Positions 1-32,379 of a stretch of 32,379 nucleotides of DNA are shown here, one piece after another. The notes beneath the pieces were generated by a model. The model did no database searches and had not been told where the DNA came from. It worked only from the letters and a program-made list of their open reading frames with translations. A program made the position numbers and the translations under genes. The DNA is from a virus. The stretch lies in the UHGV virus genome UHGV-0235014; one strand, written 5' to 3'. How positions within the stretch are numbered: the stretch's first letter is position 1; each line of letters starts with the position of its first letter.

Positions 1-196
1 ACTCGTTAGCTACTAACTCTTTATTAACTGTGGTGGCAGCAATTTCGGCACCACCTTTATTATTAAAAATGTCGTTCGAATACTGACATTTTCCATCTGC
101 ATGCACATATAAAATATCATATGTCTCTGTATCGTAATCACCACTTATGTCTCTGATAACAATTCCTGGCTTCAATGATTTAATTTTCTTGTCCAT
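1..196 (-). CDS. hypothetical protein, 5' portion only (3' end beyond window); AT-rich accessory gene downstream of N
   Basis: Minus-strand ORF starting ATG at 196..194 with GAGGTGA SD 5 nt upstream; N-terminus MDKKIKSLKPGIVIRDISGDYDTETYDILYVHADGK...; open to window edge; AT-rich composition unlike neighbouring N gene. Confidence 0.45.
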   Translation of the reverse strand, partial: MDKKIKSLKPGIVIRDISGDYDTETYDILYVHADGKCQYSNDIFNNKGGAEIAATTVNKELVANE

Positions 197-250
197 ATAT
201 CACCTCAAATAAGTGGTTTGCTGCGAAAATAAATATGCTTAAGTTACCTG

Positions 251-388
251 TTATTTATCCCACCAAGTTCCATATCTATCTATCCAGTTACACCAATCAT
301 CGACACTCCATTTTGCTGTGTCGCATTTTGGCAAATGGCATGAATATCTACCTTCTTTGTAAAGTCGGCGTTTGACTTTCTTGAGCAT
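251..388 (-). CDS. small Cys/Trp-rich hypothetical protein (45 aa)
   Basis: ATG 388..386 nine nt after N stop, SD-like GAGGTGA upstream; translation MLKKVKRRLYKEGRYSCHLPKCDTAKWSVDDWCNWIDRYGTWWDK; below ORF-track size cutoff; not recognised. Confidence 0.35.
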   Translation of the reverse strand: MLKKVKRRLYKEGRYSCHLPKCDTAKWSVDDWCNWIDRYGTWWDK

Positions 389-396
389 GGCTCACC

Positions 397-729
397 TCAA
401 TCGTAATAAGCCGGAATTGATTTTCCGCGTTGCTTCTGGCGGCCTGAGCAAGTCACACCCATTTCACTCCGTGGCTTGCTGTACCATGTGCGCTGATTCT
501 TGCGCTCAATACGTTGCAGGTTGCTTTCAATCTGTTCGTGGTATTCAGCCAGCACTGTAAGGTCTATTGGATTCAGTGCGCTTTCTACTCGTGATTTCGG
601 TTTGCGATTCAGCGAGAGAATAGGGCGGTTAACTGGTTTTGCGCTTACCCCAACCAACAGGGGATTTGCTGCTTTCCATTGAGCCTGTTTCTCTGCGCGA
701 CGTTCGCGGCGGCGTGTTTGTGCATCCAT
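397..729 (-). CDS. N: transcription antitermination protein N (lambda-type)
   Basis: Translation from internal Met MDAQTRRRERRAEKQAQWKAANPLLVGVSAKPVNRPILSLNRKPKSRVESALNPIDLTVLAEYH... matches lambda N as I recall it, including the Arg-rich N-terminal motif; nutL lies upstream on the same strand. Confidence 0.9.
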   Translation of the reverse strand: MDAQTRRRERRAEKQAQWKAANPLLVGVSAKPVNRPILSLNRKPKSRVESALNPIDLTVLAEYHEQIESNLQRIERKNQRTWYSKPRSEMGVTCSGRQKQRGKSIPAYYD

Positions 730-887
730 CTGGATTCTCCTGTCAGTTAGCTTTGGTGGTGTGTGGGAGTCGTAGTCCTGAACGAAAACACCCCGCGATT
801 GGCACATTGGCAGCTAATCCGGATTCGCACTTCCGACCAATGCTTCGTTTCGTATCACACACCCCAAAGCCTTCTGCTTTGAATGCT

Positions 888-918
888 GCCCTTCTTCAGG
901 GCTTAATTTTTAAGAGCA
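888..918 (-). promoter_or_regulatory. nutL site (boxA + boxB hairpin) read on minus strand
   Basis: Reverse complement gives TGCTCTTAAAAATTAA followed by GCCCTGAAGAAGGGC (boxB inverted repeat GCCC/GGGC), the lambda nutL arrangement, between PL and N. Confidence 0.7.
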
Positions 919-963
919 TCACCTTCAATGGTGGTCAGTGCGTCCTGCTGATGGCTTAAAATT

Positions 964-1031
964 ACAAGAAAGATTGTATGTTGTAAACAAGAAATATTGT
1001 AAAAAGAGACGTGAAAAACAAACTCCATTGT
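964..1031 (-). promoter_or_regulatory. OL operator cluster / PL promoter region (phage 434-type 14-bp operators)
   Basis: ACAAGAAAGATTGT (964..977), ACAAGAAATATTGT (987..1000), ACAAACTCCATTGT (1018..1031) all fit ACAA-N6-TTGT 434-type operator pattern; located between N/nutL and the cI operon. Confidence 0.7.
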
Positions 1032-1081
1032 TTTTAAACGGAAAATAGTTTGTTTTTTGGTTATCGAGATTGAGGTGTGGA

Positions 1082-2434
<1,353 letters not shown>

Positions 2435-2442
2435 GACATTCC

Positions 2443-2474
2443 CGCTCTTACACATCCCCGCCCTGAAAAAGGGC
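2443..2474 (+). promoter_or_regulatory. nutR site (boxA CGCTCTTA + boxB GCCCTGAAAAAGGGC)
   Basis: CGCTCTTACACAT at 2443.. followed by boxB hairpin GCCCTGAAAAAGGGC at 2460..2474, immediately after cro. Confidence 0.8.
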
Positions 2475-2550
2475 ATTACCAGAAACAAATCTCTATGGTT
2501 TTGCGTTTCTTTGCGAAGCCAACTCTATCTAATTATTAAGGAAATTATGT

Positions 2551-2832
2551 ATGGGTACTATTGCAACTAAAAGCAAGAAAGCGGCTCGCATCGAGTCAGC
2601 CTTGCTGAACAAACTGGCTCTGATGGGGCAGAAGACATTCGCTCGAGCAATGGGGGTTCCTGAATATCAGGTAAGCCGATGGAAGAATGGTTTCTTCTCG
2701 CAGGTAAGCATGATGCTGGCTGTTCTGGAATACGGAATCGAAGACGATGAAATGGCTGAATTGACTAAGCGGCTTGCCGATTACCTGACAAAAGAAAAAG
2801 CCCCGAAGAACGGCGAATTCTTCGAGGCCTGA
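2551..2832 (+). CDS. cII: CII-like transcriptional activator
   Basis: 93 aa; ..RIESALLNKLA..G....A.A.GV...QVSRWK......S.MLAVLE.G..DD.MA parallels lambda CII HTH region; position between nutR and O. Confidence 0.8.
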   Translation: MGTIATKSKKAARIESALLNKLALMGQKTFARAMGVPEYQVSRWKNGFFSQVSMMLAVLEYGIEDDEMAELTKRLADYLTKEKAPKNGEFFEA

Positions 2833-2866
2833 TGTAGAAAGACTGGATCAATCCACAGGAGTAATT

Positions 2867-3028
2867 ATGACAAAACGTCGTAAGAAATACCAGGAAAAAG
2901 AAGAGATTCGACACCCTGATTCACCTGAGGGATTAGTGGTTGCCGCAGCAAATAACAGGGCGTTCGCAGAGCGCCTTGTTGGTGTTTACAGACTAGCCAA
3001 AGCAGGAGTGAAACATGGGCGTCGTTAA
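2867..3028 (+). CDS. small basic hypothetical protein (53 aa) overlapping O start
   Basis: ATG 2867 with CAGGAGT SD; [53 protein letters not shown]; ends 14 nt into O gene; not in ORF track (short). Confidence 0.35.
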   Translation: MTKRRKKYQEKEEIRHPDSPEGLVVAAANNRAFAERLVGVYRLAKAGVKHGRR

Positions 3029-3836
3029 GTTAGCTGATTACAGGCCTCAACTGGAGGTCGTGGAGCATCGCGTGGCAGACACCGAAGATGGTTTCATGCG
3101 CGTTGCTAACGAGATTACCGACAGTCTGCTGATGGCTGATTTAACCGTCCGGCAGTTGAAGGTGATGCTCGCTATCATGCGCAAGACATACGGATTCAAT
3201 AAGCCGATGGATCGACTCACAAACACGCAGATAGCAGCCATGACAGGTATTCATCACACTCATGTTTGCGCTGCCAAGCGCCAGCTTATTGAGCGTAAAT
3301 TCCTCATTGCTGATGGCGTGAAAATCGGAGTGAACAAGGTGGTTTCGCAGTGGATTAGCCAGGACAGCTTAACATTAGCTAAAACAGCTAATAAAACATT
3401 AGCCAAGTCGGCTAATGGGTATAAGCCAAGTCAGCTAAACACAAAAGACAATATACAAAAGACAATAAATACAAATACCCCCTTACCCCCTAACGGGGGC
3501 GGCGATGGGCAGGTTAAACCTGAACGTCGCAAGGCAGAACGCATCGACTACGAATCCTTCCTGAACGCCTACAACACCGAAGTTGGTGACAGACTGCCAC
3601 ACGCTGTTGCGGTCAACGAGAAACGCAAACGCCGCCTGAAGAAAATCATCCCGCAACTGAAAACGCCAAACGTGGACGGTTTCAGAGCGTATGTCAGGGC
3701 GTTTGTGCATCAGGCCAAGCCGTTTTACTTCGGAGACAACGACACGGGCTGGACGGCCGATTTTGATTACCTGCTGAGGGAAGACTCGTTAACGGGAGTA
3801 CGGGAAGGGAAGTTTGCAGACAGGGGGATTGCATGA
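3015..3836 (+). CDS. O: replication initiator O-like protein (origin-binding; P22 gene 18 / lambda O family)
   Basis: 273 aa; N-domain ..DLT.RQ.KV.LAI.RKTYG.NKPMDR.T..Q.. parallels lambda O iteron-binding domain; internal iteron/AT-rich origin; followed by helicase with ATGA overlap. Confidence 0.85.
3372..3478. repeat. putative replication origin: iteron-like repeats plus AT-rich tract inside O
   Basis: Three related ~18-19 bp units ATTAGCTAAAACAGCTAAT / ATTAGCCAAGTCGGCTAAT / ATAAGCCAAGTCAGCTAAA (3374..3439) followed by A-rich stretch ACAAAAGACAATATACAAAAGACAATAAATACAAATAC. Confidence 0.55.
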
Positions 3837-5209
3837 AACAGGATATCGAAGCGAGCGTTATCGGTGGCCTGCTGATTGGTGGATTAACACCAACCGCCAG
3901 CGACGTTCTGGCAACGCTGGAGCCGGAAGCGTTTTCAATTCCGCTCTACCGGAAAGCCTTCGAGGTTATCCGCAAGCAGGCGCGAAACAGAAACCTAATC
4001 GACGCGCTGATGGTTGCCGAGGCGTGCGGAGAGGAGCATTTCACGTCAATCCTGATGACCAGCAAAAACTGCCCGAGTGCCGCAAACCTGAAGGGATATG
4101 CCGGAATGGTCGCGGATAACTATCACCGCCGTCTGGTGCTGGAAATCATGGATGAAATGCGTGAACCAATTCAGAGCGGAACCATCGATACATCGAGTCA
4201 GGCGATGGACGAGCTTGTAAAGCGTCTTTCAGCCATCAGAAAGCCCCGTGACGAGGTTAAACCTGTACGGTTAGGGGAAATCATTACTGACTACACTGAC
4301 ACGCTTGACAGGCGTCTGAGGAACGGAGAAGAGTCAGATACCCTGAAGACCGGAATCGAAGAACTTGACGCCATCACCGGAGGGATGAACGCGGAAGACC
4401 TGGTGATAATCGCTGCTCGTCCTGGTATGGGGAAAACCGAACTGGCGCTGAAGATTGCCGAAGGCGTTGCAAGCCGCGTTATTCCTGGTTCTGACGTCAG
4501 GCGTGGAGTATTGATTTTCTCGATGGAAATGAGCGCATTGCAGATTGCAGAGCGAAGCATCGCCAACGCCGGGAGGATGTCGGTTAGCGTGCTGCGAAAT
4601 CCTGCATCGATGGATGACGAAGGCTGGGCGCGCGTTGCTAACGGCATGAGTCAGCTTGCAGATTTGGATGTATGGGTGGTCGATGCCTCGCGGTTATCGG
4701 TCGAAGAAATACGCTCAATCGCAGAACGGCACAAACAGGAAAATCCAAACCTGTCACTCATCATGGTGGATTATCTTGGCCTGATTGAGAAGCCGAAAGC
4801 AGATCGCAACGACCTCGCAATTGCTCACATCTCCGGAAGCCTGAAGGCGATGGCGAAAGACCTGAAAACGCCTGTTATCTCCCTAAGTCAGCTTTCACGC
4901 GATGTTGAGAAGCGACCAAACAAACGCCCGACAAACGCAGATTTGCGTGATTCAGGAAGCATTGAACAGGACGCAGACTCAATCATCATGCTCTATCGGG
5001 AAGCGGTATATGACGAGAACAGTAGCGCCGCGCCATTTGCTGAAATCATCGTGACGAAAAACCGTTTTGGCTCGCTTGGTACGGTTTACCAGCGGTTCTG
5101 CAACGGACACTTTGTTGCATGTGACCAGGATGAAGCCAGACAGATTTGCACAGCATCAAATGCACCCGCTGCACGTGGCAGACGATATGCACAAGGGGCT
5201 GACGTATGA
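3833..5209 (+). CDS. DnaB-like replicative helicase (phage-encoded; P22 gene 12-like rather than lambda P)
   Basis: 458 aa; Walker [16 protein letters not shown], DnaB-type N-domain, RecA-like C-domain motifs; ATGA overlap with O. Confidence 0.85.
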
Positions 5210-5282
5210 CCATCTACATCACTGAGCTAATAACAGGCCTGCTGGTAATCGCAGGCCTTTTTATTTGGGGGAGAGGGAAGTC

Positions 5283-5723
5283 ATGAAAAAACTAACCTTT
5301 GAAATTCGATCTCCAGCACATCAGCAAAACGCTATTCACGCGGTACAGCAAATCCTTCCAGACCCAACCAAACCAATCGTAGTAACCATTCAGGAGCGCA
5401 ACCGCAGCTTAGACCAGAATCGGAAGCTTTGGGCTTGTCTTGGTGACGTTTCGCGTCAGGTTGAATGGCATGGTCGCTGGCTGGATGCAGAAAGCTGGAA
5501 GTGTGTGTTTACCGCAGCATTAAAGCAGCAGGACGTTGTTCCTAACCTTGCCGGGAATGGCTTTGTGGTAATAGGCCAGTCAACCAGCAGGATGCGTGTA
5601 AATGAATTTGCGGAGCTATTAGAGCTTATACAGGCATTCGGTACAGAGCGTGGCGTTAAGTGGTCAGACGAAGCGCGACTGGCTCTCGAATGGAAAGCGC
5701 GATGGGGAGACAGGGCAGCATGA
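5283..5723 (+). CDS. ninB: NinB recombination protein
   Basis: [73 protein letters not shown]... matches lambda NinB as I recall it. Confidence 0.9.
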
Positions 5724-5902
5724 GACGACAGCGACGAAGTATCACCGACATCATCTGCGAAAACTGCAAATACCTTCCAACGAAACGCTCCAGAAATAAC
5801 CGCAAGCCAATCCCAAAAGAATCTGACGTAAAAACCTTCAACTACACGGCTCACCTGTGGGATATCCGGTGGCTAAGACATCGTGCGAGGAAAACAAGGT
5901 GA
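5720..5902 (+). CDS. ninD: NinD
   Basis: [60 protein letters not shown]; ATGA overlap with ninB stop. Confidence 0.8.
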
Positions 5903-6069
5903 TTGACCAAAATCGAAGTTACGAACAAGAAAGCGTCGAGCGGGCTTTAACGTGCGCTAATTGCGGTCAGAAGCTGCATGTGCTGGAAGTTCACGTGTGT
6001 GAGCACTGCTGTGCAGAACTGATGAGCGATCCGAATAGCTCAATGTACGAGGAAGAAGACGATGAATGA
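5899..6069 (+). CDS. ninF: NinF (GTG start inferred)
   Basis: [55 protein letters not shown] resembles lambda NinF; GTGA overlap with ninD stop; alternative ATG start at 5857. Confidence 0.7.
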
Positions 6070-6784
6070 GTTAATAAATGGCAATGCCATCAAAATGACA
6101 AGCATTGAAATCGCTGAGTTGGTGGGTAAGCGTCATGACAATGTGAAACGTACCATCGAAACGCTGGCTAAAAATGGTGTTATCCGGCTTCCTCAAATTG
6201 AGGTTTCCGAAAGAATCAATAACTTAGGGTTCAATGTTCAGTACGAGCATTACGTCTTCGAAGGCGAACAAGGTAAGCGAGATAGTATTGTTGTTGTTGC
6301 CCAGTTGTCGCCGGAATTCACCGCTCGCCTTGTTGACCGCTGGCGAGAGCTTGAAGAAGCTGCGGTTAATATCCCCAAAACGCTACCGGAAGCGTTGCGC
6401 CTTGCTGCTGATCTTGCTGAGCAGAAAATGCAACTGGAAAACCAGCTCGCAATTGCCGCACCTAAAGTTGAGTTTGCCGATCGCGTTGGCGAGGCCAGCG
6501 GAATTTTGATTGGAAACTTTGCAAAGGTTGTTGGAATTGGTCCAAACAAACTGTTTGCGTGGATGCGCGATCACAAAATCCTTATTGCTTCAGGTTCCCG
6601 GCGAAATGTGCCAATGCAGGAATATATGGATCGCGGCTATTTCACAGTGAAAGAAACAGCGGTCAACACAAATCACGGAATACAGATATCGTTCACCACA
6701 AAAATCACCGGGCGTGGTCAACAGTGGCTGACCAGAAAGCTGCTCGATAACGGAATGCTGAAAGTAACAGGGGAGGCTGCTTAA
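6062..6784 (+). CDS. Roi-like DNA-binding protein / phage antirepressor KilAC-domain protein
   Basis: 240 aa; N-terminal Rha-like region (TSIEIAELVGKRHDNVKRTIETL) and C-terminal KilAC-like region; occupies nin region slot where HK022 has roi; family assignment from memory. Confidence 0.7.
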   Translation: MNELINGNAIKMTSIEIAELVGKRHDNVKRTIETLAKNGVIRLPQIEVSERINNLGFNVQYEHYVFEGEQGKRDSIVVVAQLSPEFTARLVDRWRELEEAAVNIPKTLPEALRLAADLAEQKMQLENQLAIAAPKVEFADRVGEASGILIGNFAKVVGIGPNKLFAWMRDHKILIASGSRRNVPMQEYMDRGYFTVKETAVNTNHGIQISFTTKITGRGQQWLTRKLLDNGMLKVTGEAA

Positions 6785-7074
6785 TGGCTAACCTACGCAA
6801 AGAAGCGCGCGGCAGAGAATGCCAGGTACGTATTTACGGCGTATGCAATGGTAATCCTGAAACTACAGTTCTGGCACATTACCGGATGGCTGGAATTTGC
6901 GGAACGGGAATGAAACCTGACGACCTGATCGGCGCATGGGCTTGTAGCGCGTGTCACGATGAAATCGACCGACGCACCCATAATCTCGACAACAAAGACG
7001 CCAGACTTTACCACCTCGAAGGCGTAATCAGGACGCAGGCGATACTGCTGAAGGAGGGGAAGATTAAGTCATGA
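6784..7074 (+). CDS. nin-region Cys-rich hypothetical protein (DUF1364/NinX-like, tentative)
   Basis: 96 aa with C-x-V-R-I-Y-G-V-C and C-S-A-C-H pairs; start overlaps previous stop (TAATG). Confidence 0.6.
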   Translation: MANLRKEARGRECQVRIYGVCNGNPETTVLAHYRMAGICGTGMKPDDLIGAWACSACHDEIDRRTHNLDNKDARLYHLEGVIRTQAILLKEGKIKS

Positions 7075-7433
7075 ACGAATATCAGTTTGTGCTTCCATAC
7101 CCGCCGTCGGTGAATACCTACTGGCGAAGACGGGGAAGCCAATACTACATCAGCCATAAAGGCCAGAAATACCGAAAAGACGTTCAGCAAATCATCCACC
7201 AACTCAAGTTAGATATTTTCACCAAATCACGACTCCGCATCAAAGTCATCGCAGACGTTCCAGACTACCGCCGCCGCGACCTCGATAACATCCTGAAAGG
7301 TTTACTCGATTCCCTTATCCACGCCGGATTTGCGGAAGACGACGAGCAATTCGATGACATTAGCGTAATTCGTGGTGTGAAAGTACCAGGCGGACGGCTT
7401 GGAATAAAAATCACCGAACTGGAGAACGCATGA
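7071..7433 (+). CDS. rusA: RusA-family Holliday junction resolvase
   Basis: 120 aa; LPYPPSVNTYW...DVPDYRRRDLDNILKGLLDSL..AGF..DD.Q..D....K motif pattern of RusA; ATGA overlap. Confidence 0.85.
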   Translation: MNEYQFVLPYPPSVNTYWRRRGSQYYISHKGQKYRKDVQQIIHQLKLDIFTKSRLRIKVIADVPDYRRRDLDNILKGLLDSLIHAGFAEDDEQFDDISVIRGVKVPGGRLGIKITELENA

Positions 7434-7618
7434 ACGCCACAATTCAAACGATACCAGAGCTTCTTATCCAGACACGAGGCAATCAGACCGAGGTGGCGAG
7501 GATGCTTTCCTGTGCAAGAGGAACAGTGCTCAAGTACAACCGAGACAGCAAAGGTGAGCGTCACGTAATAGTTAACGGCGTCCTGATGGTCAAACAGGGC
7601 AAGAGGGGTAGACCATGA
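7430..7618 (+). CDS. ninH: NinH-like protein
   Basis: 62 aa; TIPELLIQTRGNQTEVARMLSCARGTVLKY parallels lambda NinH HTH; ATGA overlaps both neighbours. Confidence 0.75.
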   Translation: MNATIQTIPELLIQTRGNQTEVARMLSCARGTVLKYNRDSKGERHVIVNGVLMVKQGKRGRP

Positions 7619-8238
7619 GACTCGAAAGTGTAGCTAAATTTCATTCGCCAAAAAGCCCGATGATGAGCGACTCACCACGGGCTACGGCTTCTGACTCTCT
7701 TTCCGGTACTGATGTGATGGCTGCTATGGGGATGGCGCAATCACAAGCCGGATTCGGAATGGCTGCATTCTGTGGTAAACATGAACTCAGCCAGAACGAC
7801 AAACAAAAGGCTATCAACTATCTGATGCAATTTGCACACAAGGTATCGGGGAAATACCGTGGTGTGGCAAAGCTTGAAGGAAATACTAAGACAAAGGTAC
7901 TGCAAGTGCTCGCAACATTCGCTTATGCGGATTATTGCCGTAGTGCCGCGACGCCGGGCGCAAGATGCAGAGATTGCCACGGTACAGGCCGTGCGGTTGA
8001 TATAGCCAAAACGGAGCAGTGGGGGAGAGTTGTTGAGAAAGAGTGCGGAAGATGCAAAGGCGTCGGTTATTCAAGGATGCCAGCAAGCGCCGCATATCGC
8101 GCTGTAACGATGCTAATCCCAAACCTTACTCAACCCACCTGGTCACGCACTGTTAAGCCGCTGTATGACGCTCTGGTGGTGCAATGCCACAAAGAAGAGT
8201 CAATCGCAGACAACATTTTGAATGCTGTCACACGTTAG
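7615..8238 (+). CDS. Q: late gene antiterminator Q (lambda-type)
   Basis: 207 aa MRLESVAKFHSPKSPMMSDSPRATASDSL... matches lambda Q as I recall it, including Zn-finger CRDCHGTG...CGRCKG; followed by PR'. Confidence 0.9.
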   Translation: MRLESVAKFHSPKSPMMSDSPRATASDSLSGTDVMAAMGMAQSQAGFGMAAFCGKHELSQNDKQKAINYLMQFAHKVSGKYRGVAKLEGNTKTKVLQVLATFAYADYCRSAATPGARCRDCHGTGRAVDIAKTEQWGRVVEKECGRCKGVGYSRMPASAAYRAVTMLIPNLTQPTWSRTVKPLYDALVVQCHKEESIADNILNAVTR

Positions 8239-8280
8239 CAGCATGATTGCCACGGATGGCAACATATTAACGGCATAATA

Positions 8281-8316
8281 TTGACTTATTGAATAAAGTT
8301 GGGTAAATTTGACTCA
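8281..8316 (+). promoter_or_regulatory. late promoter PR' with overlapping qut site
   Basis: TTGACT (8281..8286) - 17 nt - TAAATT (8304..8309) matches lambda PR' as I recall it; directly downstream of Q. Confidence 0.75.
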
Positions 8317-8342
8317 ACGATGGATAAATGCACTCGTTAAAT

Positions 8343-8380
8343 AAAGCCCTGAGTTAATAGCTCGGGGCTTTTTGCGTTTT
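8343..8380 (+). terminator. intrinsic terminator shortly downstream of PR'
   Basis: 11-bp stem AAAGCCCTGAG / CTCGGGGCTTT with 7-nt loop followed by TTTTGCGTTTT. Confidence 0.6.
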
Positions 8381-8515
8381 AAGCACGGCCTTTCTGAAAG
8401 CACATCAAACCAAATACCAGACAGACAAAAATAATCACCTTATCCGCTGTGGCTACGGTGCGGTGTGCTTTGCATAAAAGAAAACCAGCGCAATGGCTGG
8501 CTTCGTGAAAGCGGG

Positions 8516-8550
8516 TGGCATGAGGTTGCGCTAACAACCTCCTGCCGTTT
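8516..8550 (+). terminator. second hairpin + U-tract (candidate tR'-like terminator)
   Basis: GGCATGAGGTTG..CAACCTCCTGCC 12-bp stem (one mismatch) followed by GTTTTG; about 200 nt from PR' start. Confidence 0.5.
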
Positions 8551-8673
8551 TGCCCGTGCATATCGGTCACGAACAAATCTGATTACTAAACACAGTAGCC
8601 TGGATTTGTTCTATCAGTAATCGACCTTATTCCTAATTAAATAGAGCAAATCCCCTCAATGAAGGGGTAGAGC

Positions 8674-8877
8674 ATGTACCGTATGGACAAAATCAGAGAA
8701 TGGTTCAGTTACAGCTTCGGAGGACTGACTGCGATGGGTGGCATTCTCTCCCTGAATGACTGGGCTGTCATCATTGGTATTCTTTGTACTGTCGGCACAT
8801 TTGGCATCAACTGGTACTACAAGCGCAAAGAGCGCGAGGACAGATTGAATGGCAATGTCACCGGCACTACGAAATAG
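8674..8877 (+). CDS. holin (small two-TMD, dual-start; pinholin-like)
   Basis: 67 aa MYRMDKI... with Met1-x-Arg-Met4 dual start, two hydrophobic segments, charged C-tail; immediately upstream of SAR endolysin; SD embedded in hairpin CCCCTCAATGAAGGGG. Confidence 0.75.
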
Positions 8878-9352
8878 CGTAATAGCGGCGATAAGTGGCG
8901 GGGCTATTGCTATAGCATCTGTGTTAATCACTGGACCAAGTGGTAACGATGGTCTGGAAGGTGTCAGCTACATACCATACAAAGATATTGTTGGTGTATG
9001 GACTGTATGTCACGGACACACCGGAAAAGACATCATGCTCGGTAAAACGTATACCGAAGCAGAATGCAAAGCTCTCCTGAACAAAGACCTTGCCACGGTC
9101 GCCAGACAAATTAACCCGTACATCAAAGTCGATATACCGGAAACAACGCGCGGCGCTCTTTACTCGTTCGTCTACAACGTGGGGGCTGGCAATTTCAGAA
9201 CATCGACGCTTCTTCGCAAAATCAACCAGGGCGATATCAAGGGCGCATGTGACCAGCTGCGTCGCTGGACATACGCTGGCGGTAAGCAATGGAAAGGGCT
9301 GATGACCCGTCGCGATATTGAGCGTGAAGTCTGTTTGTGGGGGCAGCAATGA
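8849..9352 (+). CDS. SAR endolysin (lysozyme with N-terminal signal-anchor-release domain, phage 21 R-like)
   Basis: 167 aa; N-terminal Gly/Ala-rich weakly hydrophobic SAR segment [16 protein letters not shown]; T4-lysozyme-like core; resembles P21 R as I recall it. Confidence 0.85.
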
Positions 9353-9786
9353 GCAGGTTAACCGCGATTATCTCCGCTCTGGTTATCTGCATCATCGTCT
9401 GTCTGTCATGGGCTGTTAATCATTACCGTGATAACGCCATTACCTACAAAGAGCAGCGCGATAAGGCCACATCCACAATCGCTGATATGCAGAAGCGTCA
9501 ACGTGATGTAGCAGAACTCGATGCCAGATATACAAAGGAGCTTGCTGATGCTAACGCGACTATCGAAAGTCTCCGTGCTGATATTTCTGCTGGTCGTAAG
9601 CGCCTGCAAGTCGCTGCCACCTGTGCAAAGTCAACGACCGGAGCCAGCAGCATGGGCGATGGAGAAAGCCCAAGACTTACAGCAGATGCTGAACTCAATT
9701 ATTACCGTCTACGAAGTGGAATCGACAGAATAACCGCGCAGGTTAACTACCTGCAGGAGTACATCAGGGCGCAATGCCTTCGATGA
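9349..9786 (+). CDS. Rz: Rz i-spanin
   Basis: [34 protein letters not shown]... matches lambda Rz N-terminus; N-terminal TMD then coiled coil; ATGA overlap with endolysin. Confidence 0.85.
9548..9733 (+). CDS. Rz1: Rz1 o-spanin lipoprotein embedded in +1 frame of Rz
   Basis: [25 protein letters not shown]... lipobox VVSAC, Pro-rich mature region, entirely within Rz. Confidence 0.75.
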
Positions 9787-10008
9787 TAACGATAATTTTA
9801 CTCATCATCCTTCACATCTGGCTCTGTAGACAGGGTGGTGATCACTTCTGGAGTGAATCCAGATTAAACATCTCATTGCTGATGCTTGATATTGAGCATC
9901 TGGCGCGCGGTAAGGGGCTGCGTTGAGATAAGAGCCAGTCATCACAAACACCAGGATTTAGCCTCGCATTCGCGGGGTTTTTTTATTCCCAACTCCATAG
10001 GTAATTTT

Positions 10009-10488
10009 ATGACCCAGCATATTGGCGTAAAACTGATTAACGCCTTTCCGATGACGAGACAGGCATATAACGATTTTCGTGGCTGGCAGCTTCCTGCCGG
10101 AGAAAACGGCGAGGACGAAGGCTATCTGGTTGAATATCTGGATGGCGGAAAACCTAACACCGATCGCTTTGATGGCTACGTTAGCTGGAGTCCAAAAGAA
10201 GTATTCGAAAAGGCTTATCGTCCGGTATCAGGGCTAAGTTTCGGCCTTGCCATGGAAGCGTTAAAACAGGGCAAAAGTTTGCAGCGGGCAGGATGGAATG
10301 GGAAAGATCAGTTTGTTTATCTCGTGAAAGGAGAAAAATTAGCGTCTGCGTTGGGTTATGGCTTTGGCGAATATGTTGGCGAGCCAACTTTCAATGACAC
10401 GCTTGTATTGAAAAACTCACAGAACCGCCTTGCTACATGGGCTCCATCCATTGGCGACCTGATGGCTGAAGACTGGCAAATCATTTAA
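10009..10488 (+). CDS. hypothetical protein with C-terminal DUF2829-like (Tad2-like) region
   Basis: 159 aa from ATG 10009 (ORF-track upstream extension lacks RBS and crosses a terminator-like hairpin ending in a T-run at ~9955..9985); C-terminal FGLAMEALKQGKSLQRAGWNGKDQFVYL ... DLMAEDWQII resembles DUF2829 hallmark as I recall it; unverified. Confidence 0.6.
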   Translation: MTQHIGVKLINAFPMTRQAYNDFRGWQLPAGENGEDEGYLVEYLDGGKPNTDRFDGYVSWSPKEVFEKAYRPVSGLSFGLAMEALKQGKSLQRAGWNGKDQFVYLVKGEKLASALGYGFGEYVGEPTFNDTLVLKNSQNRLATWAPSIGDLMAEDWQII

Positions 10489-10763
10489 CCATGTAGGCAT
10501 TACAAAGCCTATACCTTAATGATCACGATATTGAAGTAATGGACCGCCAAACGAAGAGAGATATCCTATCACATAACAAATCGTTGCAGGAGAACTGCAA
10601 ATTATAAATTAGCGAAGATCATGCAATGGAAAAAAATGAATGTTCGAACTGATAAAGAATTAATGTCTTCAGTTAAGAAAGAGGACGTTTCTCATTTAAA
10701 GAAAATTAAGCGATGCAATGAGTACCATTTCAAAAAGCCGGGTGTTAAACCCGACCTGAATAA

Positions 10764-11297
10764 TCATTCCAGCGGTTCTACTGGATCTGTCTTTGCTCGT
10801 GATGCGAATTGAATGAGCGCCAAAAGAGCCGAACGCATTTTTACATACTCTCTGCTTTTTACAACCTCTGACATATGCTCAGTGACATTAATATTGGCTG
10901 AGCAATACCCTTCCTTTGTTGGAACCGATATTTCCACTTTCATACCTTGATCTATCAGGCCACCCAAAATTCGCAGAGGCTCTGGTTCGATCAAAGCAGA
11001 TACGCGGTTTTTGTCTACGGGTTGAAAGCAGAGTGATGATCCATCATAACGGATTAGAACTCCACTCCGATCAGGACGCATCTCTGGTCCTATATCCAGA
11101 ATTCGCCATCCGCAATACCAAGTGCGGCAAACAGAAGGGCGTTCATCATAAATTGCACATCCTCCCTGATGTTTAAGGTGCTGGCATGGGATGTCAGCCA
11201 ACTTTTTTAACGTTGGCTGTTCAATTCGTAGCGAAGTGCAGCACACAGAGCATGAACCGCACTTTCTGTTTTTGATTAGTAATTTTTCTAAACTCAT
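10764..11297 (-). CDS. YkgJ/UPF0153-family Cys-rich putative metal-binding protein (CxxCxxCC)
   Basis: Minus strand, start ATG 11297 with GGGAGA SD 6 nt upstream; CGSCSVCC ... GGCAIYDERPSVCRTWYCGW motifs; antisense to flanking late genes. Confidence 0.65.
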   Translation of the reverse strand: MSLEKLLIKNRKCGSCSVCCTSLRIEQPTLKKLADIPCQHLKHQGGCAIYDERPSVCRTWYCGWRILDIGPEMRPDRSGVLIRYDGSSLCFQPVDKNRVSALIEPEPLRILGGLIDQGMKVEISVPTKEGYCSANINVTEHMSEVVKSREYVKMRSALLALIQFASRAKTDPVEPLE

Positions 11298-11321
11298 TGG
11301 GCATCTCCCAAAGGTAATTAA

Positions 11322-11849
11322 ATGGCACTCACCGACAAGCAAGAAATGTTCTGTCGCGAGTACCTCATCGATTTAAACGCCACGCAAGCGGCTATTCGGG
11401 CGGGGTACAGCGCAAAAACAGCCAACCGTACTGCGTCCGAAAACATGTCAAAACCTGACATACAACTCAGAATCGCCGAACTGAAAGCACAACGCAATGA
11501 TCTTGTTGGTATTAATGCAGAATATGTACTTAATCGCCTTATTGAAATCGACCAGATGGATGTGCTTGACATTCTCCTGCAAAACGGTGAGCTAAAACCC
11601 ATTAAAGACTGGCCTAAGGTATGGCGCACAACGTTATCAGGAATGGATGTCGTGGAGATGGCATCCGCAGATAGCGCCGCACTCCTGAAGAAAATCAAAT
11701 GGCCTGATAAGGTTAAAAACCTCGAACTTCTTGGTAAGCATGTTTCTGTTCAGGCGTTTAAAGAACAAGCTTCTCACGAACTAACAGGCAAAGACGGCGG
11801 CGCAATCCAGATTGAAACATCACCGATGAGCACTCTATTCGGAAAATGA
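11322..11849 (+). CDS. terminase small subunit
   Basis: 175 aa; MALTDKQEMFCREYLIDLNATQAAIRAGYSAKTA typical TerS N-terminal HTH motif; precedes TerL with ATGA overlap. Confidence 0.8.
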   Translation: MALTDKQEMFCREYLIDLNATQAAIRAGYSAKTANRTASENMSKPDIQLRIAELKAQRNDLVGINAEYVLNRLIEIDQMDVLDILLQNGELKPIKDWPKVWRTTLSGMDVVEMASADSAALLKKIKWPDKVKNLELLGKHVSVQAFKEQASHELTGKDGGAIQIETSPMSTLFGK

Positions 11850-13261
11850 CCTCGATTAATCCTATCTTTGAACCGTTCATTGAGGCGCATCGCTACAAAG
11901 TCGCCAAAGGCGGTCGAGGTAGCGGTAAATCATGGGCAATTGCGAGACTGCTTGTTGAAGCGGCGCGTCGGCAGCCTGTGCGTATTCTCTGCGCTCGTGA
12001 ACTGCAAAACAGTATCAGCGATTCGGTAATCCGGCTGCTTGAAGACACCATCGAGCGTGAAGGATATTCGGCTGAGTTTGAAATTCAGCGTTCAATGATT
12101 CGTCATCTCGGAACGAATGCTGAATTCATGTTCTACGGCATAAAAAACAACCCGACGAAGATTAAATCGCTCGAAGGCATTGATATCTGCTGGGTGGAAG
12201 AAGCGGAAGCGGTAACGAAGGAATCATGGGATATCCTGATCCCAACCATCCGTAAGCCGTTCTCTGAAATATGGGTGAGCTTTAACCCGAAGAACATCCT
12301 CGACGATACCTATCAGCGATTCGTCGTAAATCCTCCCGATGATATTTGCCTGCTGACGGTGAACTACACCGACAACCCGCACTTTCCTGAAGTTCTCCGT
12401 CTGGAGATGGAAGAGTGCAAACGCAGAAATCCGACACTGTATCGTCACATCTGGCTTGGTGAGCCAGTAAGCGCAAGTGATATGGCAATCATCAAACGTG
12501 AATGGCTTGAAGCCGCAACCGATGCGCACAAGAAACTCGGATGGAAAGCGAAAGGCGCTGTTGTCTCTGCGCATGACCCGTCAGATACAGGACCGGATGC
12601 TAAAGGTTATGCATCGCGCCACGGTTCGGTAGTTAAGCGCATTGCCGAAGGTCTGCTGATGGACATCAATGAAGGTGCTGACTGGGCAACTTCGCTGGCG
12701 ATTGAAGACGGCGCTGACCACTACTTGTGGGATGGCGATGGCGTTGGTGCAGGGCTACGCAGACAGACAACGGAAGCATTCTCCGGTAAGAAAATCACCG
12801 CTACGATGTTCAAGGGCAGCGAATCGCCATTTGATGAAGATGCACCATATCAGGCCGGAGCATGGGCTGATGAAGTCGTGCAGGGCGACAACGTTCGCAC
12901 TATTGGCGATGTATTCCGCAATAAGCGAGCGCAATTCTATTACGCGCTGGCTGACAGGCTGTATCTGACATATCGGGCGGTTGTCCACGGTGAGTATGCA
13001 GACCCCGACGACATGCTGAGTTTCGACAAAGAAGCGATAGGCGAGAAGATGCTGGAGAAGCTGTTTGCAGAACTGACGCAGATTCAGCGCAAATTCAATA
13101 ATAACGGGAAGCTGGAGCTTATGACTAAGGTCGAAATGAAGCAGAAGCTCGGTATTCCATCTCCTAACCTGGCTGATGCGCTGATGATGTGTATGCATTG
13201 CCCGGAGTCGGCTGCGCAACCCGACTATTCCAGTTACTCAATTCCTTGTGGTGTAGGTTGA
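11846..13261 (+). CDS. terminase large subunit
   Basis: 471 aa; Walker A KGGRGSGKS near N-terminus, nuclease C-domain; canonical position. Confidence 0.9.
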   Translation: MTSINPIFEPFIEAHRYKVAKGGRGSGKSWAIARLLVEAARRQPVRILCARELQNSISDSVIRLLEDTIEREGYSAEFEIQRSMIRHLGTNAEFMFYGIKNNPTKIKSLEGIDICWVEEAEAVTKESWDILIPTIRKPFSEIWVSFNPKNILDDTYQRFVVNPPDDICLLTVNYTDNPHFPEVLRLEMEECKRRNPTLYRHIWLGEPVSASDMAIIKREWLEAATDAHKKLGWKAKGAVVSAHDPSDTGPDAKGYASRHGSVVKRIAEGLLMDINEGADWATSLAIEDGADHYLWDGDGVGAGLRRQTTEAFSGKKITATMFKGSESPFDEDAPYQAGAWADEVVQGDNVRTIGDVFRNKRAQFYYALADRLYLTYRAVVHGEYADPDDMLSFDKEAIGEKMLEKLFAELTQIQRKFNNNGKLELMTKVEMKQKLGIPSPNLADALMMCMHCPESAAQPDYSSYSIPCGVG

Positions 13262-13262
13262 T

Positions 13263-15461
13263 ATGGCAGAAAAAAAGATGACTGACTGGCATCGCAAGGT
13301 GCTGTGCAACTTTGATAATGCCTGGTCAGCAACGCAGGATATGCGTGAGCAGATTATTGAGGCTCAACGTTTCGTCCGGGTGTCCGGCGCACAGTGGGAA
13401 GGCAGCACAAACGCTGGTTACTCATTTGATGAAGGCAGGTTTGAGCATTATCCGCGTTTTGAACTGAATAAGATTTCCCGTGAATGTGATCGCATCATTG
13501 GCGAGTATCGGCAGAATCGCATCAGCGTTAAATTCAGGCCGAAGGATGACAAGGCATCGGAAGCGTTAGCCGAAAAGATGAACGGCAAATTCCGCGCTGA
13601 TTATCAGGAAACATCCGGTGGCGAAGCGTGTGATAACGCATTTGATGATGCTGTAACGGGCGGATTCGGTTGTTTCCGCATGTGTGCTGATTACGAAGAT
13701 GAAATGGATCCGAGTAACGAGCAGCGACGCATCAGCCTTCTTCCTGTTTACGACCCAGCGACATGCGTCTTCTTCGATCAGGACAGCAAGCAATATGACC
13801 GCTCTGATGCTATGTGGGCTATGGAAATGTTCTCCATGACGCCTAAAGCGTTCGAGGCTGAATACCCTGATTCCATCGCGGCAAGCCTTTCTCGTGATGA
13901 CACTGGCACTCAATATGACTGGTCAACGCCCGATGCCATCTATGTTGGACGCTACTACGAAGTTCGCATAGAGAAGGTGAAGCTCACGGCGTGGCGCAAC
14001 CCTGTTAGCGGAGAAACGGCAATCTATGATGAAGAGCAAATCAAAGATGTTGTCGACGAGCTAACCGATGGCGCATTCGAACTGATTGGTGAGCGAACGG
14101 TGAAGAAACGCCGCGTTTATTGCGGCCTTCTGTCTGGCGCTGAATGGCTGGAAGAACCAAAGCGTATTCCGGGAGAACATATTCCACTCATCCCGGTATA
14201 TGGGCGTCGCTCATTTGTTGATAATCAGGAGCGAATCGAAGGCCACGCAGCAAAAGCGATGGATGCACAGCGTCTTGAGAACCTGATGGTTTCCATGATT
14301 GCAGATAACGCTACTCAGGCTGGCGGTGATGGCATTCCTGTAGTTGATGTTGACATGATTCCTGGTCCTCTCGCCAATCATTGGGCGGAGCGCAACAAAA
14401 AGCGCCCGGCGTTCCTGCCGATGGTAAGTCTGAAAAACAAAAACGGAGATATTACTGCGCAGGCTCAGGTCAGCAGTTATACACCTCCGACACAAATGCC
14501 TCCTGCTCTTGCCGGGCTATTGCAGTACACCGGAACGGCTATTCAGCAAATTACAGGTGCGTCGCAGCTTGAGAATATGCCGAGCAACGTCGCTACCGAT
14601 ACCGTTGATAGCATCTTTAACCGGATGGACACGCAGTCCTATATCTACATGGACAACATGGCTAAATCCATGCGCCGCGCTGGCGTCGTGTGGCTTTCTA
14701 TGGCTCGTGAAGTCTATGGCAGCGATACGCCAATGCGCATTGTTAATGAGGACGGCAGCGATGACGTGGCGCTGATGACTGGTGAAGTGGTTGACCGTCA
14801 GACAGGGCAGGTTATCGCGCTTAACGACCTTTCGCAGGGTAACTATGAAGTGACTGTCGATGTCGGTCAGTCGTTCGCTACTCGCCGTGATGCAACGGTT
14901 AAGTCGTTACTTTCCATGCTGGCACTTATCCCACCAGGAACGCCGAAGCACGACCTTGTATCGTCGATGATTCTCGACAATATGGACGGCGAAGGGATGG
15001 ATGACCTTAAAGAATACAACCGCAATCAGTTGCTTCTGTCTGGAGTTATCAAGCCGAGAACGCCAGAAGAGCAGCAGATGGTTGAGCAGGCGAAACAACA
15101 ACAGGCCAGTCAGCCAGATCCGGCTATGGTTGCAGCGCAAGGTCAGCTTCTTGCTGGTCAGGCTGAATTGCAGAAAGCGCAGAACGAACAGGCAGCCATT
15201 CAGGTTAAAGCATTCCAGGCACAGACTGATGCTCAGGTTGCTGCGGCAAATGTTGTGAAAATCCTCGCATCTGCCGATAGTCAGCAGAAATCTGATATCC
15301 GCGAGGCTCTGAAACTGCTCGGACAGTTCCAGCAACAGCAAGGAGACAATGCCCGTGCTGATGCAGAGCTTGTCCTGAAAAGTCAGGCACAGGGTCATGC
15401 GCAGCGCATGGACATCAGCAGCATCCTACAAAAATCAACTCAGCAACAACCACAGCAGTAA
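13263..15461 (+). CDS. portal protein (P22 gp1-like with Gln-rich C-terminal barrel)
   Basis: 732 aa; ..KRRRVY...GEHIPLIPVYG.. and Q-rich C-terminus parallel P22 portal. Confidence 0.9.
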   Translation: MAEKKMTDWHRKVLCNFDNAWSATQDMREQIIEAQRFVRVSGAQWEGSTNAGYSFDEGRFEHYPRFELNKISRECDRIIGEYRQNRISVKFRPKDDKASEALAEKMNGKFRADYQETSGGEACDNAFDDAVTGGFGCFRMCADYEDEMDPSNEQRRISLLPVYDPATCVFFDQDSKQYDRSDAMWAMEMFSMTPKAFEAEYPDSIAASLSRDDTGTQYDWSTPDAIYVGRYYEVRIEKVKLTAWRNPVSGETAIYDEEQIKDVVDELTDGAFELIGERTVKKRRVYCGLLSGAEWLEEPKRIPGEHIPLIPVYGRRSFVDNQERIEGHAAKAMDAQRLENLMVSMIADNATQAGGDGIPVVDVDMIPGPLANHWAERNKKRPAFLPMVSLKNKNGDITAQAQVSSYTPPTQMPPALAGLLQYTGTAIQQITGASQLENMPSNVATDTVDSIFNRMDTQSYIYMDNMAKSMRRAGVVWLSMAREVYGSDTPMRIVNEDGSDDVALMTGEVVDRQTGQVIALNDLSQGNYEVTVDVGQSFATRRDATVKSLLSMLALIPPGTPKHDLVSSMILDNMDGEGMDDLKEYNRNQLLLSGVIKPRTPEEQQMVEQAKQQQASQPDPAMVAAQGQLLAGQAELQKAQNEQAAIQVKAFQAQTDAQVAAANVVKILASADSQQKSDIREALKLLGQFQQQQGDNARADAELVLKSQAQGHAQRMDISSILQKSTQQQPQQ

Positions 15462-15551
15462 TTAACCCATAACGTGCAATGGCTGTCTTTATGAGGCCTG
15501 GCACCCTATTGCCTTCCGATGGGCTGAACATCGAGTAAACAGGGGTAACAA

Positions 15552-16445
15552 ATGGACCAGATGGCAGAAAACACACCAGAAGTTGAAATCGAAACCGACG
15601 CGTCAGAGCAGATTCCTGATGATGTCGAACTGGCTGAAGAAGTCGAAACAGCAGATGGCAGTGAGTCCTCAGGAAATGATGCAGAGGAAGCTACTGACAC
15701 TGATGACGACGAATCAGAACAGGAATTCTACTTTGGTGACGAAAAGCTGGATTCGCCAACCAGCGAAGATAGCGCAGAGCATGGACTGGTAAAACACCTG
15801 CGCAAGACGATTAAAGAGAAAGACCGCGAGCTGAAAGAGCTGATGCGTCAGTCTCAGAAACCCGTCGAGCAGCAGCCGGTAATCACTCAACCACCGCGAA
15901 TGCCAAAACTGGATGATGAGGACATCGGTTTCGATGAAGAAATCTATCAGCAACGCATGGCTAAGTGGGCAGAGGATAACGGCAAGTACCAGCAACAGGA
16001 GATAGCTCGCAAGCAGAAGGAGCAGGAGCTTCAGGCTGCCTATCAAGAGCGATTATCCAAATATCAGCAACGTGTTAAGGCTCTCAAGGTTCCTGGCTAT
16101 CAGGAAGCAGAACAGGCCGTACTCGAGGAAATCCCCATCGAGACACAAAACGCGATCCTGTTTGAGTCAGAGAAGCCGGAAATCGTTGTTCTGGCACTCG
16201 GTCGCAACGCTGAACTGCGCAAGCAACTGGCAGAAGCTACCAACCCCGTAGCAATTGGTCGTCTGCTGGAACGTATCGAATCGAAGGCCAGAATCATGCC
16301 AAAAGCAAAAACCACGGCAGCCACAACCCCGACAGTTAAGGGGAGCAACGGCGCAGTTATCAACAACCTCGACAAATTGAAAGCCAAGGCGCTGGAAACT
16401 GGTGACTGGACGCCGTATTTCGCCGCTAAAAAGGCAAAAAAATAA
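15552..16445 (+). CDS. scaffolding protein
   Basis: 297 aa, highly acidic N-terminus, helical/charged, between portal and coat. Confidence 0.8.
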   Translation: MDQMAENTPEVEIETDASEQIPDDVELAEEVETADGSESSGNDAEEATDTDDDESEQEFYFGDEKLDSPTSEDSAEHGLVKHLRKTIKEKDRELKELMRQSQKPVEQQPVITQPPRMPKLDDEDIGFDEEIYQQRMAKWAEDNGKYQQQEIARKQKEQELQAAYQERLSKYQQRVKALKVPGYQEAEQAVLEEIPIETQNAILFESEKPEIVVLALGRNAELRKQLAEATNPVAIGRLLERIESKARIMPKAKTTAATTPTVKGSNGAVINNLDKLKAKALETGDWTPYFAAKKAKK

Positions 16446-16463
16446 CCTATCGGAGCATTAAGC

Positions 16464-17717
16464 ATGGCTAACCAATTAGCAAAAGACCTTGAAATCATGT
16501 TCGAAAACTACGTTGAAGGCTTTGAGGCCGCCTGCGTAGTTTCCCGTAACGCTAAAAAATTCCGTCCCGGTGATACAGCAATGCAGCGAGCAGGTGATGT
16601 TCTGTATCGTCCGCAGCATTACCACATGAACATTGAGGAAGGCCTCGACCTCAGCAGCAAAACGCCAACAGCACTGGTTCAGCGCCTTGTTCCTTCTGTG
16701 TTCAAGGAGCCTAAAAACATTCTGTACACTCTGGATGCGCGTGAAATGCGTGACCCGGAACATAAAACTGAAGCTGGTCGCGCCGCAGGTATGCGCCTTG
16801 CTGCACAGATTGACTCTGACCTGATTTCCATGGTCACGCAGCGTGCTACTAACGTGATCACAATGGCTGACTCAACCACTGGTTCACAGGGCCGTGATTT
16901 GTGGAACTGTGCGGCAGGTATTGATGCCACCATGACGGCGATTGGTGTACCGCAGGGTATCAACCGTCGCTCTTTCTGGAACCCCTTCAACTACAAAGAC
17001 CTTGCTGGCGAGCTTGGTCACCGTGCCTACGCTCAGGGCGCAACCCTGACAGCATACGAAAAAGCGCAGATCCCTCCGATTGCTTCCTTTGATAGCTACA
17101 AGACCGATATTTCTGGTCGTGTTCCGAAAGGGACTGCGACTTCCATTACGCTGGCGGCCGAACCTGCGCACAAGGTTGAAGCGAAAGACGCCAACGATAT
17201 GCCAGTGGATAACCGACAGGGGACCATTACGGTATCTGCATCTGGTTTGCAGGTTGGCGATGCATTTACCATTGCAGGGGTGAATTCTGTACACCAGATC
17301 ACCAAAGACACCACCGGGCAGCCGCAGGTATTCCGCGTTCTGGCAGTTAGCGGAACGACAGTAACTATCTCCCCGAAAATTTTGCCGCCTGACAACGCGG
17401 ATGTCGCCAGCCGTCCATATGCAAACGTTGATGCTAACGCGGCAAATGGTGCAGCAATTACCATTCTCAACAAAAATGCCGCACCGGCTAACCTGTTCTG
17501 GGCTGATGGTTCTGTTGAACTGATGTACGGCAAACTGGCATTCCCGACTGGTCAGGGGCCACAGGTAATGACAGCAACCACCGAGCAGGGCGCTACGCTG
17601 ATCATGTCTTACGCCTTCGACCACATCAAAGGCGTAACCACTGCACGTTTCACCACTCTGTACGGTTGCTCTGTACTGGTTCCTGAATATACGGGCATCG
17701 TTATTGCCGGGCAGTAA
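16464..17717 (+). CDS. major capsid (coat) protein, P22 gp5-like
   Basis: 417 aa; position after scaffold; strong terminator immediately downstream. Confidence 0.85.
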   Translation: MANQLAKDLEIMFENYVEGFEAACVVSRNAKKFRPGDTAMQRAGDVLYRPQHYHMNIEEGLDLSSKTPTALVQRLVPSVFKEPKNILYTLDAREMRDPEHKTEAGRAAGMRLAAQIDSDLISMVTQRATNVITMADSTTGSQGRDLWNCAAGIDATMTAIGVPQGINRRSFWNPFNYKDLAGELGHRAYAQGATLTAYEKAQIPPIASFDSYKTDISGRVPKGTATSITLAAEPAHKVEAKDANDMPVDNRQGTITVSASGLQVGDAFTIAGVNSVHQITKDTTGQPQVFRVLAVSGTTVTISPKILPPDNADVASRPYANVDANAANGAAITILNKNAAPANLFWADGSVELMYGKLAFPTGQGPQVMTATTEQGATLIMSYAFDHIKGVTTARFTTLYGCSVLVPEYTGIVIAGQ

Positions 17718-17724
17718 TTTTGGT

Positions 17725-17747
17725 GGGGCTTCGGCCCCATTTTTATT
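17725..17747 (+). terminator. intrinsic terminator after coat gene (UUCG tetraloop hairpin)
   Basis: GGGGC-TTCG-GCCCC followed by ATTTTTATT. Confidence 0.75.
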
Positions 17748-17758
17748 GGGAGAAGACA

Positions 17759-17947
17759 ATGGCACGAACAATGCTCTATAAGCCTGGCAACATGATCACC
17801 TGTGGTCAGTTTGCTGTCGATTACATCATTGTTGATGACGAAGAAGTTAAATCTCACCTGAAAAAAGGCTGGGTAAAAACTCCTGAAGAAACCGCAACGA
17901 AGCAAAAAGTGGCTAAGGCGGAAGAAGATGGCGAAAACGAAGGGTGA
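17759..17947 (+). CDS. small hypothetical protein between coat and gp4 genes
   Basis: 62 aa from ATG 17759 with GGGAGA SD; MARTMLYKPGNMITCGQFAVDYIIVDDEEVKSHLKKGW...; acidic C-terminus. Confidence 0.5.
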   Translation: MARTMLYKPGNMITCGQFAVDYIIVDDEEVKSHLKKGWVKTPEETATKQKVAKAEEDGENEG

Positions 17948-18389
17948 TCTCGTTCTTAAGGCTTTACGAAAAGCCGGGCTGTATTCCAATGCCACGTTGA
18001 CAGATGCTGACCCTCAGGCAATTGAAGATGCCATTAATGACCTCGAAGACATGATGGCAGCATGGCAGGCTAAAGGTATCGAGCTTGGGTATCAGTTTGC
18101 TGATACAGAAAACGGCATCATGCCGTTACCTGACGATGATTCAGGTATCCCTGCATGGGCAAATGATGGCGTCGCTTTGAAACTCGCTGTGCAAGTGTGC
18201 ATGGATAACGTCATTCAGCCGTCAGACGCTCTCCTTACCGCTGCTGACAGTGCATATCAGACAATCTGTATCGCTTTAACCAAAATACCACCACTTGAGC
18301 GACGAAATGACATGCCTCGCGGTAGTGGTAACAAAAGCGCGTTTACGTGGAATCGGTTTTACATCGAGAAAGATGATCCGAGTACGTGA
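17928..18389 (+). CDS. head completion / tail accessory factor (P22 gp4-like)
   Basis: 153 aa, synteny between coat and gp10-like gene. Confidence 0.75.
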   Translation: MAKTKGDLVLKALRKAGLYSNATLTDADPQAIEDAINDLEDMMAAWQAKGIELGYQFADTENGIMPLPDDDSGIPAWANDGVALKLAVQVCMDNVIQPSDALLTAADSAYQTICIALTKIPPLERRNDMPRGSGNKSAFTWNRFYIEKDDPST

Positions 18390-18398
18390 GGTGAATAA

Positions 18399-19817
18399 AT
18401 GCCGATTCAGCAACTTCCGCTTATGAAAGGTGTCGGCAAAGACTTTCGAAACGCCGACTATATCGACTATCTGCCAGTAAATATGTTGGCTACACCCAAA
18501 GAAATCCTTAACAGCAGCGGATATCTTCGCTCATTCCCGGGCATTGCAAAACGTTCTGATGTGAACGGTGTATCTCGAGGCGTCGAGTACAACATGGCGC
18601 AGAATGCTGTTTATCGCGTGTGTGGTGGCAAGCTGTACAAAGGAGAAAGTGAAGTCGGTGATGTTGCCGGAAGTGGTCGCGTATCAATGGCGCATGGTCG
18701 GACATCACAGGCGGTAGGCGTTAATGGTCAACTTTTCGAGTATCGCTATGATGGCACGGTTAAAACCGTCTCAAACTGGCCTGCAGACAGCGGATTTACG
18801 CAGTATGAATTAGGTTCGGTTCGTGACATTACTCGCTTACGTGGGCGTTATGCGTGGTCAAAAGACGGTACTGATTCATGGTTTATCACTGATCTTGAAG
18901 ACGAATCGCATCCTGACCGCTACAGCGCACAATATCGGGCAGAATCACAGCCTGACGGCATCATCGGCATCGGAACATGGCGAGACTTCATCGTCTGCTT
19001 TGGCTCATCGACGATTGAATATTTCTCCCTGACTGGTGCAACCACAGTTGGTGCTGCTTTGTATGTCGCACAGCCATCGCTGATGGTGCAGAAAGGCATT
19101 GCCGGGACTTACTGCAAAACGCCGTTTGCTGATTCGTATGCGTTCATCAGCAATCCGGCAACAGGTGCGCCGTCTGTGTACATCATCGGTTCCGGTCAGG
19201 TGTCACCAATCGCCAGCGCGAGCATTGAGAAAATCCTCCGCTCCTACACTGCTGATGAACTGGCTGATGGTGTGATGGAATCGCTGCGATTTGATGCTCA
19301 TGAGTTGCTGATTATCCACCTTCCGCGCCATGTTCTCGTGTACGACGCATCTTCAAGCGCCAATGGTCCGCAATGGTGTGTGCTGAAAACAGGCCTGTAT
19401 GACGATGTGTACCGCGCTATCGACTTCATTTACGAAGGCAATCAGATAACGTGCGGCGATAAGCTGGAATCGGTGACCGGGAAATTGCAGTTCGATATCA
19501 GCAGCCAGTACGACAAGCAGCAGGAACATATTTTATATTCTCCTTTAATAAAGGCAGATAACGCTTTAATAAATGACCTTGAATTAGAAACATCGGGCGG
19601 CGTGTGTGATAGAATAGATAAAATATTTATATCAGCCACTACAGATGGAATTAGTTACGGTCGTGAGCAAATGGTCGTATTACAAAAACCATTTGTATAT
19701 GACAATCGCGTTTTATGGCGAAAAGTTGGTCGAGTTAGACGCCTCATTGGATTTAAATTCAGAGTTATTGCAAAAGGTCCTGTTACATTATCAGGCCTTT
19801 CTATTCGTGTAACATAA
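18399..19817 (+). CDS. tail hub protein (P22 gp10-like)
   Basis: 472 aa, same length class as P22 gp10, synteny; last ~100 codons are AT-rich. Confidence 0.8.
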   Translation: MPIQQLPLMKGVGKDFRNADYIDYLPVNMLATPKEILNSSGYLRSFPGIAKRSDVNGVSRGVEYNMAQNAVYRVCGGKLYKGESEVGDVAGSGRVSMAHGRTSQAVGVNGQLFEYRYDGTVKTVSNWPADSGFTQYELGSVRDITRLRGRYAWSKDGTDSWFITDLEDESHPDRYSAQYRAESQPDGIIGIGTWRDFIVCFGSSTIEYFSLTGATTVGAALYVAQPSLMVQKGIAGTYCKTPFADSYAFISNPATGAPSVYIIGSGQVSPIASASIEKILRSYTADELADGVMESLRFDAHELLIIHLPRHVLVYDASSSANGPQWCVLKTGLYDDVYRAIDFIYEGNQITCGDKLESVTGKLQFDISSQYDKQQEHILYSPLIKADNALINDLELETSGGVCDRIDKIFISATTDGISYGREQMVVLQKPFVYDNRVLWRKVGRVRRLIGFKFRVIAKGPVTLSGLSIRVT

Positions 19818-19838
19818 ATCGAAACTAAAGGAGTAGAT

Positions 19839-20384
19839 ATGTTGAGTGAAAACGCAAAAGATATTCCTGGATATGAAGGTTTATATGCCGTAACAGAGGA
19901 TGGGCGAGTATATTCTCACTCACGTGTTGTTAAAGCTGCGCATGGCAGCACGCAACTCAGAAAGGGGCGGTGGCTAAAACAACACGAGAATAATAAAGGT
20001 TATCTATATTTGCCACTTAGTGTTGATGGAGTTAAAGTAAAATGGCTTGTGCATAGGCTTGTCGCTCTTGCTTTCGTCCCCAATCCAGAAGGCAAGCCGT
20101 TCATAAATCACATAGATAACAACCGAAAAAATAATAATGCTTCTAATTTAGAGTGGTGTACTCAAAAGGAGAATATGAAGCATTGCTCATCTCAAGGCAG
20201 GGTGAAGTTTCCGGCTTTAAAAGGAGAAAATAATCCAATTTCAAAGCTATCATATGAGCAAGTAATAGAAATAAAGAAATCAAAGGGAGTTAATCAAAGA
20301 GAGCTTGCTAAAAAATACTGTGTCAGTCAGACGGTGATTCACAATATCCAGTCTGGTAAATCGTGGAGGCATGTTAATGGCTGA
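19839..20384 (+). CDS. HNH homing endonuclease (NUMOD4 + HNH_3 + C-terminal HTH)
   Basis: 181 aa; [18 protein letters not shown] (NUMOD4), [22 protein letters not shown] (HNH), C-terminal HTH; AT-rich; inserted between gp10 and gp26. Confidence 0.85.
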
Positions 20385-21078
20385 TTCGAATCTCAATGTG
20401 CCGGTAATCATCCAGGCTACACGACTCGATACATCAATCCTTCCACGCAATATATTCAGCCAGTCTTACCTGCTGTATGTCATTAATCAGGGGGCTGATG
20501 TCGGCGCAATTGCCGGGAAGGCAAATCAGGCTGGTCAGGGCGCTTACGATGCCCAGGTAAAAAACGATGAACAGGATGTCGAACTGGCTGATCACGACGC
20601 AAGAATCACCGCAAACACAAAAGCGATAAATCTACTTGAGGTCAGGTTAACAACTGCCGAAGGGAAGATAGTCGTACTGCGTAGCGATGTTGATTACTTG
20701 CTGGATGAGGTTATCGATATTCAGGCGCATCTGGTCACTGTTGACCAAAGACTGGATGAGGTAGAAAACGATGTCTCTGGCATTAAGAGTGATTACGTAT
20801 CGAAAACCGTAACCGAATTGCAGTCTCTTGAGTCACCGCTGGATGTAAAAACATCATATTCAGTTGATGGAATTCAGGTTGTTGGAGCAAGAAATACCGG
20901 ATGGACTGCAGCCACAGGTACACCTCTTCTTGGCTCATTCAACGCTAACCAGTCATACACAGTCGGCACTACGTACACACAATCCGAAGTCGCAGCCCTC
21001 GCTACAGGTTTGCAGCAGGCGCGGCAGCGTATTCTGGCGCTTGAAACGGCACTTAGATTACATGGGCTGATTGACTGA
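20377..21078 (+). CDS. tail needle protein (P22 gp26-like)
   Basis: [68 protein letters not shown]... matches gp26 N-terminal domain and trimeric coiled coil. Confidence 0.8.
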
Positions 21079-21533
21079 TGATTACATTCAAACCAACGCG
21101 AAACATCGACCTGATAGAAGCCGTAGGAAATCACCCTGACATTATCGCCGGGAGCAACAACGGTGATGGATACGACTACAAACCTGAATGCCGTTACTTT
21201 GAGGTGAACGTGCACGGGCAGTTCGGCGGAATTGTTTACTATCAGGAGATTCAGCCGCTGACCTTTGATTGCCACGCCATGTACCTGCCAGAGATTCGCG
21301 GCTTCAGCAAGGAAATCGGGCTGGCGTTCTGGCGATACATTCTGACTAACACCACCGTTCAGTGCGTCACATCGTTCGCTGCACGCAAATTCCGCCACGG
21401 GCAGATGTACTGCGCAATGATTGGCCTTAAGCGTGTAGGAACCATCAAGAAATACTTCAAAGGCGTGGATGACGTGACGTTTTACAGCGCCACACGCGAA
21501 GAACTAATCGACTTCCTGAAGCACGGGAGATAG
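21078..21533 (+). CDS. head assembly/ejection-associated protein (P22 gp14-like)
   Basis: 151 aa, synteny after needle gene. Confidence 0.7.
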   Translation: MITFKPTRNIDLIEAVGNHPDIIAGSNNGDGYDYKPECRYFEVNVHGQFGGIVYYQEIQPLTFDCHAMYLPEIRGFSKEIGLAFWRYILTNTTVQCVTSFAARKFRHGQMYCAMIGLKRVGTIKKYFKGVDDVTFYSATREELIDFLKHGR

Positions 21534-21535
21534 CC

Positions 21536-22231
21536 ATGTTATATGCATTTAAGCTGGGCAGAAAACTGCGCGGCGAGGAACCTTATTGCCCTGAAAAAGG
21601 CGGGAAAGGTGGCAGTTCTGATAAAAGCGCAAAGTATGCAGCAGAAGCTCAGAAGTATGCCGCAGACCTGCAAAATCAGCAGTTCAACACCATCATGAAC
21701 AACCTGAAACCGTTTACTCCTCTGGCTGAGAAGTATGTCGGCAGCCTCGAGAACTTATCGTCTCTGGAGGGGCAAGGTCAGGCACTTAACCAGTATTACA
21801 ACTCTCAGCAGTACAAAGATCTTGCTGGTCAGGCTCGCTATCAGAGTCTGGCGGCAGCGGAAGCAACAGGTGGATTGGGTTCCACCGCAACCAGTAATCA
21901 GTTAGCAACAATCGCACCAACGCTTGGTCAGCAATGGCTATCTGGACAAATGAACAATTACAACAACCTGGCAAATATCGGTCTTGGCGCTCTTCAGGGG
22001 CAGGCAAATGCTGGGCAAACATATGCCAACAACATGAGCCAGATTTCACAGCAAAGCGCGGCACTGGCGGCGGCAAACGCTAATAGACCTTCCGGCCTTC
22101 AATCTGCAATAGGCGGGGCTGCCTCTGGAGCAATTGCTGGAGCAAAACTTGGCAGCATTGTTCCTGGTATTGGTACTGGTATTGGTGCCGCTGTTGGTGG
22201 CGGTCTTGGTCTGCTTGGCTCGTTGTTTTAA
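21536..22231 (+). CDS. ejection (E) protein, P22 gp7-like
   Basis: 231 aa, Gly/Ala/Gln-rich, C-terminal glycine-zipper-like hydrophobic tail; synteny. Confidence 0.75.
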   Translation: MLYAFKLGRKLRGEEPYCPEKGGKGGSSDKSAKYAAEAQKYAADLQNQQFNTIMNNLKPFTPLAEKYVGSLENLSSLEGQGQALNQYYNSQQYKDLAGQARYQSLAAAEATGGLGSTATSNQLATIAPTLGQQWLSGQMNNYNNLANIGLGALQGQANAGQTYANNMSQISQQSAALAAANANRPSGLQSAIGGAASGAIAGAKLGSIVPGIGTGIGAAVGGGLGLLGSLF

Positions 22232-22240
22232 GGGGTAATC

Positions 22241-23590
22241 ATGGCTACGTGGCAACAGGGTATTAATTCTGGTGGTTTTCTGGCTGGCATCGGTACGCAA
22301 AATGAGAATGCGCCAAAGGCAAGCGACATTAACGCAACGCTTGGTCTGATCCGCGAAAACAATGAATTGGCTCGATCAGGTGCAAATAACGTTGGTCTGA
22401 CCGCGTTACGTGGTCTGGCTGGAGTTGCTGATATTTACAATCAGGAACAGCAACAGAAAGCGATTAGTGCGTTCAATAAGGTTCACGCTGATGCATGGGC
22501 TTCTGGTGATCCATCGGGACTATTTAAGTTTGCCAAGGAAAATCCAGCGTTTGTTGCGCAGGCACAACAGGCGTTTTCCGGTCTTAATGAGCAGCAACGC
22601 AACGATATGGGCGATTTAGCCATGAGGGCTAACGTCGCTCTTTCTCAGGGACCGGAAGCCTACAGTAAATTCATTACTGACAACAAGGACAGGTTAAATC
22701 GCGTGGGGGCGAATGCTGACTGGATGATTCAGACAGGTATCCAGAATCCAGAGCAGCTATCACACATGTTGACTACTATGTCTCTCGGTGCGCTTGGACC
22801 AGAAAAGGCGTTTGCTGTTCAGGACAAGATGGTTGGTCGCCAGCAGGAGCAGCAAAGAATTAACGAAACCATTCGCAATAATGACATGACGAATGCGAGG
22901 GCTATTAGGGGGCAGGATCTTTCCTATAAGGCTCAAATGGCAAGACTGAATCACGACAAGTATGTGTTTAAGCAGTCACAGGCGGCCCTTGAAAGAGCAG
23001 GACAACTTCAGGATATGGATGTTTTGTCTCTTAACTCACAGATAGCAGCGACGGGAATTGATCCGCTAACCGGTAAAGCTGCAACGTCAGCCAGAATGTC
23101 TCAGGCTAAGAGATGGCTTGATGGCAACAATAATTACAACAATGCGTTGATTACTGGTGAGCGAGGGATAGAGAAAATAGATTCTTTGCTTGGTAAGAAG
23201 GAGCTTGAAGGTATCGGTCGCTTCGAAGGAAGAAATATAGATGGCTTCACAAGTGCTGAAGGGCTTGCAAACCGTAATGCGATAGAAGAATTAAAGTCGG
23301 GTGCGTTTGTCCAGAACGTGCAGACTATGCGAGGTATGGGTAGCCTCTCCAATGCTGAAGGACAAAAACTGGAAAACCTTATCGCGAAACTCGATATAAC
23401 ACAGCCTGAAGAGGTCGTCAGAAAACAGTTATCTGAAATCCGATCGCAATATTCTGTATTTCAAAAGGTTGCAGCAAGGGAGGCTGAATCAATGGGATAT
23501 AGTTCATCAGGTTATGACACATATGTTAGTGAGCGAAAATCAGGAAGCGACAGCAATAAGTCCGGTTTCTCGTCTTTATGGGGTGATTAA
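22241..23590 (+). CDS. ejection (E) protein, P22 gp20-like
   Basis: 449 aa; synteny. Confidence 0.75.
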
Positions 23591-25464
23591 TGGCTAAAGC
23601 ATGGAAAGATGTTATCGCTTCTCCACAGTATCAGGCGTTAACTGAAGAACAGAAAGCACAGGCTCAAGCGCAATATTTTGATGAGGTTGTTGCCCCTAAG
23701 GCTGGTGACAAATGGGCTGAAGCAAGAGATCAGTTTTATGCAGCATACCCTCCACCTCAGCAGCAGAAAGAAGAACCATCATTGATGCAACAAGCTGGTG
23801 ATTGGCTCACAGGTGGTCAAAGTGCAGGGCAAATTGCAGAACAGGCTGGTCGTGGTCTGGTAAACATACCATTTGACGTATTGCAGGGTGGCGCAAGTCT
23901 GATTAATGCAATCAGTCAGGGGCTTGGTGGACCCAAGGTTTTGGATGATGTTTATCGTCCAGTAGACAGACCGACAGACCCATACGCACAAGCCGGTGAA
24001 ACAATTGGTGGGTATTTAGTTCCAGGAGTTGGAACGGCAGGAAGCATGGCTATTGGATCACTGGCAGAGGCCGCAAATCAGAAAGGCGATTTCGCACAAA
24101 ATGCAGCTAAAAATGCCGGAGTTAACCTTGCCGCTCAGGGTGTTCTTTCCGCAGCAGCAAAGGGAATAGGGCGTGGAATAACGGCTATAAAAGGTGATAT
24201 TGCGCCAGAAGTGGCGAAGAAAATTGCCACATCAGAATCGATGGGCGTGACACCAATGACATCTGATGTTATCCCGCCGAAAAATGCTTTCACTCGCGGC
24301 CTTACTCAGGATGCCGAGGGGGCTTTGCTCGGGACAGGCTCAAAGCGAGCGGAGCAATATGCAACGCGTAGTAAGCTGGTAAGCAATTATTTTGACCGTT
24401 TTGGTGAGTACAACCCTGATGATGTGGTGAAATCTCTGACCACCACGTTAAGGGGGCGGAAGGATGCTGCTGGCGCTGTTATCAATGACGTCACCAATAA
24501 AATGGGTAATGCCGCAGTTGATACCACAAATACCATGAATGCTCTGAATACAGCGATCGCAAGACAGGAACGGCTTGGGACTTCAGCCAATCAAAGCCTG
24601 CTTACATCCTTGCGTAACCTACGTGAAGAATTAGCAAACCCTGCAACTGATTTGGATGTTACGTTTGATCTCTTGCGTCAGCACAGAACAGCATTTAGAT
24701 CTAATGTTCAGGGAGATGCTATGGTCTTCCCCAACCAGGCAAAAGCAGCTACCAATATGGTAGAGAATGCAATGTCAAAAGACCTTCGTAACGCAGTTGC
24801 TAAAAACCTCGGTGCATCAGACGCAGCAAAATACCTTAAAGCAAATTCCGATTATGCAAACGTTTATAATAAGGTGCTTAATAAAAACATTGCCAACAAG
24901 CTCAACAAGGCAAGCAGTGAAGCCAGTCCTGAACTTATAAATACCGTTGTATTAAGCAGAAAACCATCTGACGTGAAACGAATCTGGAGCGCACTGGATG
25001 ATAAAGGGAAAGATGCTATGCGTGCAGCTTACGTCAGCAAAATAGCGGAAAAGGCCGGTGACTCTCCAGCCAAGTTCATCACTGAAGTTAATAAGCTGAA
25101 ATCTCAGTCAGGAGGTGAAATTTACAACACTATTTTTTCTGGAAAGCACATGAAAGAACTTGATGCTCTTAATGAAGTTCTACAGCAAACAGCAAGGTCA
25201 GACACCGCAAATGTAGTAACTCAGACGGGGCAATCGCAAGCCAACAGGATAAGGACGATTGGCGCAACTGCGACTCTTGGCGTATCAATGGGGCTTGAGG
25301 CTGGTTTCGGTGCAATGATGCGCTTGTATGAGTCCAAAGCAGCAAGGAATGCGCTCTTACGTCTGGCAAACACTAAAGCTGGAACGCCAGCCTATGAAAG
25401 AGCGCTGAATAACGCCGCAAATGCCATCAGACCAATACTTGCCAATGATGCAACTGATCGCTAA
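23590..25464 (+). CDS. ejection (E) protein, P22 gp16-like
   Basis: 624 aa; synteny; last gene of structural operon before strand switch. Confidence 0.75.
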
Positions 25465-25485
25465 GGGTTGATGTCATGGATGTTG

Positions 25486-26124
25486 TTAATTGCGAATGGA
25501 ATCGCGGAACTCTTTGCTTGATAGAAAAGGATCTGTTCTCCTTAACTCATCATAGTTTTTATTAAACTTTCTTGCTTCACCTGGGTATCTGTTGAACAAA
25601 ACATTGCAGAAAAAAGAGAGCAATAACTCACATATGAATGCTAATACCCTGAAAAATAAAGGTATAAAAAGAAGGGAAGGTTCATTGAAGTCTCTATTCC
25701 AAACAAAATAGACAATCATCCCGACATACCAAATTGATATCCCTATACTGATGATTGTTCCAACAGAGGTAACTACGATCCCGATTAAGTCGGACAGTCT
25801 GTTTGCCAGTAACTCATTTGAGTATCTTGCAATCATATACCGCCAACATTTTGCAATATCATCCTGATCTGTAGAGTCTTCTGGAATAGCTAGGCTTCTA
25901 CATATTGAAGTAGCTCTTTTTTTCTCAACTCTTTTTGAGATCCATCCATTAAAGAGATACATCAACACCTGCGTTGCTATTCCTGCACCAAGTGATATCA
26001 AAGACATCCCCAAAAATCTCCATCCTGGAGATAGTGACTGGTACTGCCAAACAAAAAAAATTAAAAAACCCAATGAGCCTATGACATAGGCTGATGTATC
26101 GCTATATATATCTATTTTTTTCAT
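25486..26124 (-). CDS. polytopic inner-membrane protein; candidate superinfection exclusion (SieA-position) protein
   Basis: Minus strand, ATG 26124 with AAGGAG SD; ~5 predicted TM segments; very AT-rich; downstream of and co-oriented with a repressor gene, between gp16 and the ant module where P22 carries sieA. Confidence 0.7.
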   Translation of the reverse strand: MKKIDIYSDTSAYVIGSLGFLIFFVWQYQSLSPGWRFLGMSLISLGAGIATQVLMYLFNGWISKRVEKKRATSICRSLAIPEDSTDQDDIAKCWRYMIARYSNELLANRLSDLIGIVVTSVGTIISIGISIWYVGMIVYFVWNRDFNEPSLLFIPLFFRVLAFICELLLSFFCNVLFNRYPGEARKFNKNYDELRRTDPFLSSKEFRDSIRN

Positions 26125-26188
26125 TGAGTAGCCACTCCTTAGTTTTGAGCAGAACACCGGATGATAATGTGTCGCTTCCTAAAGGATA

Positions 26189-26830
26189 TCAAAGCAACGG
26201 GATTTCAAGGTAAACTGCGGTTGCCAAAATACTAACATCTTCATTTCTAACAAGAATATTAGGATACATTGGGTTTAGGGATACTAAGTTTGTCTCTATT
26301 TCACCAATGTAAACCTGCTTGAAGCTCAATATTTGCTCTTTATCCAATGATGCTATTACATAATCTTTGCTTTTAGCTTTTACTAGAGGGCTGAACGTGA
26401 CAACTGATCCTCTGGGAAAGCTAATACCTGAACTTGTAGTCATAGCTTCACCTTCAATAGTCAATGCAAATGCAGAGTCACCAACATTGTATATTGCCGG
26501 ATGAAATCTAGACGATGAATGTTCACCTGTGTTTAGGTAATGCATAACTTCATCTAGTTTGAGGATTGGTATTTGCTTTACCAGAACGTCAGGCATGACG
26601 TTTTTTGTTCCAGGCCCCTGACCTTCACCCAGAGCTAACCACTCAGCCGTAGTGCCTAATGCGTTGGCTAATGCCTGCAATACACGAAGCCGTGGTTTAG
26701 CCTCACCACCCTCGTATGCAGCTATTTGACGTTGAACAACACCAGCTAATTTTGACAACTGCGCCTGCGTCATACCCCTGGACTGTCTTGCCAGAGATAC
26801 TCTTGATGGGAATTGATCGTCAAAATTCAT
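26189..26830 (-). CDS. CI/LexA-like repressor (HTH_XRE + S24-like domain with nucleophile Ser replaced by Ala)
   Basis: 213 aa; HTH MTQAQLSKLAGVVQRQIAAYEGG; C-domain aligns to 434/lambda cI but has GEAM in place of GDSM; Lys of FKQV retained. Confidence 0.8.
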   Translation of the reverse strand: MNFDDQFPSRVSLARQSRGMTQAQLSKLAGVVQRQIAAYEGGEAKPRLRVLQALANALGTTAEWLALGEGQGPGTKNVMPDVLVKQIPILKLDEVMHYLNTGEHSSSRFHPAIYNVGDSAFALTIEGEAMTTSSGISFPRGSVVTFSPLVKAKSKDYVIASLDKEQILSFKQVYIGEIETNLVSLNPMYPNILVRNEDVSILATAVYLEIPLL

Positions 26831-26861
26831 TAGTTCACCATAAAAAATTCATTGACTCATA

Positions 26862-26890
26862 CTGAGTGTGAGTGAATAATCAAACTACAA
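26862..26890 (+). promoter_or_regulatory. candidate promoter for arc-like/ant operon in divergent intergenic region
   Basis: TTGACT (26862..26867) - 17 nt - AATAAT; between divergent repressor and RHH genes; operator not resolved. Confidence 0.4.
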
Positions 26891-26929
26891 AAAGTGAGAT
26901 TATGAGTTTTTCAAAAACAGGAGTGCATA

Positions 26930-27103
26930 ATGACTGAAAAGATATCTTCCATCAAGCCGCGTCAGGTTCGTTTTACAGAAAAGGTTGATTCACATATCCG
27001 CGAATCAGCAAAAAGATGCCATAGGTCAATTCAGGCAGAGATAGCTTATCGAATGGAGTTATTGATGAAACTTGAGGCAAAGGGCGATGTTGTCATCCAA
27101 TAA
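26930..27103 (+). CDS. Arc-like ribbon-helix-helix protein (57 aa)
   Basis: ATG 26930 with CAGGAG SD; basic beta-strand PRQVRFTEKV then two helices typical of RHH; directly precedes antirepressor; short, not in ORF track. Confidence 0.6.
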   Translation: MTEKISSIKPRQVRFTEKVDSHIRESAKRCHRSIQAEIAYRMELLMKLEAKGDVVIQ

Positions 27104-27176
27104 AAATAGTGAAGCCCGGCAGTGCGCGAACACAAACCGGGCCTCTATGTCAGTAACCGTATGCAAGGAAACTAAC

Positions 27177-27803
27177 ATGAATATTGTAGCAAAATCAGAT
27201 TACAACTTCCACGGAGTTGAGTTGGTGCCCACCCGTGATATGCATGGTGTTTGGTTTACATCATCTAATATTGCATCTGCACTTAAATATGCAAATAGCC
27301 GTGCAGTAACAATGATTTATAACAAGTATAGCGATGAGTTTAGCGCCGGAATGACTCAGGTACTCGAAGTGAGTACCTCAGGAAATTATCGCAAAAAAGT
27401 GCGAGTTTTCTCACTACGCGGTGCCCACCTAATCGCGATGTTTGCTCGCACTCCGGTAGCCAAAGAGTTCCGCCGCTGGGTGCTGGATATTTTGGATCGG
27501 CAGGCAGAATGCTCACCGATTGCAAAACAGTTTACTGACGAAGAACTGGTTAATCTCTGCTACTTACAATTGTGGATGGAGAAGAGTCAACAAATGTGCA
27601 AACACATCTACCCAGGAATGAAGCAAATTGGTTCTGAGCTTTCAGGAAGAATTTACGATATTGCATATGAGACTCGCTATATGTCAGAAGAAACCAAGAA
27701 ATCACTTCTTCGTGAAATGAAGAATCTTGATACCAACAATTTTGTCGTAAAGAACGCTCAGCCAATGCTGACAAAACTGCGCGGCGAGGAATGGATTCAT
27801 TGA
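27177..27803 (+). CDS. antirepressor-like protein with N-terminal Bro-N domain
   Basis: 208 aa from ATG 27177 (AAGGA SD); YNFHGVELVPTRDMHGVWFTSSNIASALKY fits Bro-N pattern. Confidence 0.75.
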   Translation: MNIVAKSDYNFHGVELVPTRDMHGVWFTSSNIASALKYANSRAVTMIYNKYSDEFSAGMTQVLEVSTSGNYRKKVRVFSLRGAHLIAMFARTPVAKEFRRWVLDILDRQAECSPIAKQFTDEELVNLCYLQLWMEKSQQMCKHIYPGMKQIGSELSGRIYDIAYETRYMSEETKKSLLREMKNLDTNNFVVKNAQPMLTKLRGEEWIH

Positions 27804-27891
27804 TTGGTGCGCCGGACGGCGCAAAAAGAAAACCGCCAGTGTGCTGCTGGCGGCCTATGTCACACCCTTACTACCACATAAGGAATGCCTA

Positions 27892-28617
27892 ATGACTTTG
27901 AAGAATGTAGCAAACATCGGATCCGTTGTCACGGATAAAACCATTGACAGCCAAAGTCTTCTGATGATGGTTAATGAAGCTCGCAAGTTATGTGGAGAGC
28001 CATCAGTACGTAACAACAAATTCATCGAGAAAATTGAGGATGAATTGGAGGGCGAGACCTACACAAAAAGTGTAGGTCGGAAAAACGGGGCTGACATTGA
28101 TGTTATCTCCATGACTATCAAGCAGGCGCTTCGTGTTGCTGCTCGCGAATCTAAAGCAGTTCGCCGAACACTTGTAGACAAACTTGAAAGTATGCAAGAA
28201 GCGCACATTAAAAGCGGTAAATCGTCGAGTGGACTTGTTGAGTATCGCCAGGCACGAACATTGAAAATGACGGTTGAAGCTGTTACCAATCTGTTAGATT
28301 TGATGCCAAATCTTGCGCCGGAAGCAAAGCAGACTGCGGCAGCAAGCATAATCAACCCGATAGTTGGTTTTAATGCAATACCTCTTCCAGCAATAGAAGA
28401 GCATTACTACTCAGCAGGGGAGGTTGCAGAGCAGCTTGGAGTAACGGCAAACAAGATTGGTCGCATTGCTAACGCAAACAACCTCAAAACTGAGCAGTAC
28501 GGGAAGTTCTTCTTGGATAAATCTGCGCATTCAAGCAAACAGGTGGAAGCATTCCGCTACAATGCGGAGGGTGTTAAAGCACTACAACACCTGATTCATG
28601 GGAGCAATGTTGCATAA
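27892..28617 (+). CDS. hypothetical protein in ant operon (possible antirepressor/regulatory protein)
   Basis: 241 aa from ATG 27892 (AAGGA SD); not confidently recognised. Confidence 0.6.
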   Translation: MTLKNVANIGSVVTDKTIDSQSLLMMVNEARKLCGEPSVRNNKFIEKIEDELEGETYTKSVGRKNGADIDVISMTIKQALRVAARESKAVRRTLVDKLESMQEAHIKSGKSSSGLVEYRQARTLKMTVEAVTNLLDLMPNLAPEAKQTAAASIINPIVGFNAIPLPAIEEHYYSAGEVAEQLGVTANKIGRIANANNLKTEQYGKFFLDKSAHSSKQVEAFRYNAEGVKALQHLIHGSNVA

Positions 28618-28838
28618 TGGCAAAGAAAAGATATGGCATTATGCCGCCAAGAATCAAAGGAAGAGCCAGGGTAAAAGGAGATGCTGGAAGGTATCACATT
28701 CTTGGAGTTCTGTGGCATGAGAGAGCTTTAATTTTAAGTAGACCTCATGGGTACATTGAAAAGGTATCTATAGATAGAGTAGAGATTCTTCCCCTTACAC
28801 CTGAAGAAGAAGAAACGTACGGACTTTTTGATAACTAA
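28617..28838 (+). CDS. small hypothetical protein (73 aa)
   Basis: TAATG overlap with preceding gene; followed by strong terminator. Confidence 0.5.
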   Translation: MAKKRYGIMPPRIKGRARVKGDAGRYHILGVLWHERALILSRPHGYIEKVSIDRVEILPLTPEEEETYGLFDN

Positions 28839-28845
28839 CCAACTA

Positions 28846-28875
28846 AACCCGCTTAATTGCGGGTTTTTTCTTTTC
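28846..28875 (+). terminator. intrinsic terminator ending the ant operon
   Basis: AACCCGC-TTAATT-GCGGGTT followed by TTTTTTCTTTT; stop codon of the convergent mnt-like gene lies in the loop. Confidence 0.75.
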
Positions 28876-29110
28876 TAAGGATATCAGCCACAACTTCTTT
28901 TACTCGTTCCGAGATTAATGAGGCCAGCCTCTCTTCTTCATCACGATACCCGCTTACAGGTGATGGTTTGGAGAGTGATTCTTCCATCGTAGCCACAATT
29001 TCGGAATTGATAGACCTGTTATTCATTTTTGCACGTTGCTTAATCTTAGCGTGCAACTCGTGCGTAAGCCTCAAGTGGAACTGCGCCTCATCGTATTTGC
29101 TGTACATCAT
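28853..29110 (-). CDS. mnt: Mnt-like ribbon-helix-helix repressor
   Basis: 85 aa from ATG 29110 (GGTGAGG SD); ...NRSINSEIVATMEESLSKPSPVSGYRDEEERLA... closely parallels P22 Mnt (..NGRSMNSELLQIVQDALSKPSPVTGYRNDAERLA..). Confidence 0.7.
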   Translation of the reverse strand: MMYSKYDEAQFHLRLTHELHAKIKQRAKMNNRSINSEIVATMEESLSKPSPVSGYRDEEERLASLISERVKEVVADILRKEKTRN

Positions 29111-29242
29111 CAATGCCTCACCAAATGGGTGGAATGGCATCGTAAAACCTACTGTACAAATCAACAATCGTACCATTTCGGTATGCAACAAACACCAACC
29201 GTAGCCACGCTGCGGCGATTCCTTGTATCTGGAGCAAATTAA

Positions 29243-32188
29243 ATGACAGACATTACAGCCAATGTTGTGGTAAGCATGCCTTCGCAACTCTTCACTATGG
29301 CTCGTTCTTTTAAAGCGGTAGCCAATGGCAAAATTTATATCGGTAAAATTGACACTGACCCAGTAAATCCTGAAAACCAGATTCAGGTTTATGTGGAGAA
29401 TGAAGACGGTTCTCACGTTCCTGTTTCGCAACCAATAATCATTAACGCTGCTGGATATCCGGTATATAACGGACAGATTGCCAAATTCGTTACCGTGCAA
29501 GGCCATTCTATGGCTGTTTATGATGCGTATGGTGCACAGCAGTTCTATTTTCCCAATGTGCTGAAGTATGACCCTGATCAACTACGGCAGCAATTAGAAG
29601 ACCCAGATGGAGCGAATAAATACCCAAAACTTCAGATAGCAAGATGGAGAGACAGTTATGATGTAAGAGGTTGGGGGGCTATTGGTGATGGTGTTCATGA
29701 TGATACATCAGCTCTATCAGAATTACTTTCTGTTGCAACAGGTGGTGAAAAGATAGATGGGCGAGGGCTTACTTTTAAAGTATCAACTCTTCCAGATGTC
29801 AGTCGATTTAAAAATGCTCGTTTTTTATTTGAGAGAATACCGGGTCAGCCTCTTTTTTATGCTTCTGAAGATTTTATCCAGGGAGAGTTATTTAAAATTA
29901 CAGATACACCGTGGTACAACGCCTGGACGCAGGATAAAACGTTTGTATATGACAATGTCATCTATGCGCCTTTTATGGCTGGAGACCGCCATGGTGTAAA
30001 TAACCTCCATGTTGCATGGGTTCGCTCAGGAGATGACGGGAAGACCTGGACAACGCCGGAATGGCTTACAGATTTACATGAAAACTATCCCACAGTTAAC
30101 TATCACTGCATGAGTATGGGGGTTGTCAGAAATCGCCTTTTTGCTGTAATTGAGACGCGGACCGTGAGCGGAAATAAACTGCAGGTTGCAGAGTTGTGGG
30201 ATCGCCCAATGAGTCGCAGCCTTCGCGTTTATGGTGGTATAACGAAAGCAGCAAATCAGCAAGTCGCTTATATTCGCATTACTGATCACGGATTATTTGC
30301 TGGTGATTTTGTCAACTTCTCAAATTCTGGTGTTACAGGTGTTACCGGGAATATGACGGTGACTACTGTTATTGATAAAAATACTTTTACAGTTACGACG
30401 CAAAATACCCAGGATGTGGATCAGAATAACGAGGGTAGATACTGGAGTTTTGGTACATCATTTCACTCGTCACCATGGAGAAAAACCAGTCTTGGAACTA
30501 TTCCTTCTTTTGTTGACGGAAGCACTCCTGTTACTGAGATTCACAGTTTTGCGACGATTAGCGATAACAGTTTTGCTGTTGGCTACCATAATGGTGATAT
30601 TGATCCACGCGAGCTTGGGATACTCTATTTCTCTGATGCTTTCGGTTCTCCTGGTAGCTTTGTTCGCAGACGCATACCTGTAGAATATGAGGCGAATGCA
30701 TCTGAGCCATGTGTAAAATATTATGATGGCATTCTGTATCTGACGACCAGGGGGACATTAAGTACTCAACCCGGTAGTTCATTGCACAGAAGCTCTGATT
30801 TAGGTACATCATGGAATTCTCTTCGCTTCCCAAATAATGTTCATCACTCAAACCTTCCTTTTGCCAAAGTTGGCGATGAGCTGATTATTTTTGGCAGTGA
30901 GCGCGCATTTGGTGAGTGGGAAGGAGGAGAACCTGATAACCGTTATGCAGGAAATTATCCAAGAACATTTATGACCAGAGTTAACGTCAATGAGTGGAGT
31001 CTGGATAATGTAGAGTGGGTTAATGTTACTGATCAGATTTATCAGGGCGGAATAGTTAACTCTGCGGTTGGTGTTGGTTCAGTTTGTATCAAAGACAACT
31101 GGCTGTACTACATTTTCGGTGGGGAAGACTTTCTAAACCCATGGAGCATAGGGGATAACAACAGAAAATATCCTTATGTTCACGATGGTCACCCGGCTGA
31201 TTTGTATTGTTTCAGGGTGAAAATTAAACAGGAAGAATTTGTTTCAAGGGATTTTGTCTACGGAGCCACTCCTAACAGAACGCTTCCTACTTTTATGTCG
31301 ACGTCAGGCGTGAGGACGGTTCCTGTACCCGTTGATTTCACAGATGATGTTGCCGTCCAGTCACTGACTGTCCATGCAGGTACATCAGGACAAGTTCGCG
31401 CGGAAGTCAAACTTGAGGGTAATTACGCCATTATTGCGAAGAAAGTACCGTCTGATGATGTTACCGCTCAGAGATTAATCGTTAGCGGCGGTGAAACAAC
31501 GTCTTCAGCAGATGGTGCAATGATAACGTTGCATGGTTCCGGAAGCAGTACTCCACGTCGCGCGGTATATAACGCACTCGAACATCTTTTTGAGAACGGA
31601 GATGTTAAACCTTATCTTGATAATGTAAATGCTCTTGGTGGTCCGGGAAACAGGTTCTCGACAGTTTATCTTGGCTCCAATCCTGTGGTTACCAGTGACG
31701 GAACATTAAAGACAGAGCCGGTCTCTCCTGACGAAGCATTGCTGGATGCCTGGGGTGACGTCAGGTATATCGCTTATAAATGGCTGAACGCTGTCGCTAT
31801 AAAGGGGGAAGAAGGGGCGAGGATACATCATGGTGTAATCGCGCAGCAACTTCGTGATGTTCTTATTTCTCACGGACTCATGGAAGAAGAAAGCACAACA
31901 TGCCGCTATGCGTTTCTTTGCTATGACGATTATCCCGCAGTATATGATGACGTCATTACTGGCCAAAGGGAAATGCCGCTGACTGATAATGACGGGAGCA
32001 TCATTGTTGATGAGGATGATAATCCAGTGATGGTAATGGAAGACATCATTGAGCGCGTTGAAATAACGCCAGCAGGATCTAGATGGGGGGTCAGACCTGA
32101 TCTCTTATTCTATATCGAGGCGGCATGGCAGCGCAGAGAAATAGAAAGAATAAAAGCTAGGTTAGACTTAATAGAAGGGAAGCACTAA
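29243..32188 (+). CDS. tailspike protein: P22 gp9-like head-binding domain + endosialidase (endo-N-acylneuraminidase) + C-terminal intramolecular chaperone (S74-like) domain
   Basis: 981 aa; N-terminal ~115 aa conserved tailspike head-binding domain; Asp-boxes SGDDGKTW (30026..30049) and SSDLGTSW (30791..30814); C-terminal region with Ser-x4-Lys (VVTSDGTLK, Ser at 31694..31696) typical of auto-cleaving chaperone domains. Confidence 0.85.
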
Positions 32189-32340
32189 ATGTTTCGTTGG
32201 CGTCAAAAATATGAACTGCTCACATAAAGAAGTAAGTACATTGGCAAAAAACATTGACGTCAACGAAATTAAATATAAAAATTTAAATGCTTTTTAATGA
32301 CAAGAAAAGTAACTAGTGGTAAAATAACGTAGGATACTAA

Positions 32341-32379
32341 TATGTCAAGACTCAAGACTCAAGACTCAAGACTCAAGAC
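32341..32379 (+). CDS. neuO: polysialic acid O-acetyltransferase NeuO, 5' end only (continues beyond window)
   Basis: ATG followed directly by tandem AAGACTC heptanucleotides encoding RLKTQDS repeats, the published neuO contingency-locus signature; downstream of endosialidase tailspike. Confidence 0.75.
32346..32379 (+). repeat. AAGACTC heptanucleotide tandem repeat (phase-variation tract), truncated by window end
   Basis: At least four perfect tandem copies of AAGACTC plus a partial copy, beginning 5 nt after the ATG. Confidence 0.9.

Follow-up and report, generated by a model that had tools for sequence, protein, structure and literature searches.

Two small genes directly behind the N antiterminator gene in the 32,379-nucleotide stretch analysed here (UHGV virus genome UHGV-0235014, hereafter the window) are, on balance, probably the first two cassettes of a hypervariable slot between N and cIII/kil, encoding small soluble binder proteins of the delayed-early phase. 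We call them ORF-A and ORF-B. The analysis adds a correct identification of ORF-A, the complete ORF-B with its synteny, the linker that precedes ORF-B, and a fusion of DUF5484 to a DNA polymerase. DUF5484 as a Pfam DUF, phrog_33140 as an unnamed PHROG, and lambdoid accessory cassettes as a kind were already known.

Locus and coding status

Within the pL operon, which also contains ORF-A and ORF-B, N lies nearest the promoter (Table 1). Megablast of N matches N of lambda, 434, and Sf6, and megablast of the N/cI flank matches phage 434, lambda imm434, and Sf6. The surrounding genes include a 434-like cI and, at the place of rex, one for a small secreted protein; replication, nin, lysis, and P22-type virion genes follow. 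Judged from this gene content, the window is an Sf6/P22-like prophage with 434-type immunity. P22-like early-left operons hold ~20 genes, most without known function, the known ones being recombination genes, kil, ral, and cIII (PMC8022706). SCU-124 and A42, both complete genomes of E. coli, match positions 1–400 of the window at 100% identity, and the operon order in SCU-124 is cI, N, (ORF-A), ORF-B, ORF-C (156 aa), DUF2528, cIII, kil, RecT. The PGAP annotation lacks ORF-A in the four genomes inspected (SCU-124, MS1657, PM06121, and 160-11H1).

Table 1 Features of the window discussed in the text
Feature	Positions	Strand	GC	Description
Whole window	1-32,379		0.470	
ORF-B	1-196	minus	0.347	first 65 of 87 codons; ATG 196-194; SD GAGGTG 206-201; open to base 1
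Conserved cassette linker	194-228	minus		TTTCGCAGCAAACCACTTATTTGAGGTGATATATG; N 3'-end remnant (..SKPLI-stop), GAGGTG SD 206-201, and next gene's ATG
ORF-A/ORF-B spacer	197-250		0.333	54 nt
ORF-A	251-388	minus	0.391	45 aa; ATG 388-386; stop 253-251; member of DUF5484
N stop codon and overlapping ORF-A SD	399-397 (TGA); 398-393 (GAGGTG)	minus		read from sequence
N antiterminator gene	397-729	minus	0.508	lambda-type, 110 aa; translation MDAQTRRRERR...; RefSeq on identical locus, megablast
cI	1483-2115			434-type

The first-pass annotation had described two minus-strand ORFs behind N, each preceded by an SD sequence and both more AT-rich than N. All of this stands: GAGGTG precedes each ORF, and GC content is 35–39% in the ORFs against 51% in N. 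It had also made its proposal depend on conservation in related prophages, and there both are conserved, with ORF-A DNA in 725 of 5,426 complete E. coli genomes (~13%) and ORF-B DNA in 8 of the 5,426 (0.15%), at 10 places. On the sequence evidence ORF-A and ORF-B are genuine protein-coding genes, more than chance ORFs. Rough pN/pS is below 1 for both (~0.2–0.45 for ORF-A and 0.32 for ORF-B), values that rest on few variants, with a recombinant haplotype and indel variants left out.

Between the N stop and the ATG of ORF-A there is a gap of 8 nt, a spacing compatible with translational coupling and preserved behind an unrelated N allele (loci L024–L028). A consensus scan of the minus strand between pL and ORF-A/ORF-B, which is weak evidence of absence, found no sigma-70-like promoter. 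Rfam models gave no match to positions 1–1200 at E ≤ 1, and no tRNA was found in the window.

ORF-A belongs to a family shared with T4-like phages

The ORF-A protein, MLKKVKRRLYKEGRYSCHLPKCDTAKWSVDDWCNWIDRYGTWWDK, matches Pfam DUF5484 (PF17583) at 44.5 bits (cutoff 27, E = 1.2e-11), with its residues 5–42 aligned to model positions 3–41 of 43, and matches phrog_1871 at E = 1e-21. Gene 36 of Sf6, annotated by its authors as 'similar to phage T4 gene Orf55.4', is 96% identical to ORF-A, and both lie directly after N. The earlier statement that neither protein is recognizable thus fails for ORF-A, which is identifiable as DUF5484, Sf6 gene 36, and a member of the T4 gp55.4 family.

A tblastn search picked up the ORF-A family, with its frame preserved, in 1,053 phage records. 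About 10 of these are lambdoid or P22-like and exceed 80% identity, and ~1,040 fall below 60%; among the matches listed, the latter come mostly from T4-like Straboviridae of Escherichia, Klebsiella, Shigella, Yersinia, Enterobacter, and Citrobacter. The T4-type relatives are ~50% identical to ORF-A, equal it in length, and have the motif PKxDTxKWSVxDW...ID..G.W in common with it. Names given to these relatives at source are 'gp55.4', 'DUF5484', or 'hypothetical'. A profile search of genome contigs with the ORF-A alignment confirmed no relative.

Proteins of the family measure ~42–48 aa, and ORF-A contains their core, K..L.K.G.Y....PK.DT.KWSV.DW...ID..G.W. Residues K6, D23, T24, and W27 are invariant in the family alignments, with R7, L9, G13, Y15, P20, K21, and W32 near-invariant (≥90% of family sequences). 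The AlphaFold2 model of ORF-A is compact and confident (pLDDT 90), and the protein is hydrophilic (GRAVY −1.14). Net charge varies across the family from −2 to +7; it is not conserved, and therefore no simple binding mode can be proposed. A likeness to the RNA polymerase subunits Rpb6, RpoK, or omega is unsupported.

ORF-A had been flagged as rich in Cys and Trp. The count is right, with three Cys and five Trp, but the cysteines are not conserved in the family. We considered ORF-A as a small zinc-binding protein and rejected this, finding that T4-type members have L/V, G, and I in place of C17, C22, and C33, and that most of these proteins contain no Cys. Because of these replacements a zinc site is not a feature of the family, and from the alignments the cysteines are a peculiarity of one lineage: the lambdoid DUF5484 subgroup has three Cys and additional Trp residues, whereas T4-type members (gp55.4) lack them.

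Membership in DUF5484 is uninformative on mechanism. A literature search on DUF5484 returned nothing useful, as did searches on DUF7167 and on the list of T4 55.x genes. The sole literature mention found places T2 gp55.4 among the transcripts still abundant at the early-to-middle stage (bioRxiv 10.64898/2026.03.01.708804).

A DUF5484 domain at the end of a phage DNA polymerase

In CB4 and related N4-like phages of Pectobacterium, the DNA polymerase ends in ~40 aa that preserve each of the nine invariant columns of a seven-sequence alignment, with a tblastn E-value to ORF-A of only 7e-4. This is not a normal PolA C-terminus. The polymerases of N4 and of Klebsiella phage FBKp27, the latter a closer relative of the CB4 enzyme than N4's, end 5–12 residues past the end of their similarity to CB4, and the motif lies beyond both C-termini. 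As these polymerases stop before the motif, the motif in CB4 is a C-terminal extension, and thus a domain fusion. It hints weakly at a DNA-replication-linked target for ORF-A. The fusion arose once, within one genus of phages, and accidental loss of a stop codon could have given rise to it.

Such a fusion invites the reading of ORF-A as a replisome-associated module. It would bind a replication or repair factor, of host or phage, where phage DNA is being replicated, acting as a separate protein in T4-like and lambdoid phages and as part of the polymerase in Cbunavirus. The extension itself, with every invariant column in place, speaks for it. So does gene position: in T4-type phages the gp55.4 gene lies within the early/middle cluster from nrd to gene 55, and the lambdoid ORF-A heads an operon encoding recombination and anti-RecBCD functions. 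However, the fusion is confined to one event and one genus, the E-value of the polymerase match is marginal, the neighbours of the ORF-A homologue in other T4-like genera are unrelated to replication, and a structural comparison of ORF-A brought up no known replisome-binding module. Of the specific targets one might guess for ORF-A, a replication-linked one comes first because of the fusion. We nonetheless regard a replisome-bound ORF-A as unlikely, and retain the broader reading of both genes as small binder cassettes.

ORF-B is a rare protein of early-left operons

The 22 codons missing from ORF-B lie to the left of the window. Extension of this partial frame, which the first-pass annotation had proposed, succeeds in the SCU-124 prophage, identical over positions 1–400, where the complete protein has 87 aa (WP_052934929.1, L002:7933-8196). 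Matched against full-length SCU-124 ORF-B, phrog_33140 aligns residues 1–87 with profile positions 1–88 of 88 (E = 4.7e-50). Homologs at the protein level are 31–52% identical, and they are few. A word-indexed search with ORF-B returned only four clusters, and an exhaustive HMMER search of 1.84 billion representatives gave 14 matches at E ≤ 0.001, of which 11 are proteins or fragments of 58–117 aa and three are repeat artefacts. Among the artefacts, P0012 (5,511 aa, 21 matching stretches) is an SprB-type repeat adhesin that has only the hairpin-like motif 'GTYDVTVTDANGC' in common with ORF-B and whose match score is a sum over repeats, while P0019 and P0022 consist of low-complexity repeats. 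The scores of all three add up many weak repeats, and none of them is an ORF-B homolog.

Seven sequences of the family, 31–41% identical to the first, align with 14 invariant columns. The family is uniformly acidic, with pI 4.2–5.2 and net charge −4 to −12; the window's own ORF-B has pI 4.7, net charge −4, and GRAVY −0.46. An AlphaFold2 model (pLDDT 86) predicts a fold of three strands, two helices, and a strand. We also compared the N-terminal half with the YegP/DUF1508 (UPF0339) fold and found too little profile and structural similarity to accept it.

Apart from one Klebsiella myovirus group, the ORF-B family was found only in lambdoid early-left operons. Relatives of 43–49% identity, from IMG/VR and Logan contigs, follow cI and/or N in the same orientation and precede kil, RecT, or Sf6 g33-like genes, wherever these are recognizable. 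Among E. coli prophages that differ in their immunity regions and have one or other of two unrelated N alleles, ORF-B stands either after N and ORF-A or directly after N with an 8-nt gap; the latter arrangement occurs in EC28, E1, L006, and L019–L023, and in L019–L023 the spacing from the end of N to the start of ORF-B equals that from N to ORF-A. The myovirus exception is gp201 of Klebsiella phage vB_KpnM_KB57 (Mydovirus), which is homologous to ORF-B at 52% identity over residues 9–58 (tblastn) and 39% over the whole length, and is predicted to share its fold (Foldseek TM 0.75 between models). In contrast to ORF-B in its pL operon, gp201 sits in a block of small hypothetical genes of a virulent 143-kb myovirus.

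A conserved linker and a hypervariable slot

In EC28 and E1, the sequence that bridges the end of the spacer and the start of ORF-B (Table 1) stands directly upstream of ORF-B as the genuine 3' end of N, in a lambda-type allele (..SKPLI-stop); in Sf6 it precedes orf28. Because these bases close a real N gene in EC28 and E1, the spacer at 197–250 holds a relic of the end of an N gene. The joint common to the cassettes reads TTTCGCAGCAAACCACTTATTTGAGGTGA[G/T]ATATG. A regular expression for the linker core matched 57 of 70 IMG/VR loci, in 56 of them at exactly 54 nt past the ORF-A stop, with seven different genes coming directly behind it. The linker is probably a homologous-recombination joint for cassette swapping, and any cassette that enters would receive an identical SD and start codon from it.

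To census the slot, we recorded the gene immediately after ORF-A in 70 IMG/VR loci containing ORF-A. It was an orf28-like peptide (MEEEFEEF..., the Sf6 arrangement) in 33 loci, the 156-aa ORF-C in 12, an 83-aa protein (MEFHESAI...) in 11, ORF-B in six, a 60-aa protein in three, and a DUF7446 protein in two. Single loci carried an Sf6 gene 34-like membrane protein, a 62-aa Cys-rich (CxxC) protein with zinc-finger matches below threshold only, and an Nmad5 protein, and one E. coli genome added to the 70-locus list carried a DUF7167 protein. The RefSeq name 'DUF7167 family protein' belongs to this alternative cassette gene and was rejected as a name for ORF-A. The gene ral, which usually follows orf28, was detected in 31 of 34 orf28 loci. 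Comparison across related prophages, as the first-pass annotation had suggested, thus gives at least ten alternative genes after ORF-A in the 70 loci and one E. coli genome. ORF-A and ORF-B are independent modules and not a pair, because each occurs without the other.

The joint has left traces in ORF-A itself. Eight ORF-A copies in the census are 54 aa long and end in the N relic (..YFRGKPLI or ..YFRSKPLI); one such long variant that we aligned, from PM06121, has a 19-bp deletion at the ORF-A stop.

Lambdoid mosaic boundary sequences, a part of the modular genome model and annotated as bsq in Sf6, likewise flank unrelated, AT-rich alternative genes with a short conserved joint. What differs here is that the joint is traced to an N 3' remnant with an SD and ATG common to the cassettes, at a fixed 54 nt from ORF-A. 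Mosaic modules classically meet at conserved boundaries, and the slot is ordinary lambdoid mosaicism.

Mosaicism of this kind could also carry nearly neutral selfish passengers, spread by the conserved linkers with little effect on fitness; in the extreme form of this view, ORF-A is not even translated. ORF-B is very rare among E. coli genomes, the slot tolerates many alternatives, N is sometimes followed by ORF-B without ORF-A, the inspected PGAP annotations lack ORF-A, and some alleles are truncated or carry the 19-bp deletion that alters the C-terminus, all of which would suit passengers. The deletion variants nevertheless stay open, with only the last 2 residues replaced. ORF-A has held ~50% identity and its invariant residues between lambdoid and T4-like phages, ORF-B has been kept at 31–49% identity together with its synteny, pN/pS is below 1 for both genes, and both give confident folded models. 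We judge neutral passage decidedly improbable, though least so for the rare ORF-B, and functional small proteins in exchangeable cassettes remain our preferred reading.

ORF-B and the position of Ral

In Sf6 the gene order is N, gene 36 (= ORF-A), orf28, ral, gene 34, and ORF-B occupies the exact slot of orf28–ral behind the same linker. The first-pass annotation had argued from the slot, where lambda carries sieB and ral, to candidate anti-restriction or exclusion genes, and that argument from position is sound given what Sf6 carries where ORF-B sits. Ral, with its preceding orf28 in lambda and Sf6, resembles ORF-B in operon, strand, slot, and linker, and both are small and early-expressed (ORF-B as predicted from its position), yet they have no sequence or fold similarity.

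Across 102 loci, which are not independent samples, ral or orf28 was found in none of the 35 ORF-B loci and ral in 31 other loci. Co-occurrence with ral was likewise never seen for the 83-aa cassette, and was seen in 1 of 17 loci for ORF-C and 1 of 2 for Nmad5. Because most other cassettes also avoid ral, we read the exclusivity of ORF-B and ral as a shared slot and not as a shared function.

Searches for similarity gave no further lead. The Pfam scan showed none to Ral (ORF-B at E ≤ 10, ORF-A at E ≤ 1), and for ORF-B and ORF-C at E ≤ 10 nothing beyond noise. With Sf6 Ral as query, tblastn found nothing in any ORF-B locus. ORF-A, ORF-B, and ORF-C had no match in NCBIfam, nor in the PADLOC-DB v2 defence profiles at E ≤ 1. 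PDB-sequence profile searches returned noise only (E > 0.5), and neither protein matched a known fold or an anti-restriction fold. The profile and structure searches that the first-pass annotation had called for therefore matched family profiles for both proteins, but gave no link to Ral, SieB, PADLOC, or an anti-restriction fold.

ORF-B might still be a functional replacement of Ral, or of orf28–Ral, acting as an early anti-restriction protein and possibly as an acidic mimic or modulator of type I or other restriction systems. It stands in their position behind their linker, its loci lack both genes, its family is acidic throughout, and it would be expressed early, before replication. The case is weakened by the lack of likeness to Ral and to the anti-restriction families in Pfam, by the missing fold match, by the similar avoidance of ral among most other cassettes in loci that are not independent, and by the window ORF-B carrying a net charge of only −4. 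DNA mimics of the Ocr or ArdA kind have charges far from this value. Substitution for Ral seems doubtful to us on these terms. By analogy, position and acidity would make anti-restriction the most specific guess for ORF-B, with a small chance of being right.

An unlikely role in the lysogen

SieB is described as a membrane-associated protein expressed in the lysogen, and a SieB-like exclusion role had been among the first suggestions for the two genes. ORF-A and ORF-B differ from it in that both are hydrophilic, have no promoter of their own that we could find, and show no similarity to SieB, with no Pfam match for either protein; the suggestion is accordingly an improbable one. In its general form it would have the prophage express both genes for superinfection exclusion or defence, shielding the lysogen from other phages. 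A moron-like, AT-rich composition fits that picture, and in both lambda and P22 sieB lies in the N-proximal part of the early-left region, the same general area (PMC8022706). Yet apart from pL no promoter-like site was seen upstream on the minus strand, and the genes are co-oriented and tight behind N, with the 8-nt gap and an SD sequence over the N stop. Neither protein is of the membrane type, no PADLOC profile matched, and ORF-A occurs mostly in T4-like phages, which are virulent and form no lysogen in need of protection. We consider protection of the lysogen highly unlikely.

Proposed role and significance

Under the reading of ORF-A and ORF-B as delayed-early binder cassettes, transcription would start at pL and, from the position of the genes, N antitermination would carry it through both. 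Translation would proceed from strong SD sequences, for ORF-A possibly coupled to that of N. Dependence on pL and N would therefore leave the genes silent in the lysogen, and induction or infection would turn them on in the delayed-early phase. Each gene would encode a small soluble protein that lacks an enzyme fold and binds stoichiometrically to a target conserved in Enterobacterales, and such binding would serve counter-defence or host takeover in lytic growth. We infer a role in binding a host or host-defence component as the most likely one because the proteins are very small, non-enzymatic, and present in virulent as well as temperate phages of Enterobacterales.

A bolder version would make DUF5484 (ORF-A) a widespread phage effector domain, common to T4-like, lambdoid, and (as a polymerase fusion) N4-like phages of Enterobacterales, that disables or takes over a conserved host factor of the replication or transcription machinery. 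It would make ORF-B a new acidic counter-defence protein in place of Ral, and the slot with its linker a swappable counter-defence locus. The N-proximal slot would then be analogous to the defence hotspots of P2 and P4. Taken as a whole, this version has little probability in our estimate.

At present the value of these results is mainly a clean annotation, comprising two real small genes and a documented, probable recombination joint. If counter-defence or host takeover is indeed what either protein serves, a function would be gained for a Pfam DUF that >1,000 sequenced phages carry and that also occurs in ~13% of the complete genomes of E. coli, and the N-proximal slot with its fixed linker would be a place to mine further small effectors.

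A shared linker ahead of the cassettes

Directly ahead of at least seven unrelated cassette genes we found the same conserved 35-nt linker, and in 56 of 57 cases it lay exactly 54 nt downstream of ORF-A, the 45-aa DUF5484 gene that follows N. In some prophages the bases of the linker are the genuine end of N. The linker is likely a recombination joint.

The genes occupying this accessory position in the pL operon are diverse. The most frequent immediate downstream neighbour of ORF-A, in 33 of the 70 IMG/VR loci containing it, is a very acidic 28-aa ORF of the type that lies unannotated between gene 36 and ral in Sf6 (MEEEFEEFEEHPQDVMEQYQDYPYDYDY). In E. coli SCU-124 the gene next after ORF-B, just left of the window, is ORF-C (156 aa, phrog_1636), for which Pfam gave no match; in 12 of 70 other loci ORF-C is placed directly after ORF-A, so it represents a further independent cassette in this slot.

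Features of the cassette slot and related loci
Feature	Coordinates	Description
Linker, 35 nt	window 194-228; L007:2697-2731; L001 (Sf6) ~2512-2550	N 3'-end relic + GAGGTG + ATG
ORF-A	window 251-388 (-); L002 (SCU-124):8251-8388; also L009, L010, L115	
ORF-A joined to N relic	L010 (PM06121) ~2697-2760	
ORF-C	L002:7349-7819 (-)	
Acidic ORF	L001:2428-2514 (-)	
Nmad5 protein	downstream of ORF-A, L044-L112	nucleotide modification associated domain 5
DUF7446 and DUF7167 proteins	downstream of ORF-A, L044-L112	
62-aa protein	downstream of ORF-A, L044-L112	Cys-rich (CxxC); zinc-finger matches only sub-threshold
83-aa protein	downstream of ORF-A, L044-L112	MEFHESAI...; no family
DUF5484 extension	L005 (CB4):2980-3099	
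Gene between cI and N	window 1082-1558 (-)	

A search with ORF-B, the cassette next after ORF-A, also returned P0012 (5,511 aa), which we rejected as a homologue: it is a giant SprB-repeat adhesin whose 21 weak repeat matches sum to an E-value of 5e-17, and it shows how repeats inflate whole-sequence E-values.

ORF-A variants and distribution

E. coli PM06121 has lost 19 bp at the stop codon of ORF-A, which joins the gene to the N relic. Eight IMG/VR loci encode a similar variant of 54 aa, whose C-terminus reads ..YFRGKPLI or ..YFRSKPLI. The protein core is unaltered in these variants. ORF-A DNA was detected in 725 of the 5,426 complete E. coli genomes searched, but PGAP/RefSeq left the gene uncalled in all four genomes inspected (SCU-124, MS1657, PM06121 and 160-11H1). 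The RefSeq name 'DUF7167 family protein' found nearby belongs to a separate downstream cassette gene rather than to ORF-A. The DUF5484 motif also appears, over ~40 aa, fused to the C-terminus of the N4-like DNA polymerase of Pectobacterium phage CB4, where the extension starts beyond the points at which the polymerases of N4 and FBKp27 end.

Gene between cI and N

The position held by rexAB in lambda is occupied here by a homologue of Sf6 gene 38, probably starting at an internal MIRIAALL... Its small product, with a signal-peptide-like N-terminus, had no Pfam match, and the gene is a candidate lysogen-expressed moron.

Follow-up and report, generated by a model that had tools for sequence, protein, structure and literature searches.

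The question raised by this locus is whether a cluster of short repeats lying inside a phage replication gene is the site at which the phage begins to copy its genome, and if so, to which family of origins it belongs. The window, by which we mean the whole stretch of DNA analyzed (32,379 nucleotides of the virus genome UHGV-0235014), as a whole resembles P22-like E. coli podophages, e.g., CUS-3, Kapi1, and HK620. A sequence-only reading had pointed within it to three approximately 19-bp repeats with the dyad ATTAGC..GCTAAT, followed by an A-rich stretch, inside an O gene and ahead of a DnaB-like helicase gene taking the place of lambda P, and had interpreted these as a lambdoid origin of distinct specificity. 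Our analysis leads to much the same answer with four repeats and a different left boundary: positions 3354-3478 are very probably the vegetative (theta-mode) origin of a P22-like temperate phage, carried inside its own initiator gene as in lambda. Judged by its sequence, the array is an ordinary lambdoid origin, its kind being thoroughly familiar and its specificity class new.

The gene that holds the repeats (3015-3836, + strand) encodes an O-family replication initiator of 273 aa, which matches Pfam PF04492 Phage_rep_O over residues 19-113 (E 5.8e-33) and is a homologue of P22 gene 18 (gp18, 51% identical) and of HK97 gp54. The Pfam match delimits a predicted N-terminal origin-binding domain (3069-3353, + strand), within which residues 79-86 read IHHTHVCA. 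The C-terminal half of the protein aligns with P22 gp18, and its C-terminal domain of this type (3501-3836, + strand) is presumed to be the contact surface for the phage helicase. The iterons begin at codon 114, directly after the invariant W113, in the linker between the two domains. Next in order is a gene (3833-5209, + strand) for a 458-aa DnaB-like replicative helicase of the P22 gene 12 type (Pfam DnaB_C 8.2e-79, DnaB 3.9e-13), 89% identical to P22 gp12 over the 395 aa compared. Pfam thus bears out the location inside an O gene with a DnaB-like helicase gene following, and the substitution of such a helicase for lambda P is further upheld by the identity to gp12. The initiator gene is preceded by genes for CII and for a LexA-like repressor and by a small ORF of the HK97 gp53/P22 orf48 type.

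An oop-like antisense RNA can be recognized on the minus strand (2786-2874), a short distance upstream of the initiator gene. The conserved pO/5'-oop block ACTGGATCAATCCACAGGAGTAATTATGACAAA is present at 2842-2874 with zero mismatches, a strong minus-strand terminator (stem 2830-2798 plus a T-run) overlaps the end of cII, and the fold of the 81-nt RNA has an energy of −27.9 kcal/mol (z −5.6). Rfam returned zero families across the whole window, the oop-like RNA included, and a sigma-70 promoter scan of positions 2300-3900 found none.

Repeat searching of the window yielded a single family of four 18-nt copies starting at 3354, 3374, 3398, and 3421, a start-to-start spacing of 20/24/23. The full iteron unit is 19 bp with the dyad ATTAGC-N7-GCTAAT, and the four units, to which no strand is assigned, together occupy 3354-3439. 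The arms are perfect in iteron 2 (3374-3392, ATTAGCTAAAACAGCTAAT) and iteron 3 (3398-3416, ATTAGCCAAGTCGGCTAAT), both in codon phase 2, while the outer iterons are degenerate in one or both arms: iteron 1 (3354-3372, ATTAGCCAGGACAGCTTAA, codon phase 0) in its right arm, and likewise iteron 4 (3421-3439, ATAAGCCAAGTCAGCTAAA, codon phase 1), which adjoins the AT tract. With up to 3 mismatches allowed, the consensus ATTAGCCAAGTCAGCTAA has 4 matches in the 32-kb window, all of them within 3354-3438, where shuffles lead one to expect 0.01. The repeats of the earlier reading are therefore real and non-random and have the dyad ascribed to them, but there are four rather than three; the degenerate first copy at 3354-3372 had been missed, which moves the left boundary of the array from 3372 to 3354. 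A terminator-like match on the minus strand (3417-3397) was rejected, being the dyad of iteron 3 followed by the T's of the spacer. In a position matrix built from 82 distinct iteron instances, the arms TTAGCCAA / GCTAA are conserved (1.0-2.0 bits) and the center and spacers are variable, as would be expected of a binding site for a dimer.

Directly adjoining iteron 4 is the A-rich stretch that had been described after the repeats, and its description holds: positions 3440-3478 (39 bp, no strand assigned) are 23% GC and 64% A on the + strand. This strand-asymmetric tract is a candidate DNA-unwinding element. It holds a 14-bp tandem, ACAAAAGACAATAT x2. By nearest-neighbor energy, no other 40-mer of the O gene is as unstable, and window-wide it ranks in the top 0.2% least stable. 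Of the 17 O genes compared, 16 share its A-rich box CACAAAAGA, the exception being phi80, which has another AT-rich sequence there. The tract also appears to be a recombination joint that different modules have in common, mosaic joints being seen at 3431 and 3462.

Beyond the tract stands a GC-rich dyad, CCCCC-TAAC-GGGGG (3479-3500, no strand assigned), whose homologous bases lie inside the P22 rep_origin annotation and whose role here is unsupported. Positions 3476-3500 hold an 8-bp tandem, TACCCCCT x2, along with this dyad, and a C-run/G-run pair recurs, in different sequence versions, in other initiator classes. As a hairpin, the dyad is no more stable than shuffles (z 0.02 and −0.68), and the Pro-Pro..Gly-Gly peptide encoded here would produce such a dyad anyway. 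We therefore make no claim of function for it and count it as an uncertain part of the origin.

The arrangement of these elements can be compared with that in lambda, whose record annotates four O-binding iterons at 39034, 39054, 39078, and 39101, i.e., with a spacing of 20/24/23 (about two helical turns) and at the equivalent place in the homologous gene. In both phages, the linker of a Phage_rep_O gene carries four 18-19-bp dyad iterons with a CACAAAAGA-type tract adjoining the last of them, and the lambda N-terminal domain is 41% identical to that of the window. The spacing of 20/24/23 together with a last iteron adjoining the CACAAAAGA box is found in the window, lambda, P22, Oslo, a Yersinia phage, and an Erwinia phage, a comparison from which spurious off-register matches of the loose pattern at 3 mismatches (spacing 9+14) were removed. 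Since the spacing and the AT junction of the window are those of lambda, the window exactly reproduces the geometry that experiments have defined for the lambda origin and departs from it in arm sequence alone, lambda having ATCCCTC..GAGGGAT where the window has ATTAGC..GCTAAT. Outside the array, the two phages differ in their C-terminal domains, which are unrelated, in the gene that follows, which encodes the P loader in lambda and a DnaB-type helicase in the window, and in the palindrome that stands beyond the AT tract on its right, which in lambda is another one. The phi80 record also annotates four gp15 binding sites at the equivalent place.

In the P22 RefSeq record, a rep_origin is annotated at 32840-32984 within gene 18 as "similar to phage lambda", so that this annotation itself rests on similarity to lambda; it aligns to approximately 3355-3499 of the window. 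The lambdoid layout that had been proposed is supported in each of its sequence-level features, by an array in a Phage_rep_O linker, by lambda spacing, by the CACAAAAGA box, and by positional homology to the P22 rep_origin. P22 has the same number and spacing of iterons as the window, an AT tract (3440-3478) and GC dyad that are 100% identical to those of the window, the same type of C-terminal domain, the closely similar helicase (89% identical), and the orf48-type small ORF upstream. Its iterons, however, are TTTACC-N5-GGTAAA, its residues 79-86 are MAPTKCST rather than IHHTHVCA, and its N-terminal domain is 38-40% identical to that of the window. Because both the iterons and the N-terminal domain differ, the origin specificity of P22 and the window is predicted to be different. 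P22-type sites occur in window-type (class A) origins at a mean of 0.1, counted from W113 to the AT box only.

Theta-plasmid iteron origins, such as those of pSC101, R6K, F, and P1, likewise combine direct initiator-binding repeats beside an AT-rich unwinding element with an initiator in cis. Unlike these, the window has its iterons within the initiator coding sequence, its iterons have internal dyads, and its initiator is of the Phage_rep_O family, so it is not a member of that group.

The number of iterons varies among related phages, with five in phiES15 (Cronobacter) and in 4A7, six in H-19B, and seemingly more than four in the IMG/VR loci L094 and L095. The extra iterons in these phages are duplications of a whole unit, either on the side far from the AT tract or in mid-array, and the three AT-proximal iterons hold the 24/23 spacing in all of them except phiES15.

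If the iterons bind the O-like protein, they could do so for control (autoregulation, handcuffing, or exclusion of related phages), with initiation taking place elsewhere or in a recombination-dependent or rolling-circle manner. Cloned lambda iterons together with oop do inhibit rep-lambda phages in trans (PMC3349717), and the window has its oop-like RNA just upstream. The iteron pattern was found nowhere else in a scan of the whole window, and a second array would not be needed for such a role. A site used for control only would nevertheless have no need of the AT tract that is conserved in every class but phi80, and the full origin anatomy seen here, with an adjoining unwinding tract and the geometry of the functionally defined lambda origin, argues against it. 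We consider this reading improbable in comparison with a replication origin that is used as such.

A different concern is that the repeats only reflect a protein linker that is itself repetitive and of low complexity, the DNA as such having no role. The array region does correspond to a flexible linker between two domains, and iterons 2 and 3, read in the same phase, give the similar peptides LAKTAN and LAKSAN. Iterons 1 and 4, however, are read in other phases and encode the unrelated peptides ISQDSL and KPSQL. With the four iterons in codon phases 0, 2, 2, and 1, and thus in three phases and with different peptides, the repeat is in the DNA and not in the protein. The 20/24/23 spacing is, moreover, fixed across classes whose linker peptides are completely different. 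The window was compared with 19 relatives, drawn from the phage collection and IMG/VR, which have the same iteron type and N-terminal domains 52-64% identical. In the origin segment, their nucleotide identity (68-83%) exceeds their amino-acid identity (57-69%), whereas the two hardly differ in the rest of the initiator gene. Where a residue is identical, its codon is the same at a frequency of 0.81 in the origin segment, 0.49 in the N-terminal domain, and 0.54 in the C-terminal domain, values to be read as a trend and not as a probability since the 19 relatives are not independent. Selection thus appears to act on the origin DNA beyond what coding requires. Codon phases and synonymous conservation together exclude a pure linker by-product, and we regard any version of this explanation as very unlikely.

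If the origin specificity of the window is its own, its initiator should differ from others in a corresponding way. The 95 O-family loci collected (16 annotated phages, 80 IMG/VR) contain 67 distinct pairings of protein segment with origin. In these 67, each of eight iteron types goes with its own version of residues 79-86, eight in all, with zero exceptions, an association of which part is shared ancestry because the classes are also clades. The window has GIHHTH(V/I)C with ATTAGC-N7-GCTAAT, and Erwinia phage 49 and SEN34 have KH(H/L/Y)THCS with TTAGC-N7-GCTAA around another center. GMAPTKCS in P22 goes with TTTACC-N5-GGTAAA, and GILPHKCS in 4A7 with TTTACC-N7-GGTAAA. Lambda, H-19B, and Oslo pair KLPVKRCN with ATCCCTC-N5-GAGGGAT, SEN22 pairs LPRQKVN with TGTCAC-N7-GTGACA, the IMG/VR loci L072 and L080 pair ISRPKA with TGTTACC-N5-GGnAACA, and phi80 has a motif of its own with TTCCCG-N4-CGGGAA. 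Similar residues go with similar half-sites, HHTH with TTAGC..GCTAA and T/H-K-C-S with TTACC..GGTAA. The distinct specificity suggested by the sequence-only reading is supported by these data, the arms being unlike those of lambda and P22 and co-varying with residues 79-86 over the eight classes.

Columns that are class-specific and invariant within a class are concentrated at residues 79-86 and form another patch at 98-103; this makes residues 79-86 the likely base-reading segment. The two patches would fit the recognition helix and the wing of a helix-turn-helix fold, an assignment that we infer from the pattern of columns because a solved structure for the N-terminal domain was found in neither sequence nor profile searches of the PDB and the AF2 single-sequence model of residues 1-142 is unusable (pLDDT 39.6; helices predicted at 45-59, 70-77, and 81-93). 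The best PDB profile matches of this domain are to MarR/DtxR-type HTH regions, at values that are not significant (E 0.55-0.9). In the other half of the protein, the type of C-terminal domain co-varies with the downstream gene in 15 phages, which may encode a P22-type helicase, another helicase, lambda P, a primase-helicase, or an AAA loader. With the N-terminal half tracking the iterons and the C-terminal half tracking the helicase system, the two-domain logic of lambda O holds here as well.

How such an origin would work can be proposed by analogy with better-known relatives. Lambda O binds the four lambda iterons, and P22 gene 18 has four different repeats of approximately 20 bp (PMC8022706); O-protein footprints have been published for the lambda and Stx origins (PMC7466680). 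When P22 orf48-18-12 is placed in lambda, the hybrid has a replication specificity of its own, can grow on a dnaB-GrpD55 host in which rep-lambda phages are blocked, and escapes inhibition by ori-lambda plasmids (PMC3349717). If binding, wrapping, melting, and helicase loading at the window origin follow the same course, the N-terminal domain would attach O-like dimers to the four dyad iterons, with residues 79-86 reading the bases of the iteron. The 20/24/23 phasing would set these dimers on one face of the DNA and give a wrapped "O-some", and the strain from wrapping would melt the adjoining A-rich tract at 3440-3478. The C-terminal domain would then load the phage DnaB-type helicase (3833-5209) directly, as in P22 (genes 18 and 12), and this direct loading would replace the recruitment of host DnaB through a loader of the lambda P type.

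The module is common. The 171-bp origin segment is 100% identical in ST104, 99% in mEp213, HK446, and the Stx2 phages 1717 and 2851, and 98% in HK544. Among 5426 complete E. coli genomes, 441 carry it (about 8%); the exact initiator protein occurs on at least 1000 contigs. A rep_origin feature is absent from the identical-sequence records mEp213, ST104, and TW14359. This distribution bears on the least credible of the alternatives, that the segment is mainly a recombination joint for swapping specificity and helicase modules and its repeats a decaying origin relic in this prophage: nucleotide similarity does begin at 3431 for P22 and at 3462 for CUS-3, in the IMG/VR loci L054, L057, and L060 a window-type right half follows an N-terminal domain and iterons of the P22 type, and recombination points are annotated in the corresponding AT tract of lambda, but the array is 99-100% conserved in ST104, mEp213, HK446, and the Stx phages where the flanks are just 90-97%, the initiator and helicase genes are intact with the exact protein so widespread, and a role as a joint is compatible with a role as an origin. 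Complete origin anatomy and near-perfect conservation thus disfavor both this reading and that of a control-only site.

Two further observations concern the surroundings of the module in other genomes. In the Stx phages AP012538, AP012539, MG986485, and PV189401 (mostly Stx2a), the stretch homologous to 2842-5287, with the small ORF and the initiator and helicase genes, is approximately 660 bp longer and includes an annotated HNH endonuclease gene that is absent from the window; a homing endonuclease may thus have entered the replication module of those phages. The phage-sized plasmid records NZ_CP141750 (47.9 kb) and NZ_CP043906 (41.4 kb) carry an initiator gene 98-99% identical to that of the window, and they may be extrachromosomal or mis-binned P22-like phage genomes.

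The window's initiator is identical at 272 of 273 residues to Eru2A (WP_000539354.1), from the Stx2c prophage of O157:H7 strain TW14359. Positions 32642-34836 of that genome (NC_013008) correspond to the Eru2 unit, an O-like gene with an internal origin followed by a P22-type helicase gene, and the iterons are 100% identical to those of the window. Eru2B and the window helicase are equal in length and domains, and the gene order in TW14359 is that of the window, with both units beside cII, cro, and a repressor gene. In print, the Eru2 replication unit has been treated as non-lambdoid (Llarena et al. 2021, 2022); the Phage_rep_O motif of Eru2A was noted in the first of these papers (Llarena et al. 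2021), and the protein was called a "protein of unknown function" in the second (Llarena et al. 2022). Iterons are mentioned in neither paper, and P22 and HK97 are absent from that of 2021. By the sequence comparison made here, Eru2 belongs among the lambdoid O/gene-18 origins, as a P22/HK97-type module of O plus helicase. A description of the ATTAGC-N7-GCTAAT iteron class was not found in the searchable literature, a scope to which the HK97 and P22 genome papers and the primary paper on the P22 origin (Backhaus and Petri 1984) do not belong.

Returning to the reading of the segment as a lambdoid origin, we lean towards a more specific version of it, in which at least eight matched pairs of initiator segment and iteron exist, residues 79-86 form a recognition code, the class found here is both undescribed and the origin of Eru2, and the AT tract is the point at which modules cross over. 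On balance, we would also favor the individual pairs of such a code as HHTH with TTAGC, T/H-K-C-S with TTACC, VKR with CCCTC, and RQK with GTCAC. The accompanying scaffold seems to us, with about the same modest confidence, to be rigid, 20/24/23 being kept in most classes and the AT tract in all but phi80, while the spacing of phi80 is shifted and a few phages have extra copies.

The immediate result is of modest importance, adding an unannotated origin to a very common prophage module found in E. coli, in P22-like phages of Salmonella, and in many Stx2 phages. It also corrects the Stx-phage literature in that Eru2 appears to be a classical lambda-style origin and not a novel non-lambdoid system. 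Beyond this, eight classes of initiator and iteron set on a fixed geometry could be a natural data set for the evolution of initiator specificity and replication incompatibility.

Follow-up and report, generated by a model that had tools for sequence, protein, structure and literature searches.

Organisation of the locus

The window, i.e. the whole stretch of 32,379 nucleotides analysed here (virus genome UHGV-0235014), is a P22-like prophage of E. coli/Shigella situated at tRNA-Arg (argW), beside yfdC, with the gene order early genes, holin, lysozyme, Rz, terS, terL, portal, other virion genes, tailspike, acyltransferase and intS. A variable accessory island extends from the end of Rz to the start of terS (9787..11321) and holds two genes, a Tad2-like gene on the plus strand and a YkgJ-like gene on the minus strand. 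The latter is an open reading frame at 10764..11297 (minus strand, read from the sequence), with its ATG at 11297 and the last base of its stop codon at 10764, and encodes a protein of 177 amino acids with eight conserved cysteines. A Shine-Dalgarno sequence, GGGAGA (11304..11309, minus strand), lies 6 nt upstream of the ATG; its counterparts in the relatives are GGAAGA, GGGAGA or GGAGA. The N-terminus of the protein, MSLEKLLIKNRKCGSCSVCC, contains the motif C13-x2-C16-x2-C19-C20 (C13-G-S-C16-S-V-C19-C20), and a second cysteine cluster, GGCAIYDERPSVCRTWYCGW, carries C47, C57 and C62.

The terS gene, of the Terminase_2 type (PF03592 at 3e-39), occupies 11322..11849 on the plus strand and starts 24 nt from the ATG of the 177-aa gene, which lies on the opposite strand and is antisense to the late operon. 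The divergent spacer of 24 nt (11298..11321) comprises two back-to-back ribosome-binding sites and nothing else, and is also a recombination junction, as judged by the loss of homology in the alignments of the loci. An earlier note, made from the sequence of this DNA, had described a minus-strand gene for a 177-aa protein with a strong Shine-Dalgarno sequence, a CxxCxxCC motif with a second cysteine cluster and an orientation against the late operon, all of which are borne out. It had also placed the gene between the lysis cassette and the terminase, which is correct as to position, but a DUF2829/Tad2-like gene (10009..10488, plus strand, the late strand; PF11195 at 2.4e-21), named 'DUF2829 domain-containing protein' by PGAP and representing neighbouring cargo of the same island, also intervenes between Rz and the 177-aa gene.

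A scan of positions 9700-11900 with Rfam gave zero matches. A plus-strand open reading frame at 10621-10812 was considered as a partner gene and dropped, with a pN/pS of 0.4-0.8; its frame is broken in one related locus (L076), and the small open reading frames found there in two others (L006 and L009) are non-homologous.

Conservation and domain organisation of the 177-aa protein

Some 40 related loci of prophages and viruses retain the full-length frame, with protein identities of 36-100%, and comparison with five prophage relatives gave dN/dS values of 0.09-0.13 with dS from 1.2 up to about 1.9. Thus, the open reading frame is not a chance one, and 10764-11297 is a real, selectively maintained gene under strong purifying selection. 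Conservation of the frame in related prophages, on which the earlier note had let its reading of the gene depend, is thereby confirmed. A word-indexed search identified 57 homologues of 165-238 aa with identities down to about 30%. A profile search in 1.84 billion representative sequences retrieved 7207 at E <= 1e-3 and 248 at E <= 1e-30; nearly all of the top 150 representatives span the whole architecture of about 180 aa, and most are 170-245 aa long.

An alignment of 50 members of the family identified eight conserved cysteines, C13, C16, C19, C20, C38, C47, C57 and C62, the eighth, C38, lying outside the two clusters described above. C13, C16, C19 and C20 are each kept in at least 90% of the 50 homologues, and C38, C47, C57 and C62 are invariant. 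R11, K32, G46, Y50, R53, P54, Y61, G63, W64, R65, R74, P75 and D76 are likewise invariant or near-invariant, and WYCGWR...RPDRSG forms a signature specific to the family. Nearly all of the conservation resides in residues 1-80, G130 being the only near-invariant position in the C-terminal half. The conserved residues other than cysteine point to a ligand-binding or active site rather than to a purely structural zinc knuckle.

The AlphaFold2 model built on the 50-member alignment is confident (pLDDT 90.9, pTM 0.85) and consists of two domains. Residues from about 1 to 80 form an N-terminal eight-cysteine domain of the CxxCxxCC superfamily, and residues from about 80 to 177 a family-specific C-terminal alpha/beta domain. 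The protein is small and cytoplasmic, and its eight cysteines suffice for two four-cysteine metal sites. A profile search of the PDB sequences with the family gave no match, and a Foldseek comparison of the model with solved structures gave none at E <= 1e-3; its sole structural neighbours, found in BFVD, come from cyanophages and uncultured phages and are uncharacterised; tblastn matches them as well. With no solved structure resembling the model, the fold gives no hint of the chemistry. Domain fusions are similarly uninformative, since a Pfam scan of the ten longest members of the family identified only a SEC-C tail in one of them; in all, two members carry a C-terminal SEC-C zinc motif.

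Relationship with the YkgJ superfamily

In five complete E. coli genomes the protein is labelled 'YkgJ family cysteine cluster protein' by PGAP, and the earlier note had recognised in it the signature of YkgJ/UPF0153, proposing a search with PF03692, the CxxCxxCC family described as a 'putative zinc- or iron-chelating domain'. PF03692 does match the protein, but over residues 12-59 only and with a score of 21.1 bits (E = 5e-4), below the Pfam gathering cut-off of 23. It is matched weakly by 18 of the 50 relatives (best E 2e-4), no other Pfam family being consistent, and the precomputed assignments attribute it to no member of the family, as against nearly all of the listed YkgJ orthologues. 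No NCBIfam model matches the 177-aa protein at E <= 1. The protein does match phrog_9155 (1e-14), as do all 50 members; PHROG 9155 is annotated as being of unknown function and includes proteins of cyanophages and uncultured phages.

A comparison of profiles with hhalign against 20 YkgJ orthologues gave a probability of 89.7% (E = 1.9e-6) over 54 columns, with seven of the eight cysteines aligned; against a single YkgJ sequence the probability was 48% only. The aligned blocks are the CxxCxxCC motif, C38, C47 and an IYxxRPxxCR motif, the GCAIYxxRPxVCRxWY of the 177-aa family aligning to CxIYxxRPxPCREF of YkgJ. From these sequence comparisons it is concluded that the 177-aa protein is probably a remote member of the CxxCxxCC superfamily that forms a two-domain family of its own. 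It is not an orthologue of YkgJ/UPF0153, because it falls below the Pfam threshold, matches no NCBIfam model and has an additional alpha/beta domain, likewise conserved, at its C-terminus. The signature reported in the earlier note therefore holds at the level of the superfamily but not of orthology, and the name given by PGAP should be taken as a label for the superfamily.

The CxxCxxCC (YkgJ) superfamily is very large, and in the literature searched two of its members, FliB and DpdM, have a known activity, in both cases an unusual N-methylation dependent on a metal cluster (PMC8598068, PMC10516641). FliB of Salmonella is a SAM-dependent flagellin lysine N-methyltransferase with eight conserved cysteines, whose N-terminal cysteine motif carries an oxygen-sensitive [4Fe-4S] cluster required for activity; this motif, CX4CX3CC, was related by the authors to the CX2CX2CC motif of PF03692 (PMC8598068). 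DpdM (DUF3109) is a phage enzyme, described as a homologue of YkgJ, that in vivo adds a methyl group to the aminomethyl moiety of dPreQ1 in DNA; it has a cysteine motif ending in CC and four more cysteines, which were modelled as two four-cysteine pockets (PMC10516641).

As the only phage-encoded characterised relative found in the literature searched, a YkgJ homologue with two cysteine pockets, DpdM invites the view that the 177-aa protein is likewise an enzyme of DNA hypermodification, with 7-deazaguanine in phage DNA as its substrate. Such a role is extremely improbable. None of the 50 members of the family matches DUF3109, and the annotation of the prophage includes no DpdA transglycosylase, preQ1 pathway or que genes; the gene is oriented against the late operon, and the family is for the most part chromosomal.

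The conserved cysteine domain could alternatively belong to a non-catalytic protein, that is, an Fe-S or Zn module sensitive to redox state, oxygen, iron or NO, which binds and modulates a protein or nucleic acid of the host or phage. Phage-encoded WhiB-like Fe-S regulators provide an analogy. The small size of the protein agrees with this explanation, as does the combination of a conserved cysteine domain with a variable C-terminal domain that could serve specificity or interaction. No SAM-binding or other catalytic fold could be recognised in it, and two members carry the SEC-C zinc motif instead of an enzymatic fusion. However, the invariant K32, Y50, R53, W64, R74 and D76 are more suggestive of a pocket for a substrate, no DNA-binding motif could be discerned in the 177-aa protein, and the two characterised relatives are enzymes (PMC8598068, PMC10516641). 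A purely non-catalytic module is thus considered unlikely.

Distribution of the homologues

In Enterobacterales prophages the relatives are without exception placed in the interval from the lysis genes to the terminase, on the strand opposite to the late operon. The close and mid-distance homologues, from Citrobacter (94% identity), Rahnella (57%) and metagenomic contigs (38-82%), are all so placed in lambdoid prophages, beside terminases of three kinds, viz. Terminase_2, Terminase_4 with HNH, and Nu1. Marker mapping on IMG/VR contigs identified some 30 loci in which a homologue has this same placement and antisense orientation. At the DNA level, none of the isolated phages in INPHARED carries the 177-aa gene.

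Among 5426 complete E. coli genomes the gene is present in five, all copies being identical, and the copy in a Shigella flexneri chromosome is 100% identical to the window. A 105-aa 'truncated' protein (P0012) was found to be in part an annotation artefact, the Shigella locus concerned being 100% identical to the window; in other records it represents a genuine 5'-truncated remnant of the gene, such as exists in degraded prophages.

At about 30-43% identity, the distant homologues reside for the most part in chromosomes of the Alphaproteobacteria, with some in the Burkholderiales and Xanthomonadales. No conserved neighbours were observed around 34 chromosomal homologues, and a hydantoinase A/B gene is translationally coupled to the homologue in one lineage only. 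Glycosyltransferase genes flank many of the relatives; these are late-strand genes and were treated as neighbours only, not as partners. A long glycosyltransferase member (phrog_1579) has homologues in 568 mycobacteriophage records.

A hypervariable site abutting terS

The edge of terS is common to 202 E. coli genomes, of which only the five mentioned above carry the 177-aa gene. In two further E. coli prophages that share this 5' end of terS, the position is taken by other antisense genes, one encoding 151 aa and the other 72 aa; both begin 22 nt from the terS ATG, and neither protein has a match in Pfam or PHROG. In the alignment with the E. coli CFS3292 and S1 prophages, terS is kept and the cargo switches at the 11298..11321 junction. 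Such unrelated antisense genes at the same position in sister prophages were absent from the earlier note.

The 5' coding DNA of terS forms the conserved flank of the variable site. An exact 35-nt pattern from the 5' end of terS was used to gather further loci of this kind from IMG/VR and recovered at least 120 contigs. Among the matches listed, 107 of the 110 usable loci have an antisense open reading frame of at least 40 aa whose start lies 3-33 nt beyond the start codon of terS. The frames fall into at least 29 unrelated clusters, the YkgJ-like gene being one of them, and in 49 loci the cargo frame reaches 100 aa or more. Across 41 loci, the end of Rz and the terS ATG are separated by 512 to 2724 nt, and the Tad2-like gene is present in only two of 92. 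The traceable cargo proteins are named 'hypothetical protein' by PGAP; one of 182 aa is present in E. coli B, BL21, REL606 and E2348/69. Thus, the site directly upstream of this type of terS is a hypervariable hotspot of interchangeable, unrelated antisense genes. The 177-aa gene is a moron-type unit, being absent from most of the syntenic sister prophages, inserted between conserved genes and equipped with a terminator of its own (see below).

The P22-like late operon is known to have a variable site, the 'ant moron', for which the epsilon34 paper gives ten types in sixteen genomes; according to that paper, the morphogenetic clusters of the phages compared contain no morons at other places (PMC2629481). 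The interval from the lysis genes to terS lies just outside the morphogenetic cluster. It is not named as a moron site in the accessible part of the paper (PMC2629481). The recent surveys of hotspots consulted do not single out the slot abutting terS (PMC9122126; bioRxiv 10.1101/2024.10.15.618418), and no description of a docking site of this kind was found in the literature searched.

The variability of the island bears on the biological role of the gene, which could be that of cargo for superinfection exclusion, anti-phage defence or counter-defence, a role compatible with either an enzymatic or a non-catalytic mechanism. Hotspots in prophages are an established source of genes for defence and counter-defence (PMC9122126; bioRxiv 10.1101/2024.10.15.618418). 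The present island is hypervariable, with at least 29 alternative antisense genes, and also holds the Thoeris-anti-defence-like Tad2/DUF2829 gene, and the antisense orientation suits expression in the lysogen. A further point in favour is the lambda bor gene, which occupies the same slot from the lysis genes to the terminase and is likewise antisense. On the other hand, the 177-aa protein has no match in PADLOC-DB 2.0 at E <= 1, and no PADLOC model matches any of ten other cargo proteins of the hotspot, which PGAP names 'hypothetical'; moreover, most members of the family are chromosomal in the Alphaproteobacteria, without defence-island neighbours. A role in defence or counter-defence is therefore regarded as possible but rather doubtful.

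Putative transcription unit of the antisense gene

The 177-aa gene is followed by an intrinsic terminator (10731..10756, minus strand), identified as a hairpin in the minimum free energy fold (z = -2.6). It starts 8 nt past the stop codon and consists of an 8-bp GC-rich stem, GGUCGGGU/ACCCGGCU, a 5-nt loop and a U5 run. Relatives have a hairpin at the same place with other stem sequences, namely GAGTCGGAG/CTCCGACTC in L076, AGTCGGGGA/TCCCCGACT in L083 and an 11-bp stem in L006. The retention of the hairpin despite the differing stem sequences indicates compensatory changes, and the conserved hairpin with its U-run indicates that the gene has a terminator of its own. The antisense orientation, the own Shine-Dalgarno sequence and the own terminator fit an autonomous, moron-type unit.

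The earlier note had argued that the gene must have its own promoter inside or next to the 5' end of terS. The location is indeed forced by the gap of 24 nt, since any promoter for the antisense gene must fall in the coding DNA of terS, but no candidate was detected there. The scan for consensus promoters found no sigma-70-like minus-strand site upstream of the 177-aa gene in the window, and a relaxed scan of the 400 nt upstream gave none at 8/12 or better. In three relatives, too, the sense strand ahead of the gene lacks a consensus promoter. In alignments with the Citrobacter loci, homology stops about 20 nt upstream of the ATG, and the upstream region common to most of the relatives is replaced by terS in the window. 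With no recognisable promoter and the upstream region exchanged for terS, the copy in the window may be poorly expressed.

The upstream region of the relatives contains a dyad, CTG-N9-CAGGAT, followed by a -10-like box, both of which are absent from the window. The dyad was set aside as a dedicated promoter or operator, as it shares sequence with the N-terminal codons of a divergently oriented glycosyltransferase gene (L009 and the L091-L099 group); on the opposite strand it reads as a TTATCA-18-TACAAT promoter pointing the other way. A LexA box was ruled out by the spacing of N9 rather than N10.

An extreme form of poor expression would be that the gene is a silent passenger in this prophage, recombination against terS having removed its native upstream region and the frame being intact because the event is recent. 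The end of homology about 20 nt before the ATG and the lack of a sigma-70-like site of at least 8/12 within the 400 nt upstream agree with such a history, as does the 5'-truncated remnant in degraded prophages. The 100% identity among the five E. coli copies and the Shigella copy indicates a recent spread and hence provides no test of selection since the recombination event. However, the Shine-Dalgarno sequence is intact, and the relatives also lack a strong consensus promoter, which makes its absence from the window weak evidence. In addition, the other cargo families of the hotspot share the same promoter-less geometry, and many of them have long open reading frames that are intact in many genomes, which argues that the terS-proximal DNA supplies transcription. 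Silence of the gene is accordingly held to be decidedly unlikely. With at least 29 families in this geometry, the simplest inference is that transcription of the cargo genes starts in the common terS-proximal DNA, in line with the earlier note.

Probable function and significance

The 177-aa gene is probably a remote member of a known superfamily, and it is a classical moron in its position and anatomy. There is little doubt that it represents a genuine accessory gene of P22-like prophages, which encodes a divergent CxxCxxCC domain and forms a moron-type unit at the docking point beside terS. The best-supported proposal for the protein, by analogy with its characterised relatives, is a small enzyme with two cysteine-ligated metal-cluster sites, which may be a methyltransferase of the FliB/DpdM kind. 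According to this proposal, transcription of the gene would not depend on that of the late operon and would probably take place in the lysogen, since read-through of the late genes on the other strand would oppose it. The eight cysteines would bind an Fe-S cluster and possibly a second Fe-S or Zn site, and the protein, modelled on FliB and DpdM, may act on a macromolecule of the host or the phage. The chances that this explanation as a whole, an accessory moron encoding a small metal-cluster enzyme, is the correct one are judged to be about even. Methyl-transfer-type chemistry in particular is a tentative and somewhat doubtful suggestion, made by analogy and only because FliB and DpdM both N-methylate a primary amine (PMC8598068, PMC10516641).

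A bolder formulation would see in the protein a minimal prophage-encoded Fe-S group-transfer enzyme of the FliB/DpdM type, which modifies a macromolecule of the host or of an incoming phage and thereby confers a phenotype on the lysogen (exclusion, counter-defence or surface modification), with a cryptic promoter within terS driving the cargos of the docking site. This combination of claims is speculative and quite improbable in its entirety.

A compact prophage family of 177-aa proteins with a confident structural model would provide a convenient entry point to the function of the CxxCxxCC domain. More notable than the gene itself is the interval between the lysis genes and terS of P22-like prophages, which is a dense and easily delimited hotspot. 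The antisense slot at terS offers a defined hunting ground for genes of lysogenic conversion, defence or counter-defence, and poses the question of how genes that lack a visible promoter come to be transcribed from within a terminase gene.

Comparison with known systems

E. coli YkgJ and the 177-aa protein have in common the N-terminal CxxCxxCC and a later C-x-IY-x2-RP-x2-CR-x-[FWY] motif; both are small cytoplasmic proteins. For ykgJ itself, no more than a weak phenotype in biofilm formation and filamentation has been described (PMC8743551). They differ in that YkgJ is a single domain of about 110-135 aa, whereas the 177-aa protein has an extra C-terminal domain of about 95 residues, and in that ykgJ is a core chromosomal gene beside ecp/pao, whereas the gene in the window is prophage-borne and antisense.

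FliB resembles the 177-aa protein in its cysteine-rich N-terminal motif ending in CC and in its eight conserved cysteines, and it lends support to the view that domains of this type hold a [4Fe-4S] cluster and perform N-methylation with SAM. No FliB model matches the 177-aa protein. Its motif is, however, CX4CX3CC as against CX2CX2CC in the 177-aa protein, it is about twice as long, and it is encoded in the flagellar regulon, whereas the window provides no flagellar context. The link is one at the level of the superfamily and is taken from the description in PMC8598068. DpdM, also linked at the superfamily level through its description in PMC10516641, is phage-encoded like the 177-aa protein. 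The eight cysteines of the latter allow the same two-pocket arrangement, but DpdM belongs to a DNA-modification cluster of lytic phages, whereas the gene described here is a lysogen-type moron.

In genomic terms, the gene is best compared with lambda bor and the 'ant moron' of P22, which are likewise accessory genes in a late operon that vary between syntenic phages; they are transcribed independently, as is proposed for the 177-aa gene. Their proteins are unrelated to the 177-aa protein, and, unlike either of them, the hotspot at terS abuts a start codon across a spacer of about 20 nt with no visible promoter. The P22 'ant moron', as described in the epsilon34 paper, also matches the terS hotspot in its high flux of genes (PMC2629481).

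Hypervariable cargo upstream of terS

Directly upstream of terS, the Terminase_2-type small terminase gene on the late strand, lies a hypervariable docking site. In the present genome this site comprises the spacer at 11298-11321 together with the antisense flank of terS. It is represented in the loci L158, L159 and L160-L279, the last series having been retrieved from IMG/VR with a 35-nt pattern from the 5' end of terS. Among the matches listed, 107 of the 110 IMG/VR loci carry, on the antisense strand, an ORF of 40 aa or more whose start lies 3-33 nt away from the start codon of terS, and the antisense ORFs at this junction in the loci listed fall into at least 29 unrelated protein clusters. 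The cargo proteins of the junction that could be traced in PGAP are named 'hypothetical', and none of the 10 tested was matched by PADLOC.

One such cargo, a 182-aa protein encoded on the minus strand of the IMG/VR locus L160 (3624-4172) at the same terS junction, has 100% identical copies in E. coli B/BL21/REL606 (at approximately 0.75-0.79 Mb) and in EPEC E2348/69, being annotated in these laboratory derivatives of E. coli B and in E2348/69 as 'hypothetical protein'. Visual inspection revealed a putative ADP-ribosyltransferase-like R/S-T/E pattern (LYRGE...WTTD...NEFTV) in this protein.

The late-strand gene at 10009-10488 (+), which is DUF2829/Tad2-like (Thoeris anti-defence 2-like; PF11195, 2.4e-21), is variable cargo too, and was found, among the matches listed, in only 2 of the 92 loci having the same terS.

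Small ORF, gene remnants and an inserted gene

The late strand has a 63-aa ORF (10621-10812, +) that shares 49 nt with the 3' end of the YkgJ-like gene, and ORFs of similar size are called at this place in the relatives. These small ORFs are non-homologous across lineages, which, together with pN/pS values of 0.4-0.8 and a frame broken in the related locus L076, argues that the 63-aa ORF is probably not a gene.

A 5'-truncated YkgJ-like remnant lacking the first ~68 codons was identified in the E. coli contigs L154-L156, where it lies in a scrambled, degraded prophage and adjoins Mnt/Arc, Rap1a, a gp16 fragment and a truncated Tad2-like gene. The '105-aa' protein annotated for Shigella flexneri AP027408, by contrast, results from an internal start called within an intact copy of the gene.

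A NUMOD4-domain gene of the homing-endonuclease type (19839-20384, +; PGAP annotation) is inserted among the prophage's genes for head completion and DNA stabilisation.

Upstream dyad in related loci

The dyad CTG-N9-CAGGAT is conserved 86-127 nt upstream of the YkgJ-like genes in relatives such as L002 (7915-7929) and L009 (1057-1071), with equivalent sites in L004/5, L074, L075, L083, L091-L099 and L104, and is followed after 20-22 nt by a TATTGT or TATAAAGTATGG box. The YkgJ-like proteins of the dyad-bearing loci are only 39-95% identical to the protein of the window, in which the dyad was searched for and is absent. Its meaning is ambiguous: at some loci it lies across the opening codons of a divergent glycosyltransferase, and in L002 its complementary strand has the form of a promoter.

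Within the Tad2-like gene, the stretch CTGGTTGAATATCTGGAT (10126-10143, +) agrees at 17 of 18 positions with CTGGTTGAATATCAGGAT, the variant of the dyad that lies upstream of the L091 YkgJ-like gene. For the degenerate dyad pattern, the overall number of hits with one mismatch is at chance level (16 versus 10.6 +/- 3.2).

Gene neighbourhoods in related prophages and chromosomes

In two alphaproteobacterial contigs (L010 4405-8552, L011 4402-8540), a member of the YkgJ-like family has a 4-nt overlap with the stop of the gene for a hydantoinase A/B fusion of 1200 aa, in a cluster that further holds a TPP enzyme, a CoA-transferase III and DUF6356. Comparison of neighbourhoods did not reveal the hydantoinase A/B context at the other chromosomal homologues.

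In many related prophages, two late-strand glycosyltransferases, phrog_1579 (~484 aa) and phrog_854 (~210 aa), flank the YkgJ-like gene or enclose it (L006 5790-7840; L009 439-1095 and 1826-3283; L081, L085, L089 and L091-L100). The longer of these, phrog_1579, has homologues in the coliphages mEp390, HK542 and ECP1 and in 568 mycobacteriophage records.

Follow-up and report, generated by a model that had tools for sequence, protein, structure and literature searches.

The window, by which we mean the whole stretch of 32,379 nucleotides analysed (UHGV-0235014), comes from a P22-like (Lederbergvirus, CUS-3-like) E. coli prophage. In its late operon, on the plus strand, gp10 (18399-19817; Pfam Phage_stabilise, 938 bits) encodes the essential tail hub, or “packaged DNA stabilization protein”. 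The reading frame is full-length at 472 aa, the same length as in phages without the insert described here. Downstream is the tail needle gene gp26 (20377-21078), which is resident sequence. Between the two lies a gene of 181 aa (19839-20384) for an I-HmuI-like HNH homing endonuclease (HEG), preceded by a leader (19818-19838; AAATCGAAACTNAAGGAGTAGATATG) that contains the Shine-Dalgarno motif AAGGAG at 19828-19833 and is common to the HEG types A, B, C and D introduced below. In HEG-free relatives the gp10-gp26 junction reads TAATG, with no gene between. A scan for promoters and terminators gave no excess over shuffled sequence, and therefore no support for a separate transcription unit.

The 3' end of gp10 is of a different type from the rest of the gene. 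In alignments with HEG-free HK620, CUS-3 and APC_JM3.2, the window keeps ~95% nucleotide identity up to 19529. From 19530 to the gp10 stop codon (19817) identity is only 55-65%, ungapped, and homology is back exactly at the gp26 start, TAATGGCTGA. The resident part (codons 1-377, 18399-19529) has 99% amino acid identity to gp10 of HK620 and APC_JM3.2, with a GC3 of ~0.52, whereas over the last ~95-96 codons (from 377/378 to 472, then the stop; 19530-19817), the left part of the cassette, these values drop to 61% and 0.20. Resident-type ends have a GC3 of 0.55, and the AT-type end shows 57-66% identity to every known P22-like gp10 end. Considering only HEG-free phages, the native 3' end is conserved at 92.8%, compared with 93.8% for the rest of the gene, so that nucleotide conservation gives no pointer to a target site there. 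The replacement end is foreign but functional, with a dN/dS of 0.09 among its variants (the window against lineage L018).

In terms of base composition, GC falls from ~0.52 to ~0.36 near 19500 and rises again near 20400. Segment 19530-20376 has a GC of 0.377, against 0.501 +/- 0.020 for structural-operon windows of the same size (z = -6.2). A sequence-only reading of this DNA had described an AT-rich shift starting at 19500, about 300 nt before the gp10 stop, and had proposed composition and codon usage as a check. This was essentially right, with the alignments placing the breakpoint at 19529/19530, 288 nt before the end of the stop codon. The same reading saw a free-standing NUMOD4/HNH gene interrupting the structural operon, in agreement with the Pfam domains found and with the intact gp10 and gp26.

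The HEG product has NUMOD4 at aa 7-60 (19857-20018; 44.1 bits, gathering cut-off 23.4) and HNH_3 at aa 70-113 (20046-20177; 40.8 bits, cut-off 24.8), followed by a three-helix HTH at aa ~139-171 (20253-20351). It matches PHROG 59 “HNH endonuclease” (E = 3e-58) and I-HmuI (1U3E; E = 2.3e-12, 27% identity). Residues N90, H91, N103, N112 and H115 of the HNH beta-beta-alpha-metal motif are all present, and the predicted catalytic H91 (20109-20111) lines up with the histidine of the DH pair of I-HmuI. In a family alignment of 75 sequences N90, H91, L104, W106, N112 and H115 are invariant, and the window's HEG keeps all of them. A single-sequence AlphaFold model was unusable (pLDDT 45.5), and an MSA-based model was used instead (pLDDT 90.6). 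Its top Foldseek match is 1u3e_M, over the full length (182 aligned columns, E = 1.3e-8, probability 1.00), and its C-terminal helices resemble Cro/SinR-type HTH domains. The gene is under strong purifying selection, with dN/dS of 0.04-0.07 over dS of 0.5 to above 2. A catalytically dead enzyme had been named as an outcome that would speak against homing; judged by the invariant residues, the I-HmuI sequence and fold matches and the dN/dS, the enzyme does not look dead. A group I intron HEG was considered and rejected, with no Rfam intron in 19000-21000 and the gp10 and gp26 reading frames uninterrupted.

The 3' end of the HEG is fitted into the start of gp26. Its TGA stop (20382-20384) falls inside gp26, as the sequence-only reading had noted, and is formed by gp26 codons 2-3. 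Translation of gp26 probably begins at the ATG at 20377 (MADSNLN..., the start seen in HEG-free phages) and not at the in-frame ATG at 20371 chosen by the ORF listing, so that the overlap would be 8 nt instead of 14. A GGAGG Shine-Dalgarno motif (20365-20369), 7 nt before this ATG, lies within the HEG. Codon 2 of gp26 is GCT in all HEG+ loci, as required for the TGA stop. The conserved end at 20364-20384, TGGAGGCATGTTAATGGCTGA, is identical in types A and B despite gene bodies with only ~55% nucleotide identity, and gp26 polymorphism among HEG+ loci starts ~20 nt past the HEG stop.

Wherever the AT-type gp10 end occurred, a HEG came after it. The tract was followed by a HEG in 56 of 56 E. coli genomes, in 20/20 IMG/VR loci and in 8/8 metagenome loci, the last being the complete ones. 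HNH-free relatives with the same AT-rich end, which the sequence-only reading had singled out as evidence against it, were absent among the E. coli genomes, IMG/VR and metagenome loci examined. Type A is present in 16 of the 56 E. coli genomes and type B in 36; the other 4 have an 86.5% tract variant, and the two of these that were inspected both carry type D. As for native-type loci, 70 of 71 have no insert, and in the remaining one the insert is an HNH gene of an unrelated kind. Type E, an HNH_3/AP2 gene unrelated to the others, is found at this junction beside an essentially native gp10 end. The gp10-gp26 region is found in ~914 E. coli genomes, which puts cassette occupancy at ~6%. Some copies are interrupted by IS elements (M160133; L017/L102; ETEC6333/6334).

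Types A, B and D share the same flanks with only ~50% amino acid identity to one another. The 5' leader, the opening codons and the final 7 codons are nearly identical in all three, which points to gene bodies exchanged by recombination within a fixed frame. Type C is a sister HEG at the other end of gp10, with its own recoded gp10 segment. The left boundary varies among the 28 HEG+ loci, with classes at 19499, 19514 and 19530 and one mosaic copy (L089). This zone (19499-19529) falls inside a conserved QFDISSQYxxQQEH patch, and native SNP haplotypes vary right up to the boundary. The window belongs to the short class, with native sequence in 19499-19529, whereas in long-tract copies this stretch is synonymously recoded (ATCTTCA..A..A..A..G) and the patch is synonymously changed at 13/36 nt.

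One cassette is found in many phage backgrounds. Among type-A loci, identity is 99.0% in the HEG and 97.4% in the tract, compared with 93.6% in gp10 nt 1-1098 and 77% in the first 300 nt of gp26. The HEG is thus 99% conserved across backgrounds that are 6-23% apart, and at least 4 different gp4 alleles are found upstream. Three diverged lineages (L018, L196, L198) have the same HEG and a gp10 end of low GC3, the decrease falling at similar codons (~361-381). Between the window and L018, synonymous divergence is 0.51 for the HEG and 0.60 for the tract, with dN/dS of 0.07 and 0.09, respectively. A Providencia rettgeri prophage carries a HEG that is 68% identical at the same site. Its gp10 end, 72% identical to the AT type in the C-terminal part against 61% to the native type, is the closest independent relative of the AT end and shows no composition drop.

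Neither a phage with a fully AT-rich gp10, the possible donor, nor a HEG-free AT-type gp10 end was found by tblastn in 50,697 phage records, or in GTDB species genomes, IMG/VR or metagenome contigs. All matches were chimeric HEG+ loci or native-type gp10. The 95-aa C-terminal peptide retrieved only fragmentary ORFs from the protein database, and one such fragment (P0002) is the type-A cassette again, in a frameshifted assembly.

Region 19530-20384, in the virion operon, is very probably a free-standing homing-endonuclease cassette, of which the co-transferred gp10 3' end is an obligate part. Seen directly are the anatomy, the absolute linkage of tract and HEG, the varying left endpoints, the spread of one cassette over many phage backgrounds, purifying selection, and the intact motif and predicted fold; that the protein acts as a nuclease, where its target would lie and that the cassette homes are inferences. 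The cassette has two parts, a foreign, very AT-rich stretch that takes the place of the last 95 gp10 codons and an I-HmuI-like NUMOD4/HNH/HTH gene with its own ribosome-binding site. The HEG 3' end gives gp26 its ribosome-binding site and an overlapping stop/start, so the operon would still work. The enzyme would be produced late in infection or upon prophage induction. With a HEG-less relative in the same cell, it would nick or cut the gp10-gp26 region of that relative, and the break would be repaired by recombination with the HEG+ genome as template. Since the cassette gp10 end is only ~60% identical to the resident one, repair would have to draw on homology outside it, the nearest lying upstream of ~19500-19530 on one side and at the gp26 start on the other, and the foreign end would be copied together with the HEG every time.

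The sequence-only reading had proposed a homing event that also converted the flanking end of gp10. This is largely supported, and neither of the two outcomes named as speaking against it was found. The tract, however, is not the residue of one recent conversion. It has long belonged to the cassette, co-diverges with the HEG across phage lineages and is common to three HEG alleles. Some observations fit the homing cassette less well. Tight linkage, a pinned boundary and little diversity in the cassette are also expected from one ancient insertion followed by ordinary recombination in the flanks, because at 60% identity the tract is unable to recombine with native alleles. An occupancy of ~6% is below that expected of a highly efficient drive, IS elements interrupt a few copies, and a donor phage whose gp10 is AT-rich throughout was not found in the collections searched.

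Other explanations differ in what they assign to the two parts of the cassette. In a cleave-and-rescue variant of the homing model, the nuclease target may lie inside the native gp10 3' end, possibly in the QFDISSQYxxQQEH patch ~300 bp upstream of the HEG, and the recoded end would then be an immunity, or rescue, allele rather than a passive hitch-hiker. We consider this possible, although the odds are somewhat against it. The compositional boundary lies near the same conserved patch in the E. coli phages and in the three diverged lineages, long-tract copies recode that patch synonymously, and neither deep divergence nor replacement of the HEG allele has parted the tract from the HEG. Type C, at the opposite gp10 end, likewise brings a recoded gp10 segment, and free-standing HEGs of T4 cut at sites hundreds of bp away from where they are inserted (PMC2988022). 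On the other hand, the short-class copy in the window is native up to 19529, which would leave a target wholly within 19482-19529 unprotected. A pinned boundary is equally expected if the patch is the only stretch similar enough for recombination, and the unrelated HNH/AP2 gene sits at the same junction beside an essentially native gp10 end. A more general form of this idea is rather doubtful: that gp10 of P22-like phages hosts a natural cleave-and-rescue gene drive, in which sister HNH enzymes target conserved patches in gp10 and each cassette brings a recoded, cleavage-immune gene end. Types A, B and D may then replace the 3' 96 codons, and type C may give a new gp10 5' end of ~37 codons, the native 5' fragment being a dead remnant. 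If true, recoded gene ends would be functional parts of a mobile element, co-evolving with the nuclease across genera.

It is unlikely that the gp10 end and the HNH gene are a module gained once, through recombination, from a distant P22-like phage, a module that has since relied on vertical descent and general recombination alone and whose HNH gene is a passenger that has stopped homing. Mosaicism is strong in P22-like phages, and around the cassette gp4, gp26 and gp14 come in widely differing alleles. The linkage would follow automatically from the lack of homology, and occupancy is only ~6%. However, a dN/dS of 0.04-0.07 over dS of 0.5 to above 2 is hard to square with a functionless passenger. 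Identical flanks have received at least three different HEG alleles, related HEGs occupy the same site in several genera, and the HNH motif and predicted fold are intact. Very improbable is a job for the phage itself, as a terminase-associated packaging nuclease or as a weapon or exclusion factor against competing phages, in place of the gene's own spread. Some phage HNH proteins are packaging factors (PMC12724721, PMC5304195), and marker exclusion by HEGs harms competitors (PMC2988022). Here, the gene is not adjacent to the terminase (11846-13261) or the portal (13263-15461), and ~94% of close relatives lack it yet package their DNA normally; we rejected a packaging HNH on these grounds. P22-like phages package by a headful mechanism, which also counts against such a role. 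The architecture is that of I-HmuI homing enzymes, and a competitive benefit would be compatible with homing without excluding it.

The cassette explains the chimeric gp10 and the “NUMOD4 domain-containing protein” annotation present in ~1% of complete E. coli genomes. Free-standing HEGs and co-conversion of their flanks are already established in T4, SPO1 and lactococcal phages. A description of such HEGs in the virion operon of P22-like temperate phages, or of the gp10-gp26 locus, was not found in the open-access literature searched. The locus is a tractable system (relatives of P22, HK620, Sf6 and CUS-3) with natural HEG+ and HEG- alleles. It offers three interchangeable HEG alleles in one frame, a related second HEG at the opposite end of gp10 and a linked 288-nt foreign gene end. 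It is suited to asking at what distance from their own genes free-standing HNH enzymes cut, whether a linked recoded gene end gives immunity, and what share homing has in the mosaicism of prophage structural genes.

In terms of known enzymes, the closest likeness is to I-HmuI and I-BasI of the Bacillus phages SPO1 and Bastille, which have the same order of domains (a beta-sheet NUMOD4 region at the N-terminus, the beta-beta-alpha-metal core of HNH enzymes and a C-terminal HTH) and conserved catalytic His and Asn residues. Enzymes of the I-HmuI type are nickases. The I-HmuI gene itself sits in a group I intron within the gene for DNA polymerase, and its product nicks DNA 3 nt away from where the intron is inserted (PMC3017599). 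The window's HEG, in contrast, is free-standing and intron-less between two tail genes, and only 27% identical to I-HmuI. The I-HmuI-like HNH genes of lactococcal Skunavirus phages are also free-standing and variably present. They cluster by insertion site, and polymorphism in neighbouring core genes is attributed to homing (PMC12724721). They differ in phage group and host and lie mostly in early regions, and marker exclusion was shown experimentally for some members.

Lastly, free-standing phage HEGs spread with co-conversion of their flanks, and the cut is often distant from their own gene (PMC2988022). The “intronless homing” genes SegF, SegG and MobE of T4 are also intergenic, beside a conserved essential gene and present or absent among close relatives, with the flank co-transferred and the adjacent gene diverged in HEG+ genomes (PMC2988022, PMC2790892). 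Unlike these, the present cassette resides in a temperate podovirus of the P22-like kind, where it occupies the tail hub/needle junction. Its flank amounts to more than some scattered polymorphisms, being a 288-nt, 39%-diverged and strongly AT-biased gene end that is HEG-linked across genera. Occupation of one intergenic slot by different HEGs, here A, B, D and the unrelated type E, recalls SegH and Hef replacing mobC and mobE in T4-related phages (Sandegren et al. 2005, cited in PMC2988022). In contrast to that case, types A, B and D are one family with near-identical ends.

The window is a P22-like (Lederbergvirus) prophage. Its genes run as terminase, portal, coat, gp4, gp10 (tail hub), an extra gene, gp26 (tail needle), gp14, gp7 and gp20 onward, the last one being a CUS-3-like endosialidase tailspike. 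E. coli SCU-124 and A42 carry positions 19400-20500 in their chromosomes at 100% identity, and 18399-21078 is 97% identical to phage HZ41. The tailspike (29243-32188) joins a P22-type head-binding domain to endosialidase domains (End_beta_propel, 772 bits), which marks the prophage as CUS-3-like and specific for the K1 capsule. The lowest-GC island of the window lies on the minus strand at 25486-26830 (GC 0.36 in an 847-nt window from 25536). It holds a 223-aa ORF without Pfam match, beside an HTH/S24-peptidase repressor-like gene and upstream of an Ant-like gene (27072-27803).

The extra ORF (19839-20384) follows gp10 (18399-19817). GC falls from ~0.52 to ~0.36 near 19500 and rises again near 20400; it is 0.377 over 19530-20376, against 0.501 +/- 0.020 for windows of that size within the structural operon (z = -6.2). 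Alignment to HK620 and APC_JM3.2, relatives without the homing endonuclease gene (HEG), gives ~95% identity as far as 19529, then 55-65%, ungapped, from 19530 to the gp10 stop codon. A 559-nt insertion follows this stop, and identity restarts exactly at TAATGGCTGA, which in HEG-free phages is the gp10 stop overlapping the gp26 start. Codons 1-376 of gp10 share 99% protein identity with HK620, while in codons 377-472 there are 37 with non-synonymous differences, 39 with synonymous ones only and 20 identical. Between these two parts GC3 drops from 0.52 to 0.20. The ORF, Pfam, GC and HEG-free alignments all match the sequence-only reading, which had placed an HNH gene between gp10 and gp26 next to an AT-rich gp10 3' end. 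Its overlap of the HNH 3' end with gp26 also stands, but the gp26 start had to be corrected. Comparison with HEG-free phages makes the ATG at 20377 (MADSNLN...) the almost certain start, so that the HEG stop codon (TGA, 20382-20384) would give an 8-nt overlap. The automatic ORF call takes the ATG at 20371, and RefSeq annotations of HEG+ prophages likewise take the earlier ATG.

The reading with the best support is that of a free-standing homing-endonuclease cassette, of which the foreign gp10 3' end would be the left arm. In Pfam, the extra ORF scores above threshold for NUMOD4 and HNH_3, with a weak C-terminal HTH match, and its product aligns with I-HmuI (PDB 1U3E, E = 2.3e-12). RefSeq names it just “NUMOD4 domain-containing protein”. 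The positions that are invariant in a 75-sequence family alignment (N90, H91, L104, W106, N112 and H115) are all kept. An MSA-based AlphaFold model (pLDDT 90.6) has 1U3E as its sole strong PDB match, over the full length (E = 1.3e-8), with a C-terminal unit of three helices that looks like Cro/SinR-type HTH domains. The HEG region has no intron, nor are promoter-like or terminator-like sites in excess there, so expression most likely comes from the late operon, through the gene's own Shine-Dalgarno.

Three HEG alleles occupy this junction, type A (that of the window), B and D, with only ~50-55% protein identity among them. In types A and B, the AT-rich gp10 ends are 98% identical, the 5' leader AAATCGAAACTNAAGGAGTAGATATG and first codons are near-identical, and so are the last 21 nt of the HEG, TGGAGGCATGTTAATGGCTGA. 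Type D has the leader and C-terminal residues in common with them, with 86.5% tract identity to type A. In the conserved HEG 3' end, GGAGG lies 7 nt before the gp26 ATG and the HEG stop is built from gp26 codons 2-3, by which the insertion would keep ribosome binding and translational coupling of gp26. The left boundary of the foreign tract varies: a “long” class has it at 19499, the class of the window at 19530 and a single locus at 19514, with one mosaic. The cassettes are otherwise near-identical, and native SNP haplotypes vary right up to the boundary. Among type-A loci, mean pairwise identity is 99.0% for the HEG and 97.4% for the AT tract, against 93.6% for gp10 nt 1-1098 (equal to that among HEG-free phages) and 77% for the first 300 nt of gp26. 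At least 4 different gp4 alleles lie upstream. This contrast reveals a single cassette in many different phage backgrounds.

Some copies are altered. E. coli M160133 (H136) has an IS1-family element near the HEG 5' end, and two loci (L017/L102) have a ~0.8 kb insertion at the matching site, with the first HEG codons cut off. The type-B copies of ETEC6333/6334 (H265-266) appear disrupted. One AT-type gp10 end (L110, 3501-3842) carries an in-frame 9-nt duplication (DRIDRIDRI vs DRIDRI).

The AT-type end (19530-19817) is tightly linked to a HEG. Among 5,426 complete E. coli genomes, the gp10-gp26 region is present in ~914 and the AT-type end in 56 of these. At >=96% identity there are 52 genomes, a number equal to the 16 that carry type A plus the 36 that carry type B (WP_000947776); the other 4 have it at 86.5% identity, and both of the 2 inspected carry type D (WP_042048397). 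A gp10 C-terminal query retrieved 91 loci from IMG/VR and GTDB. All 20 AT-type loci have HEG A, B or D directly downstream, whereas 70 of the 71 native-end loci have no insert and the remaining one has a gene for an HNH_3/AP2 protein unrelated to them (type E). In metagenomes, the AT-type end occurs at 8 complete loci, and each of these is chimeric and HEG-bearing. The check set beforehand by the sequence-only reading, an AT-rich gp10 end in HNH-less relatives, found no case among these E. coli genomes, IMG/VR and GTDB loci and metagenome loci.

This association is also seen over larger distances. In a diverged prophage (L018/L109), the HEG is 92% identical and the gp10 end is of the AT type, with about equal dS from the window in HEG (0.51) and tract (0.60), both under purifying selection (dN/dS 0.07 and 0.09). 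Between type D and a diverged D variant, dN/dS is 0.04. Further relatives came from a protein-database search and were traced to contigs. In two lineages, L196 and L198, the gp10 N-terminal part is only 78-80% identical to that of the window, the HEGs are 75% and 61% identical, and the gp10 ends match the AT type at 86% and 80% identity. GC3 drops there at about the same codons, roughly 361-381 (0.53 to 0.31 and 0.58 to 0.28). In a Providencia rettgeri prophage, a 68%-identical HEG occupies the gp10/gp26 junction, and the gp10 end resembles the AT type (72% identity) more than the native one (61%), without the composition drop. The gp10 of this prophage (L194, CP109846.1, 2180-3973) has 597 aa, with a ~125-aa mid-protein insertion relative to the 472-aa E. 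coli/Salmonella forms. All other known P22-like gp10 ends, APSE and Sodalis phiSG1 included, are 57-66% identical to the AT-type end, and no phage with gp10 AT-rich along its full length was found in the phage records, GTDB genomes and metagenome contigs searched. The tract is thus an old part of the cassette that co-evolves with the rest of it.

In the model for free-standing phage HEGs, a HEG-less genome is cleaved and the HEG+ genome serves as repair template for recombination, with co-conversion of flanks and a cut often hundreds of bp away from the HEG (PMC2988022, PMC2790892). By analogy, a HEG-less prophage relative would be cut here and repaired from a HEG+ genome, flanking sequence being co-converted. 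The closest left-hand homology lies upstream of ~19500-19530, so the tract would be copied with the HEG every time. The putative target could be the gp10/gp26 junction, a site that the insertion itself would destroy. Alternatively, the target may be within native gp10; a candidate is the conserved QFDISSQYxxQQEH patch, at which the tract boundary is pinned in all lineages, and the recoded gp10 end would then confer immunity.

The linkage, the pinned boundary and the low cassette diversity are consistent with homing without proving it, as they are expected equally from one old insertion followed by ordinary recombination of the flanks. An active nuclease is indirectly favored by the very low HEG dN/dS across large synonymous distances, by HEG alleles having replaced one another between identical flanks, and by related HEGs at this junction in several genera.

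Other HEGs are found at gp10. In many relatives, a sister HEG (type C) lies inside gp10 after ~codon 31 (L021, IMG/VR, 3860-4700; Salmonella phage UPF_BP1, L002; L022-L047; L186). The equivalent site in the window, 18399-18510, has no insert. Type C is 55% identical overall to the HEG of the window, with the first 47 aa almost identical and the 5' leader in common. A truncated native gp10 5' fragment is left upstream as a remnant ORF, and the cassette brings a new AT-rich recoded gp10 5' end (MAIQQLPLMKGLGKSAVNADYIDQLPVNLL...), overlapping the HEG tail in another frame. Some phages (L010, L025, L041, L186) have type C together with A or B, and thus foreign sequence at both gp10 ends. Type E is an unrelated 164-aa HNH_3 + AP2 endonuclease gene at the gp10/gp26 junction (L003, phage vB_EcoP-683R2, 1922-2416; L039; L161), annotated as “endolysin” in GenBank. 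The gp10 end beside it is essentially native (GC3 about 0.6). At the end of the type E gene, the codons of the native gp10 end are repeated (..AGGATTGAGTAATGGCT). This junction looks like a hotspot at which HEGs have inserted independently.

The literature searches turned up no paper that describes this locus. Judged by its sequence, the gp10/gp26 cassette is a fresh instance of an established kind of element, namely putative intronless homing by an I-HmuI-like HNH enzyme. Close parallels are T4 SegF, SegG and MobE, the SegH/Hef allele replacements and the HNH endonucleases of Skunavirus (PMC2988022, PMC2790892, PMC12724721). Next to these, three features stand out, although none is without precedent in principle: how large and how diverged the obligately linked gp10-end replacement is, its persistence across genera, and the mirrored sister HEG at the opposite end of gp10.

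What the first reader, a model, noticed from the sequence alone, without database searches (positions are those of the whole stretch)
25486..26124. SieA-position polytopic membrane protein co-oriented with a repressor: candidate superinfection-exclusion determinant
A very AT-rich gene for a ~5-TM membrane protein lies 64 bp downstream of, and in the same orientation as, the immI-type repressor gene, antisense to the structural operon. This is the slot where P22 carries sieA, which blocks DNA entry of superinfecting phage. The protein itself is not recognisable to me.
Basis: inference. Interest (0 to 1): 0.6.

Follow-up and report, generated by a model that had tools for sequence, protein, structure and literature searches.

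The report
Known type B SieA exclusion gene

Summary
The ORF is real: window 25486..26124 (-), 212 aa, ATG preceded by AAGGAG, 36.3% GC against 47.0% for the window. It lies 64 bp downstream of a co-oriented HTH/S24-like repressor and converges on the gene 16 homologue. This is the slot that sieA occupies in P22.

The protein is recognisable. It matches PHROG 7745 "SieA-like" (E 6.5e-21) and P22 SieA (BLASTP 8e-25; profile comparison 99.6%). It carries the SieA motif FxRYPxEAxxFNK at residues 177-189.

It is 100% identical to E. coli HS ECHS_RS01600, the only SieA homologue in the gene 16-to-tailspike interval of the HS prophage, where Leavitt et al. 2024 place HS1 sieA (EcHS_A0321). They classified that gene as "type B SieA" and cloned it with 106 bp of upstream DNA. 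A single copy fully excluded P22, L, MG40, MG178 and LP7.

The hydropathy scan and an AlphaFold model give four transmembrane helices, not about five.

Verdict: interpretation supported, feature already known, low interest.

Side observations:
- RefSeq still labels the gene "hypothetical protein" in all 21 of 5426 complete E. coli genomes that carry it.
- SieA belongs to a much wider family (PF26849). In all six loci fetched, members sit in chromosomal, non-phage neighbourhoods of other Proteobacteria.

The parts
25486..26124 (-). sieA (type B): 212-aa inner-membrane superinfection-exclusion protein
   Evidence: ORF. 100% identical to E. coli HS ECHS_RS01600. phrog_7745 E 6.5e-21. BLASTP to P22 SieA E 8e-25. 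hhalign 99.6%. Motif FNRYPGEARKFNK at residues 177-189. Four TM helices. Published exclusion phenotype for the identical HS1 gene.
26135..26140 (-). Shine-Dalgarno AAGGAG, 10 nt upstream of the ATG
   Evidence: Read directly. Invariant in the four aligned prophages.
26164..26192 (-). Promoter-like site TTGATA-17-CATTAT (9/12). The -35 overlaps the repressor stop codon. The site lies inside the 106 bp that sufficed for function in the published clone.
   Evidence: Consensus scan; the scan found fewer sites than in shuffles, so this is weak on its own. The -10 CATTAT is the first conserved block of the sieA cassette in prophages with a different upstream gene. The 106-bp upstream clone is from PMC10883804. 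Promoter activity is inferred, not shown.
26189..26830 (-). Upstream co-oriented HTH_3 + Peptidase_S24-like repressor in the immI position. Context only; not required for sieA.
   Evidence: Pfam. 98% identical DNA in phage JEP4, which lacks sieA. Other E. coli prophages have sieA next to a truncated Arc-family gene instead.
23590..25464 (+). Gene 16 homologue (ejection / DNA-transfer protein), convergent with sieA. Its protein class is one of the two genetic targets of SieA.
   Evidence: phrog_770 E 2e-276. 74% identical to P22 gp16. Escape mutations in P22 gp16 are reported in PMC10883804.
22241..23590 (+). Gene 20 homologue (ejection protein), the second genetic target class of SieA
   Evidence: Pfam Inj_translocase E 5.6e-109. 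The N-terminal 232 aa are 84% identical to P22 gp20; the C-terminal half is unrelated.

Best explanation
The gene is a type B sieA carried by a P22-like (Lederbergvirus-type) prophage. The prophage expresses a small four-helix inner-membrane protein. Most of its soluble mass, including the conserved FxRYPxEAxxFNK motif, is predicted to face the cytoplasm. The protein prevents superinfecting P22-like phages from delivering DNA across the inner membrane. It most likely does this by interfering with assembly or function of the gp20/gp16 ejection-protein conduit.

Shown by sequence here: homology to P22 SieA, synteny, and identity to HS1 SieA.
Shown by published experiment on the identical protein: it is sufficient for exclusion of P22, L, MG40, MG178, LP7 and ejection-protein hybrid phages.
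Shown only for P22 (type A) SieA: inner-membrane location, block of K+ release and DNA entry, and escape mutations in gp16/gp20.
Inferred: a direct SieA-conduit contact, expression from its own promoter within 106 bp upstream, and possible read-through from the repressor gene.
For: - Identity to E. coli HS ECHS_RS01600 over the gene and 176 bp upstream.
- HS1 sieA (EcHS_A0321), cloned with 106 bp upstream into Salmonella galK, fully excluded P22-like phages. The HK620-hybrid phage plated at about 10% (PMC10883804; locus tag also in Table S2).
- Homology to P22 SieA.
- Motif present.
- Same slot between gene 16 and the tailspike as in P22.
- Four predicted TM helices, with K/R-rich segments 60-110 and 177-212.
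- Mechanistic data for P22 SieA.
Against: - Nothing found here contradicts the identification.
- Inner-membrane location, K+ release and escape mutants were determined for type A, not type B.
- Exclusion by HS1 SieA was tested in Salmonella against Salmonella phages and P22 hybrids, not in the native E. coli host of this window. That host's prophage has a K1 endosialidase tailspike.
- How SieA proteins only 24-28% identical act on ejection proteins 22-26% identical is unexplained; the authors say so themselves.
- The promoter call is a weak consensus match.
- The mapping of RefSeq tag ECHS_RS01600 to the old tag EcHS_A0321 rests on position and uniqueness in the 16-to-9 interval, not on a cross-reference table.
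Confidence: 0.93

Rival explanations
1. Same protein and same phenotype, but an indirect mechanism. SieA does not touch gp16/gp20. Instead it masks or sequesters a host inner-membrane factor (YajC was proposed) that the distal end of the ejection conduit must engage.
For: - Leavitt et al. offer this as an explicit alternative.
- It would explain how very divergent SieA types exclude phages with very divergent ejection proteins.
- SieA belongs to a wide family of chromosomal inner-membrane proteins in non-phage contexts, which fits a conserved host partner.
- The most conserved residues lie in segments predicted to be cytoplasmic, not in the short periplasmic loops where a conduit would arrive.
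Against: - Escape mutations map to gp16 and gp20, and partial escape tracks with HK620 gp16. A direct interaction explains this most simply.
- High multiplicity of infection partly overcomes exclusion, which both models accommodate.
- No partner was tested here.
Confidence: 0.25
2. The gene is a silent or decaying remnant in this particular prophage and confers no exclusion in its native host.
For: - The promoter match is weak.
- Related prophages show decay nearby: an IS3 insertion in HS and truncated Arc-family pseudogenes elsewhere.
- The gene is rare, in 21 of 5426 complete E. coli genomes.
Against: - The ORF is intact and identical to the functional HS allele, including all 106 bp upstream that sufficed for expression.
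- The SD is strong.
- 19 of the 21 copies are at least 99% identical.
Confidence: 0.04
3. An unrelated membrane function (transporter subunit, holin-like or abortive-infection pore) that merely occupies the sieA slot.
For: A marginal NCBIfam hit to an ABC permease model, E 0.041.
Against: - That hit scores 14 bits against a cut-off of 120.
- There are no Pfam or PADLOC hits and no fold or PDB sequence match.
- Homology to SieA is strong and a phenotype is published.
- P22 SieA has little or no effect on cell growth.
Confidence: 0.01

Closest known systems
HS1 SieA (type B SieA), E. coli HS prophage HS1, locus EcHS_A0321 / ECHS_RS01600 / WP_000717773.1 (Leavitt et al. 2024, mBio, PMC10883804)
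   Same: The amino-acid sequence is 100% identical. The DNA is identical over the gene and at least 176 bp upstream, and the flanking gene 16 homologue and repressor are the same.
   Different: The surrounding prophage is a mosaic relative, not HS1 itself. It is 99.2% identical over 23763..28482, but has no IS3 insertion, different upstream tail genes, and an endosialidase tailspike in place of the HS one.
P22 SieA (type A), DAA00996.1
   Same: - Homologous over the three core TM helices and the cytoplasmic motif FxRYPxEAxxFNK.
- Same slot and orientation between gene 16 and the immI/tailspike region.
- Indistinguishable exclusion spectrum in the published tests.
   Different: - Only 28% identical.
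- The window protein has a 30-residue N-terminal extension with an extra TM helix.
- It also has a roughly 16-residue longer C-terminal tail (YDELR..D.LLSSKEFRDSI) that is nearly invariant among type B proteins.
- In P22, sieA follows mnt/orf59a and a terminator. Here it follows an HTH/S24-like repressor with no predicted terminator between them.
Other injection-blocking membrane exclusion proteins: HK97 gp15, Lactococcus Tuc2009 Sie2009, Streptococcus TP-J34 Ltp (as cited in PMC10883804)
   Same: They share the logic: a prophage-encoded membrane protein blocks DNA entry by related phages, and escape comes through changes in the conduit or tape-measure proteins.
   Different: No sequence relationship was detected here. 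They act on long-tailed phages. Ltp is a surface lipoprotein rather than a polytopic inner-membrane protein (the Ltp point is also from the abstract).
PF26849 family: about 170-aa three-TM proteins annotated 'hypothetical protein' in Pseudomonas, Azotobacter, Variovorax, Polaromonas, Gallionella, Methylococcales, Woeseiaceae and others
   Same: Profile-profile probability is 99.6%. They share the NRxSDxxG and GRYPGE/QA motifs and the core three-TM layout. They carry the same precomputed Pfam accession as the type B SieA proteins.
   Different: In all six loci fetched, they sit among housekeeping-type genes with no phage genes within about 6 kb. Their function is unknown. They lack the type B N-terminal TM helix. 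The final motif is R-K rather than F-N-K.

Membership tests
SieA (P22-like phage superinfection exclusion protein A) | Detectable sequence homology to P22 SieA | tested here: met
   phrog_7745 E 6.5e-21. tblastn to annotated sieA in 38 phage records. BLASTP E 8e-25. hhalign 99.6%.
SieA (P22-like phage superinfection exclusion protein A) | Conserved cytoplasmic motif FxRYPxEAxxFNK near the C-terminus (defined in PMC10883804) | tested here: met
   FNRYPGEARKFNK at residues 177-189; P22 has FGRYPGEANGFNK at 145-157. The motif positions F, R, Y, P, E, A, F, N and K are all invariant in the 11 aligned type B proteins.
SieA (P22-like phage superinfection exclusion protein A) | Located in a P22-like prophage between the gene 16 and gene 9 (tailspike) homologues | tested here: met
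   Gene 16 homologue at 23590..25464 and tailspike at 29243..32188. The window also holds gene 20 (Inj_translocase), N, CII, O and DnaB-type genes.
SieA (P22-like phage superinfection exclusion protein A) | Polytopic membrane protein with the three core TM helices | tested here: met
   Kyte-Doolittle peaks at 37-59, 110-142 and 149-176; the extra N-terminal segment (~12-28) did not reach the 1.6 threshold. The AF2 helices span these segments, mean pLDDT 75. TMHMM itself was not run; the paper reports it.
SieA (P22-like phage superinfection exclusion protein A) | Inner-membrane localisation | not testable with these tools
   Shown by fractionation for FLAG-tagged P22 SieA only.
SieA (P22-like phage superinfection exclusion protein A) | Sufficient, alone and in single copy, to exclude P22-like phages by blocking DNA injection | not testable with these tools
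   Published for the identical HS1 protein: plating below 1e4 PFU/mL against 5e10 on the sieA-free host. K+ release and lysogenisation assays were done only for P22 SieA.
Type B SieA subclass | About 30-residue N-terminal extension relative to type A, containing an extra TM helix; clusters with HS1 SieA | tested here: met
   Window residue 44 aligns with P22 residue 14. Extra helix at 6-25. 100% identical to the type B exemplar.
   Pfam has none. The best NCBIfam hit is 14.2 bits against a cut-off of 120. Foldseek against PDB and BFVD finds nothing at E <= 0.001.

The most novel reading that the evidence does not exclude
SieA is not an invention confined to P22-like prophages. It is a phage-captured branch of a widespread chromosomal inner-membrane protein family (PF26849; at least 175 clusters at 50% identity) found across Gamma- and Betaproteobacteria in non-phage neighbourhoods. 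The family shares motifs that are predicted cytoplasmic in SieA (NRxSDxxG and GRYPGE/QA). If these chromosomal members also block phage DNA entry, they would be an unrecognised, very common single-gene defence. If instead they bind a conserved host inner-membrane machine, they would point to the real target of SieA and favour the indirect mechanism. The homology and the chromosomal contexts are shown here for six loci. Any function is speculation.
Probability: 0.25. Interest if true: 0.55.

Novelty: already known. Interest (0 to 1): 0.1.

Why it matters
For the finding as given, very little is new. The gene, its class (type B SieA) and its exclusion phenotype were published in 2024 for an identical allele.

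Two practical points remain.
- Annotation lags the literature. All 21 complete E. coli genomes that carry the gene label it "hypothetical protein". PADLOC has no model for it.
- The mechanism is still open. It is not understood how SieA types 24-28% identical block conduits built from ejection proteins 22-26% identical. The existence of a large chromosomal sister family gives a new comparative handle on that question.

Tried and rejected
- The local Pfam-A copy gave no hit for the protein, although homologues carry a precomputed PF26849.1 tag. That accession is apparently newer than the local copy, and I could not read its name.
- PADLOC gave no hit.
- NCBIfam gave only a noise-level ABC-permease hit, which I rejected.
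- The AlphaFold model (pLDDT 75, pTM 0.57) searched with Foldseek against BFVD and PDB gave nothing at E <= 0.001. Even P22 SieA was not recovered by fold, so the model is useful only for helix boundaries.
- A profile search of PDB sequences gave one chance-level hit, E 0.15.
- No inverted repeats (candidate operators or terminators) were found in 25400..27000.
- No terminator-like site lies between the repressor and sieA. The terminator-like hits lie inside coding sequence and have poor T-tracts, so I disregarded them.
- The first attempt to scan genomes with a 33-sequence alignment failed for lack of a conserved block. A narrower alignment worked.
- A September 2026 bioRxiv preprint on the P22 translocation channel mentions SieA but is not held and could not be read.
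- I first noted that both catalytic residues of the S24 domain were lost in the upstream repressor. On re-alignment with LexA and lambda CI from memory, only the Ser is replaced (Ala) and the Lys is retained. The correction is in notebook entry 3.
- I considered whether the window is E. coli HS itself and rejected that. It is a mosaic with a different tailspike and no IS3.

Full report
**1. The observation**

The ORF listing shows an ORF at 25486..26157 (-). That ATG is preceded by AAGGAG at 26140..26135, read. RefSeq uses the same start for the identical gene in E. coli HS, and most full-length homologues start in register with it, several with the same MKK.

The gene is 36.3% GC. The window as a whole is 47.0% and the adjacent gene 16 homologue is 46.9%.

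The gene lies 64 bp downstream of a co-oriented gene at 26189..26830 (-). It converges on the late structural operon; the gene 16 homologue ends at 25464. So the coordinates, orientation, spacing and AT-richness are all confirmed.

Two details need correcting.
- Hydropathy and an AlphaFold2 model give four transmembrane helices, not about five. The model was built on 11 type B sequences and has mean pLDDT 75, with helices at 6-25, 33-78, 87-101, 105-143, 149-177, 181-197 and 204-211.
- The upstream repressor is an HTH_3 + Peptidase_S24-like protein, not an Mnt-type ribbon-helix-helix protein.

**2. What it is**

The protein is recognisable by homology.
- It hits PHROG 7745, "superinfection exclusion SieA-like", at E 6.5e-21.
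- tblastn against 50,697 phage records finds only the annotated sieA genes of P22 and its close Salmonella relatives, at 27.7% identity and E about 1e-11.
- Direct BLASTP to P22 SieA gives 28% identity over 148 residues, E 8e-25.
- A profile of type B proteins against P22 SieA gives hhalign probability 99.6%.
- The motif FxRYPxEAxxFNK, singled out by Leavitt et al., is present as FNRYPGEARKFNK at residues 177-189.

Synteny matches P22: gene 7, gene 20, gene 16, then sieA on the opposite strand, then immI, then the tailspike. In the window, gene 20 is at 22241..23590 (Pfam Inj_translocase). Gene 16 is at 23590..25464 (phrog_770; 74% identical to P22 gp16). Then come sieA, a repressor with divergent Arc-like and antirepressor genes, an Arc/Mnt-family gene, and the tailspike at 29243..32188.

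**3. It is already characterised**

Megablast against complete E. coli genomes gives 100% identity to E. coli HS over window 25300..26300. The translated protein equals ECHS_RS01600 / WP_000717773.1 residue for residue.

Leavitt et al. 2024 (mBio 15:e02169-23, PMC10883804) describe this gene. [quoted passage not shown] They give the locus tag as EcHS_A0321 in CP000802.
- They amplified it with 106 bp of upstream DNA and inserted it in single copy at galK of Salmonella.
- P22, L, MG40, MG178 and LP7 were fully excluded.
- P22 hybrids carrying L, Sf6 or CUS-3 ejection proteins were also excluded.
- The HK620 hybrid plated at about 10%. The locus tag is also listed in Table S2.

The window is identical to HS over the gene and 176 bp upstream, so the tested fragment is present here unchanged.

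One caveat applies. I matched the RefSeq tag to the old tag by position and by its being the only SieA homologue between genes 16 and 9, not from a cross-reference table.

**4. How it works**

For P22 (type A) SieA the same paper shows the following.
- The protein is exclusively in the inner membrane.
- It abolishes phage-induced K+ release and lowers lysogenisation 1e5-fold.
- It acts only on P22-like phages.

The favoured model is interference with assembly or function of the gp20/gp16 trans-envelope conduit at the inner membrane. The stated alternative is occlusion of a host inner-membrane factor such as YajC.

My topology reading is an inference and the positive-inside rule.
- The N-terminus (MKK) is inside.
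- TM0 spans about 6-25.
- A short, highly conserved periplasmic loop follows at 26-36 (W26, Y28, L31, W35, R36 and F37 are invariant).
- TM1 spans 37-59.
- A K/R-rich cytoplasmic segment covers 60-110.
- TM2 spans 111-143.
- A short periplasmic loop follows at 143-149.
- TM3 spans 150-176.
- The cytoplasmic tail carries the motif.

Most conserved residues are therefore cytoplasmic, which is at least compatible with the indirect model.

Expression:
- A TTGATA-17-CATTAT site lies at 26192..26164, within the 106 bp that sufficed experimentally.
- Its -10 is the first block conserved in prophages that have a different upstream gene.
- No terminator-like site separates sieA from the repressor, so read-through is also possible.
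- These expression points are inferences.

**5. Context and independence from the repressor**

Phage JEP4 has the same repressor (98% DNA identity) but no sieA between it and gene 16. Conversely, E. coli 980-2, UTAK-1 and the 39.9-kb circular element pB1.H1.18.c6 carry a sieA at least 98.7% identical in DNA, downstream of a truncated Arc-family pseudogene. So sieA is a self-contained, AT-rich moron cassette. Its co-orientation with this repressor is incidental rather than a functional unit.

The gene is present in 21 of 5426 complete E. coli genomes and is always annotated "hypothetical protein". No sequenced phage in the collection carries a type B allele. That agrees with the paper.

**6. 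Beyond the finding**

A profile of type B SieA was searched against 1.84 billion representative proteins. It found 175 clusters at E <= 1e-3 and 31 at E <= 1e-10.
- Most are 160-180 aa.
- They share S-x-E-L-x-x-N-R-x-S-D-x-x-G, W153, C173 and G-R-Y-P-G-E/Q-A.
- Profile-profile probability to type B SieA is 99.6%.

A genome scan recovered six loci, in Pseudomonas, Variovorax, Polaromonas, Woeseiaceae, Ectothiorhodospiraceae and a gammaproteobacterial MAG. I examined the neighbours of five of them with Pfam. They are ordinary chromosomal genes: LysR and AraC regulators, oxidoreductases, a symporter, GST, GNAT, a SurA-like PPIase, isocitrate dehydrogenase, a TonB-dependent receptor and a PLP enzyme. 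No phage genes were seen.

A second database search shows the same precomputed Pfam accession (PF26849.1) on these proteins and on the type B SieA proteins. All of them are named "hypothetical protein".

This widens the picture given in the 2024 paper, which described three types, all in P22-like prophages of enterobacteria. The sample is small, I did not run PHROGs or PADLOC on those loci, and their function is unknown.

**7. Verdict**

However, the element is an exact copy of an experimentally characterised gene. Novelty: already known. Interest: low. What remains of interest is the annotation gap and the unexplored chromosomal sister family.

Noticed in passing
window 26189..26830 (-), compared with 1483..2115 (-): The prophage carries two HTH_3 + Peptidase_S24 repressors: the immC C2-like one next to N, CII, O and DnaB, and a second in the immI position upstream of sieA (28% identical to each other). 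In the second, the nucleophile Ser of the S24 motif (GDSM) is Ala (GEAM), while the Lys (FK) is retained. It probably cannot self-cleave. It faces a divergent operon of a 57-aa RHH protein and two antirepressor-like genes, and a separate Arc/Mnt-family gene lies at 28853..29140 (-).
   Followed up: partly
window 29243..32188 (+): The tailspike is a 981-aa endosialidase: a P22 head-binding domain followed by endosialidase N-terminal extension, beta-propeller and beta-barrel, catalytic tail-spike domain, and Peptidase_S74 chaperone. The prophage is therefore a K1-capsule-specific, CUS-3-like relative of HS1 and not HS1 itself. The published HS1 SieA excluded a P22 hybrid carrying CUS-3 ejection proteins.
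   Followed up: partly
loci L007-L012 (Pseudomonas sp. CR3202, Variovorax, Polaromonas, Woeseiaceae, Ectothiorhodospiraceae, gammaproteobacterial MAG): SieA belongs to a much wider family (precomputed PF26849.1; 175 clusters at 50% identity at E <= 1e-3) of roughly 170-aa three-TM proteins. In the five loci whose neighbours I examined (all but L008), they lie in ordinary chromosomal, non-phage neighbourhoods. They share NRxSDxxG and GRYPGE/QA motifs with SieA (hhalign 99.6%). A few representatives are fused into proteins of 260-620 aa.
   Followed up: partly
window 23590..25464 (+) and 22241..23590 (+): The resident gp16 is 74% identical to P22 gp16. It keeps the Gly at the SieA-escape position G532 but has Ala where P22 has P546 (the escape allele is P546S). 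The resident gp20 is homologous to P22 gp20 only over the first 232 residues. The C-terminal half, where the P22 gp20 escape changes map, is unrelated. Whether this phage is sensitive to its own SieA is unknown.
   Followed up: no
window 26125..26192; loci L004-L006: The sieA cassette boundary is sharp. Identity to prophages with a different upstream gene (a truncated Arc-family pseudogene) begins at the -10-like CATTAT, about 46 bp upstream of the ATG. Phage JEP4 has the window's repressor but no sieA at all.
   Followed up: yes
window protein residues 191-212 (DNA 25486..25554): Type B SieA proteins share a nearly invariant C-terminal tail (YDELR..D.LLSSKEFRDSI) that P22 SieA lacks. It is predicted helical and cytoplasmic. 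The text of the 2024 paper that I read does not mention it.
   Followed up: no
NZ_CP146561.1 and NZ_CP146567.1 (L006): Two 39.9-kb circular 'plasmids' of hospital-wastewater E. coli are complete P22-like phage genomes carrying type B sieA. They are presumably excised or episomal phage DNA that was assembled as a plasmid.
   Followed up: no
all 21 E. coli genomes with the gene, e.g. NC_009800.1 325462-326100: RefSeq/PGAP annotates this experimentally characterised gene as 'hypothetical protein' everywhere. PADLOC v2.0.0 has no model for it, and the local Pfam-A copy lacks PF26849.
   Followed up: yes
window 19501..20500 and 10501..11000: Two further low-GC segments (about 39% against 47% overall) lie within the late region. 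They suggest other mosaic or moron insertions. I did not examine them.
   Followed up: no

Follow-up and report, generated by a model that had tools for sequence, protein, structure and literature searches.

A degenerate S24 repressor with alanine at the nucleophile position in an immI-like antirepressor cassette of a CUS-3-like prophage

The immI region of phage P22 is the textbook system of secondary immunity, arranged as mnt, Pmnt/Pant, arc, sar and ant. As described by Villafane et al. (2008, PMC2629481), the ant moron is defined as the region between gene 16 and the tailspike gene; it is a rapidly changing segment, with degraded genes in some phages, and the ant genes of CUS-3 and HS-1 are present without arc, suggesting a control unlike that of P22. 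In coliphage 186, CI, an HTH repressor, is inactivated by an antirepressor and not by self-cleavage (PMC3121763). No study of the HTH and S24-like repressor family treated here was found in the literature.

The locus belongs to the virus genome UHGV-0235014, analysed as a stretch of 32,379 nucleotides (the window), whose cassette is hosted by a CUS-3-like prophage of the P22 type (97% identity over 63% of 24 kb) with an endosialidase tailspike and an ant moron of the JEP4/HS-1 type. The P22-type immI slot, that is, the ant moron from gene 16 to the tailspike, is occupied here by a repressor cassette. Its gene order, and the primary repressor used for comparison, are as follows:

23590-25464: gp16 homologue.
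25486..26157, minus strand: SieA-like superinfection-exclusion gene, directly downstream of the repressor gene and on the same strand (PHROG 7745, 7.5e-21).
26189..26830, minus strand, stop codon included: gene of the 213-aa repressor with HTH and degenerate S24 domains (open reading frame list; Pfam; identity to JEP4 and E. coli HS).
26831-26929: divergent control region of 99 bp (about 99 bp in all cassettes aligned).
26930..27103, plus strand: 57-aa ORF, first gene of the ant operon and positional counterpart of P22 arc (PHROG 10182, 2e-37).
27177..27803, plus strand: antirepressor gene with Bro-N and P22_AR_C domains (Pfam; PHROG anti-repressor Ant, 4e-54).
27892..28617, plus strand: second antirepressor-family gene (PHROG 1726 anti-repressor, 1.7e-100).
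28617..28838, plus strand: 73-aa ORF, last gene of the rightward operon, in a PHROG of unknown function (PHROG 4977, 1e-53).
28853..29110, minus strand: Mnt homologue of the Arc family, divergent from the tailspike gene (Pfam Arc, 1e-14; 45% identical to P22 Mnt).
29243-32188: tailspike gene.
1483..2115, minus strand: primary C2/cI-type repressor, the comparison partner (Pfam S24 profile positions 1-116, 7e-25; alignment).

The reading favoured here, with a probability of roughly two in three, is that the 213-aa protein is the SOS-blind maintenance repressor of an immI-type antirepressor cassette, acting as a fold-swapped analogue of P22 Mnt. A concrete and testable candidate is thereby named for the regulator of ant in HS-1-type prophages, a question that goes back to 2008 (PMC2629481).

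The repressor reading frame begins at an ATG preceded by a GGTGA Shine-Dalgarno sequence 4 nt upstream, and the N-terminus MNFDDxFPxRV is common to all of its relatives, for which reason the 213-aa start is preferred to the shorter one annotated in JEP4. Pfam assigns HTH_3 to residues 14-65 (9.3e-13) and Peptidase_S24 to residues 108-206 (1.3e-12). [quoted passage not shown] Its parts are placed on the gene as follows:

26630..26812, minus strand: Cro/C1-type HTH DNA-binding domain, residues about 7-67 (Pfam HTH_3; matches to 434 repressor and the P22 C2 N-domain; alignments).
26204..26518, minus strand: S24-like beta-barrel C-terminal domain, residues about 105-209 (Pfam; lambda cI C-domain alignments; Foldseek).
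26444..26446, minus strand: codon GCT of Ala129, which takes the place of the Ser nucleophile (Ser149 of lambda cI) in the phmmer, MAFFT and profile alignments.
26318..26320, minus strand: codon AAG of Lys171, retained at the general-base position, lambda cI Lys192 (phmmer and profile alignment).

The recognition region of the HTH, GVVQRQIAAYEGGEAKPR, is nearly invariant in the alignments of the repressor family. When compared by phmmer to all PDB sequences, the repressor matches best the C-terminal domain of lambda cI (2ho0, 3bdn and 1kca; E about 1e-7). The AlphaFold2 model (mean pLDDT 81.5), submitted to Foldseek against the PDB, retrieves at the top the C-domains of lambda repressor, LexA, UmuD' and M. 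tuberculosis LexA, all with probability 1.00 and TM about 0.65-0.74 on C-domain targets, being about 0.7 for the repressor C-domain against 1f39, 1kca and 2ho0. As predicted by this model, the S24 fold is kept, and the claim of such a fold made in an earlier note on this DNA is borne out by Pfam, AlphaFold and the Foldseek matches to lambda cI, LexA and UmuD'.

The same note had read, from an alignment made by eye, an alanine at the nucleophile position together with a retained lysine, and had proposed a formal alignment to LexA/cI S24 domains; in three independent alignments it is indeed Ala129, and not a serine, that occupies this position. The phmmer alignment sets EGEAMT of the repressor under EGNSMT of lambda cI and SFKQ under TFKK; the same active-site columns are given by MAFFT with lambda cI, the phage's own C2-type repressor and 22 database homologues, and once more by a 135-sequence alignment of profile-search matches. 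The string FALTIEGEAMTTS, quoted in that by-eye comparison, is confirmed in the 213-aa repressor, and its companion is confirmed in the C2/cI-type repressor at 1483..2115 (minus strand), in which the alignment reveals RAG, EGDSMT and TFKK, i.e., Ala-Gly, GDSM and Lys intact.

Regarding the cleavage site, neither an Ala-Gly nor a Cys-Gly scissile bond was found at the aligned position of the 213-aa repressor, which reads KLDEVMHY there; the segments compared are HVQAG in lambda cI, MVRAG in the phage's C2 and KLDEVM in the 213-aa protein, a segment for which the AlphaFold2 model has a helix (residues 92-101). Of the Pfam S24 profile, positions 1-22 find no counterpart and only those from 23 onward are matched, compared to a match over 1-116 in C2, indicating that the cleavage-site region is no longer recognisable. 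The earlier note was silent on the missing Ala-Gly site (LDEVM there) and on the S24 match starting at position 23. Of the three chemical features on which self-cleavage depends, the Ser nucleophile and the Ala-Gly bond are absent and only the Lys is kept. Given these two losses in its sequence, the repressor should be incapable of RecA-stimulated self-cleavage on RecA filaments. Lys171 is still conserved in the Ala-bearing clade, which is unexplained if catalysis was lost long ago.

This retained lysine would also suit a repressor that still responds to SOS, either by means of another nucleophile (Thr131, Thr132, Ser133 or Ser134, as Ser/Thr residues follow the GEAM motif in a low-confidence AlphaFold loop at residues 131-135) or by cleavage in trans through active C2 or LexA-type domains, as intermolecular cleavage is known in the LexA/cI family. 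Such a mode of action is very improbable, because the Ala-Gly bond is absent and its segment is a predicted helix instead of a cleavage loop, because Gly127 or Lys171 are also lost in relatives, and because LexA S119A and its counterparts in cI serve as the usual non-cleavable versions (PDB 1jhh, 6a2s and 8s7g, among the Foldseek matches).

The alanine is not a sequencing accident, since TIEGEAMTT is present in 14 of the 14 members listed of the repressor's 90% cluster (E. coli and Salmonella), the exact 213-aa sequence is carried on at least 1000 contigs and, among diverged relatives, the alanine codon is either GCT or GCA. Escherichia phage JEP4 (QOC67863 region; annotated as 'repressor protein C2') and the P22-like prophage of E. 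coli HS (WP_001008290, 'helix-turn-helix domain-containing protein') encode the protein with 100% identity, and its DNA was found in 53 of 5426 complete E. coli genomes. For such proteins, the labels 'LexA family', 'peptidase S24' and 'repressor C2' are an unsafe basis for assuming SOS inducibility.

Among the 22 database homologues nearest to the query, Ala is found in the query's own clade, as GEAM or GDAM, and apart from it in P0022 (DPAM), the remotest of them. One relative with 81% identity, P0003, has GDSM with the Ser codon TCT, and the neighbour-joining tree places this Ser-bearing protein inside the Ala clade of the query (bootstrap of 100% for the clade and 85% for the nesting), which shows that Ser and Ala have toggled there. 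When the family was divided into 32 lineages, taken as IMG/VR clusters at 90% identity, Gly127, Ser129 and Lys171 were all kept in only 16, and at least one of them was lost in the other 16, with motifs such as D-x-A-M/R, D-x-S-M/R and G-x-G-M/V. At the aligned cleavage site, Ala-Gly or Cys-Gly was found in none of the 32 lineages; traces of the canonical HVQAG survive, for example, as HVQAR, HVQSR and QAS, and in the larger protein database the Ala-Gly is retained by only two close family members (P0016 and P0047), in which Ser and Lys are intact too. From these alignments, the family looks like a cI-type lineage in which the scissile bond was lost early and the catalytic residues are now being lost, the 213-aa repressor being one well-populated instance of this catalytic decay. 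A natural series of S24 domains is thus documented in which Ala-Gly goes first and Gly, Ser or Lys follow, the domain as a whole remaining under selection.

Catalytic residues degenerating across a family, in an ant moron that is in rapid flux and holds degraded genes in some phages (PMC2629481), could also point to a functionless remnant of a former primary immunity repressor, decaying while carried along with the ant genes. This is scarcely credible in view of the divergence between Ala-bearing relatives, where pN in the C-domain is 0.07-0.20 against a saturated pS of about 0.8, and where non-synonymous divergence lies 4- to 17-fold below saturated synonymous divergence in all three domains; as synonymous sites are saturated, dN/dS ratios were dropped and only the contrast between pN and pS is given. 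The low pN indicates that the C-domain is maintained by strong purifying selection and is not decaying. The near invariance of the HTH recognition region, the exact protein on so many contigs and the full-length reading frame with its synteny, retained in 90 loci down to 32% identity, also speak against a remnant.

Those 90 loci comprise nine database contigs encoding homologues, one Providencia phage and 80 loci from IMG/VR. In all nine database loci and in the Providencia phage, the repressor homologue is divergent from an ORF of about 57 aa followed by one to three antirepressor genes, with Bro-N, P22_AR_N/C, pRha and ORF6N domains, and the same divergent arrangement is present in JEP4 and E. 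coli HS. Antirepressor homologues are located upstream and divergent in 80 of the 80 IMG/VR loci, a small ORF between repressor and ant being recognisable in 78. The backgrounds include P22-like podoviruses, lambda-like tail clusters (between tape-measure and minor-tail genes), other siphoviruses and an integrase-adjacent site. As judged from these sequence comparisons, the repressor, the 57-aa-type ORF, sar and ant form a widespread mobile immI-like cassette of podovirus and siphovirus backgrounds.

The Mnt homologue beside the tailspike was considered as a part of this cassette and rejected, as Arc/Mnt homologues are present in only 24 of 93 cassette loci, apparently all of them in P22-like contexts, which suggests that it belongs to the P22-like backbone. 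Its presence nevertheless qualifies the immI-type role that the earlier note gave to the 213-aa protein: this role is favoured by synteny and by the sar RNA homologue described below, while the protein is not the only immI-style repressor of the phage, given the Mnt homologue at 28853..29110 (minus strand), which might share the control of ant or assume it. One may then ask whether that bona fide homologue, 45% identical to P22 Mnt, is the true maintenance repressor of ant, the HTH-S24 protein regulating, for example, sieA, which is adjacent and co-directional, or only itself. This division of roles is improbable: about 2 kb separate the Mnt homologue from the ant promoter, and it sits next to the tailspike gene, as happens in the mnt-only morons of ST64T and L; the HTH-S24 gene is found directly at the ant promoter in every cassette locus, of which so few have Arc/Mnt; and the linkage of SieA to the repressor is absent in siphovirus contexts.

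The 57-aa protein is difficult to place among ribbon-helix-helix proteins: Pfam gives ParD_like at 8e-4, below the cut-off, hhalign gives a probability of 16% for Arc/Mnt, and CopG (6iya) is matched with E 0.17; one NCBI name for it is 'Arc family', and the AlphaFold monomer is one long helix, predicted from a shallow alignment of sequences with at least 81% identity.

In the control region and at the beginning of the operon, the following elements were located:

26852..26880, plus strand: predicted sigma-70 promoter of the ant operon, TTGACT-17-AATAAT, matching 10/12 of the consensus (promoter scan; intergenic alignment).
26855..26867: candidate operator O1, palindrome ACTCAT-A-CTGAGT on the -35 hexamer and spacer, at the position of Oarc in P22.
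26894..26907: candidate operator O2, GTGAGATTATGAGT, with TGAG repeats 8 bp apart, downstream of the -10, at the position of Omnt in P22.
27101..27185, minus strand: predicted sar-homologous antisense RNA element (fold energy; covariation; covariance-model match to P22 sar).

The promoter architecture is kept in nine diverged cassettes, with an invariant TTGAC at the -35, a 17-bp spacer and a -10 element; being near consensus, the predicted ant promoter should be constitutively strong and need no activator. The O1 palindrome is found at the same centre in this phage, L003, L009, L012 and weakly in L013 (four to five of nine cassettes), and is missing in L011, L008 and L005, three of the eight cassettes with the same recognition helix. 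Taken alone, O1 is statistically unremarkable for a palindrome in 99 bp, and by P22 geometry it sits where Arc, not Mnt, binds, which counts against pairing it with the repressor. An ATGAGT element occurs at the O2 position in eight of nine cassettes, its form varying with the type of 57-aa protein, and the O2 repeats are direct, not inverted. The assignment of O1 or O2 to a protein was given up, owing to the absence of O1 from those three cassettes and to the direct orientation of the O2 repeats. Control of the ant promoter by LexA was also rejected, as CTGT-N8-ACAG does not occur in 26831-26929 even with one mismatch; its counts across the whole window are at chance level.

The predicted antisense element spans, on the minus strand, from the stop codon of the 57-aa ORF to the start of ant, and folds in two hairpins (MFE -35.1 kcal/mol, z -6.65): a 5' hairpin over the Shine-Dalgarno sequence and ATG of ant, and a 3' terminator hairpin followed by a T run, the latter hairpin varying by compensatory changes. 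Searching with a covariance model of eight cassettes located the element in 58 of 58 sources, always on that strand and at that junction. In 49 distinct sequences, 95.3% of the cells pair and double changes are seen in 9 of 12 pairs, with a covariation score of 0.528, where shuffled controls reach 0.242 and slid ones no more than 0.23. The frequent G-U pairs would be mismatches on the strand of the ant mRNA, indicating that the folded strand is the antisense one. Rfam gave no match to a sar family at the element, only a sub-threshold SymR (21.8 bits against a gathering score of 61), and the covariance model matches the annotated sar of P22 (NC_002371, 15021-15090) with 46.6 bits and E 2.4e-8. 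Both elements share their geometry, with the terminator in the arc-ant gap and the promoter inside the 5' end of ant. On these models, the element is a predicted antisense RNA homologous to P22 sar, and by this homology, together with that of Ant, the cassette is homologous to P22 immI, while the divergent repressor differs in fold.

An HTH regulator divergent from an ORF of about 50 aa also resembles the TF-smORF modules described by Silpe et al. (2023, PMC10432266), and the 213-aa protein could accordingly be thought of as a transcription activator, whose constrained and retained C-domain senses a cue and which turns on the 57-aa ORF, without a secure fold assignment, and ant, the primary repressor then being inactivated in an SOS-independent induction. 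This option is unlikely: the ant promoter, with 10/12 consensus positions and a 17-bp spacer, should be strong by itself, the conserved palindrome over the -35 hexamer and spacer has a repressor-type position, full-size antirepressor genes come after the small ORF, and in the homologous immI of P22 (by sar and Ant) the divergent regulator is a repressor.

Returning to the maintenance repressor, a mode of action can be proposed in which its Cro/C1-type HTH most likely binds the 99-bp divergent control region and would shut off the TTGACT-17-AATAAT promoter driving the 57-aa ORF, the two antirepressor genes and the 73-aa ORF, and in which it may also autoregulate its own leftward promoter. The C-domain would keep the LexA/cI beta-barrel probably for dimerisation or cooperativity. 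As no self-cleavage is expected of the repressor, Ant synthesis would be uncoupled from SOS, as it is with P22 Mnt, and SOS induction would run via the cleavable C2-type repressor at 1483-2115; the E. coli HS prophage with an identical repressor gene is mitomycin-inducible, which is consistent with SOS induction through C2 and is not diagnostic. Further braking, post-transcriptional and autoregulatory, probably comes from the sar-homologous RNA and the 57-aa protein, like that of sar and Arc in P22. Where several prophages share an E. coli or Salmonella host, the cassette may control their cross-induction.

A broader evolutionary reading is also possible, though doubtful: the repressors of this cassette would be a distinct family, descended from a cleavable cI-type ancestor, that has abandoned self-cleavage repeatedly and irreversibly, the constrained but dead S24 barrel becoming the receiver of a non-SOS signal and the cassette a mobile anti-immunity weapon with its own trigger. 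If so, a heterologous antirepressor, a small protein or a host factor would be candidates for the signal, and a self-contained cassette (repressor, 57-aa protein, sar and Ant) would move between the late operons of podoviruses and siphoviruses.

Compared to the known systems, the CI of coliphage 186 has a structure (2fjr) among the Foldseek matches to the 213-aa repressor (E 1e-5), a match that may rest largely on the HTH; it differs in being a primary immunity repressor, and a sequence relationship between both proteins is not detectable. The Gifsy AntO/GfoA, coliphage 186 Tum and N15 AntC modules are alike in lying outside immC and in having an antirepressor held off by a repressor of the S24 family (PMC3121763). 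However, their repressor is the host LexA, whose cleavage is the induction signal, whereas here it is phage-encoded and cassette-specific, in a control region with no LexA box. The lack of a LexA box and the loss of the cleavage apparatus suggest that the logic of the cassette is SOS-blind. With lambda cI, P22 C2 and LexA, the repressor shares two domains, the Cro/C1 HTH, the S24 beta-barrel, the G-x-x-M motif and the Lys, the lambda cI structures 3bdn, 2ho0 and 1f39 being its nearest solved ones; unlike them, it has Ala for Ser and no Ala-Gly, and its gene is located outside the immC position, paired with ant and not with cro.

The closest likeness in arrangement is to P22 immI, by the genomic slot between gene 16/sieA and the tailspike, the short divergent control region (99 bp here, about 90 bp in P22), the small first gene before ant, the homologous antisense RNA at the junction of the small gene and ant, the related Ant proteins (P22_AR_C) and a maintenance repressor that, here by prediction, is not SOS-cleavable. 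The differences are a 213-aa repressor with HTH and S24-like domains in place of the 83-aa ribbon-helix-helix Mnt, a first gene encoding a 57-aa protein of marginal similarity to Arc, two antirepressor genes, candidate operators unrelated to Oarc and Omnt, and the occurrence of the cassette in siphovirus tail-gene clusters as well. As inactive S24 domains and variable ant morons are already known, this cassette is to be regarded as a variant of such systems rather than as a new principle.

The repressor gene lies within a cassette that comprises, in addition, a small open reading frame, a sar-like RNA and the antirepressor gene (ant), and that is followed by an Arc-family gene and the tailspike gene:

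26930-27103, plus strand: 57-aa ORF, first gene of the ant operon
27101-27185, minus strand: antisense element, a homologue of the P22 sar RNA, at the junction of the 57-aa ORF with ant
28853-29110, minus strand: Mnt homologue, 85 aa
29111-29242: intergenic stretch between the Mnt homologue and tailspike genes
29243-32188: tailspike, 981 aa, a fusion of three parts

Regarding the antisense element, it is predicted to fold into a pair of hairpins (z -6.65), with strong covariation in the terminator hairpin, and it was found in all 58 cassettes searched. Its covariance model matches the annotated sar of P22 (E 2.4e-8), and the search of Rfam returned SymR alone, at a sub-threshold score. Within ant, the minus strand carries a possible extended -10, TGCTACAAT, at roughly 27188-27196.

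The 57-aa ORF holds the position occupied by arc in P22. Its product is highly conserved, with 30 homologues at an identity of at least 81%, and a second sequence type of this protein is seen in other cassettes. It is predicted by AlphaFold to form a single long helix and has only marginal similarity to ribbon-helix-helix proteins; it could be read either as an Arc analogue or as a small antirepressor. Upstream, an exact 10-nt direct repeat, AAAATTCATT, is found at 26822-26831, overlapping the repressor start codon, and at 26844-26853, adjoining the -35 hexamer of the ant promoter, and may be due to chance.

In the record of phage JEP4 (MT740315; locus L001, 6073-6642), the repressor is annotated from an internal Met, giving 189 aa, and named 'repressor protein C2', while the identical protein is named 'LexA family' or 'peptidase S24' in other records. 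The cleavage activity implied by these names is unsupported, as judged from the sequence.

In siphoviruses, lambda-like and others (loci L003, L009, L011 and L013), the entire cassette of repressor, small ORF, sar and ant is inserted within tail-gene clusters, with the tape-measure gene on one side and minor-tail genes on the other in one example; therefore, the 'ant moron' is not specific to the junction between genes 16 and 9 of P22.

Beside the tailspike, the Mnt homologue (Pfam Arc, 1e-14; 45% identity to P22 Mnt) is encoded convergently with the ant operon, whose promoter lies some 2 kb away, and divergently from the tailspike gene. It may have been left behind from an older mnt-arc-ant region, or it may regulate tailspike read-through. 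Homologues of Arc/Mnt occur in 24 of 93 loci, all of them in apparently P22-like contexts. The tailspike itself joins a P22 head-binding domain, a K1 endosialidase and an S74 chaperone domain, the same fusion as in phage CUS-3, and the window is a mosaic, with a JEP4/HS-1-type ant moron on a CUS-3-like backbone.

Follow-up and report, generated by a model that had tools for sequence, protein, structure and literature searches.

The window analyzed here, a stretch of 32,379 nt, is 100% identical to a P22-like prophage of E. coli HS and shows 97% identity with phage JEP4. The JEP4 annotation and the ORF map place its ant operon between the DNA-transfer genes (up to 25464) and the tailspike gene (from 29243), the interval from the gene 16 homologue to the tailspike in which immI is found in P22-like genomes. 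The same DNA was drawn by Villafane et al. in 2008 as the "ant moron" of HS-1 (PMC2629481), and the putative antirepressor gene and the hypervariability of the region were already recognized. HS-1 was said to be apparently devoid of arc, leading to the view that the control of ant must differ from that in P22 (PMC2629481). The operon shows the order promoter, RHH57, Ant, ORF241, ORF73, and terminator (Table 1).

Table 1. Features of the ant operon region, in window coordinates
Feature	Position	Strand	Basis
CI/C2-type repressor, 213 aa, HTH_3 + Peptidase_S24-like	26189-26830	-	Pfam, PHROG
Pant-equivalent sigma-70 promoter, TTGACT-17-AATAAT	26852-26880	+	Promoter scan, 10/12 consensus matches
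Candidate operator, palindrome ACTCA-tac-TGAGT	26855-26867		Sequence; between -35 and -10
Candidate operator, leader box TATGAGTTT	26901-26909		Conserved across five cassettes
RHH57, 57-aa Arc-like ribbon-helix-helix protein, first gene of the operon	26930-27103	+	ORF, weak profile matches
Candidate sar-like antisense RNA, ~78 nt	27176→27099	-	Fold, covariance model, relatives
Psar-like extended -10, TGCTACAAT	27183-27191	-	Inside ant codons 3-5
Ant, 208-aa antirepressor, Bro-N + P22_AR_C	27177-27803	+	Pfam, PHROG
as241, candidate antisense RNA, ~75 nt (27897→27823)	27823-27897	-	Terminator, promoter, covariance model
as241 promoter, GTGACA-17-TACATT, preceded by TG	27904-27932	-	Promoter scan; ORF241 codons 5-14
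ORF241, 241-aa antirepressor-family protein	27892-28617	+	PHROG, domain shuffling
ORF73, 73-aa ORFan	28617-28838	+	ORF; overlapping TAATG with ORF241
Intrinsic terminator, AAACCCGC-ttaatt-GCGGGTTT then T-run	28845-28875	+	Terminator scan; separates convergent genes
Mnt homologue, ~86 aa, Arc/Mnt RHH	28853-29113	-	Pfam Arc, E=1.3e-14

The operon promoter is the only plus-strand promoter match within 26100-29400, and its -35 TTGAC is invariant in four diverged cassettes (Yersinia, Klebsiella, Hafnia). At the other end, the terminator stem covers 28845-28866 and is followed by TTTCTTTTCT; the scan that called it shows 9 terminator-like sites, compared to 2.7 expected by chance. Translation of Ant starts at the ATG at 27177, with an AAGGA Shine-Dalgarno sequence upstream. 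The protein combines an N-terminal Bro-N domain (E=1.9e-10) with a C-terminal P22_AR_C domain (E=2.8e-14; 53.4 bits with a cut-off of 22.4) and matches phrog_245, "anti-repressor Ant" (E=4e-54). Since its N-terminal half is Bro-N, not P22_AR_N, the homology to P22 Ant is partial. The ant DNA is 93.7% identical to a gene of Salmonella phage SPN3UB, which is named "anti-repressor Ant" in one of two records (NC_019545.1).

A reading of the sequence alone had described this region as an immI-type antirepressor operon with a divergent promoter region, a small Arc-like RHH protein as the first gene, a Bro-N antirepressor-like protein, a GC hairpin between the RHH gene and the ant start, and a strong terminator at the end. 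The ORFs, promoter, hairpin, and terminator were all recovered at the same positions or a few bases away, and this description holds: the operon sits at the canonical P22 position, the left neighbor is a repressor gene transcribed away from it, and the Bro-N protein carries P22_AR_C as well. That reading did not include a second terminator on the minus strand (27830-27856), the promoter belonging to it (27904-27932), or the Mnt homologue (28853-29113, minus strand).

Repressors and operators around the operon promoter

Three candidate repressors, the 213-aa CI-type protein, RHH57, and the Mnt homologue, may control the operon promoter. The CI-type protein contains the Pfam domains HTH_3 (E=9e-13) and Peptidase_S24 (E=1.3e-12) and matches phrog_4 (E=7.5e-30). 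Its S24 nucleophile serine is changed to alanine (EGEAMT versus EGNSMT in lambda); in an alignment with lambda CI, this alanine stands opposite Ser149, with Lys192 kept. No Ala-Gly cleavage site is found at the aligned position, leaving the protein with neither the complete Ser-Lys dyad nor the Ala-Gly site of self-cleaving LexA/CI (S24) repressors. The window's own immC repressor (1483-2115), with 28% identity to this protein, contains GDSM and an Ala-Gly site, and the relatives at 43 to 48% identity retain the serine. With the self-cleavage serine lost, the repressor would be insensitive to SOS, which makes SOS coupling unlikely here; an SOS-inducible immI repressor was rejected for this lineage. 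No LexA box is seen by eye in the operon promoter region, and neither the promoter scan of 26100-29400 nor inspection of the diverged cassettes gave a convincing promoter for the repressor gene itself.

RHH57 fits the arc slot in position and size, directly upstream of ant on the same transcript, and appears to be an Arc-like RHH protein from several weak matches that all lie below curated thresholds. These comprise Pfam Arc (E=0.011; 16.0 bits with a cut-off of 20.4), ParD_like (E=8e-4), and the Arc-like phrog_228 (E=0.0045). The best match of the family profile in the PDB, likewise weak (E=0.028), is the Arc-family protein AmrZ (3qoq), with an alignment spanning the strand and helices, including the hRSxxxEI signature. 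The family forms 30 clusters with 81 to 93% identity across Enterobacterales.

The gene divergent from the operon promoter encodes HTH_3 and Peptidase_S24, and the Mnt homologue is located on the other side, convergent with the ant operon and divergent from the tailspike gene. It is annotated in JEP4 as "regulatory protein mnt," and the same gene adjoins the tailspike in other P22-like phages. A palindrome search upstream of it found no Mnt-like operator.

Two candidate operators lie near the operon promoter. In the TATGAGTTT leader box, TATGAGT and TT are invariant in five cassettes, with one position differing in L131, unlike the palindrome in the -35/-10 spacer, which is variable among the five. 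TATGAGT occurs twice, in inverted orientation, in the candidate operator region (26855..26907); the 32-kb window contains four matches, two of them inside this 100-nt region. In a putative pairing read from the sequence, RHH57 would recognize the conserved box and the CI-type protein the variable palindrome.

ORF241 and ORF73

ORF241 had been regarded as an unrecognized protein and as possible effector or anti-defense cargo. A homology search of its product instead reveals an antirepressor-annotated phage family, with a match to phrog_1726, "anti-repressor," over residues 1 to 241 (E=1.7e-100) and ~1970 relatives of 241 to 250 aa across many genera. In the protein, an N-terminal domain of beta-alpha-alpha-beta-beta-alpha topology is connected by a helical linker to a MerR/Xis-like winged helix-turn-helix at the C terminus. 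Its halves occur fused to ANT/KilAC, Rha, ORF6N, KilA-N, and Bro-N domains. In Pfam, no model matches at an E of ≤0.1, ANT/KilAC (PF03374) included; as neither half matches, both are unnamed domains of the Bro-N/KilA-N/Rha/ANT network, to which ORF241 belongs by its full-length PHROG 1726 profile and shared domains. The predicted fold matches viral antirepressor/KilA proteins (E=3e-8, BFVD). A sequence search against solved structures found nothing, and a Foldseek search of the PDB yielded only MerR/RacA-like matches at the level of single domains (E ~0.2). PADLOC returned only a 15.8-bit helix-turn-helix match and hence no known defense protein. An Ant homologue lies directly upstream of the ORF241 homologue at 74 of 80 related viral loci, and ORF241 follows Ant in repressor-RHH-ant cassettes of podo-, sipho-, and myovirus-type prophages.

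The 73-aa ORF stays as unrecognized as it was first described. ORF73 is translationally coupled to ORF241 through the overlapping TAATG and belongs to phrog_4977 (function unassigned), with just 8 clusters in 5.8 billion proteins. None of four libraries contains a family match, Pfam, NCBIfam, and PADLOC all being empty; the PADLOC result gives no known defense protein for the suggested cargo role. Conservation is absent from the first 20 residues, which vary by frame, and the AlphaFold2 model is poor (pLDDT 59). ORF73 is found in 37 of 80 ORF241 loci, every time with ≥96% identity. As most ORF241 loci lack it, it cannot be an obligatory partner of ORF241.

For ORF241, "antirepressor" is an annotation label, and the C-terminal MerR-like winged helix suggests DNA binding. 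Rather than an antirepressor, ORF241, with or without ORF73, might be a DNA-binding regulator or a host-directed "Kil"-type (Rha/Roi/KilA-like) moron, with ORF73 perhaps as partner or antidote and the antisense RNA limiting a toxic product. The MerR/Xis/RacA-type C-terminal domain, the name "KilA protein" in JEP4, and the domains shared with Rha, KilA-N, and ORF6N proteins agree with such a role, as does the coupling of ORF73 to ORF241. Toxic genes are typically under tight antisense control, which fits a toxic product here, and the sar-like RNA shows a weak, nonsignificant resemblance to SymR. The KilA-type domain of Gp07, a Bro/ANT-type protein of staphylococcal phage Phi11, is described in PMC5944126 as growth inhibitory, which also speaks for a Kil-type ORF241. 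The position of the gene after that of Ant in repressor-RHH-ant cassettes argues against it, as do the absence of ORF73 from most loci and the lack of any match to PADLOC or toxin families, making a nonantirepressor function rather unlikely.

Two candidate antisense RNAs

The GC hairpin mentioned above has arms at 27111-27119 and 27137-27145 containing GCCCGG/CCGGGC. The sequence-only reading had placed it at the position of P22 sar, and register, fold, and a covariance model agree in assigning it as the terminator stem of a sar homologue. The predicted RNA starts at the ant ATG and shows the two-hairpin shape of P22 sar. SL1 consists of a stem of 6 bp and a loop of 16 nt with the anti-Shine-Dalgarno sequence UCCUU; SL2 extends the GC hairpin to a 10-bp outer stem plus an inner stem, followed by ACUAUUUUUAUU, and terminates just past the RHH stop. 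The fold reaches -33.3 kcal/mol with a z of -6.1 on the minus strand, compared to a z of -2.35 on the plus strand. TTGCTAnAnTATTCATGTT stands in the same register to the ant ATG in the window and in P22 by alignment, and the TGnTAnAnT promoter, ATG, and ACUGAC are shared in register with P22, in which the 5' end of sar, according to Rfam, is the base adjoining the ant ATG. Covariance model R2, built from 21 relatives with this sequence type left out, identifies the RNA as its only significant match in the window (52.4 bits, E=1.5e-9). All 42 unique relatives share the fold with covariation (SL1 pair 5 is GC in 26 and AU in 16; SL2 pair 8 shows six pair types), and 97.2% of cells are paired, compared to 85.3% after shuffling, a value of 97.2% being reached in 0 of 500 shuffles.

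The Rfam sar model (RF00262) gave no match at its gathering threshold of 43 bits in the whole window or at an E of ≤10 in 26100-29400; as a positive control, it scored 97.8 bits on P22, mapping to 599→532. In the search at an E of ≤10, a SymR-like match on the sar-like RNA (21.8 bits) was treated as noise reflecting the two-hairpin antisense shape, and leader and RyhB matches on the terminator were taken as chance. Judged by its sequence, 27176→27099 is a diverged homologue of P22 sar, with its transcription and the repression of ant predicted. From the called ant start, which overlaps RHH57 in other genera, the RHH57 cassettes there were at first taken to have no sar spacer. This reading was dropped, as the DNA shows a sar-like promoter, SL1, and terminator at these loci, and the overlapping ant gene calls are probably too long. 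The sar family appears to be much broader than the Rfam model, as prophages of the podo-, sipho-, and myovirus types contain three or more sequence types of it, and annotation pipelines would consequently miss most sar relatives.

The second candidate, as241, is complementary to the start codon and Shine-Dalgarno sequence of ORF241. Its intrinsic terminator, a stem at 27856-27830 followed by UUUUCUUUUU, is called on the minus strand only. Model R1, made from 14 other loci, gives as241 as its sole significant match (56.3 bits, E=5.8e-10). There are 27 unique versions of 65 to 78 nt; in 19 diverse ones, 98% of cells are paired, compared to 90% after shuffling, and the covariation score is 0.320, compared to 0.155, neither value being reached in any of 500 shuffles. 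Slid controls are 26 to 47% paired. The anti-Shine-Dalgarno sequence lies within a stem, not in a loop, and the single-sequence z is only -2.15. No Rfam family matches the locus at an E of ≤10, and no published account of an as241-type RNA was found. The same cassette is also found ahead of two other genes, one for KilA-N+ANT and one for Rha.

In 15 distinct codon strings across the as241 promoter, all synonymous or variable codon bases in the hexamers and TG are invariant (codon 6 xTA; codon 7 xCA, encoding A, S, or T; codon 12 xxT; codon 13 GTC). Third positions beside these elements vary freely, and the 17-nt spacing is constant in all versions. Part of this conservation could reflect protein constraint, since V13 of ORF241 is invariant and T14 nearly so.

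Both antisense RNAs are deduced from sequence, folding, and comparison. The two hairpins could instead be plus-strand mRNA elements (attenuators, RNase sites, or stabilizers) or mosaic recombination junctions, with the promoter motifs as by-products of conserved N-terminal codons. Module boundaries do lie near both hairpins, with identity to other prophages breaking at ~27097 and the SPN3UB and phiKp_30 matches overlapping at 27782-27854, and the conserved V13 and T14 are in line with a codon by-product. Against this, a U-run follows both hairpins on the minus strand and neither on the plus strand, many stem positions that are G-U on the minus strand are A-C mismatches on the plus strand, and the sar-like RNA folds far better on the minus strand. 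Synonymous positions are frozen only within the -35, -10, and TG of as241, and CA is kept even as the residue opposite TG changes. P22 sar, experimentally established (cited in PMC2629481), shares the layout. Plus-strand elements or junctions are therefore an improbable explanation for the hairpins.

That ORF241 and ORF73 are pieces of a split or decayed ant, a possibility raised in the sequence-only reading and favored by a weak match of ORF241 residues 173 to 239 to phrog_130, "anti-repressor Ant" (E=5e-4), has next to no probability and was rejected, as Ant is complete with Bro-N and its own P22_AR_C, and ORF241, a full-length phrog_1726 member of conserved size, comes with a Shine-Dalgarno sequence and an antisense RNA cassette of its own.

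The most far-reaching interpretation, somewhat more likely than not, is a portable translational brake for each antirepressor-type gene. Here, a leader of the form MTxxN[VL]AN..VVT would encode the promoter of a ~75-nt cis-antisense RNA covering the RBS, as241 would represent a new family not contained in Rfam, and the cassette would be shuffled before at least three unrelated bodies (ORF241-type, KilA-N+ANT, and Rha), with two sar-type RNAs gating two antirepressors.

Comparison with P22 immI and proposed mechanism

The region is read, with a probability of about 80%, as the immI or "ant moron" module of a temperate phage similar to P22, in which the P22 layout is kept and parts have been exchanged. 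Like P22 immI (mnt / Pmnt-Pant / arc / sar / ant), it lies between the gene 16 homologue and the tailspike and shows a strong promoter followed by a small RHH gene and ant, with P22_AR_C common to both Ant proteins. The putative antisense RNA likewise has an extended -10 in the first ant codons, begins at the ant ATG, exposes an anti-Shine-Dalgarno sequence in a loop, and terminates just past the RHH stop. In contrast to P22, a CI-type HTH and S24-like repressor takes the place of mnt on the left, and the Mnt homologue is on the right and convergent. RHH57 is not recognizably Arc by curated thresholds, the N terminus of Ant is Bro-N compared to P22_AR_N, and the Rfam sar model misses the RNA. 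Two extra downstream genes and a second candidate antisense RNA are further differences. Compared to the description of HS-1 in PMC2629481, a cryptic Arc-like RHH protein, a sar homologue, and a second antisense RNA are newly proposed, which suggests that the control logic is largely P22-like.

ORF241 resembles the shuffled Bro-N/KilA-N/Rha/ANT (KilAC) regulators in its domain fusions and its antirepressor/KilA-like fold and differs in that its halves have no Pfam model. The LexA- and repressor-controlled modules of the Gifsy/Fels-2 type and of coliphage 186 (Tum) share with the present operon a dedicated repressor that silences the antirepressor gene in lysogens, and antirepressors can also act on other prophages in trans (background cited in PMC7067206). 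In the present operon, by contrast, no LexA box is seen by eye and the local repressor lacks the S24 nucleophile.

Transferring P22 genetics to this anatomy gives the following putative mechanism. The operon promoter would transcribe RHH57, Ant, ORF241, and ORF73 rightward up to the terminator at 28845-28875. Upon infection, it would fire briefly; Ant, and probably ORF241, would bind CI/C2-type repressors, whether from resident or incoming phages, and inactivate them, and RHH57 would subsequently shut the promoter down. Silencing in the lysogen would be the task of the CI-type repressor encoded divergently, perhaps with a contribution from the Mnt homologue on the right. Each antirepressor gene would have a short cis-antisense RNA as a translational brake, with its promoter within the first 5 to 14 codons of the target, its body complementary to the RBS, and its terminator in the upstream spacer. 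The as241 RNA would follow the sar-like design in a different sequence family, traveling as a "leader plus antisense RNA" cassette before different antirepressor-like bodies. The operon would be an ordinary kind of phage switch with repressors unlike those of P22 and two antirepressor-type genes, each seemingly with its own antisense RNA.

The ability of an incoming phage to wake resident prophages, and the continued immunity of a lysogen, are decided by antirepressor modules. A real as241 would represent a new phage sRNA family and clearly exemplify the overprinting of a promoter on a coding sequence, with selection visible at synonymous sites. As for the apparent lack of arc in HS-1, the P22 control logic of an RHH autoregulator plus an antisense RNA is suggested to be conserved there. 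The sar-like RNAs, as241, and the dead-peptidase repressor are candidates to be considered when the inducibility and cross-induction of P22-like prophages are predicted.

The immI-type operon and its slot

The region is a real immI-type operon whose outline is already known. Positions 26780-27300 of the window match the E. coli HS chromosome (NC_009800.1) with 100% identity, and positions 26100-29300 show 97% identity to Escherichia phage JEP4, a Lederbergvirus. According to the JEP4 annotation and the ORF map of the window, the operon lies to the right of three DNA-transfer genes, the last of which ends at 25464, and to the left of the tailspike gene at 29243-32188, the slot equivalent to that of immI in P22. 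The sequence-only reading had placed the operon correctly, and all of its features, from the promoter, the ribbon-helix-helix (RHH) ORF, the hairpin and ant with its Bro-N domain to the two downstream ORFs, the terminator and the divergent neighbor, were found (see the table).

Villafane et al. (2008; PMC2629481) named this slot the "ant moron" in a comparison that takes in the E. coli HS prophage (HS-1), so a cartoon-level map of the locus already exists. In the view of those authors, both HS-1 and CUS-3 "apparently lack arc," and ant must be controlled differently than in P22. The region differs from P22 in having other repressors and a predicted sar homologue that curated models miss; it adds a second predicted antisense RNA, probably undescribed, on a second antirepressor-family gene. 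Directly left of the immI repressor, the window encodes a SieA-like superinfection-exclusion membrane protein (25486-26157, minus strand; phrog_7745, E = 7.5e-21), in a position matching that of P22 sieA.

Features of the immI-type operon and its neighbors (window positions)
Feature	Position	Strand	Remarks
CI/C2-type repressor gene	26189-26830	-	Divergent from operon; HTH_3 + Peptidase_S24
Promoter TTGACT-17-AATAAT	26852-26880		Promoter scan
RHH57 ORF, 57 aa	26930-27103		
GC hairpin arms	27111-27119 and 27137-27145		
ant	27177-27803		Bro-N + P22_AR_C domains
ORF241, 241 aa	27892-28617		
ORF73, 73 aa	28617-28838		Start codon overlaps ORF241 stop codon
Terminator, strong	28845-28866		Terminator scan
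Mnt homologue	28853-29113	-	Convergent with operon

The predicted sar-like antisense RNA over ant

As a positive control, the Rfam sar model matches P22 at positions 599→532 with two stem-loops, extending from the base adjoining the ant ATG to just beyond the arc stop codon; on the window, it gives no match even at E ≤ 10. Alignment shows that the minus strand of the window and P22 have in common, in the same register, ACUGAC and TTGCTAnAnTATTCATGTT, the latter comprising an extended -10 element and the complement of the ant ATG. The RNA 27176→27098 shows a sar-like fold, with a first stem-loop (SL1; 6-bp stem and 16-nt loop bearing an anti-Shine-Dalgarno sequence), a short linker, and a long second stem-loop (SL2) followed by a much better U-run than in P22 sar. 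Its folding energy is -33.3 kcal/mol (z = -6.1), whereas the plus strand has z = -2.35.

Searching viral contigs with a sequence pattern yielded 42 unique relatives of at least three sequence types. Since the pattern fixes the promoter and ATG, promoter conservation among these relatives is not independent evidence; the structures are. Each relative folds singly into the same architecture, pair 5 of SL1 is GC in 26 and AU in 16, and pair 8 of SL2 occurs as six pair types. Paired cells make up 97.2% of the alignment compared to 85.3% in shuffles, none of 500 reaching the observed value. A leave-type-out covariance model, built from 21 relatives with the window's own type excluded, finds 27099-27176 on the minus strand as its sole significant match in the window (52.4 bits, E = 1.5e-9). 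Judged by register, fold, and the match of the covariance model, the GC hairpin, which had been noted at the position of P22 sar, is the terminator of a predicted sar homologue.

A hairpin 85% identical to SL2 (window 27094-27147) is found on the E. coli MLI106K2 chromosome (locus L005, 2505-2580) in a P4-like integrative element (integrase, HTH, YlcI/YnfO, Icd-like, DUF4222, primase), flanked by the YlcI/YnfO RHH-type gene and the Icd-like gene. This match recurs in dozens of E. coli genomes, with 52 records at 80-90% identity. Both strands of the hairpin fold well (z = -3.6 and -4.3), and it may represent a related antisense RNA or a terminator in satellite elements.

ORF241 and its antisense RNA candidate

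By sequence relationship, ORF241 is a second gene of the antirepressor family. It matches PHROG 1726 ("anti-repressor") from end to end (E = 1.7e-100), and about 1970 related proteins of 241-250 aa are found across Enterobacterales; a Pfam search gave no match. An exhaustive search found its halves apart from each other, the C-terminal half behind Rha, ORF6N, KilA-N, and Bro-N domains and the N-terminal domain in front of ANT/KilAC domains. The AlphaFold2 model (pLDDT 72.7) features a beta-alpha-alpha-beta-beta-alpha N-domain joined through a helical linker to a winged helix-turn-helix, and its best matches among viral structure models are named antirepressor or KilA (E = 3e-8). An Ant homologue is encoded directly upstream in 74 of 80 related viral loci, and the pair also occurs in siphovirus-type prophages of Klebsiella, Morganella, and Serratia. 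The PHROG match, the domain network, and the linkage to ant speak against ORF241 being an unrecognized effector or anti-defense cargo, and PADLOC returned nothing relevant for it. A split ant is excluded by the full-length match and the size of ORF241's own family.

ORF73, the other ORF called unrecognized, does remain without a family match; its structure model is poor. It forms only eight clusters in a large protein database and is present in 37 of the 80 ORF241 loci, with identity always at least 96%, and its first 20 residues differ according to frame. In some homologues (alignment A5; window 28598-28720), the N terminus corresponds to an alternative frame over the end of ORF241 (MHNGKEKIW...), suggesting indel-driven frame switching at this junction.

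A scan identified an intrinsic terminator between ant and ORF241 (stem 27856-27830, then UUUUCUUUUU), called for the minus but not the plus strand, and a TG-extended promoter, GTGACA-17-TACATT, at 27932-27904. Together they predict an RNA of ∼75 nt (as241, 27897→27823) antisense to the start codon and Shine-Dalgarno sequence of ORF241, repeating the design of P22 sar. In 27 unique versions from >80 loci, the promoter, 17-nt spacing, and hairpin-plus-U-tract terminator are all kept, and the terminator stem covaries (GCCGCCAG/CUGGCGG[U/C], GCCAACAG/CUGUUGGC, GCCAAUAG/CUAUUGGC, and GCCAGUGG/CCACUGGC). Among 19 diverse sequences, 98% of cells are paired versus 90% in shuffles, with a covariation score of 0.320 versus 0.155 (0/500 shuffles reaching the observed value in both cases); slid controls are only 26-47% paired. 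The codons of 15 distinct N-terminal strings give further evidence: in all 15, codon 6 is xTA (GTA or TTA), codon 7 is xCA with a varying residue (A, S, or T), codon 12 ends in T (V, I, T, S, or A), and codon 13 is GTC, while adjacent wobble positions vary. When a leave-out model was built from 14 other loci, its sole significant match was the window element (56.3 bits, E = 5.8e-10). In Yersinia, the leader-plus-RNA cassette also stands in front of a KilA-N+ANT gene, and in another contig in front of a Rha-type gene. As no Rfam family matches and a literature search turned up nothing like it, as241 is, as far as could be told, not previously described.

A small hairpin directly after the ant stop codon (27808-27823, TGCGCC-GGAC-GGCGCA) adjoins the as241 U-tract and differs between loci, with several alternative sequences. 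The nin region encodes a third antirepressor-like protein (6062-6784, plus strand; Phage_pRha + ANT/KilAC, Roi-like); the covariance models for both RNA types show no significant match near it, and this gene thus lacks a sar- or as241-type RNA. Just after the lysis genes, a 200-aa ORF (9886-10488, plus strand) contains a Tad2-like (Thoeris anti-defense 2) domain (Pfam, E = 2.4e-21).

Repressors and proposed regulation

The matches of RHH57, the 57-aa RHH protein, are each weak and all consistent with the proposed Arc-like fold: Pfam Arc (E = 0.011) and ParD_like (E = 8e-4), an Arc-like PHROG family (E = 0.0045), and, for the family profile against the PDB, Arc-family AmrZ as the best match (E = 0.028), with the alignment covering both helices as well as the beta-strand. 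RHH57 is found alongside the divergent HTH-S24 repressor in sipho-, myo-, and podovirus-type prophages, always with an ant gene of varying type next and often with a second antirepressor-like gene after it. In five aligned promoter regions of such pairs, the -35 element is invariant and a TATGAGTTT box in the leader is conserved, whereas a palindrome between -35 and -10 is variable. Since RHH57 is 81-93% conserved compared to only 43-48% for the repressor, the box is a candidate RHH57 site and the palindrome a candidate repressor operator. In L131 (4158-4250) and its equivalents in L134, L137, and L138, four comparison loci, the automatic ant start lies 17 nt inside the RHH57 gene; it is probably mis-called, because this stretch holds a sar-like promoter, SL1, and terminator, with an ATG ∼75 nt further downstream.

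The divergent repressor, assigned by Pfam and PHROG, shares 28% identity with the window's own immC repressor (1483-2115). Alignment to the latter and to lambda CI shows Ala at the catalytic Ser position (EGEAMT, compared to EGDSMT and EGNSMT, respectively), a retained catalytic Lys, and no Ala-Gly at the cleavage position. Because relatives from Yersinia, Klebsiella, and Hafnia (43-48% identity) retain the Ser as GxSM, its loss, and with it the predicted loss of self-cleavage, is restricted to this lineage. With an apparently dead S24 domain, the immI module is unlikely to be triggered by SOS in HS-1.

The layout of the operon and the families to which its parts belong are established, as are conservation and covariation in both predicted RNAs. 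If the module behaves like its P22 counterpart (literature cited in PMC2629481), infection would lead to a burst of transcription, Ant and perhaps also ORF241 would inactivate repressor, and the RHH protein would then shut off transcription. Maintenance repression would fall to the CI-type protein, the Mnt homologue, or both, and each antirepressor gene may be damped translationally by its own antisense RNA.

Follow-up and report, generated by a model that had tools for sequence, protein, structure and literature searches.

A tailspike-adjacent mnt gene in a CUS-3-like prophage of E. coli probably forms a self-contained cassette with its own predicted operator

The window (the whole stretch of 32,379 nucleotides that was analysed) comes from a CUS-3-like E. 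coli prophage and resembles CUS-3 (CP000711) both in phage type and in its tailspike (Table 1). Between the gene 16 homologue and the tailspike gene lies a variable gene set that matches the definition of the 'ant moron' (Villafane et al. 2008, PMC2629481). It comprises an antirepressor module, with a four-gene rightward ant operon under a divergent cI-like repressor, and a leftward mnt-like gene. The latter converges with the plus-strand gene orf73 (end at 28838) and diverges from the tailspike, the ATG of which is at 29243, leaving a mnt–tailspike spacer of 132 bp (29111..29242). As the original prediction had it, this position is unlike that in P22: the gene faces the tailspike, with the ant operon behind it in convergent orientation. 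Compared with a P22-type immI region, an antirepressor gene is present, mnt is not divergent from arc-ant and no Mnt operator overlaps the ant promoter (26831-26929) or occurs in the rest of the operon. An Rfam search for the sar antisense RNA gave no match at E <= 1 other than a chance-level one to symR. Further TGAGT repeats lie downstream of the ACTCA-TAC-TGAGT palindrome in the ant promoter; palindrome and repeats presumably serve the cI-like protein, the RHH57 protein or both. Minus-strand promoter-like and terminator-like signals bracket the start of Ant2.

Table 1. Features of the mnt locus and its surroundings in the window
Feature	Position	Strand	Description
gp16 homologue	23590-25464		From the gene list
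Antirepressor module	26189..28838		Context, outside the mnt cassette; from ORFs, domains and promoter scan
cI-like repressor	26189-26830	-	HTH and S24 domains; part of the antirepressor module
ant promoter	26852-26880	+	TTGACT-17-AATAAT; contains the palindrome ACTCA-TAC-TGAGT (26855-26867)
RHH-like gene (RHH57)	26930-27103	+	57 aa; first gene of the four-gene rightward operon
Ant1	27177-27803	+	Bro-N and P22_AR_C domains; PHROG anti-repressor family, 4e-54
Ant2	27892-28617	+	PHROG anti-repressor family, 2e-100
orf73	28617-28838	+	Last gene of the ant operon
Two-way hairpin terminator	28845..28878		Stem 28845-28852 / 28859-28866, loop 28853-28858, T-run 28867-28878 (plus strand)
mnt-like gene	28853..29110	-	85 aa from ATG 29110, 84 aa from ATG 29107
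Shine-Dalgarno sequence of mnt	29116..29122	-	GGTGAGG, read directly from the sequence; kept in relatives
Palindrome at the mnt 5' end, from the original prediction	29119..29131	-	Plus strand CACCAAATGGGTG; mnt strand CACCCATTTGGTG, CACC-CATTT-GGTG; about +1 to +13 of the predicted mRNA
Counterpart of P22 Pmnt	29139..29167	-	-35 TTGTTG 29167->29162, 17-nt spacer, -10 TACGAT 29144->29139
Predicted Mnt operator	29169..29185		CATACC-GAAAT-GGTACG; core TACC-N5-GGTA 29171-29183; 3 nt upstream of the -35, like O_mnt in P22
Module-junction motif	29199..29215	+	CCGTAGCCACGCTGCGG; can form a hairpin; conserved, precedes the tailspike leader
Tailspike ribosome-binding site	29231-29234	+	GGAG, from the sequence
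Tailspike gene	29243..32188	+	981 aa; K1 endosialidase, 99% identity to the tailspike of CUS-3

The protein encoded by the mnt ORF (MMYSKYDEAQFHLRLTHELHAKIKQRAKMNNRSINSEIVATMEESLSKPSPVSGYRDEEERLASLISERVKEVVADILRKEKTRN) begins MMYSKYDEAQFHLRL, contains SKPSPVSGYR and ends KEKTRN; it consists of a ribbon-helix-helix N-domain with the recognition strand Q-F-H-L-R and a P22-Mnt-like C-terminal region. It matches the Pfam Arc profile PF03869 (54.6 bits against a cut-off of 20.4, E 9.9e-15) and, over residues 7-79, the solved structure of P22 Mnt (PDB 1MNT, E 8.1e-17), and is 48% identical to P22 Mnt. The Mnt-specific C-terminal region that follows the SKPSPVxGYR linker is present, and the alignment with P22 Mnt extends to residue 79; Arc, the recognition strand of which is close (QFNLR), differs in being without the Mnt C-terminal tetramerisation region. 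Together with the signature SKPSPV(S/T)GYR, these matches bear out the initial identification of the gene product as a Mnt homologue. The Shine-Dalgarno sequence is 5 nt from the first ATG (29110) and 8 nt from the second (29107); in phage VSe13 the second ATG is the only one, so the window protein may be of 85 or 84 amino acids. The ORF is intact in 89/89 loci examined, and the median dN/dS over the 44-codon DNA-binding region of the N-domain is 0.054 (354 pairs with dS above 0.1). By this measure purifying selection acts on the gene of the orphan Mnt cassette, and a ratio of about 0.05 combined with intact reading frames argues against a decaying remnant. On its homology, integrity and substitution pattern, the mnt-like gene is a real, intact and selected Mnt homologue.

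Read in the direction of mnt, the spacer and the experimentally annotated control region of P22 align in register. Where P22 has AG GTCC-ACCGT-GGAC CTA TTGAGA (O_mnt and the -35 of Pmnt), a 17-nt spacer and the -10 TATCAT, the window has CA TACC-GAAAT-GGTA CGA TTGTTG, a 17-nt spacer and TACGAT; the ST64T type reads GACC-ACGGT-GGTC tta TTGTGG with the -10 TATGAT, and the class formed by ST64T, 720R6 and the related locus L076 has GACC-ACNGT-GGTC, TTGTGG/TTGAGG and TATGAT/TAAGAT in the same register. The Arc operator, TAGA-N5-TCTA, has the same 13-bp core spacing. Transcription of mnt is predicted to start near 29132 and to give a leader of about 21 nt. The Pmnt counterpart agrees with the sigma-70 consensus at 7/12 positions and was missed by a generic promoter scan; it would be a weak promoter, tentatively identified by its homology and conservation. 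Its placement within the 132 bp agrees with the original prediction that the mnt promoter shares the spacer with the tailspike leader.

Comparison of the 61 distinct spacer sequences of the window class supports this reading of the region. The -10 is invariant and the -35 region nearly so; a -35/-10 spacing of only 15 nt in 10/61 tells against the promoter. The operator arms are kept in almost every sequence (TACC in 60/61, GGTA in 61/61) while 3/5 positions of the operator centre vary (GAAAT, GAAAC, TAAAC, TAAAT, AAAAT, GAGAC), and the flank of the operator on the tailspike side is the most variable stretch of all. Invariant arms around a free spacer are the pattern expected of a binding site, and TACC-N5-GGTA is the operator that we predict. 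Across 89 loci the operator type tracks the recognition strand without exception, QFHLR occurring with TACC-N5-GGTA (78 loci, plus 1 with TAAC), QFNLR with GACC-N5-GGTC (7 loci, plus 1 variant) and HFNFR with GTCC-N5-GGAC (P22), a correlation that may partly reflect physical linkage because the two elements are only ~90 bp apart. The C-terminal (3') halves of the gene recombine independently of the N-domain/operator type: L076 joins an ST64T-type N-domain and operator to a window-type C-terminus and terminator, and another locus, L058, shows the reverse. On the tailspike side of the operator, the module-junction motif is present in P22 as two copies between ant and gene 9, and in the CUS-3 record the region before the tailspike is annotated 'boundary sequence'.

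An imperfect palindrome had been described as overlapping the mnt start. It exists at 29119-29131, where it shares nucleotides with the Shine-Dalgarno sequence (29122->29116) and with the predicted mRNA 5' end, its 3' arm forming the beginning of the Shine-Dalgarno sequence; the start codon follows 8 nt on and is not part of the overlap. Arms of 4 bp are at chance level, with ~3 such repeats (spacers of 3-8 nt) expected per 132 bp, and a role as an operator is further disfavoured by spacing that varies alongside a fixed N5 operator. A second Mnt operator at this position was rejected for the same reason, the palindrome spacer being 4 nt in relatives as against 5 nt in others sharing the same N5 operator. 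The palindrome could possibly fold into a small hairpin at the RNA 5' end and cover part of the ribosome-binding site: relatives retain the 4-bp stem with loops of 4, 5, 6, 7 or 9 nt, and P22 and ST64T have CACU/AGUG in place of its arms. The survival of the stem despite differing loops, and a single compensating C:G to U:A change, are in keeping with such a hairpin, but the fold energy of the 39-nt leader is at chance (z -0.23) and the C:G to U:A change is common to related sequences.

At the other end of the gene, the hairpin reads AAACCCGC (28845-28852), loop TTAATT (28853-28858) and GCGGGTTT (28859-28866), followed by TTTTCTTTTC. The TAA of mnt is the reverse complement of 28853-28855, so that the stop codon lies inside the loop, as had been noticed at the outset. 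The fold energy is -13.1 kcal/mol for the plus strand (z -3.3) and -13.0 for the minus strand (z -4.0). The 8-bp stem and the T-run TTTTTTCTTTTC qualify the plus-strand form as an intrinsic terminator, strong enough that it would halt convergent transcripts lacking antitermination. The hairpin is equal on the minus strand and is followed there by a poor U-run (UUUAGUUGGUU), with just TTTAGTTGGTT after the stem, which makes termination of mnt itself uncertain. The hairpin had been taken for the terminator of the ant operon; it moves instead with the 3' end of mnt, whatever the downstream gene. In the form AAAAAACCCGC-(R)ATTAA-GCGGGTTT, whose loop contains the stop codon, it is found 3' of mnt before orf73, Ant2 or unrelated genes, the loci with differing downstream genes being VSe13, L056, L057, L072, L076 and L082. 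Another form, AACCCACC-TGAY-GGTGGGTT, differs by compensating changes, likewise has the stop in the loop, is carried by 720R6 and L058 and is degenerate in P22. That the hairpin stays at the 3' end of mnt whatever adjoins it points to a conserved two-way terminator of a mnt cassette.

Megablast with the 3.3-kb locus retrieved phage JEP4 (MT740315), which matches 89% of the query at 97% DNA identity, has an identical gene order and carries the gene under the annotation 'regulatory protein mnt'. The whole locus occurs in 26 complete E. coli genomes and the mnt allele with its spacer in 69 E. coli genomes; in 40 rows sampled at even spacing from 1159 matching E. coli records, an 'Arc family DNA-binding protein' is encoded directly beside the tailspike gene in about 12. 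A mnt gene adjoining and divergent from the tailspike is also found in ST64T, Sf101, vB_EcoP-720R6, VSe13 and Proteus phage Brookers, which are mostly without an ant gene, VSe13 having a small annotated antirepressor. All of the IMG/VR relatives that were fetched with a Mnt alignment (80/80) have mnt beside the tailspike gene, and in 79/80 the tailspike N-terminus is encoded on the opposite strand ~130 bp upstream of mnt, small insertions widening the gap in a few; in L072 a fragment of P22 ant separates the two genes. This constant adjacency to the tailspike could mean a functional coupling of a kind that lies outside the orphan-cassette explanation given below.

The region between gene 16 and the tailspike is known to be highly variable, with ten types of ant moron in sixteen genomes, some of them holding mnt alone (PMC2629481). 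On these comparisons the gene order of the window is an ordinary, frequent and already deposited variant of the mosaic P22-like region, and the claim that the order is special does not hold. The departure from P22 is real, mnt being divergent from arc-ant there with gene 9 further right; in ST64T, on the other hand, mnt faces the tailspike just as in the window. As to what a tailspike-adjacent or orphan mnt does, a literature search turned up nothing beyond statements that its function is unknown; of its orphan mnt, the phage L paper says that it 'could have acquired another function ... or be a remnant'.

The main alternative to the explanation that we propose below is that the cassette acts on the tailspike gene, with Mnt bound ~60 bp before its start and blocking read-through from the ant operon or leaky late transcription in the lysogen, or tuning late transcription into the gene; we regard this as unlikely. 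It would account for the divergent orientation of mnt and tailspike, which all loci examined share whether or not they have ant, and the operator does lie on the path of all rightward transcripts. It has also been speculated that the ant moron and its repressors affect the late transcription that reaches gene 9 (PMC2629481). Adjacency is compatible with a limiting of tailspike transcription, but no sequence evidence in support of it was found. A scan of 29111-29242 called no rightward, tailspike-directed promoter, and none is conserved there. P_ant of P22 lies on the other strand of this segment, the aligned hexamers being TTGACA/TATATT in P22, TCGGCA/TATATC in ST64T and ATGGCA/CAAATC in the window, and by these hexamers P_ant is decayed in the window. 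A rightward spacer promoter was rejected on the absence of a scan call, on the decayed hexamers and on the operator-to-junction segment, which is unconserved and the most variable part of the spacer. The adjacency, moreover, would be explained by loss of arc-ant at the sole site in the late operon known to tolerate inserts (PMC2629481), and the idea that an RHH tetramer blocks antiterminated late transcription lacks support.

We consider it quite improbable that the Mnt-like protein is a second dedicated repressor of the ant operon, as originally predicted, acting at the RHH/ant promoter ~2.3 kb away or inside the operon. P22 Mnt represses P_ant (P22 record; PMC2629481) and mnt adjoins the ant operon here, but the predicted operator lies solely beside the promoter of mnt itself. 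Within the 32-kb window the operator 17-mer matches once, even with 3 mismatches allowed, and neither TACC-N5-GGTA nor a close variant is present in 26831-26929 or in the intergenic spaces of the ant operon; a second perfect match of the 13-bp core lies in conserved coding sequence inside gene 16, at 24750. The same is true of the related loci, in every one of which the operator lies 61-73 bp upstream of mnt, other exact matches being scattered (several recur within gene 16 or the tailspike) and none of them at an ant promoter. When the collection was scanned with operator plus -35 as the query, 54 further contigs with operator and mnt were recovered, the tailspike being divergent in 52 and the other 2 truncated; the remaining 66 matches, with no mnt nearby, are attributable to chance. 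None of the 54 mnt-linked matches was in a P22-like (arc-ant) context, and no target in trans with the window operator was found by these scans, for which the bare 13-bp core is too short.

Among the 84 loci with a tailspike-adjacent mnt, 22 have, to the left of the gene, the Ant1-Ant2 operon under a cI-like/RHH57 module, as in the window, and 30 have that operon under an Arc-like gene and a second Mnt-like gene, the latter divergent and with a perfect palindrome of its own, TTGGTTCTAGAACCAA; an ant gene is missing from 28, and 4 have other arrangements. From these counts, wherever an ant operon is present it comes with a divergent repressor of its own, whether cI-like or a second Mnt-like protein with a different palindrome, while the tailspike-adjacent mnt stays with or without ant. 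Judged by this distribution and by the position of the operator, the mnt cassette beside the tailspike does not depend on the ant operon or on the ant promoter. To a third possibility, that the gene is a decaying immI remnant with no present function, as raised in the phage L paper for its orphan mnt, we give hardly any credence, for although the adjoining P_ant is decayed, the ORFs are intact in all 89 loci with an N-domain dN/dS of ~0.05, the operator arms, -10, Shine-Dalgarno sequence and terminator are kept while their flanks vary, and the cassette is widespread in E. coli prophages.

The explanation that we favour, and think rather probable on the comparative evidence, is that the locus is a self-contained 'orphan' Mnt cassette which regulates itself and is not the cis repressor of this ant operon. 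Its parts would be the two-way terminator that holds the stop codon, mnt, a weak promoter equivalent to Pmnt and the TACC-N5-GGTA operator abutting the -35. In the simplest history it originated as a P22-type mnt/P_ant control region from which arc-ant was lost, an event that would leave mnt directly before the tailspike leader and the opposing P_ant decayed. Other ant modules could then have been inserted between gene 16 and the cassette, and the presence of a separate ant operon with cI-like/RHH control on its left would make mnt convergent with that operon. Loss of arc-ant followed by later insertion of ant genes fits the high flux described for the region (PMC2629481).

In such an orphan cassette, the protein would bind 29169-29185, probably as a tetramer like P22 Mnt, and would regulate its own synthesis, the operator being centred near -45 and abutting the -35 as in P22. 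This autoregulation may be of either sign; the geometry matches that of P22, in which Mnt favours Pmnt. Expression from the prophage is probable. Any further target would probably lie in trans, for example at the antirepressor promoters of incoming or co-resident P22-like phages with the same operator. A more speculative extension, which we find doubtful yet worth stating, is that the cassette is kept beside the tailspike leader as a functional unit, with a prophage-made Mnt tetramer gating rightward transcription of the tailspike gene or as a portable 'immunity' element that silences the antirepressor modules of rival P22-like phages having the same operator.

The closest known systems share features with the window and also differ from it. 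P22 immI shares the protein family and domain layout, the 4-5-4 operator core placed 3 nt from the leftward -35, the TAnnAT -10, the hairpin around the stop codon and the site between gene 16 and the tailspike. It pairs HFNFR with GTCC-N5-GGAC, whereas the window pairs QFHLR with TACC-N5-GGTA; and the window is without the opposing arc-ant, has a decayed P_ant and has an ant operon convergent behind mnt with repressors of its own. The orphan mnt genes of ST64T, ST104 and L (PMC2629481; phage L paper) likewise diverge directly from the tailspike and share the Pmnt/operator layout and the junction motif, but they belong to the QFNLR/GACC-N5-GGTC class and have no ant operon on the other side. 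JEP4 has a different tailspike and, between it and the cassette, an additional AT-rich insert. CUS-3, for all its likeness in phage type and tailspike, has an ant moron of two tandem mnt genes followed by a rightward ant before the tailspike, and no tailspike-adjacent cassette.

Earlier work had described this gene family, the variability between gene 16 and the tailspike, and orphan mnt genes, and the same locus had been deposited and annotated in JEP4; the window gene represents a new specificity class. There are now at least three matched protein/operator classes (QFHLR/TACC, QFNLR/GACC and HFNFR/GTCC), and the boundaries of the cassette and its predicted operator are defined. For the annotation of prophages, a tailspike-proximal mnt should not be taken as the repressor of the neighbouring ant operon. 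The role of orphan Mnt is a small question in the biology of P22-like phages and the finding alone changes little, though the question is now directly testable. The strong purifying selection on these genes argues that orphan Mnt proteins do something, and if the cassette were indeed a portable immunity element, the recognition-strand/operator classes would amount to incompatibility groups.

The window (1-32379) covers the greater part of a P22-type prophage that resembles CUS-3. Its tailspike shares 99% identity with the K1 endosialidase of CUS-3, whereas its ant moron, the variable region between gene 16 and the tailspike, is entirely unlike that of CUS-3. A second, separate homologue of immC-type repressors and a SieA-like gene are also carried (see table).

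Further features of the prophage
Feature	Position	Strand	Remarks
Second immC-type repressor homologue	about 1483-2115		27% identity to the cI-like gene
Second perfect TACC-N5-GGTA (TACCAATATGGTA)	24750-24762		within the gene 16 homologue
SieA-like gene	25486-26157		
GC-rich hairpin GCCCGG...CCGGGC	27104-27179		in the RHH57-Ant1 spacer; read on the minus strand, TTCACTATTTTTATT comes next
Terminator-like hairpin with T-run	27856->27830	minus	
Promoter-like site GTGACA-17-TACATT	27932->27904	minus	TG upstream
Motif CCGTAGCCACGCTGCGG	29199-29215		foldable into a 7-bp hairpin

The motif CCGTAGCCACGCTGCGG lies before the tailspike, at the position where the CUS-3 record annotates a 'boundary sequence', and the stem of its hairpin co-varies from one phage group to another, as in CCGCAGC/GCTGTGG and GCATC/GATGT. 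In P22 (L005) two copies stand on either side of an insert between ant and gene 9, and the motif is likewise present twice in L079. It is a marker of module junctions. In some relatives (L017, L020 and L023 of IMG/VR, and L001, which is JEP4) the mnt cassette, comprising the Mnt-type repressor gene and its signals, is separated from the tailspike by insertions. One of these is a segment of ~530 bp directly after the first tailspike codons, with an ORF that looks like an HNH-type endonuclease; that of JEP4 is AT-rich and ~280 bp long.

The core of the predicted Mnt operator, TACC-N5-GGTA, has a second perfect match 4.4 kb from mnt. This match, TACCAATATGGTA, recurs in the gp16 homologues of several loci, one of them with 73% protein identity. 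Probably it is conserved coding sequence.

Within the ant operon, the GC-rich hairpin between RHH57, the 57-aa RHH-like gene, and Ant1 could serve as another antisense terminator; the sole Rfam match was symR, at chance level (E 0.75). We note that the Ant2 start codon (27892) is flanked by a minus-strand promoter-like site and a terminator-like hairpin (27830-27932). P22 has this layout for its sar antisense RNA, which spans the ribosome-binding site of ant. There was no Rfam match for sar.

Two interchangeable control modules were found with one Ant1-Ant2-orf73 operon (window 26189-27103; loci L010, L017 and others). The first, which is the window's type and occurs in 22 loci, pairs the cI-like HTH and S24-peptidase repressor with the 57-aa RHH protein; the other, in 30 loci, consists of an Arc-like gene and a second Mnt-like gene. 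With an S24 (self-cleaving) repressor at this place, antirepressor expression would be responsive to DNA damage.

Follow-up and report, generated by a model that had tools for sequence, protein, structure and literature searches.

A CUS-3-type tailspike gene that joins a P22-type head-binding domain to a K1F-type endosialidase and a predicted self-cleaving chaperone domain

Introduction

The window analysed here is one stretch of viral DNA of 32,379 nucleotides (UHGV virus genome UHGV-0235014). A long open reading frame (ORF) close to its 3' end raises the question of what kind of tailspike it encodes, which capsule this tailspike would act on and whether the protein is new or already known. 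An earlier note, made from the sequence without database searches, had described the product as a chimeric tailspike in which a P22-like head-binding domain is followed by an endosialidase body and a C-terminal chaperone domain that cleaves itself, and had proposed a polysialic acid capsule of the K1 type as the receptor. We examined the gene, its domains, its closest relatives and its surroundings.

Results

The tailspike ORF and its domain architecture

The ORF at 29243-32188 on the plus strand runs from an ATG start codon to a TAA stop codon and encodes a protein of 981 amino acids. A ribosome-binding site (GGAG, 29231-29234, plus strand), which was read directly from the sequence, is located 8 nt upstream of the ATG. 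Other ORFs that overlap the gene or lie antisense to it are only short mechanical ones of at most 103 amino acids. The ORF is real, with its start, stop and strand as described in the earlier note, and all motifs quoted there were found in the translation.

Domains were assigned by Pfam, and solved structures were compared by sequence match to the PDB. Pfam recognizes six modules in the protein with E values from 1e-10 to 1e-233; these scores are far above chance level, and all expected domains are present. The first module (amino acids 1-113; 29243-29581, plus strand) is a P22-type head-binding or tail-attachment domain (PF09008, Head_binding, E 4.8e-67), which is aligned over the full model (1-113 of 113). 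In P22-like phages the head-binding domain fixes the tailspike trimers to the tail. It is followed by a linker without a Pfam domain (amino acids 114-145; 29582-29677, plus strand), which forms the joint with the endosialidase body. This body starts with the endosialidase N-terminal extension (amino acids 146-212; 29678-29878, plus strand; PF12218, End_N_terminal, E 8.9e-37) and continues as the catalytic six-bladed beta-propeller (amino acids 213-662; 29879-31228, plus strand), for which the PF12217 model (End_beta_propel, E 7.9e-233) is matched from end to end (1-367 of 367). A beta-barrel (amino acids 324-406; 30212-30460, plus strand; PF12195, End_beta_barrel, E 1.2e-46) is inserted in the propeller. 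The stalk domain (amino acids 663-817; 31229-31693, plus strand; PF12219, End_tail_spike, E 7.5e-78) has Thr817 as its C-terminal residue. The last 164 amino acids (818-981; 31694-32185, plus strand) correspond to the intramolecular chaperone or self-cleaving domain, assigned by Peptidase_S74 (PF13884) and PDB entry 3gw6. No NCBIfam model matches the protein, which reflects the coverage of that library and is not counter-evidence.

The matches to solved structures divide the protein at the same place. Structures of the P22, Sf6 and related tailspikes (7sg7, 8tvr, 1lkt and 2vky) match amino acids 1-118/127 only (E 1e-45 to 7e-65), which together with PF09008 bears out the proposal that the N-terminal stretch of about 115 amino acids is a P22-like head-binding domain. 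Structures of endoNF, the endosialidase of phage K1F (1v0e and 3gvl), match amino acids 145-817 (endoNF 246-910) with an E value of 0 and 66.2% identity, and the C-terminal endoNF construct 3gw6 matches amino acids 698-979 (E 6e-96), with 56.2% identity in the chaperone domain. Solved structures therefore cover the tailspike except for a linker of about 17 residues (amino acids 128-144). As the matches to P22-family spikes stop by amino acid 127 and those to endoNF begin at amino acid 145, the description of the protein as chimeric is correct.

Both parental families share part of their organization with the protein. The tailspikes of P22, Sf6 and HK620 (8tvr, 2xc1, 1lkt and 7sg7) share its head-binding domain (matched over amino acids 1-118/127, E 1e-50 to 7e-65) and, like it, are encoded at the end of a P22-like late operon. 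However, the P22 and Sf6 matches end at amino acids 118-127, so that the receptor-binding bodies are unrelated in sequence, and these spikes have no Peptidase_S74 match. In K1F endoNF (1v0e, 3gvl, 3ju4 and 3gw6) the propeller, barrel, stalk and self-cleaving chaperone domain all correspond to those of the tailspike, and the catalytic residues and the Lys at the cleavage site are identical. The two proteins differ in a 7-residue insertion (FVDGSTP, amino acids 422-428) which endoNF does not have, and in the N-terminus, which in endoNF is a T7-type tail-attachment module according to its published description (PMC5380687), whereas here it is the P22-type head-binding domain. In the same review, the CUS-3 tailspike serves as the textbook example of module exchange, with an N-terminus common to P22, Sf6 and HK620 and a catalytic domain common to K1F (PMC5380687).

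The same endosialidase body was also found behind another N-terminus. The 1,039-amino-acid endosialidase P0003 of E. coli (ADE90020.1) is similar to the tailspike from amino acid 134 (compared over amino acids 134-981, window positions 29642-32185) and nearly 100% identical from approximately amino acid 174, except that the last 11 or so C-terminal residues differ. Proteins of this type, present in other E. coli genomes, have an unrelated N-terminus of about 190 amino acids starting with MTVSTEVDHNEYTGNG. One and the same catalytic body thus occurs with a third kind of attachment module.

Near-identity to CUS-3 SiaK1 and distribution in E. coli

The gene is the orthologue of siaK1 (CP000711.1, 2526-5471) of Enterobacteria phage CUS-3 from E. 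coli RS218, to which it is 99.0% identical at the nucleotide level over its full length. The GenBank annotation of CUS-3 siaK1 reads 'endosialidase tailspike protein' with the GO term endo-alpha-sialidase activity, evidence code IDA, which stands for a direct assay (PMID 16689790), and a review lists the CUS-3 protein (CAJ29292.1) among the endo-N-acetylneuraminidases (PMC5380687). CUS-3 SiaK1 (endoNK1; ABQ88383.1; Stummeyer et al., 2006, PMID 16689790; King et al., 2007, PMID 17601779) is also 981 amino acids long, has the same domain order and is followed by neuO at an equal distance downstream. The proteins share 972 of 981 residues, and none of the nine substitutions (V9I, P43T, P121T, A207V, D454G, V480A, G767R, T807I and A832T, given relative to CUS-3) is located at a mapped catalytic or cleavage residue, D454 being two residues N-terminal of the catalytic-site residue Arg456. 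The sequence comparison identifies the tailspike as an allele of CUS-3 siaK1, a protein which has already been described, and the earlier reading of it can be regarded as correct but already known.

The nucleotide differences are unevenly distributed. Within the first 361 nt of the gene (29243-29603), which encode the head-binding module, 19 of the 29 differences from CUS-3 siaK1 are found. This clustering suggests that recombination took place close to the boundary of the module and that the N-terminal module comes from a slightly different lineage.

The same gene is widespread. The tail fibre gene of phage vB_EcoP-720R6 is 99.2% identical to it, that of phiv205-1 is 99.7% identical over 93% of its length, and the exact 981-amino-acid sequence is already present in NCBI (e.g., HBC6304062.1, 'phage tailspike protein [Escherichia coli]'). 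The cluster of the protein at 90% identity has 3581 members. When the gene and 191 bases downstream of it were used as a query, at least 80% of the query was covered in 154 of 5426 complete E. coli genomes, including that of one strain recorded as O2:K1:H5. The proposed K1 capsule receptor is supported by matches in strains recorded as serovar K1 and by the 99% identity to siaK1, with its annotated endosialidase activity, of a phage from the K1 strain RS218.

The endosialidase body and its predicted substrate

Two Asp-boxes (S-x-D-x-G-x-T/S-W) sit in the propeller. The first (SGDDGKTW, amino acids 262-269; 30026-30049, plus strand) is aligned to SGDDGQTW of endoNF and the second (SSDLGTSW, amino acids 517-524; 30791-30814, plus strand) to SRDIGQTW. 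In a deep mutational scan of the K1F tailspike, H350, R549, E581, R596 and R647 were key catalytic residues which tolerate very few substitutions (PMC12632334). These residues are identical in the tailspike (H250, R456, E488, R503 and R554, respectively), and R744, which corresponds to R837 of endoNF, is unchanged as well. The protein therefore has the sequence features of a K1F-type endosialidase, namely the propeller, the catalytic residues, two Asp-boxes, the beta-barrel insertion and the stalk. The endosialidase body with two Asp-boxes is supported by the Pfam propeller, the endoNF match with an E value of 0 and the five conserved catalytic residues, and the alignment to K1F endosialidase which the earlier note had proposed as a check gave the 66.2% identity over endoNF 246-910 mentioned above.

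The substrate preference of this allele might nevertheless have shifted relative to the CUS-3 and K1F endosialidases through its substitutions, for example towards O-acetylated polysialic acid or the K92 alpha-2,8/2,9 polymer. The nine substitutions relative to CUS-3 include D454G next to Arg456 as well as G767R and T807I in the stalk, the identity to endoNF is only 66%, and neuO, whose product O-acetylates the substrate, is linked to the tailspike gene. However, the residues of the catalytic site and R744 are unchanged, the number of substitutions is small and K1 strains are the source of the nearest relatives, and we consider a shifted preference very improbable. That the few differences from CUS-3 SiaK1 (candidates being D454 and, in the stalk, G767 and T807) would tune the enzyme towards O-acetylated polysialic acid, the product of NeuO, is a speculation to which we give equally little credence; in that case the allele would represent a natural variant with an adaptation to its receptor in acetylated form. 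The enzyme is most simply read as a polysialic acid endosialidase of the CUS-3 and K1F type.

The C-terminal chaperone domain and its predicted cleavage site

The match to Peptidase_S74 (PF13884, 'chaperone of endosialidase') covers amino acids 818-878 (E 1.6e-10; 41.6 bits against a cut-off of 22) and begins precisely at residue 818. The motif VVTSDGTLK, which starts at amino acid 815, contains Ser818 and Lys823 in a Ser-x4-Lys arrangement. Ser818 (codon 31694-31696, plus strand) is the predicted nucleophile, and the bond between Thr817 and Ser818 the predicted cleavage site. Ser818 is aligned to position 911 of endoNF, which is an Ala in the 3gw6 construct, and Lys823 (codon 31709-31711, plus strand), the predicted general base of the dyad, is aligned to the conserved Lys five residues past position 911. 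The mature endoNF chains in the crystal (1v0e) stop at ...SNPIVT (Thr910), which is aligned to ...SNPVVT817 of the tailspike, and Ser818 falls directly past this last residue of mature endoNF. In bacteriophage endosialidases Ser and Lys form the catalytic dyad of auto-cleavage, and they are correctly placed only once the protein has folded and trimerized (PMC3742443). The sequence features of a Peptidase S74 chaperone were all found in the tailspike: homology of the domain, and a Ser-x4-Lys motif at the start of the domain, after the mature C-terminus. The dyad had been predicted with its Ser at about residue 818, and the alignment to 3gw6 places Ser818 and Lys823 at the beginning of Peptidase_S74. 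A C-terminal fragment of 164 amino acids, counted from Ser818 (about 160 in the earlier note), is predicted to be released.

Ser-x4-Lys at the start of the domain is also found in other Peptidase S74 proteins, such as the phi29 gp12 neck appendage (3gud), T5 pb1 and MYRF, which give weaker matches (3gud E 3e-10). In those proteins the S74 domain is attached to unrelated bodies, whereas here it is found in its original endosialidase context.

Some reviews assign receptor recognition to the C-terminal domains of phage receptor-binding proteins, and the C-terminal domain might accordingly be retained uncleaved in the mature spike as a receptor-binding or trimerization tip. This is the least credible of the alternatives that we considered: both residues of the Ser818/Lys823 pair are retained, the domain shares 56% identity with the C-terminal part of endoNF present in 3gw6, and the mature endoNF chains in the crystal end at the residue aligned with Thr817. 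A chaperone domain which cleaves itself off is the predicted state of affairs.

Genomic context of the tailspike gene

The gene comes last in a P22-like late operon, past the genes for the DNA transfer (ejection) proteins and past an ant moron; its immediate upstream neighbours are an Arc/Mnt-family gene and an antirepressor gene. An N-terminal head-binding domain and this position at the end of the late operon are the features of a P22-like tailspike. Bases 3462-24015 represent the P22-like (Lederbergvirus) early and morphogenesis region. They match P22-like phages, among them CUS-3 and HK620, for which portal, terminase, capsid and DNA transfer proteins are annotated there; the alignment with CUS-3 extends over 65% of bases 1-25000, with 96.7% identity. 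Among complete E. coli genomes, SCU-124 and A42 are the best matches for bases 7400-32379 (99.4% identity); as this identity extends over only 81%, the window is a mosaic relative, and none of the listed genomes contains a copy of it.

Bases 1-3461 gave no match to CUS-3 by megablast, and parts of them are matched by the P22-like phages Huey and 720R6; this segment is probably a different immunity or early-region module. The ant moron (25486-29104), which separates the tailspike gene from the last of the DNA transfer protein genes, is also of another type than in CUS-3 and resembles that of phage JEP4 (96.8% identity over 61% of bases 24000-29300). It contains, by Pfam, a CI/LexA-like repressor with HTH_3 and Peptidase_S24 domains (26189-26830, minus strand), a small ribbon-helix-helix ORF (26930-27103), a Bro-N/P22_AR_C antirepressor (27174-27803), two ORFs without a Pfam match (27892-28617 and 28617-28838) and the Arc/Mnt-family gene (28853-29104, minus strand). 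For P22 itself, it would be unusual to find a second C2-like repressor in the late region. A strong terminator-like hairpin (28845-28866) with an 8-bp stem (AAACCCGC/GCGGGTTT) and T-runs on both sides sits between the converging ORF 28617-28838 (plus strand) and the Arc/Mnt-family gene, and probably terminates transcription in both directions.

From the tailspike stop codon onwards, the alignment of the window with CUS-3 is base for base and extends into neuO (32342-32379, plus strand), the gene for the polysialic acid O-acetyltransferase. The ATG of neuO is located at 32342, 154 bases 3' of the tailspike stop, and AAGACTC heptanucleotide repeats, whose number sets the on/off phase of the gene, follow from 32347; CUS-3 is annotated 'poly(psi) domain' at the same offset. 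In the literature, neuO is the phase-variable polysialic acid O-acetyltransferase gene of CUS-3 (PMC8653822; PMC9659370). A tailspike gene followed by phase-variable neuO with (AAGACTC)n is the arrangement of a CUS-3-type prophage. Such prophages are integrated at argW or at pgl-bioA and have an integrase gene past neuO, and in the related chromosome of E. coli SCU-124 the order is tailspike, acyltransferase, intS and tRNA-Arg. The window terminates inside the neuO repeat, after about five copies of AAGACTC, a sign that the assembly may have broken off there. The stretch that separates the tailspike stop codon from neuO contains a 15-nt inverted repeat (TTTCGTTGGCGTCAA at 32192-32206 and TTGACGTCAACGAAA at 32254-32268, 47 nt apart), which is kept in CUS-3 and may act as a terminator or as a regulatory element for neuO. 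Promoter-like hexamers are present at 32297-32325, 5' of the neuO ATG.

In one study, CUS-3-like prophages are described as prone to decay, many of them with pseudogenized tail and coat genes (PMC9659370), so that an intact tailspike gene is no proof of an inducible phage. The gene could then be an intact-looking relic in a decaying prophage, which never ends up in virions and has no present function or is mere cargo beside neuO, and the window does stop in the neuO repeat, which leaves the integrase/att end outside it. Several observations make this unlikely. The ORF is full length (981 amino acids) as in CUS-3, with its mapped catalytic and cleavage residues intact, and long uninterrupted ORFs on the plus strand fill 11322-25464, a region which matches records annotating portal, terminase large subunit, capsid and DNA transfer proteins. 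In addition, related free phages such as vB_EcoP-720R6 and phiv205-1 carry the same gene with more than 99% identity. A functional tailspike gene is by far the more probable reading.

Discussion

The observed domain architecture, the conserved catalytic and cleavage residues, the near-identity to CUS-3 siaK1 and the synteny with neuO lead us to conclude, with a probability of about 0.96, that the locus encodes the tailspike of a temperate phage or prophage of E. coli K1 which is P22-like (Lederbergvirus) and of the CUS-3 type. Its product is modular, composed of a P22-type head-binding domain, a K1F-type endosialidase and a chaperone domain predicted to cleave itself; trimer formation, enzyme activity and cleavage are ascribed to the present allele by homology. 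In the proposed mechanism, amino acids 818-981 would drive folding and trimerization of the stalk, as in the homologues, after which the chaperone domain would remove itself by Ser/Lys-dyad autoproteolysis between Thr817 and Ser818 and the 164-amino-acid fragment would be freed. The head-binding domain (amino acids 1-113) would dock the spike on a P22-type tail, and the propeller would cut alpha-2,8 polysialic acid, allowing the phage to penetrate the K1 capsule and reach the cell.

All of this has been published: the protein itself, the origin of its modules, the fold, the catalytic residues and, for the family, the mechanism of the self-cleaving chaperone. An identical sequence has also been deposited. 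The architecture could be recognized correctly from the raw sequence alone. For annotation, the gene is useful as a marker: it identifies the window as a K1-specific prophage of the CUS-3 type, and the host implied by it is a K1-encapsulated one such as ExPEC, NMEC or APEC.
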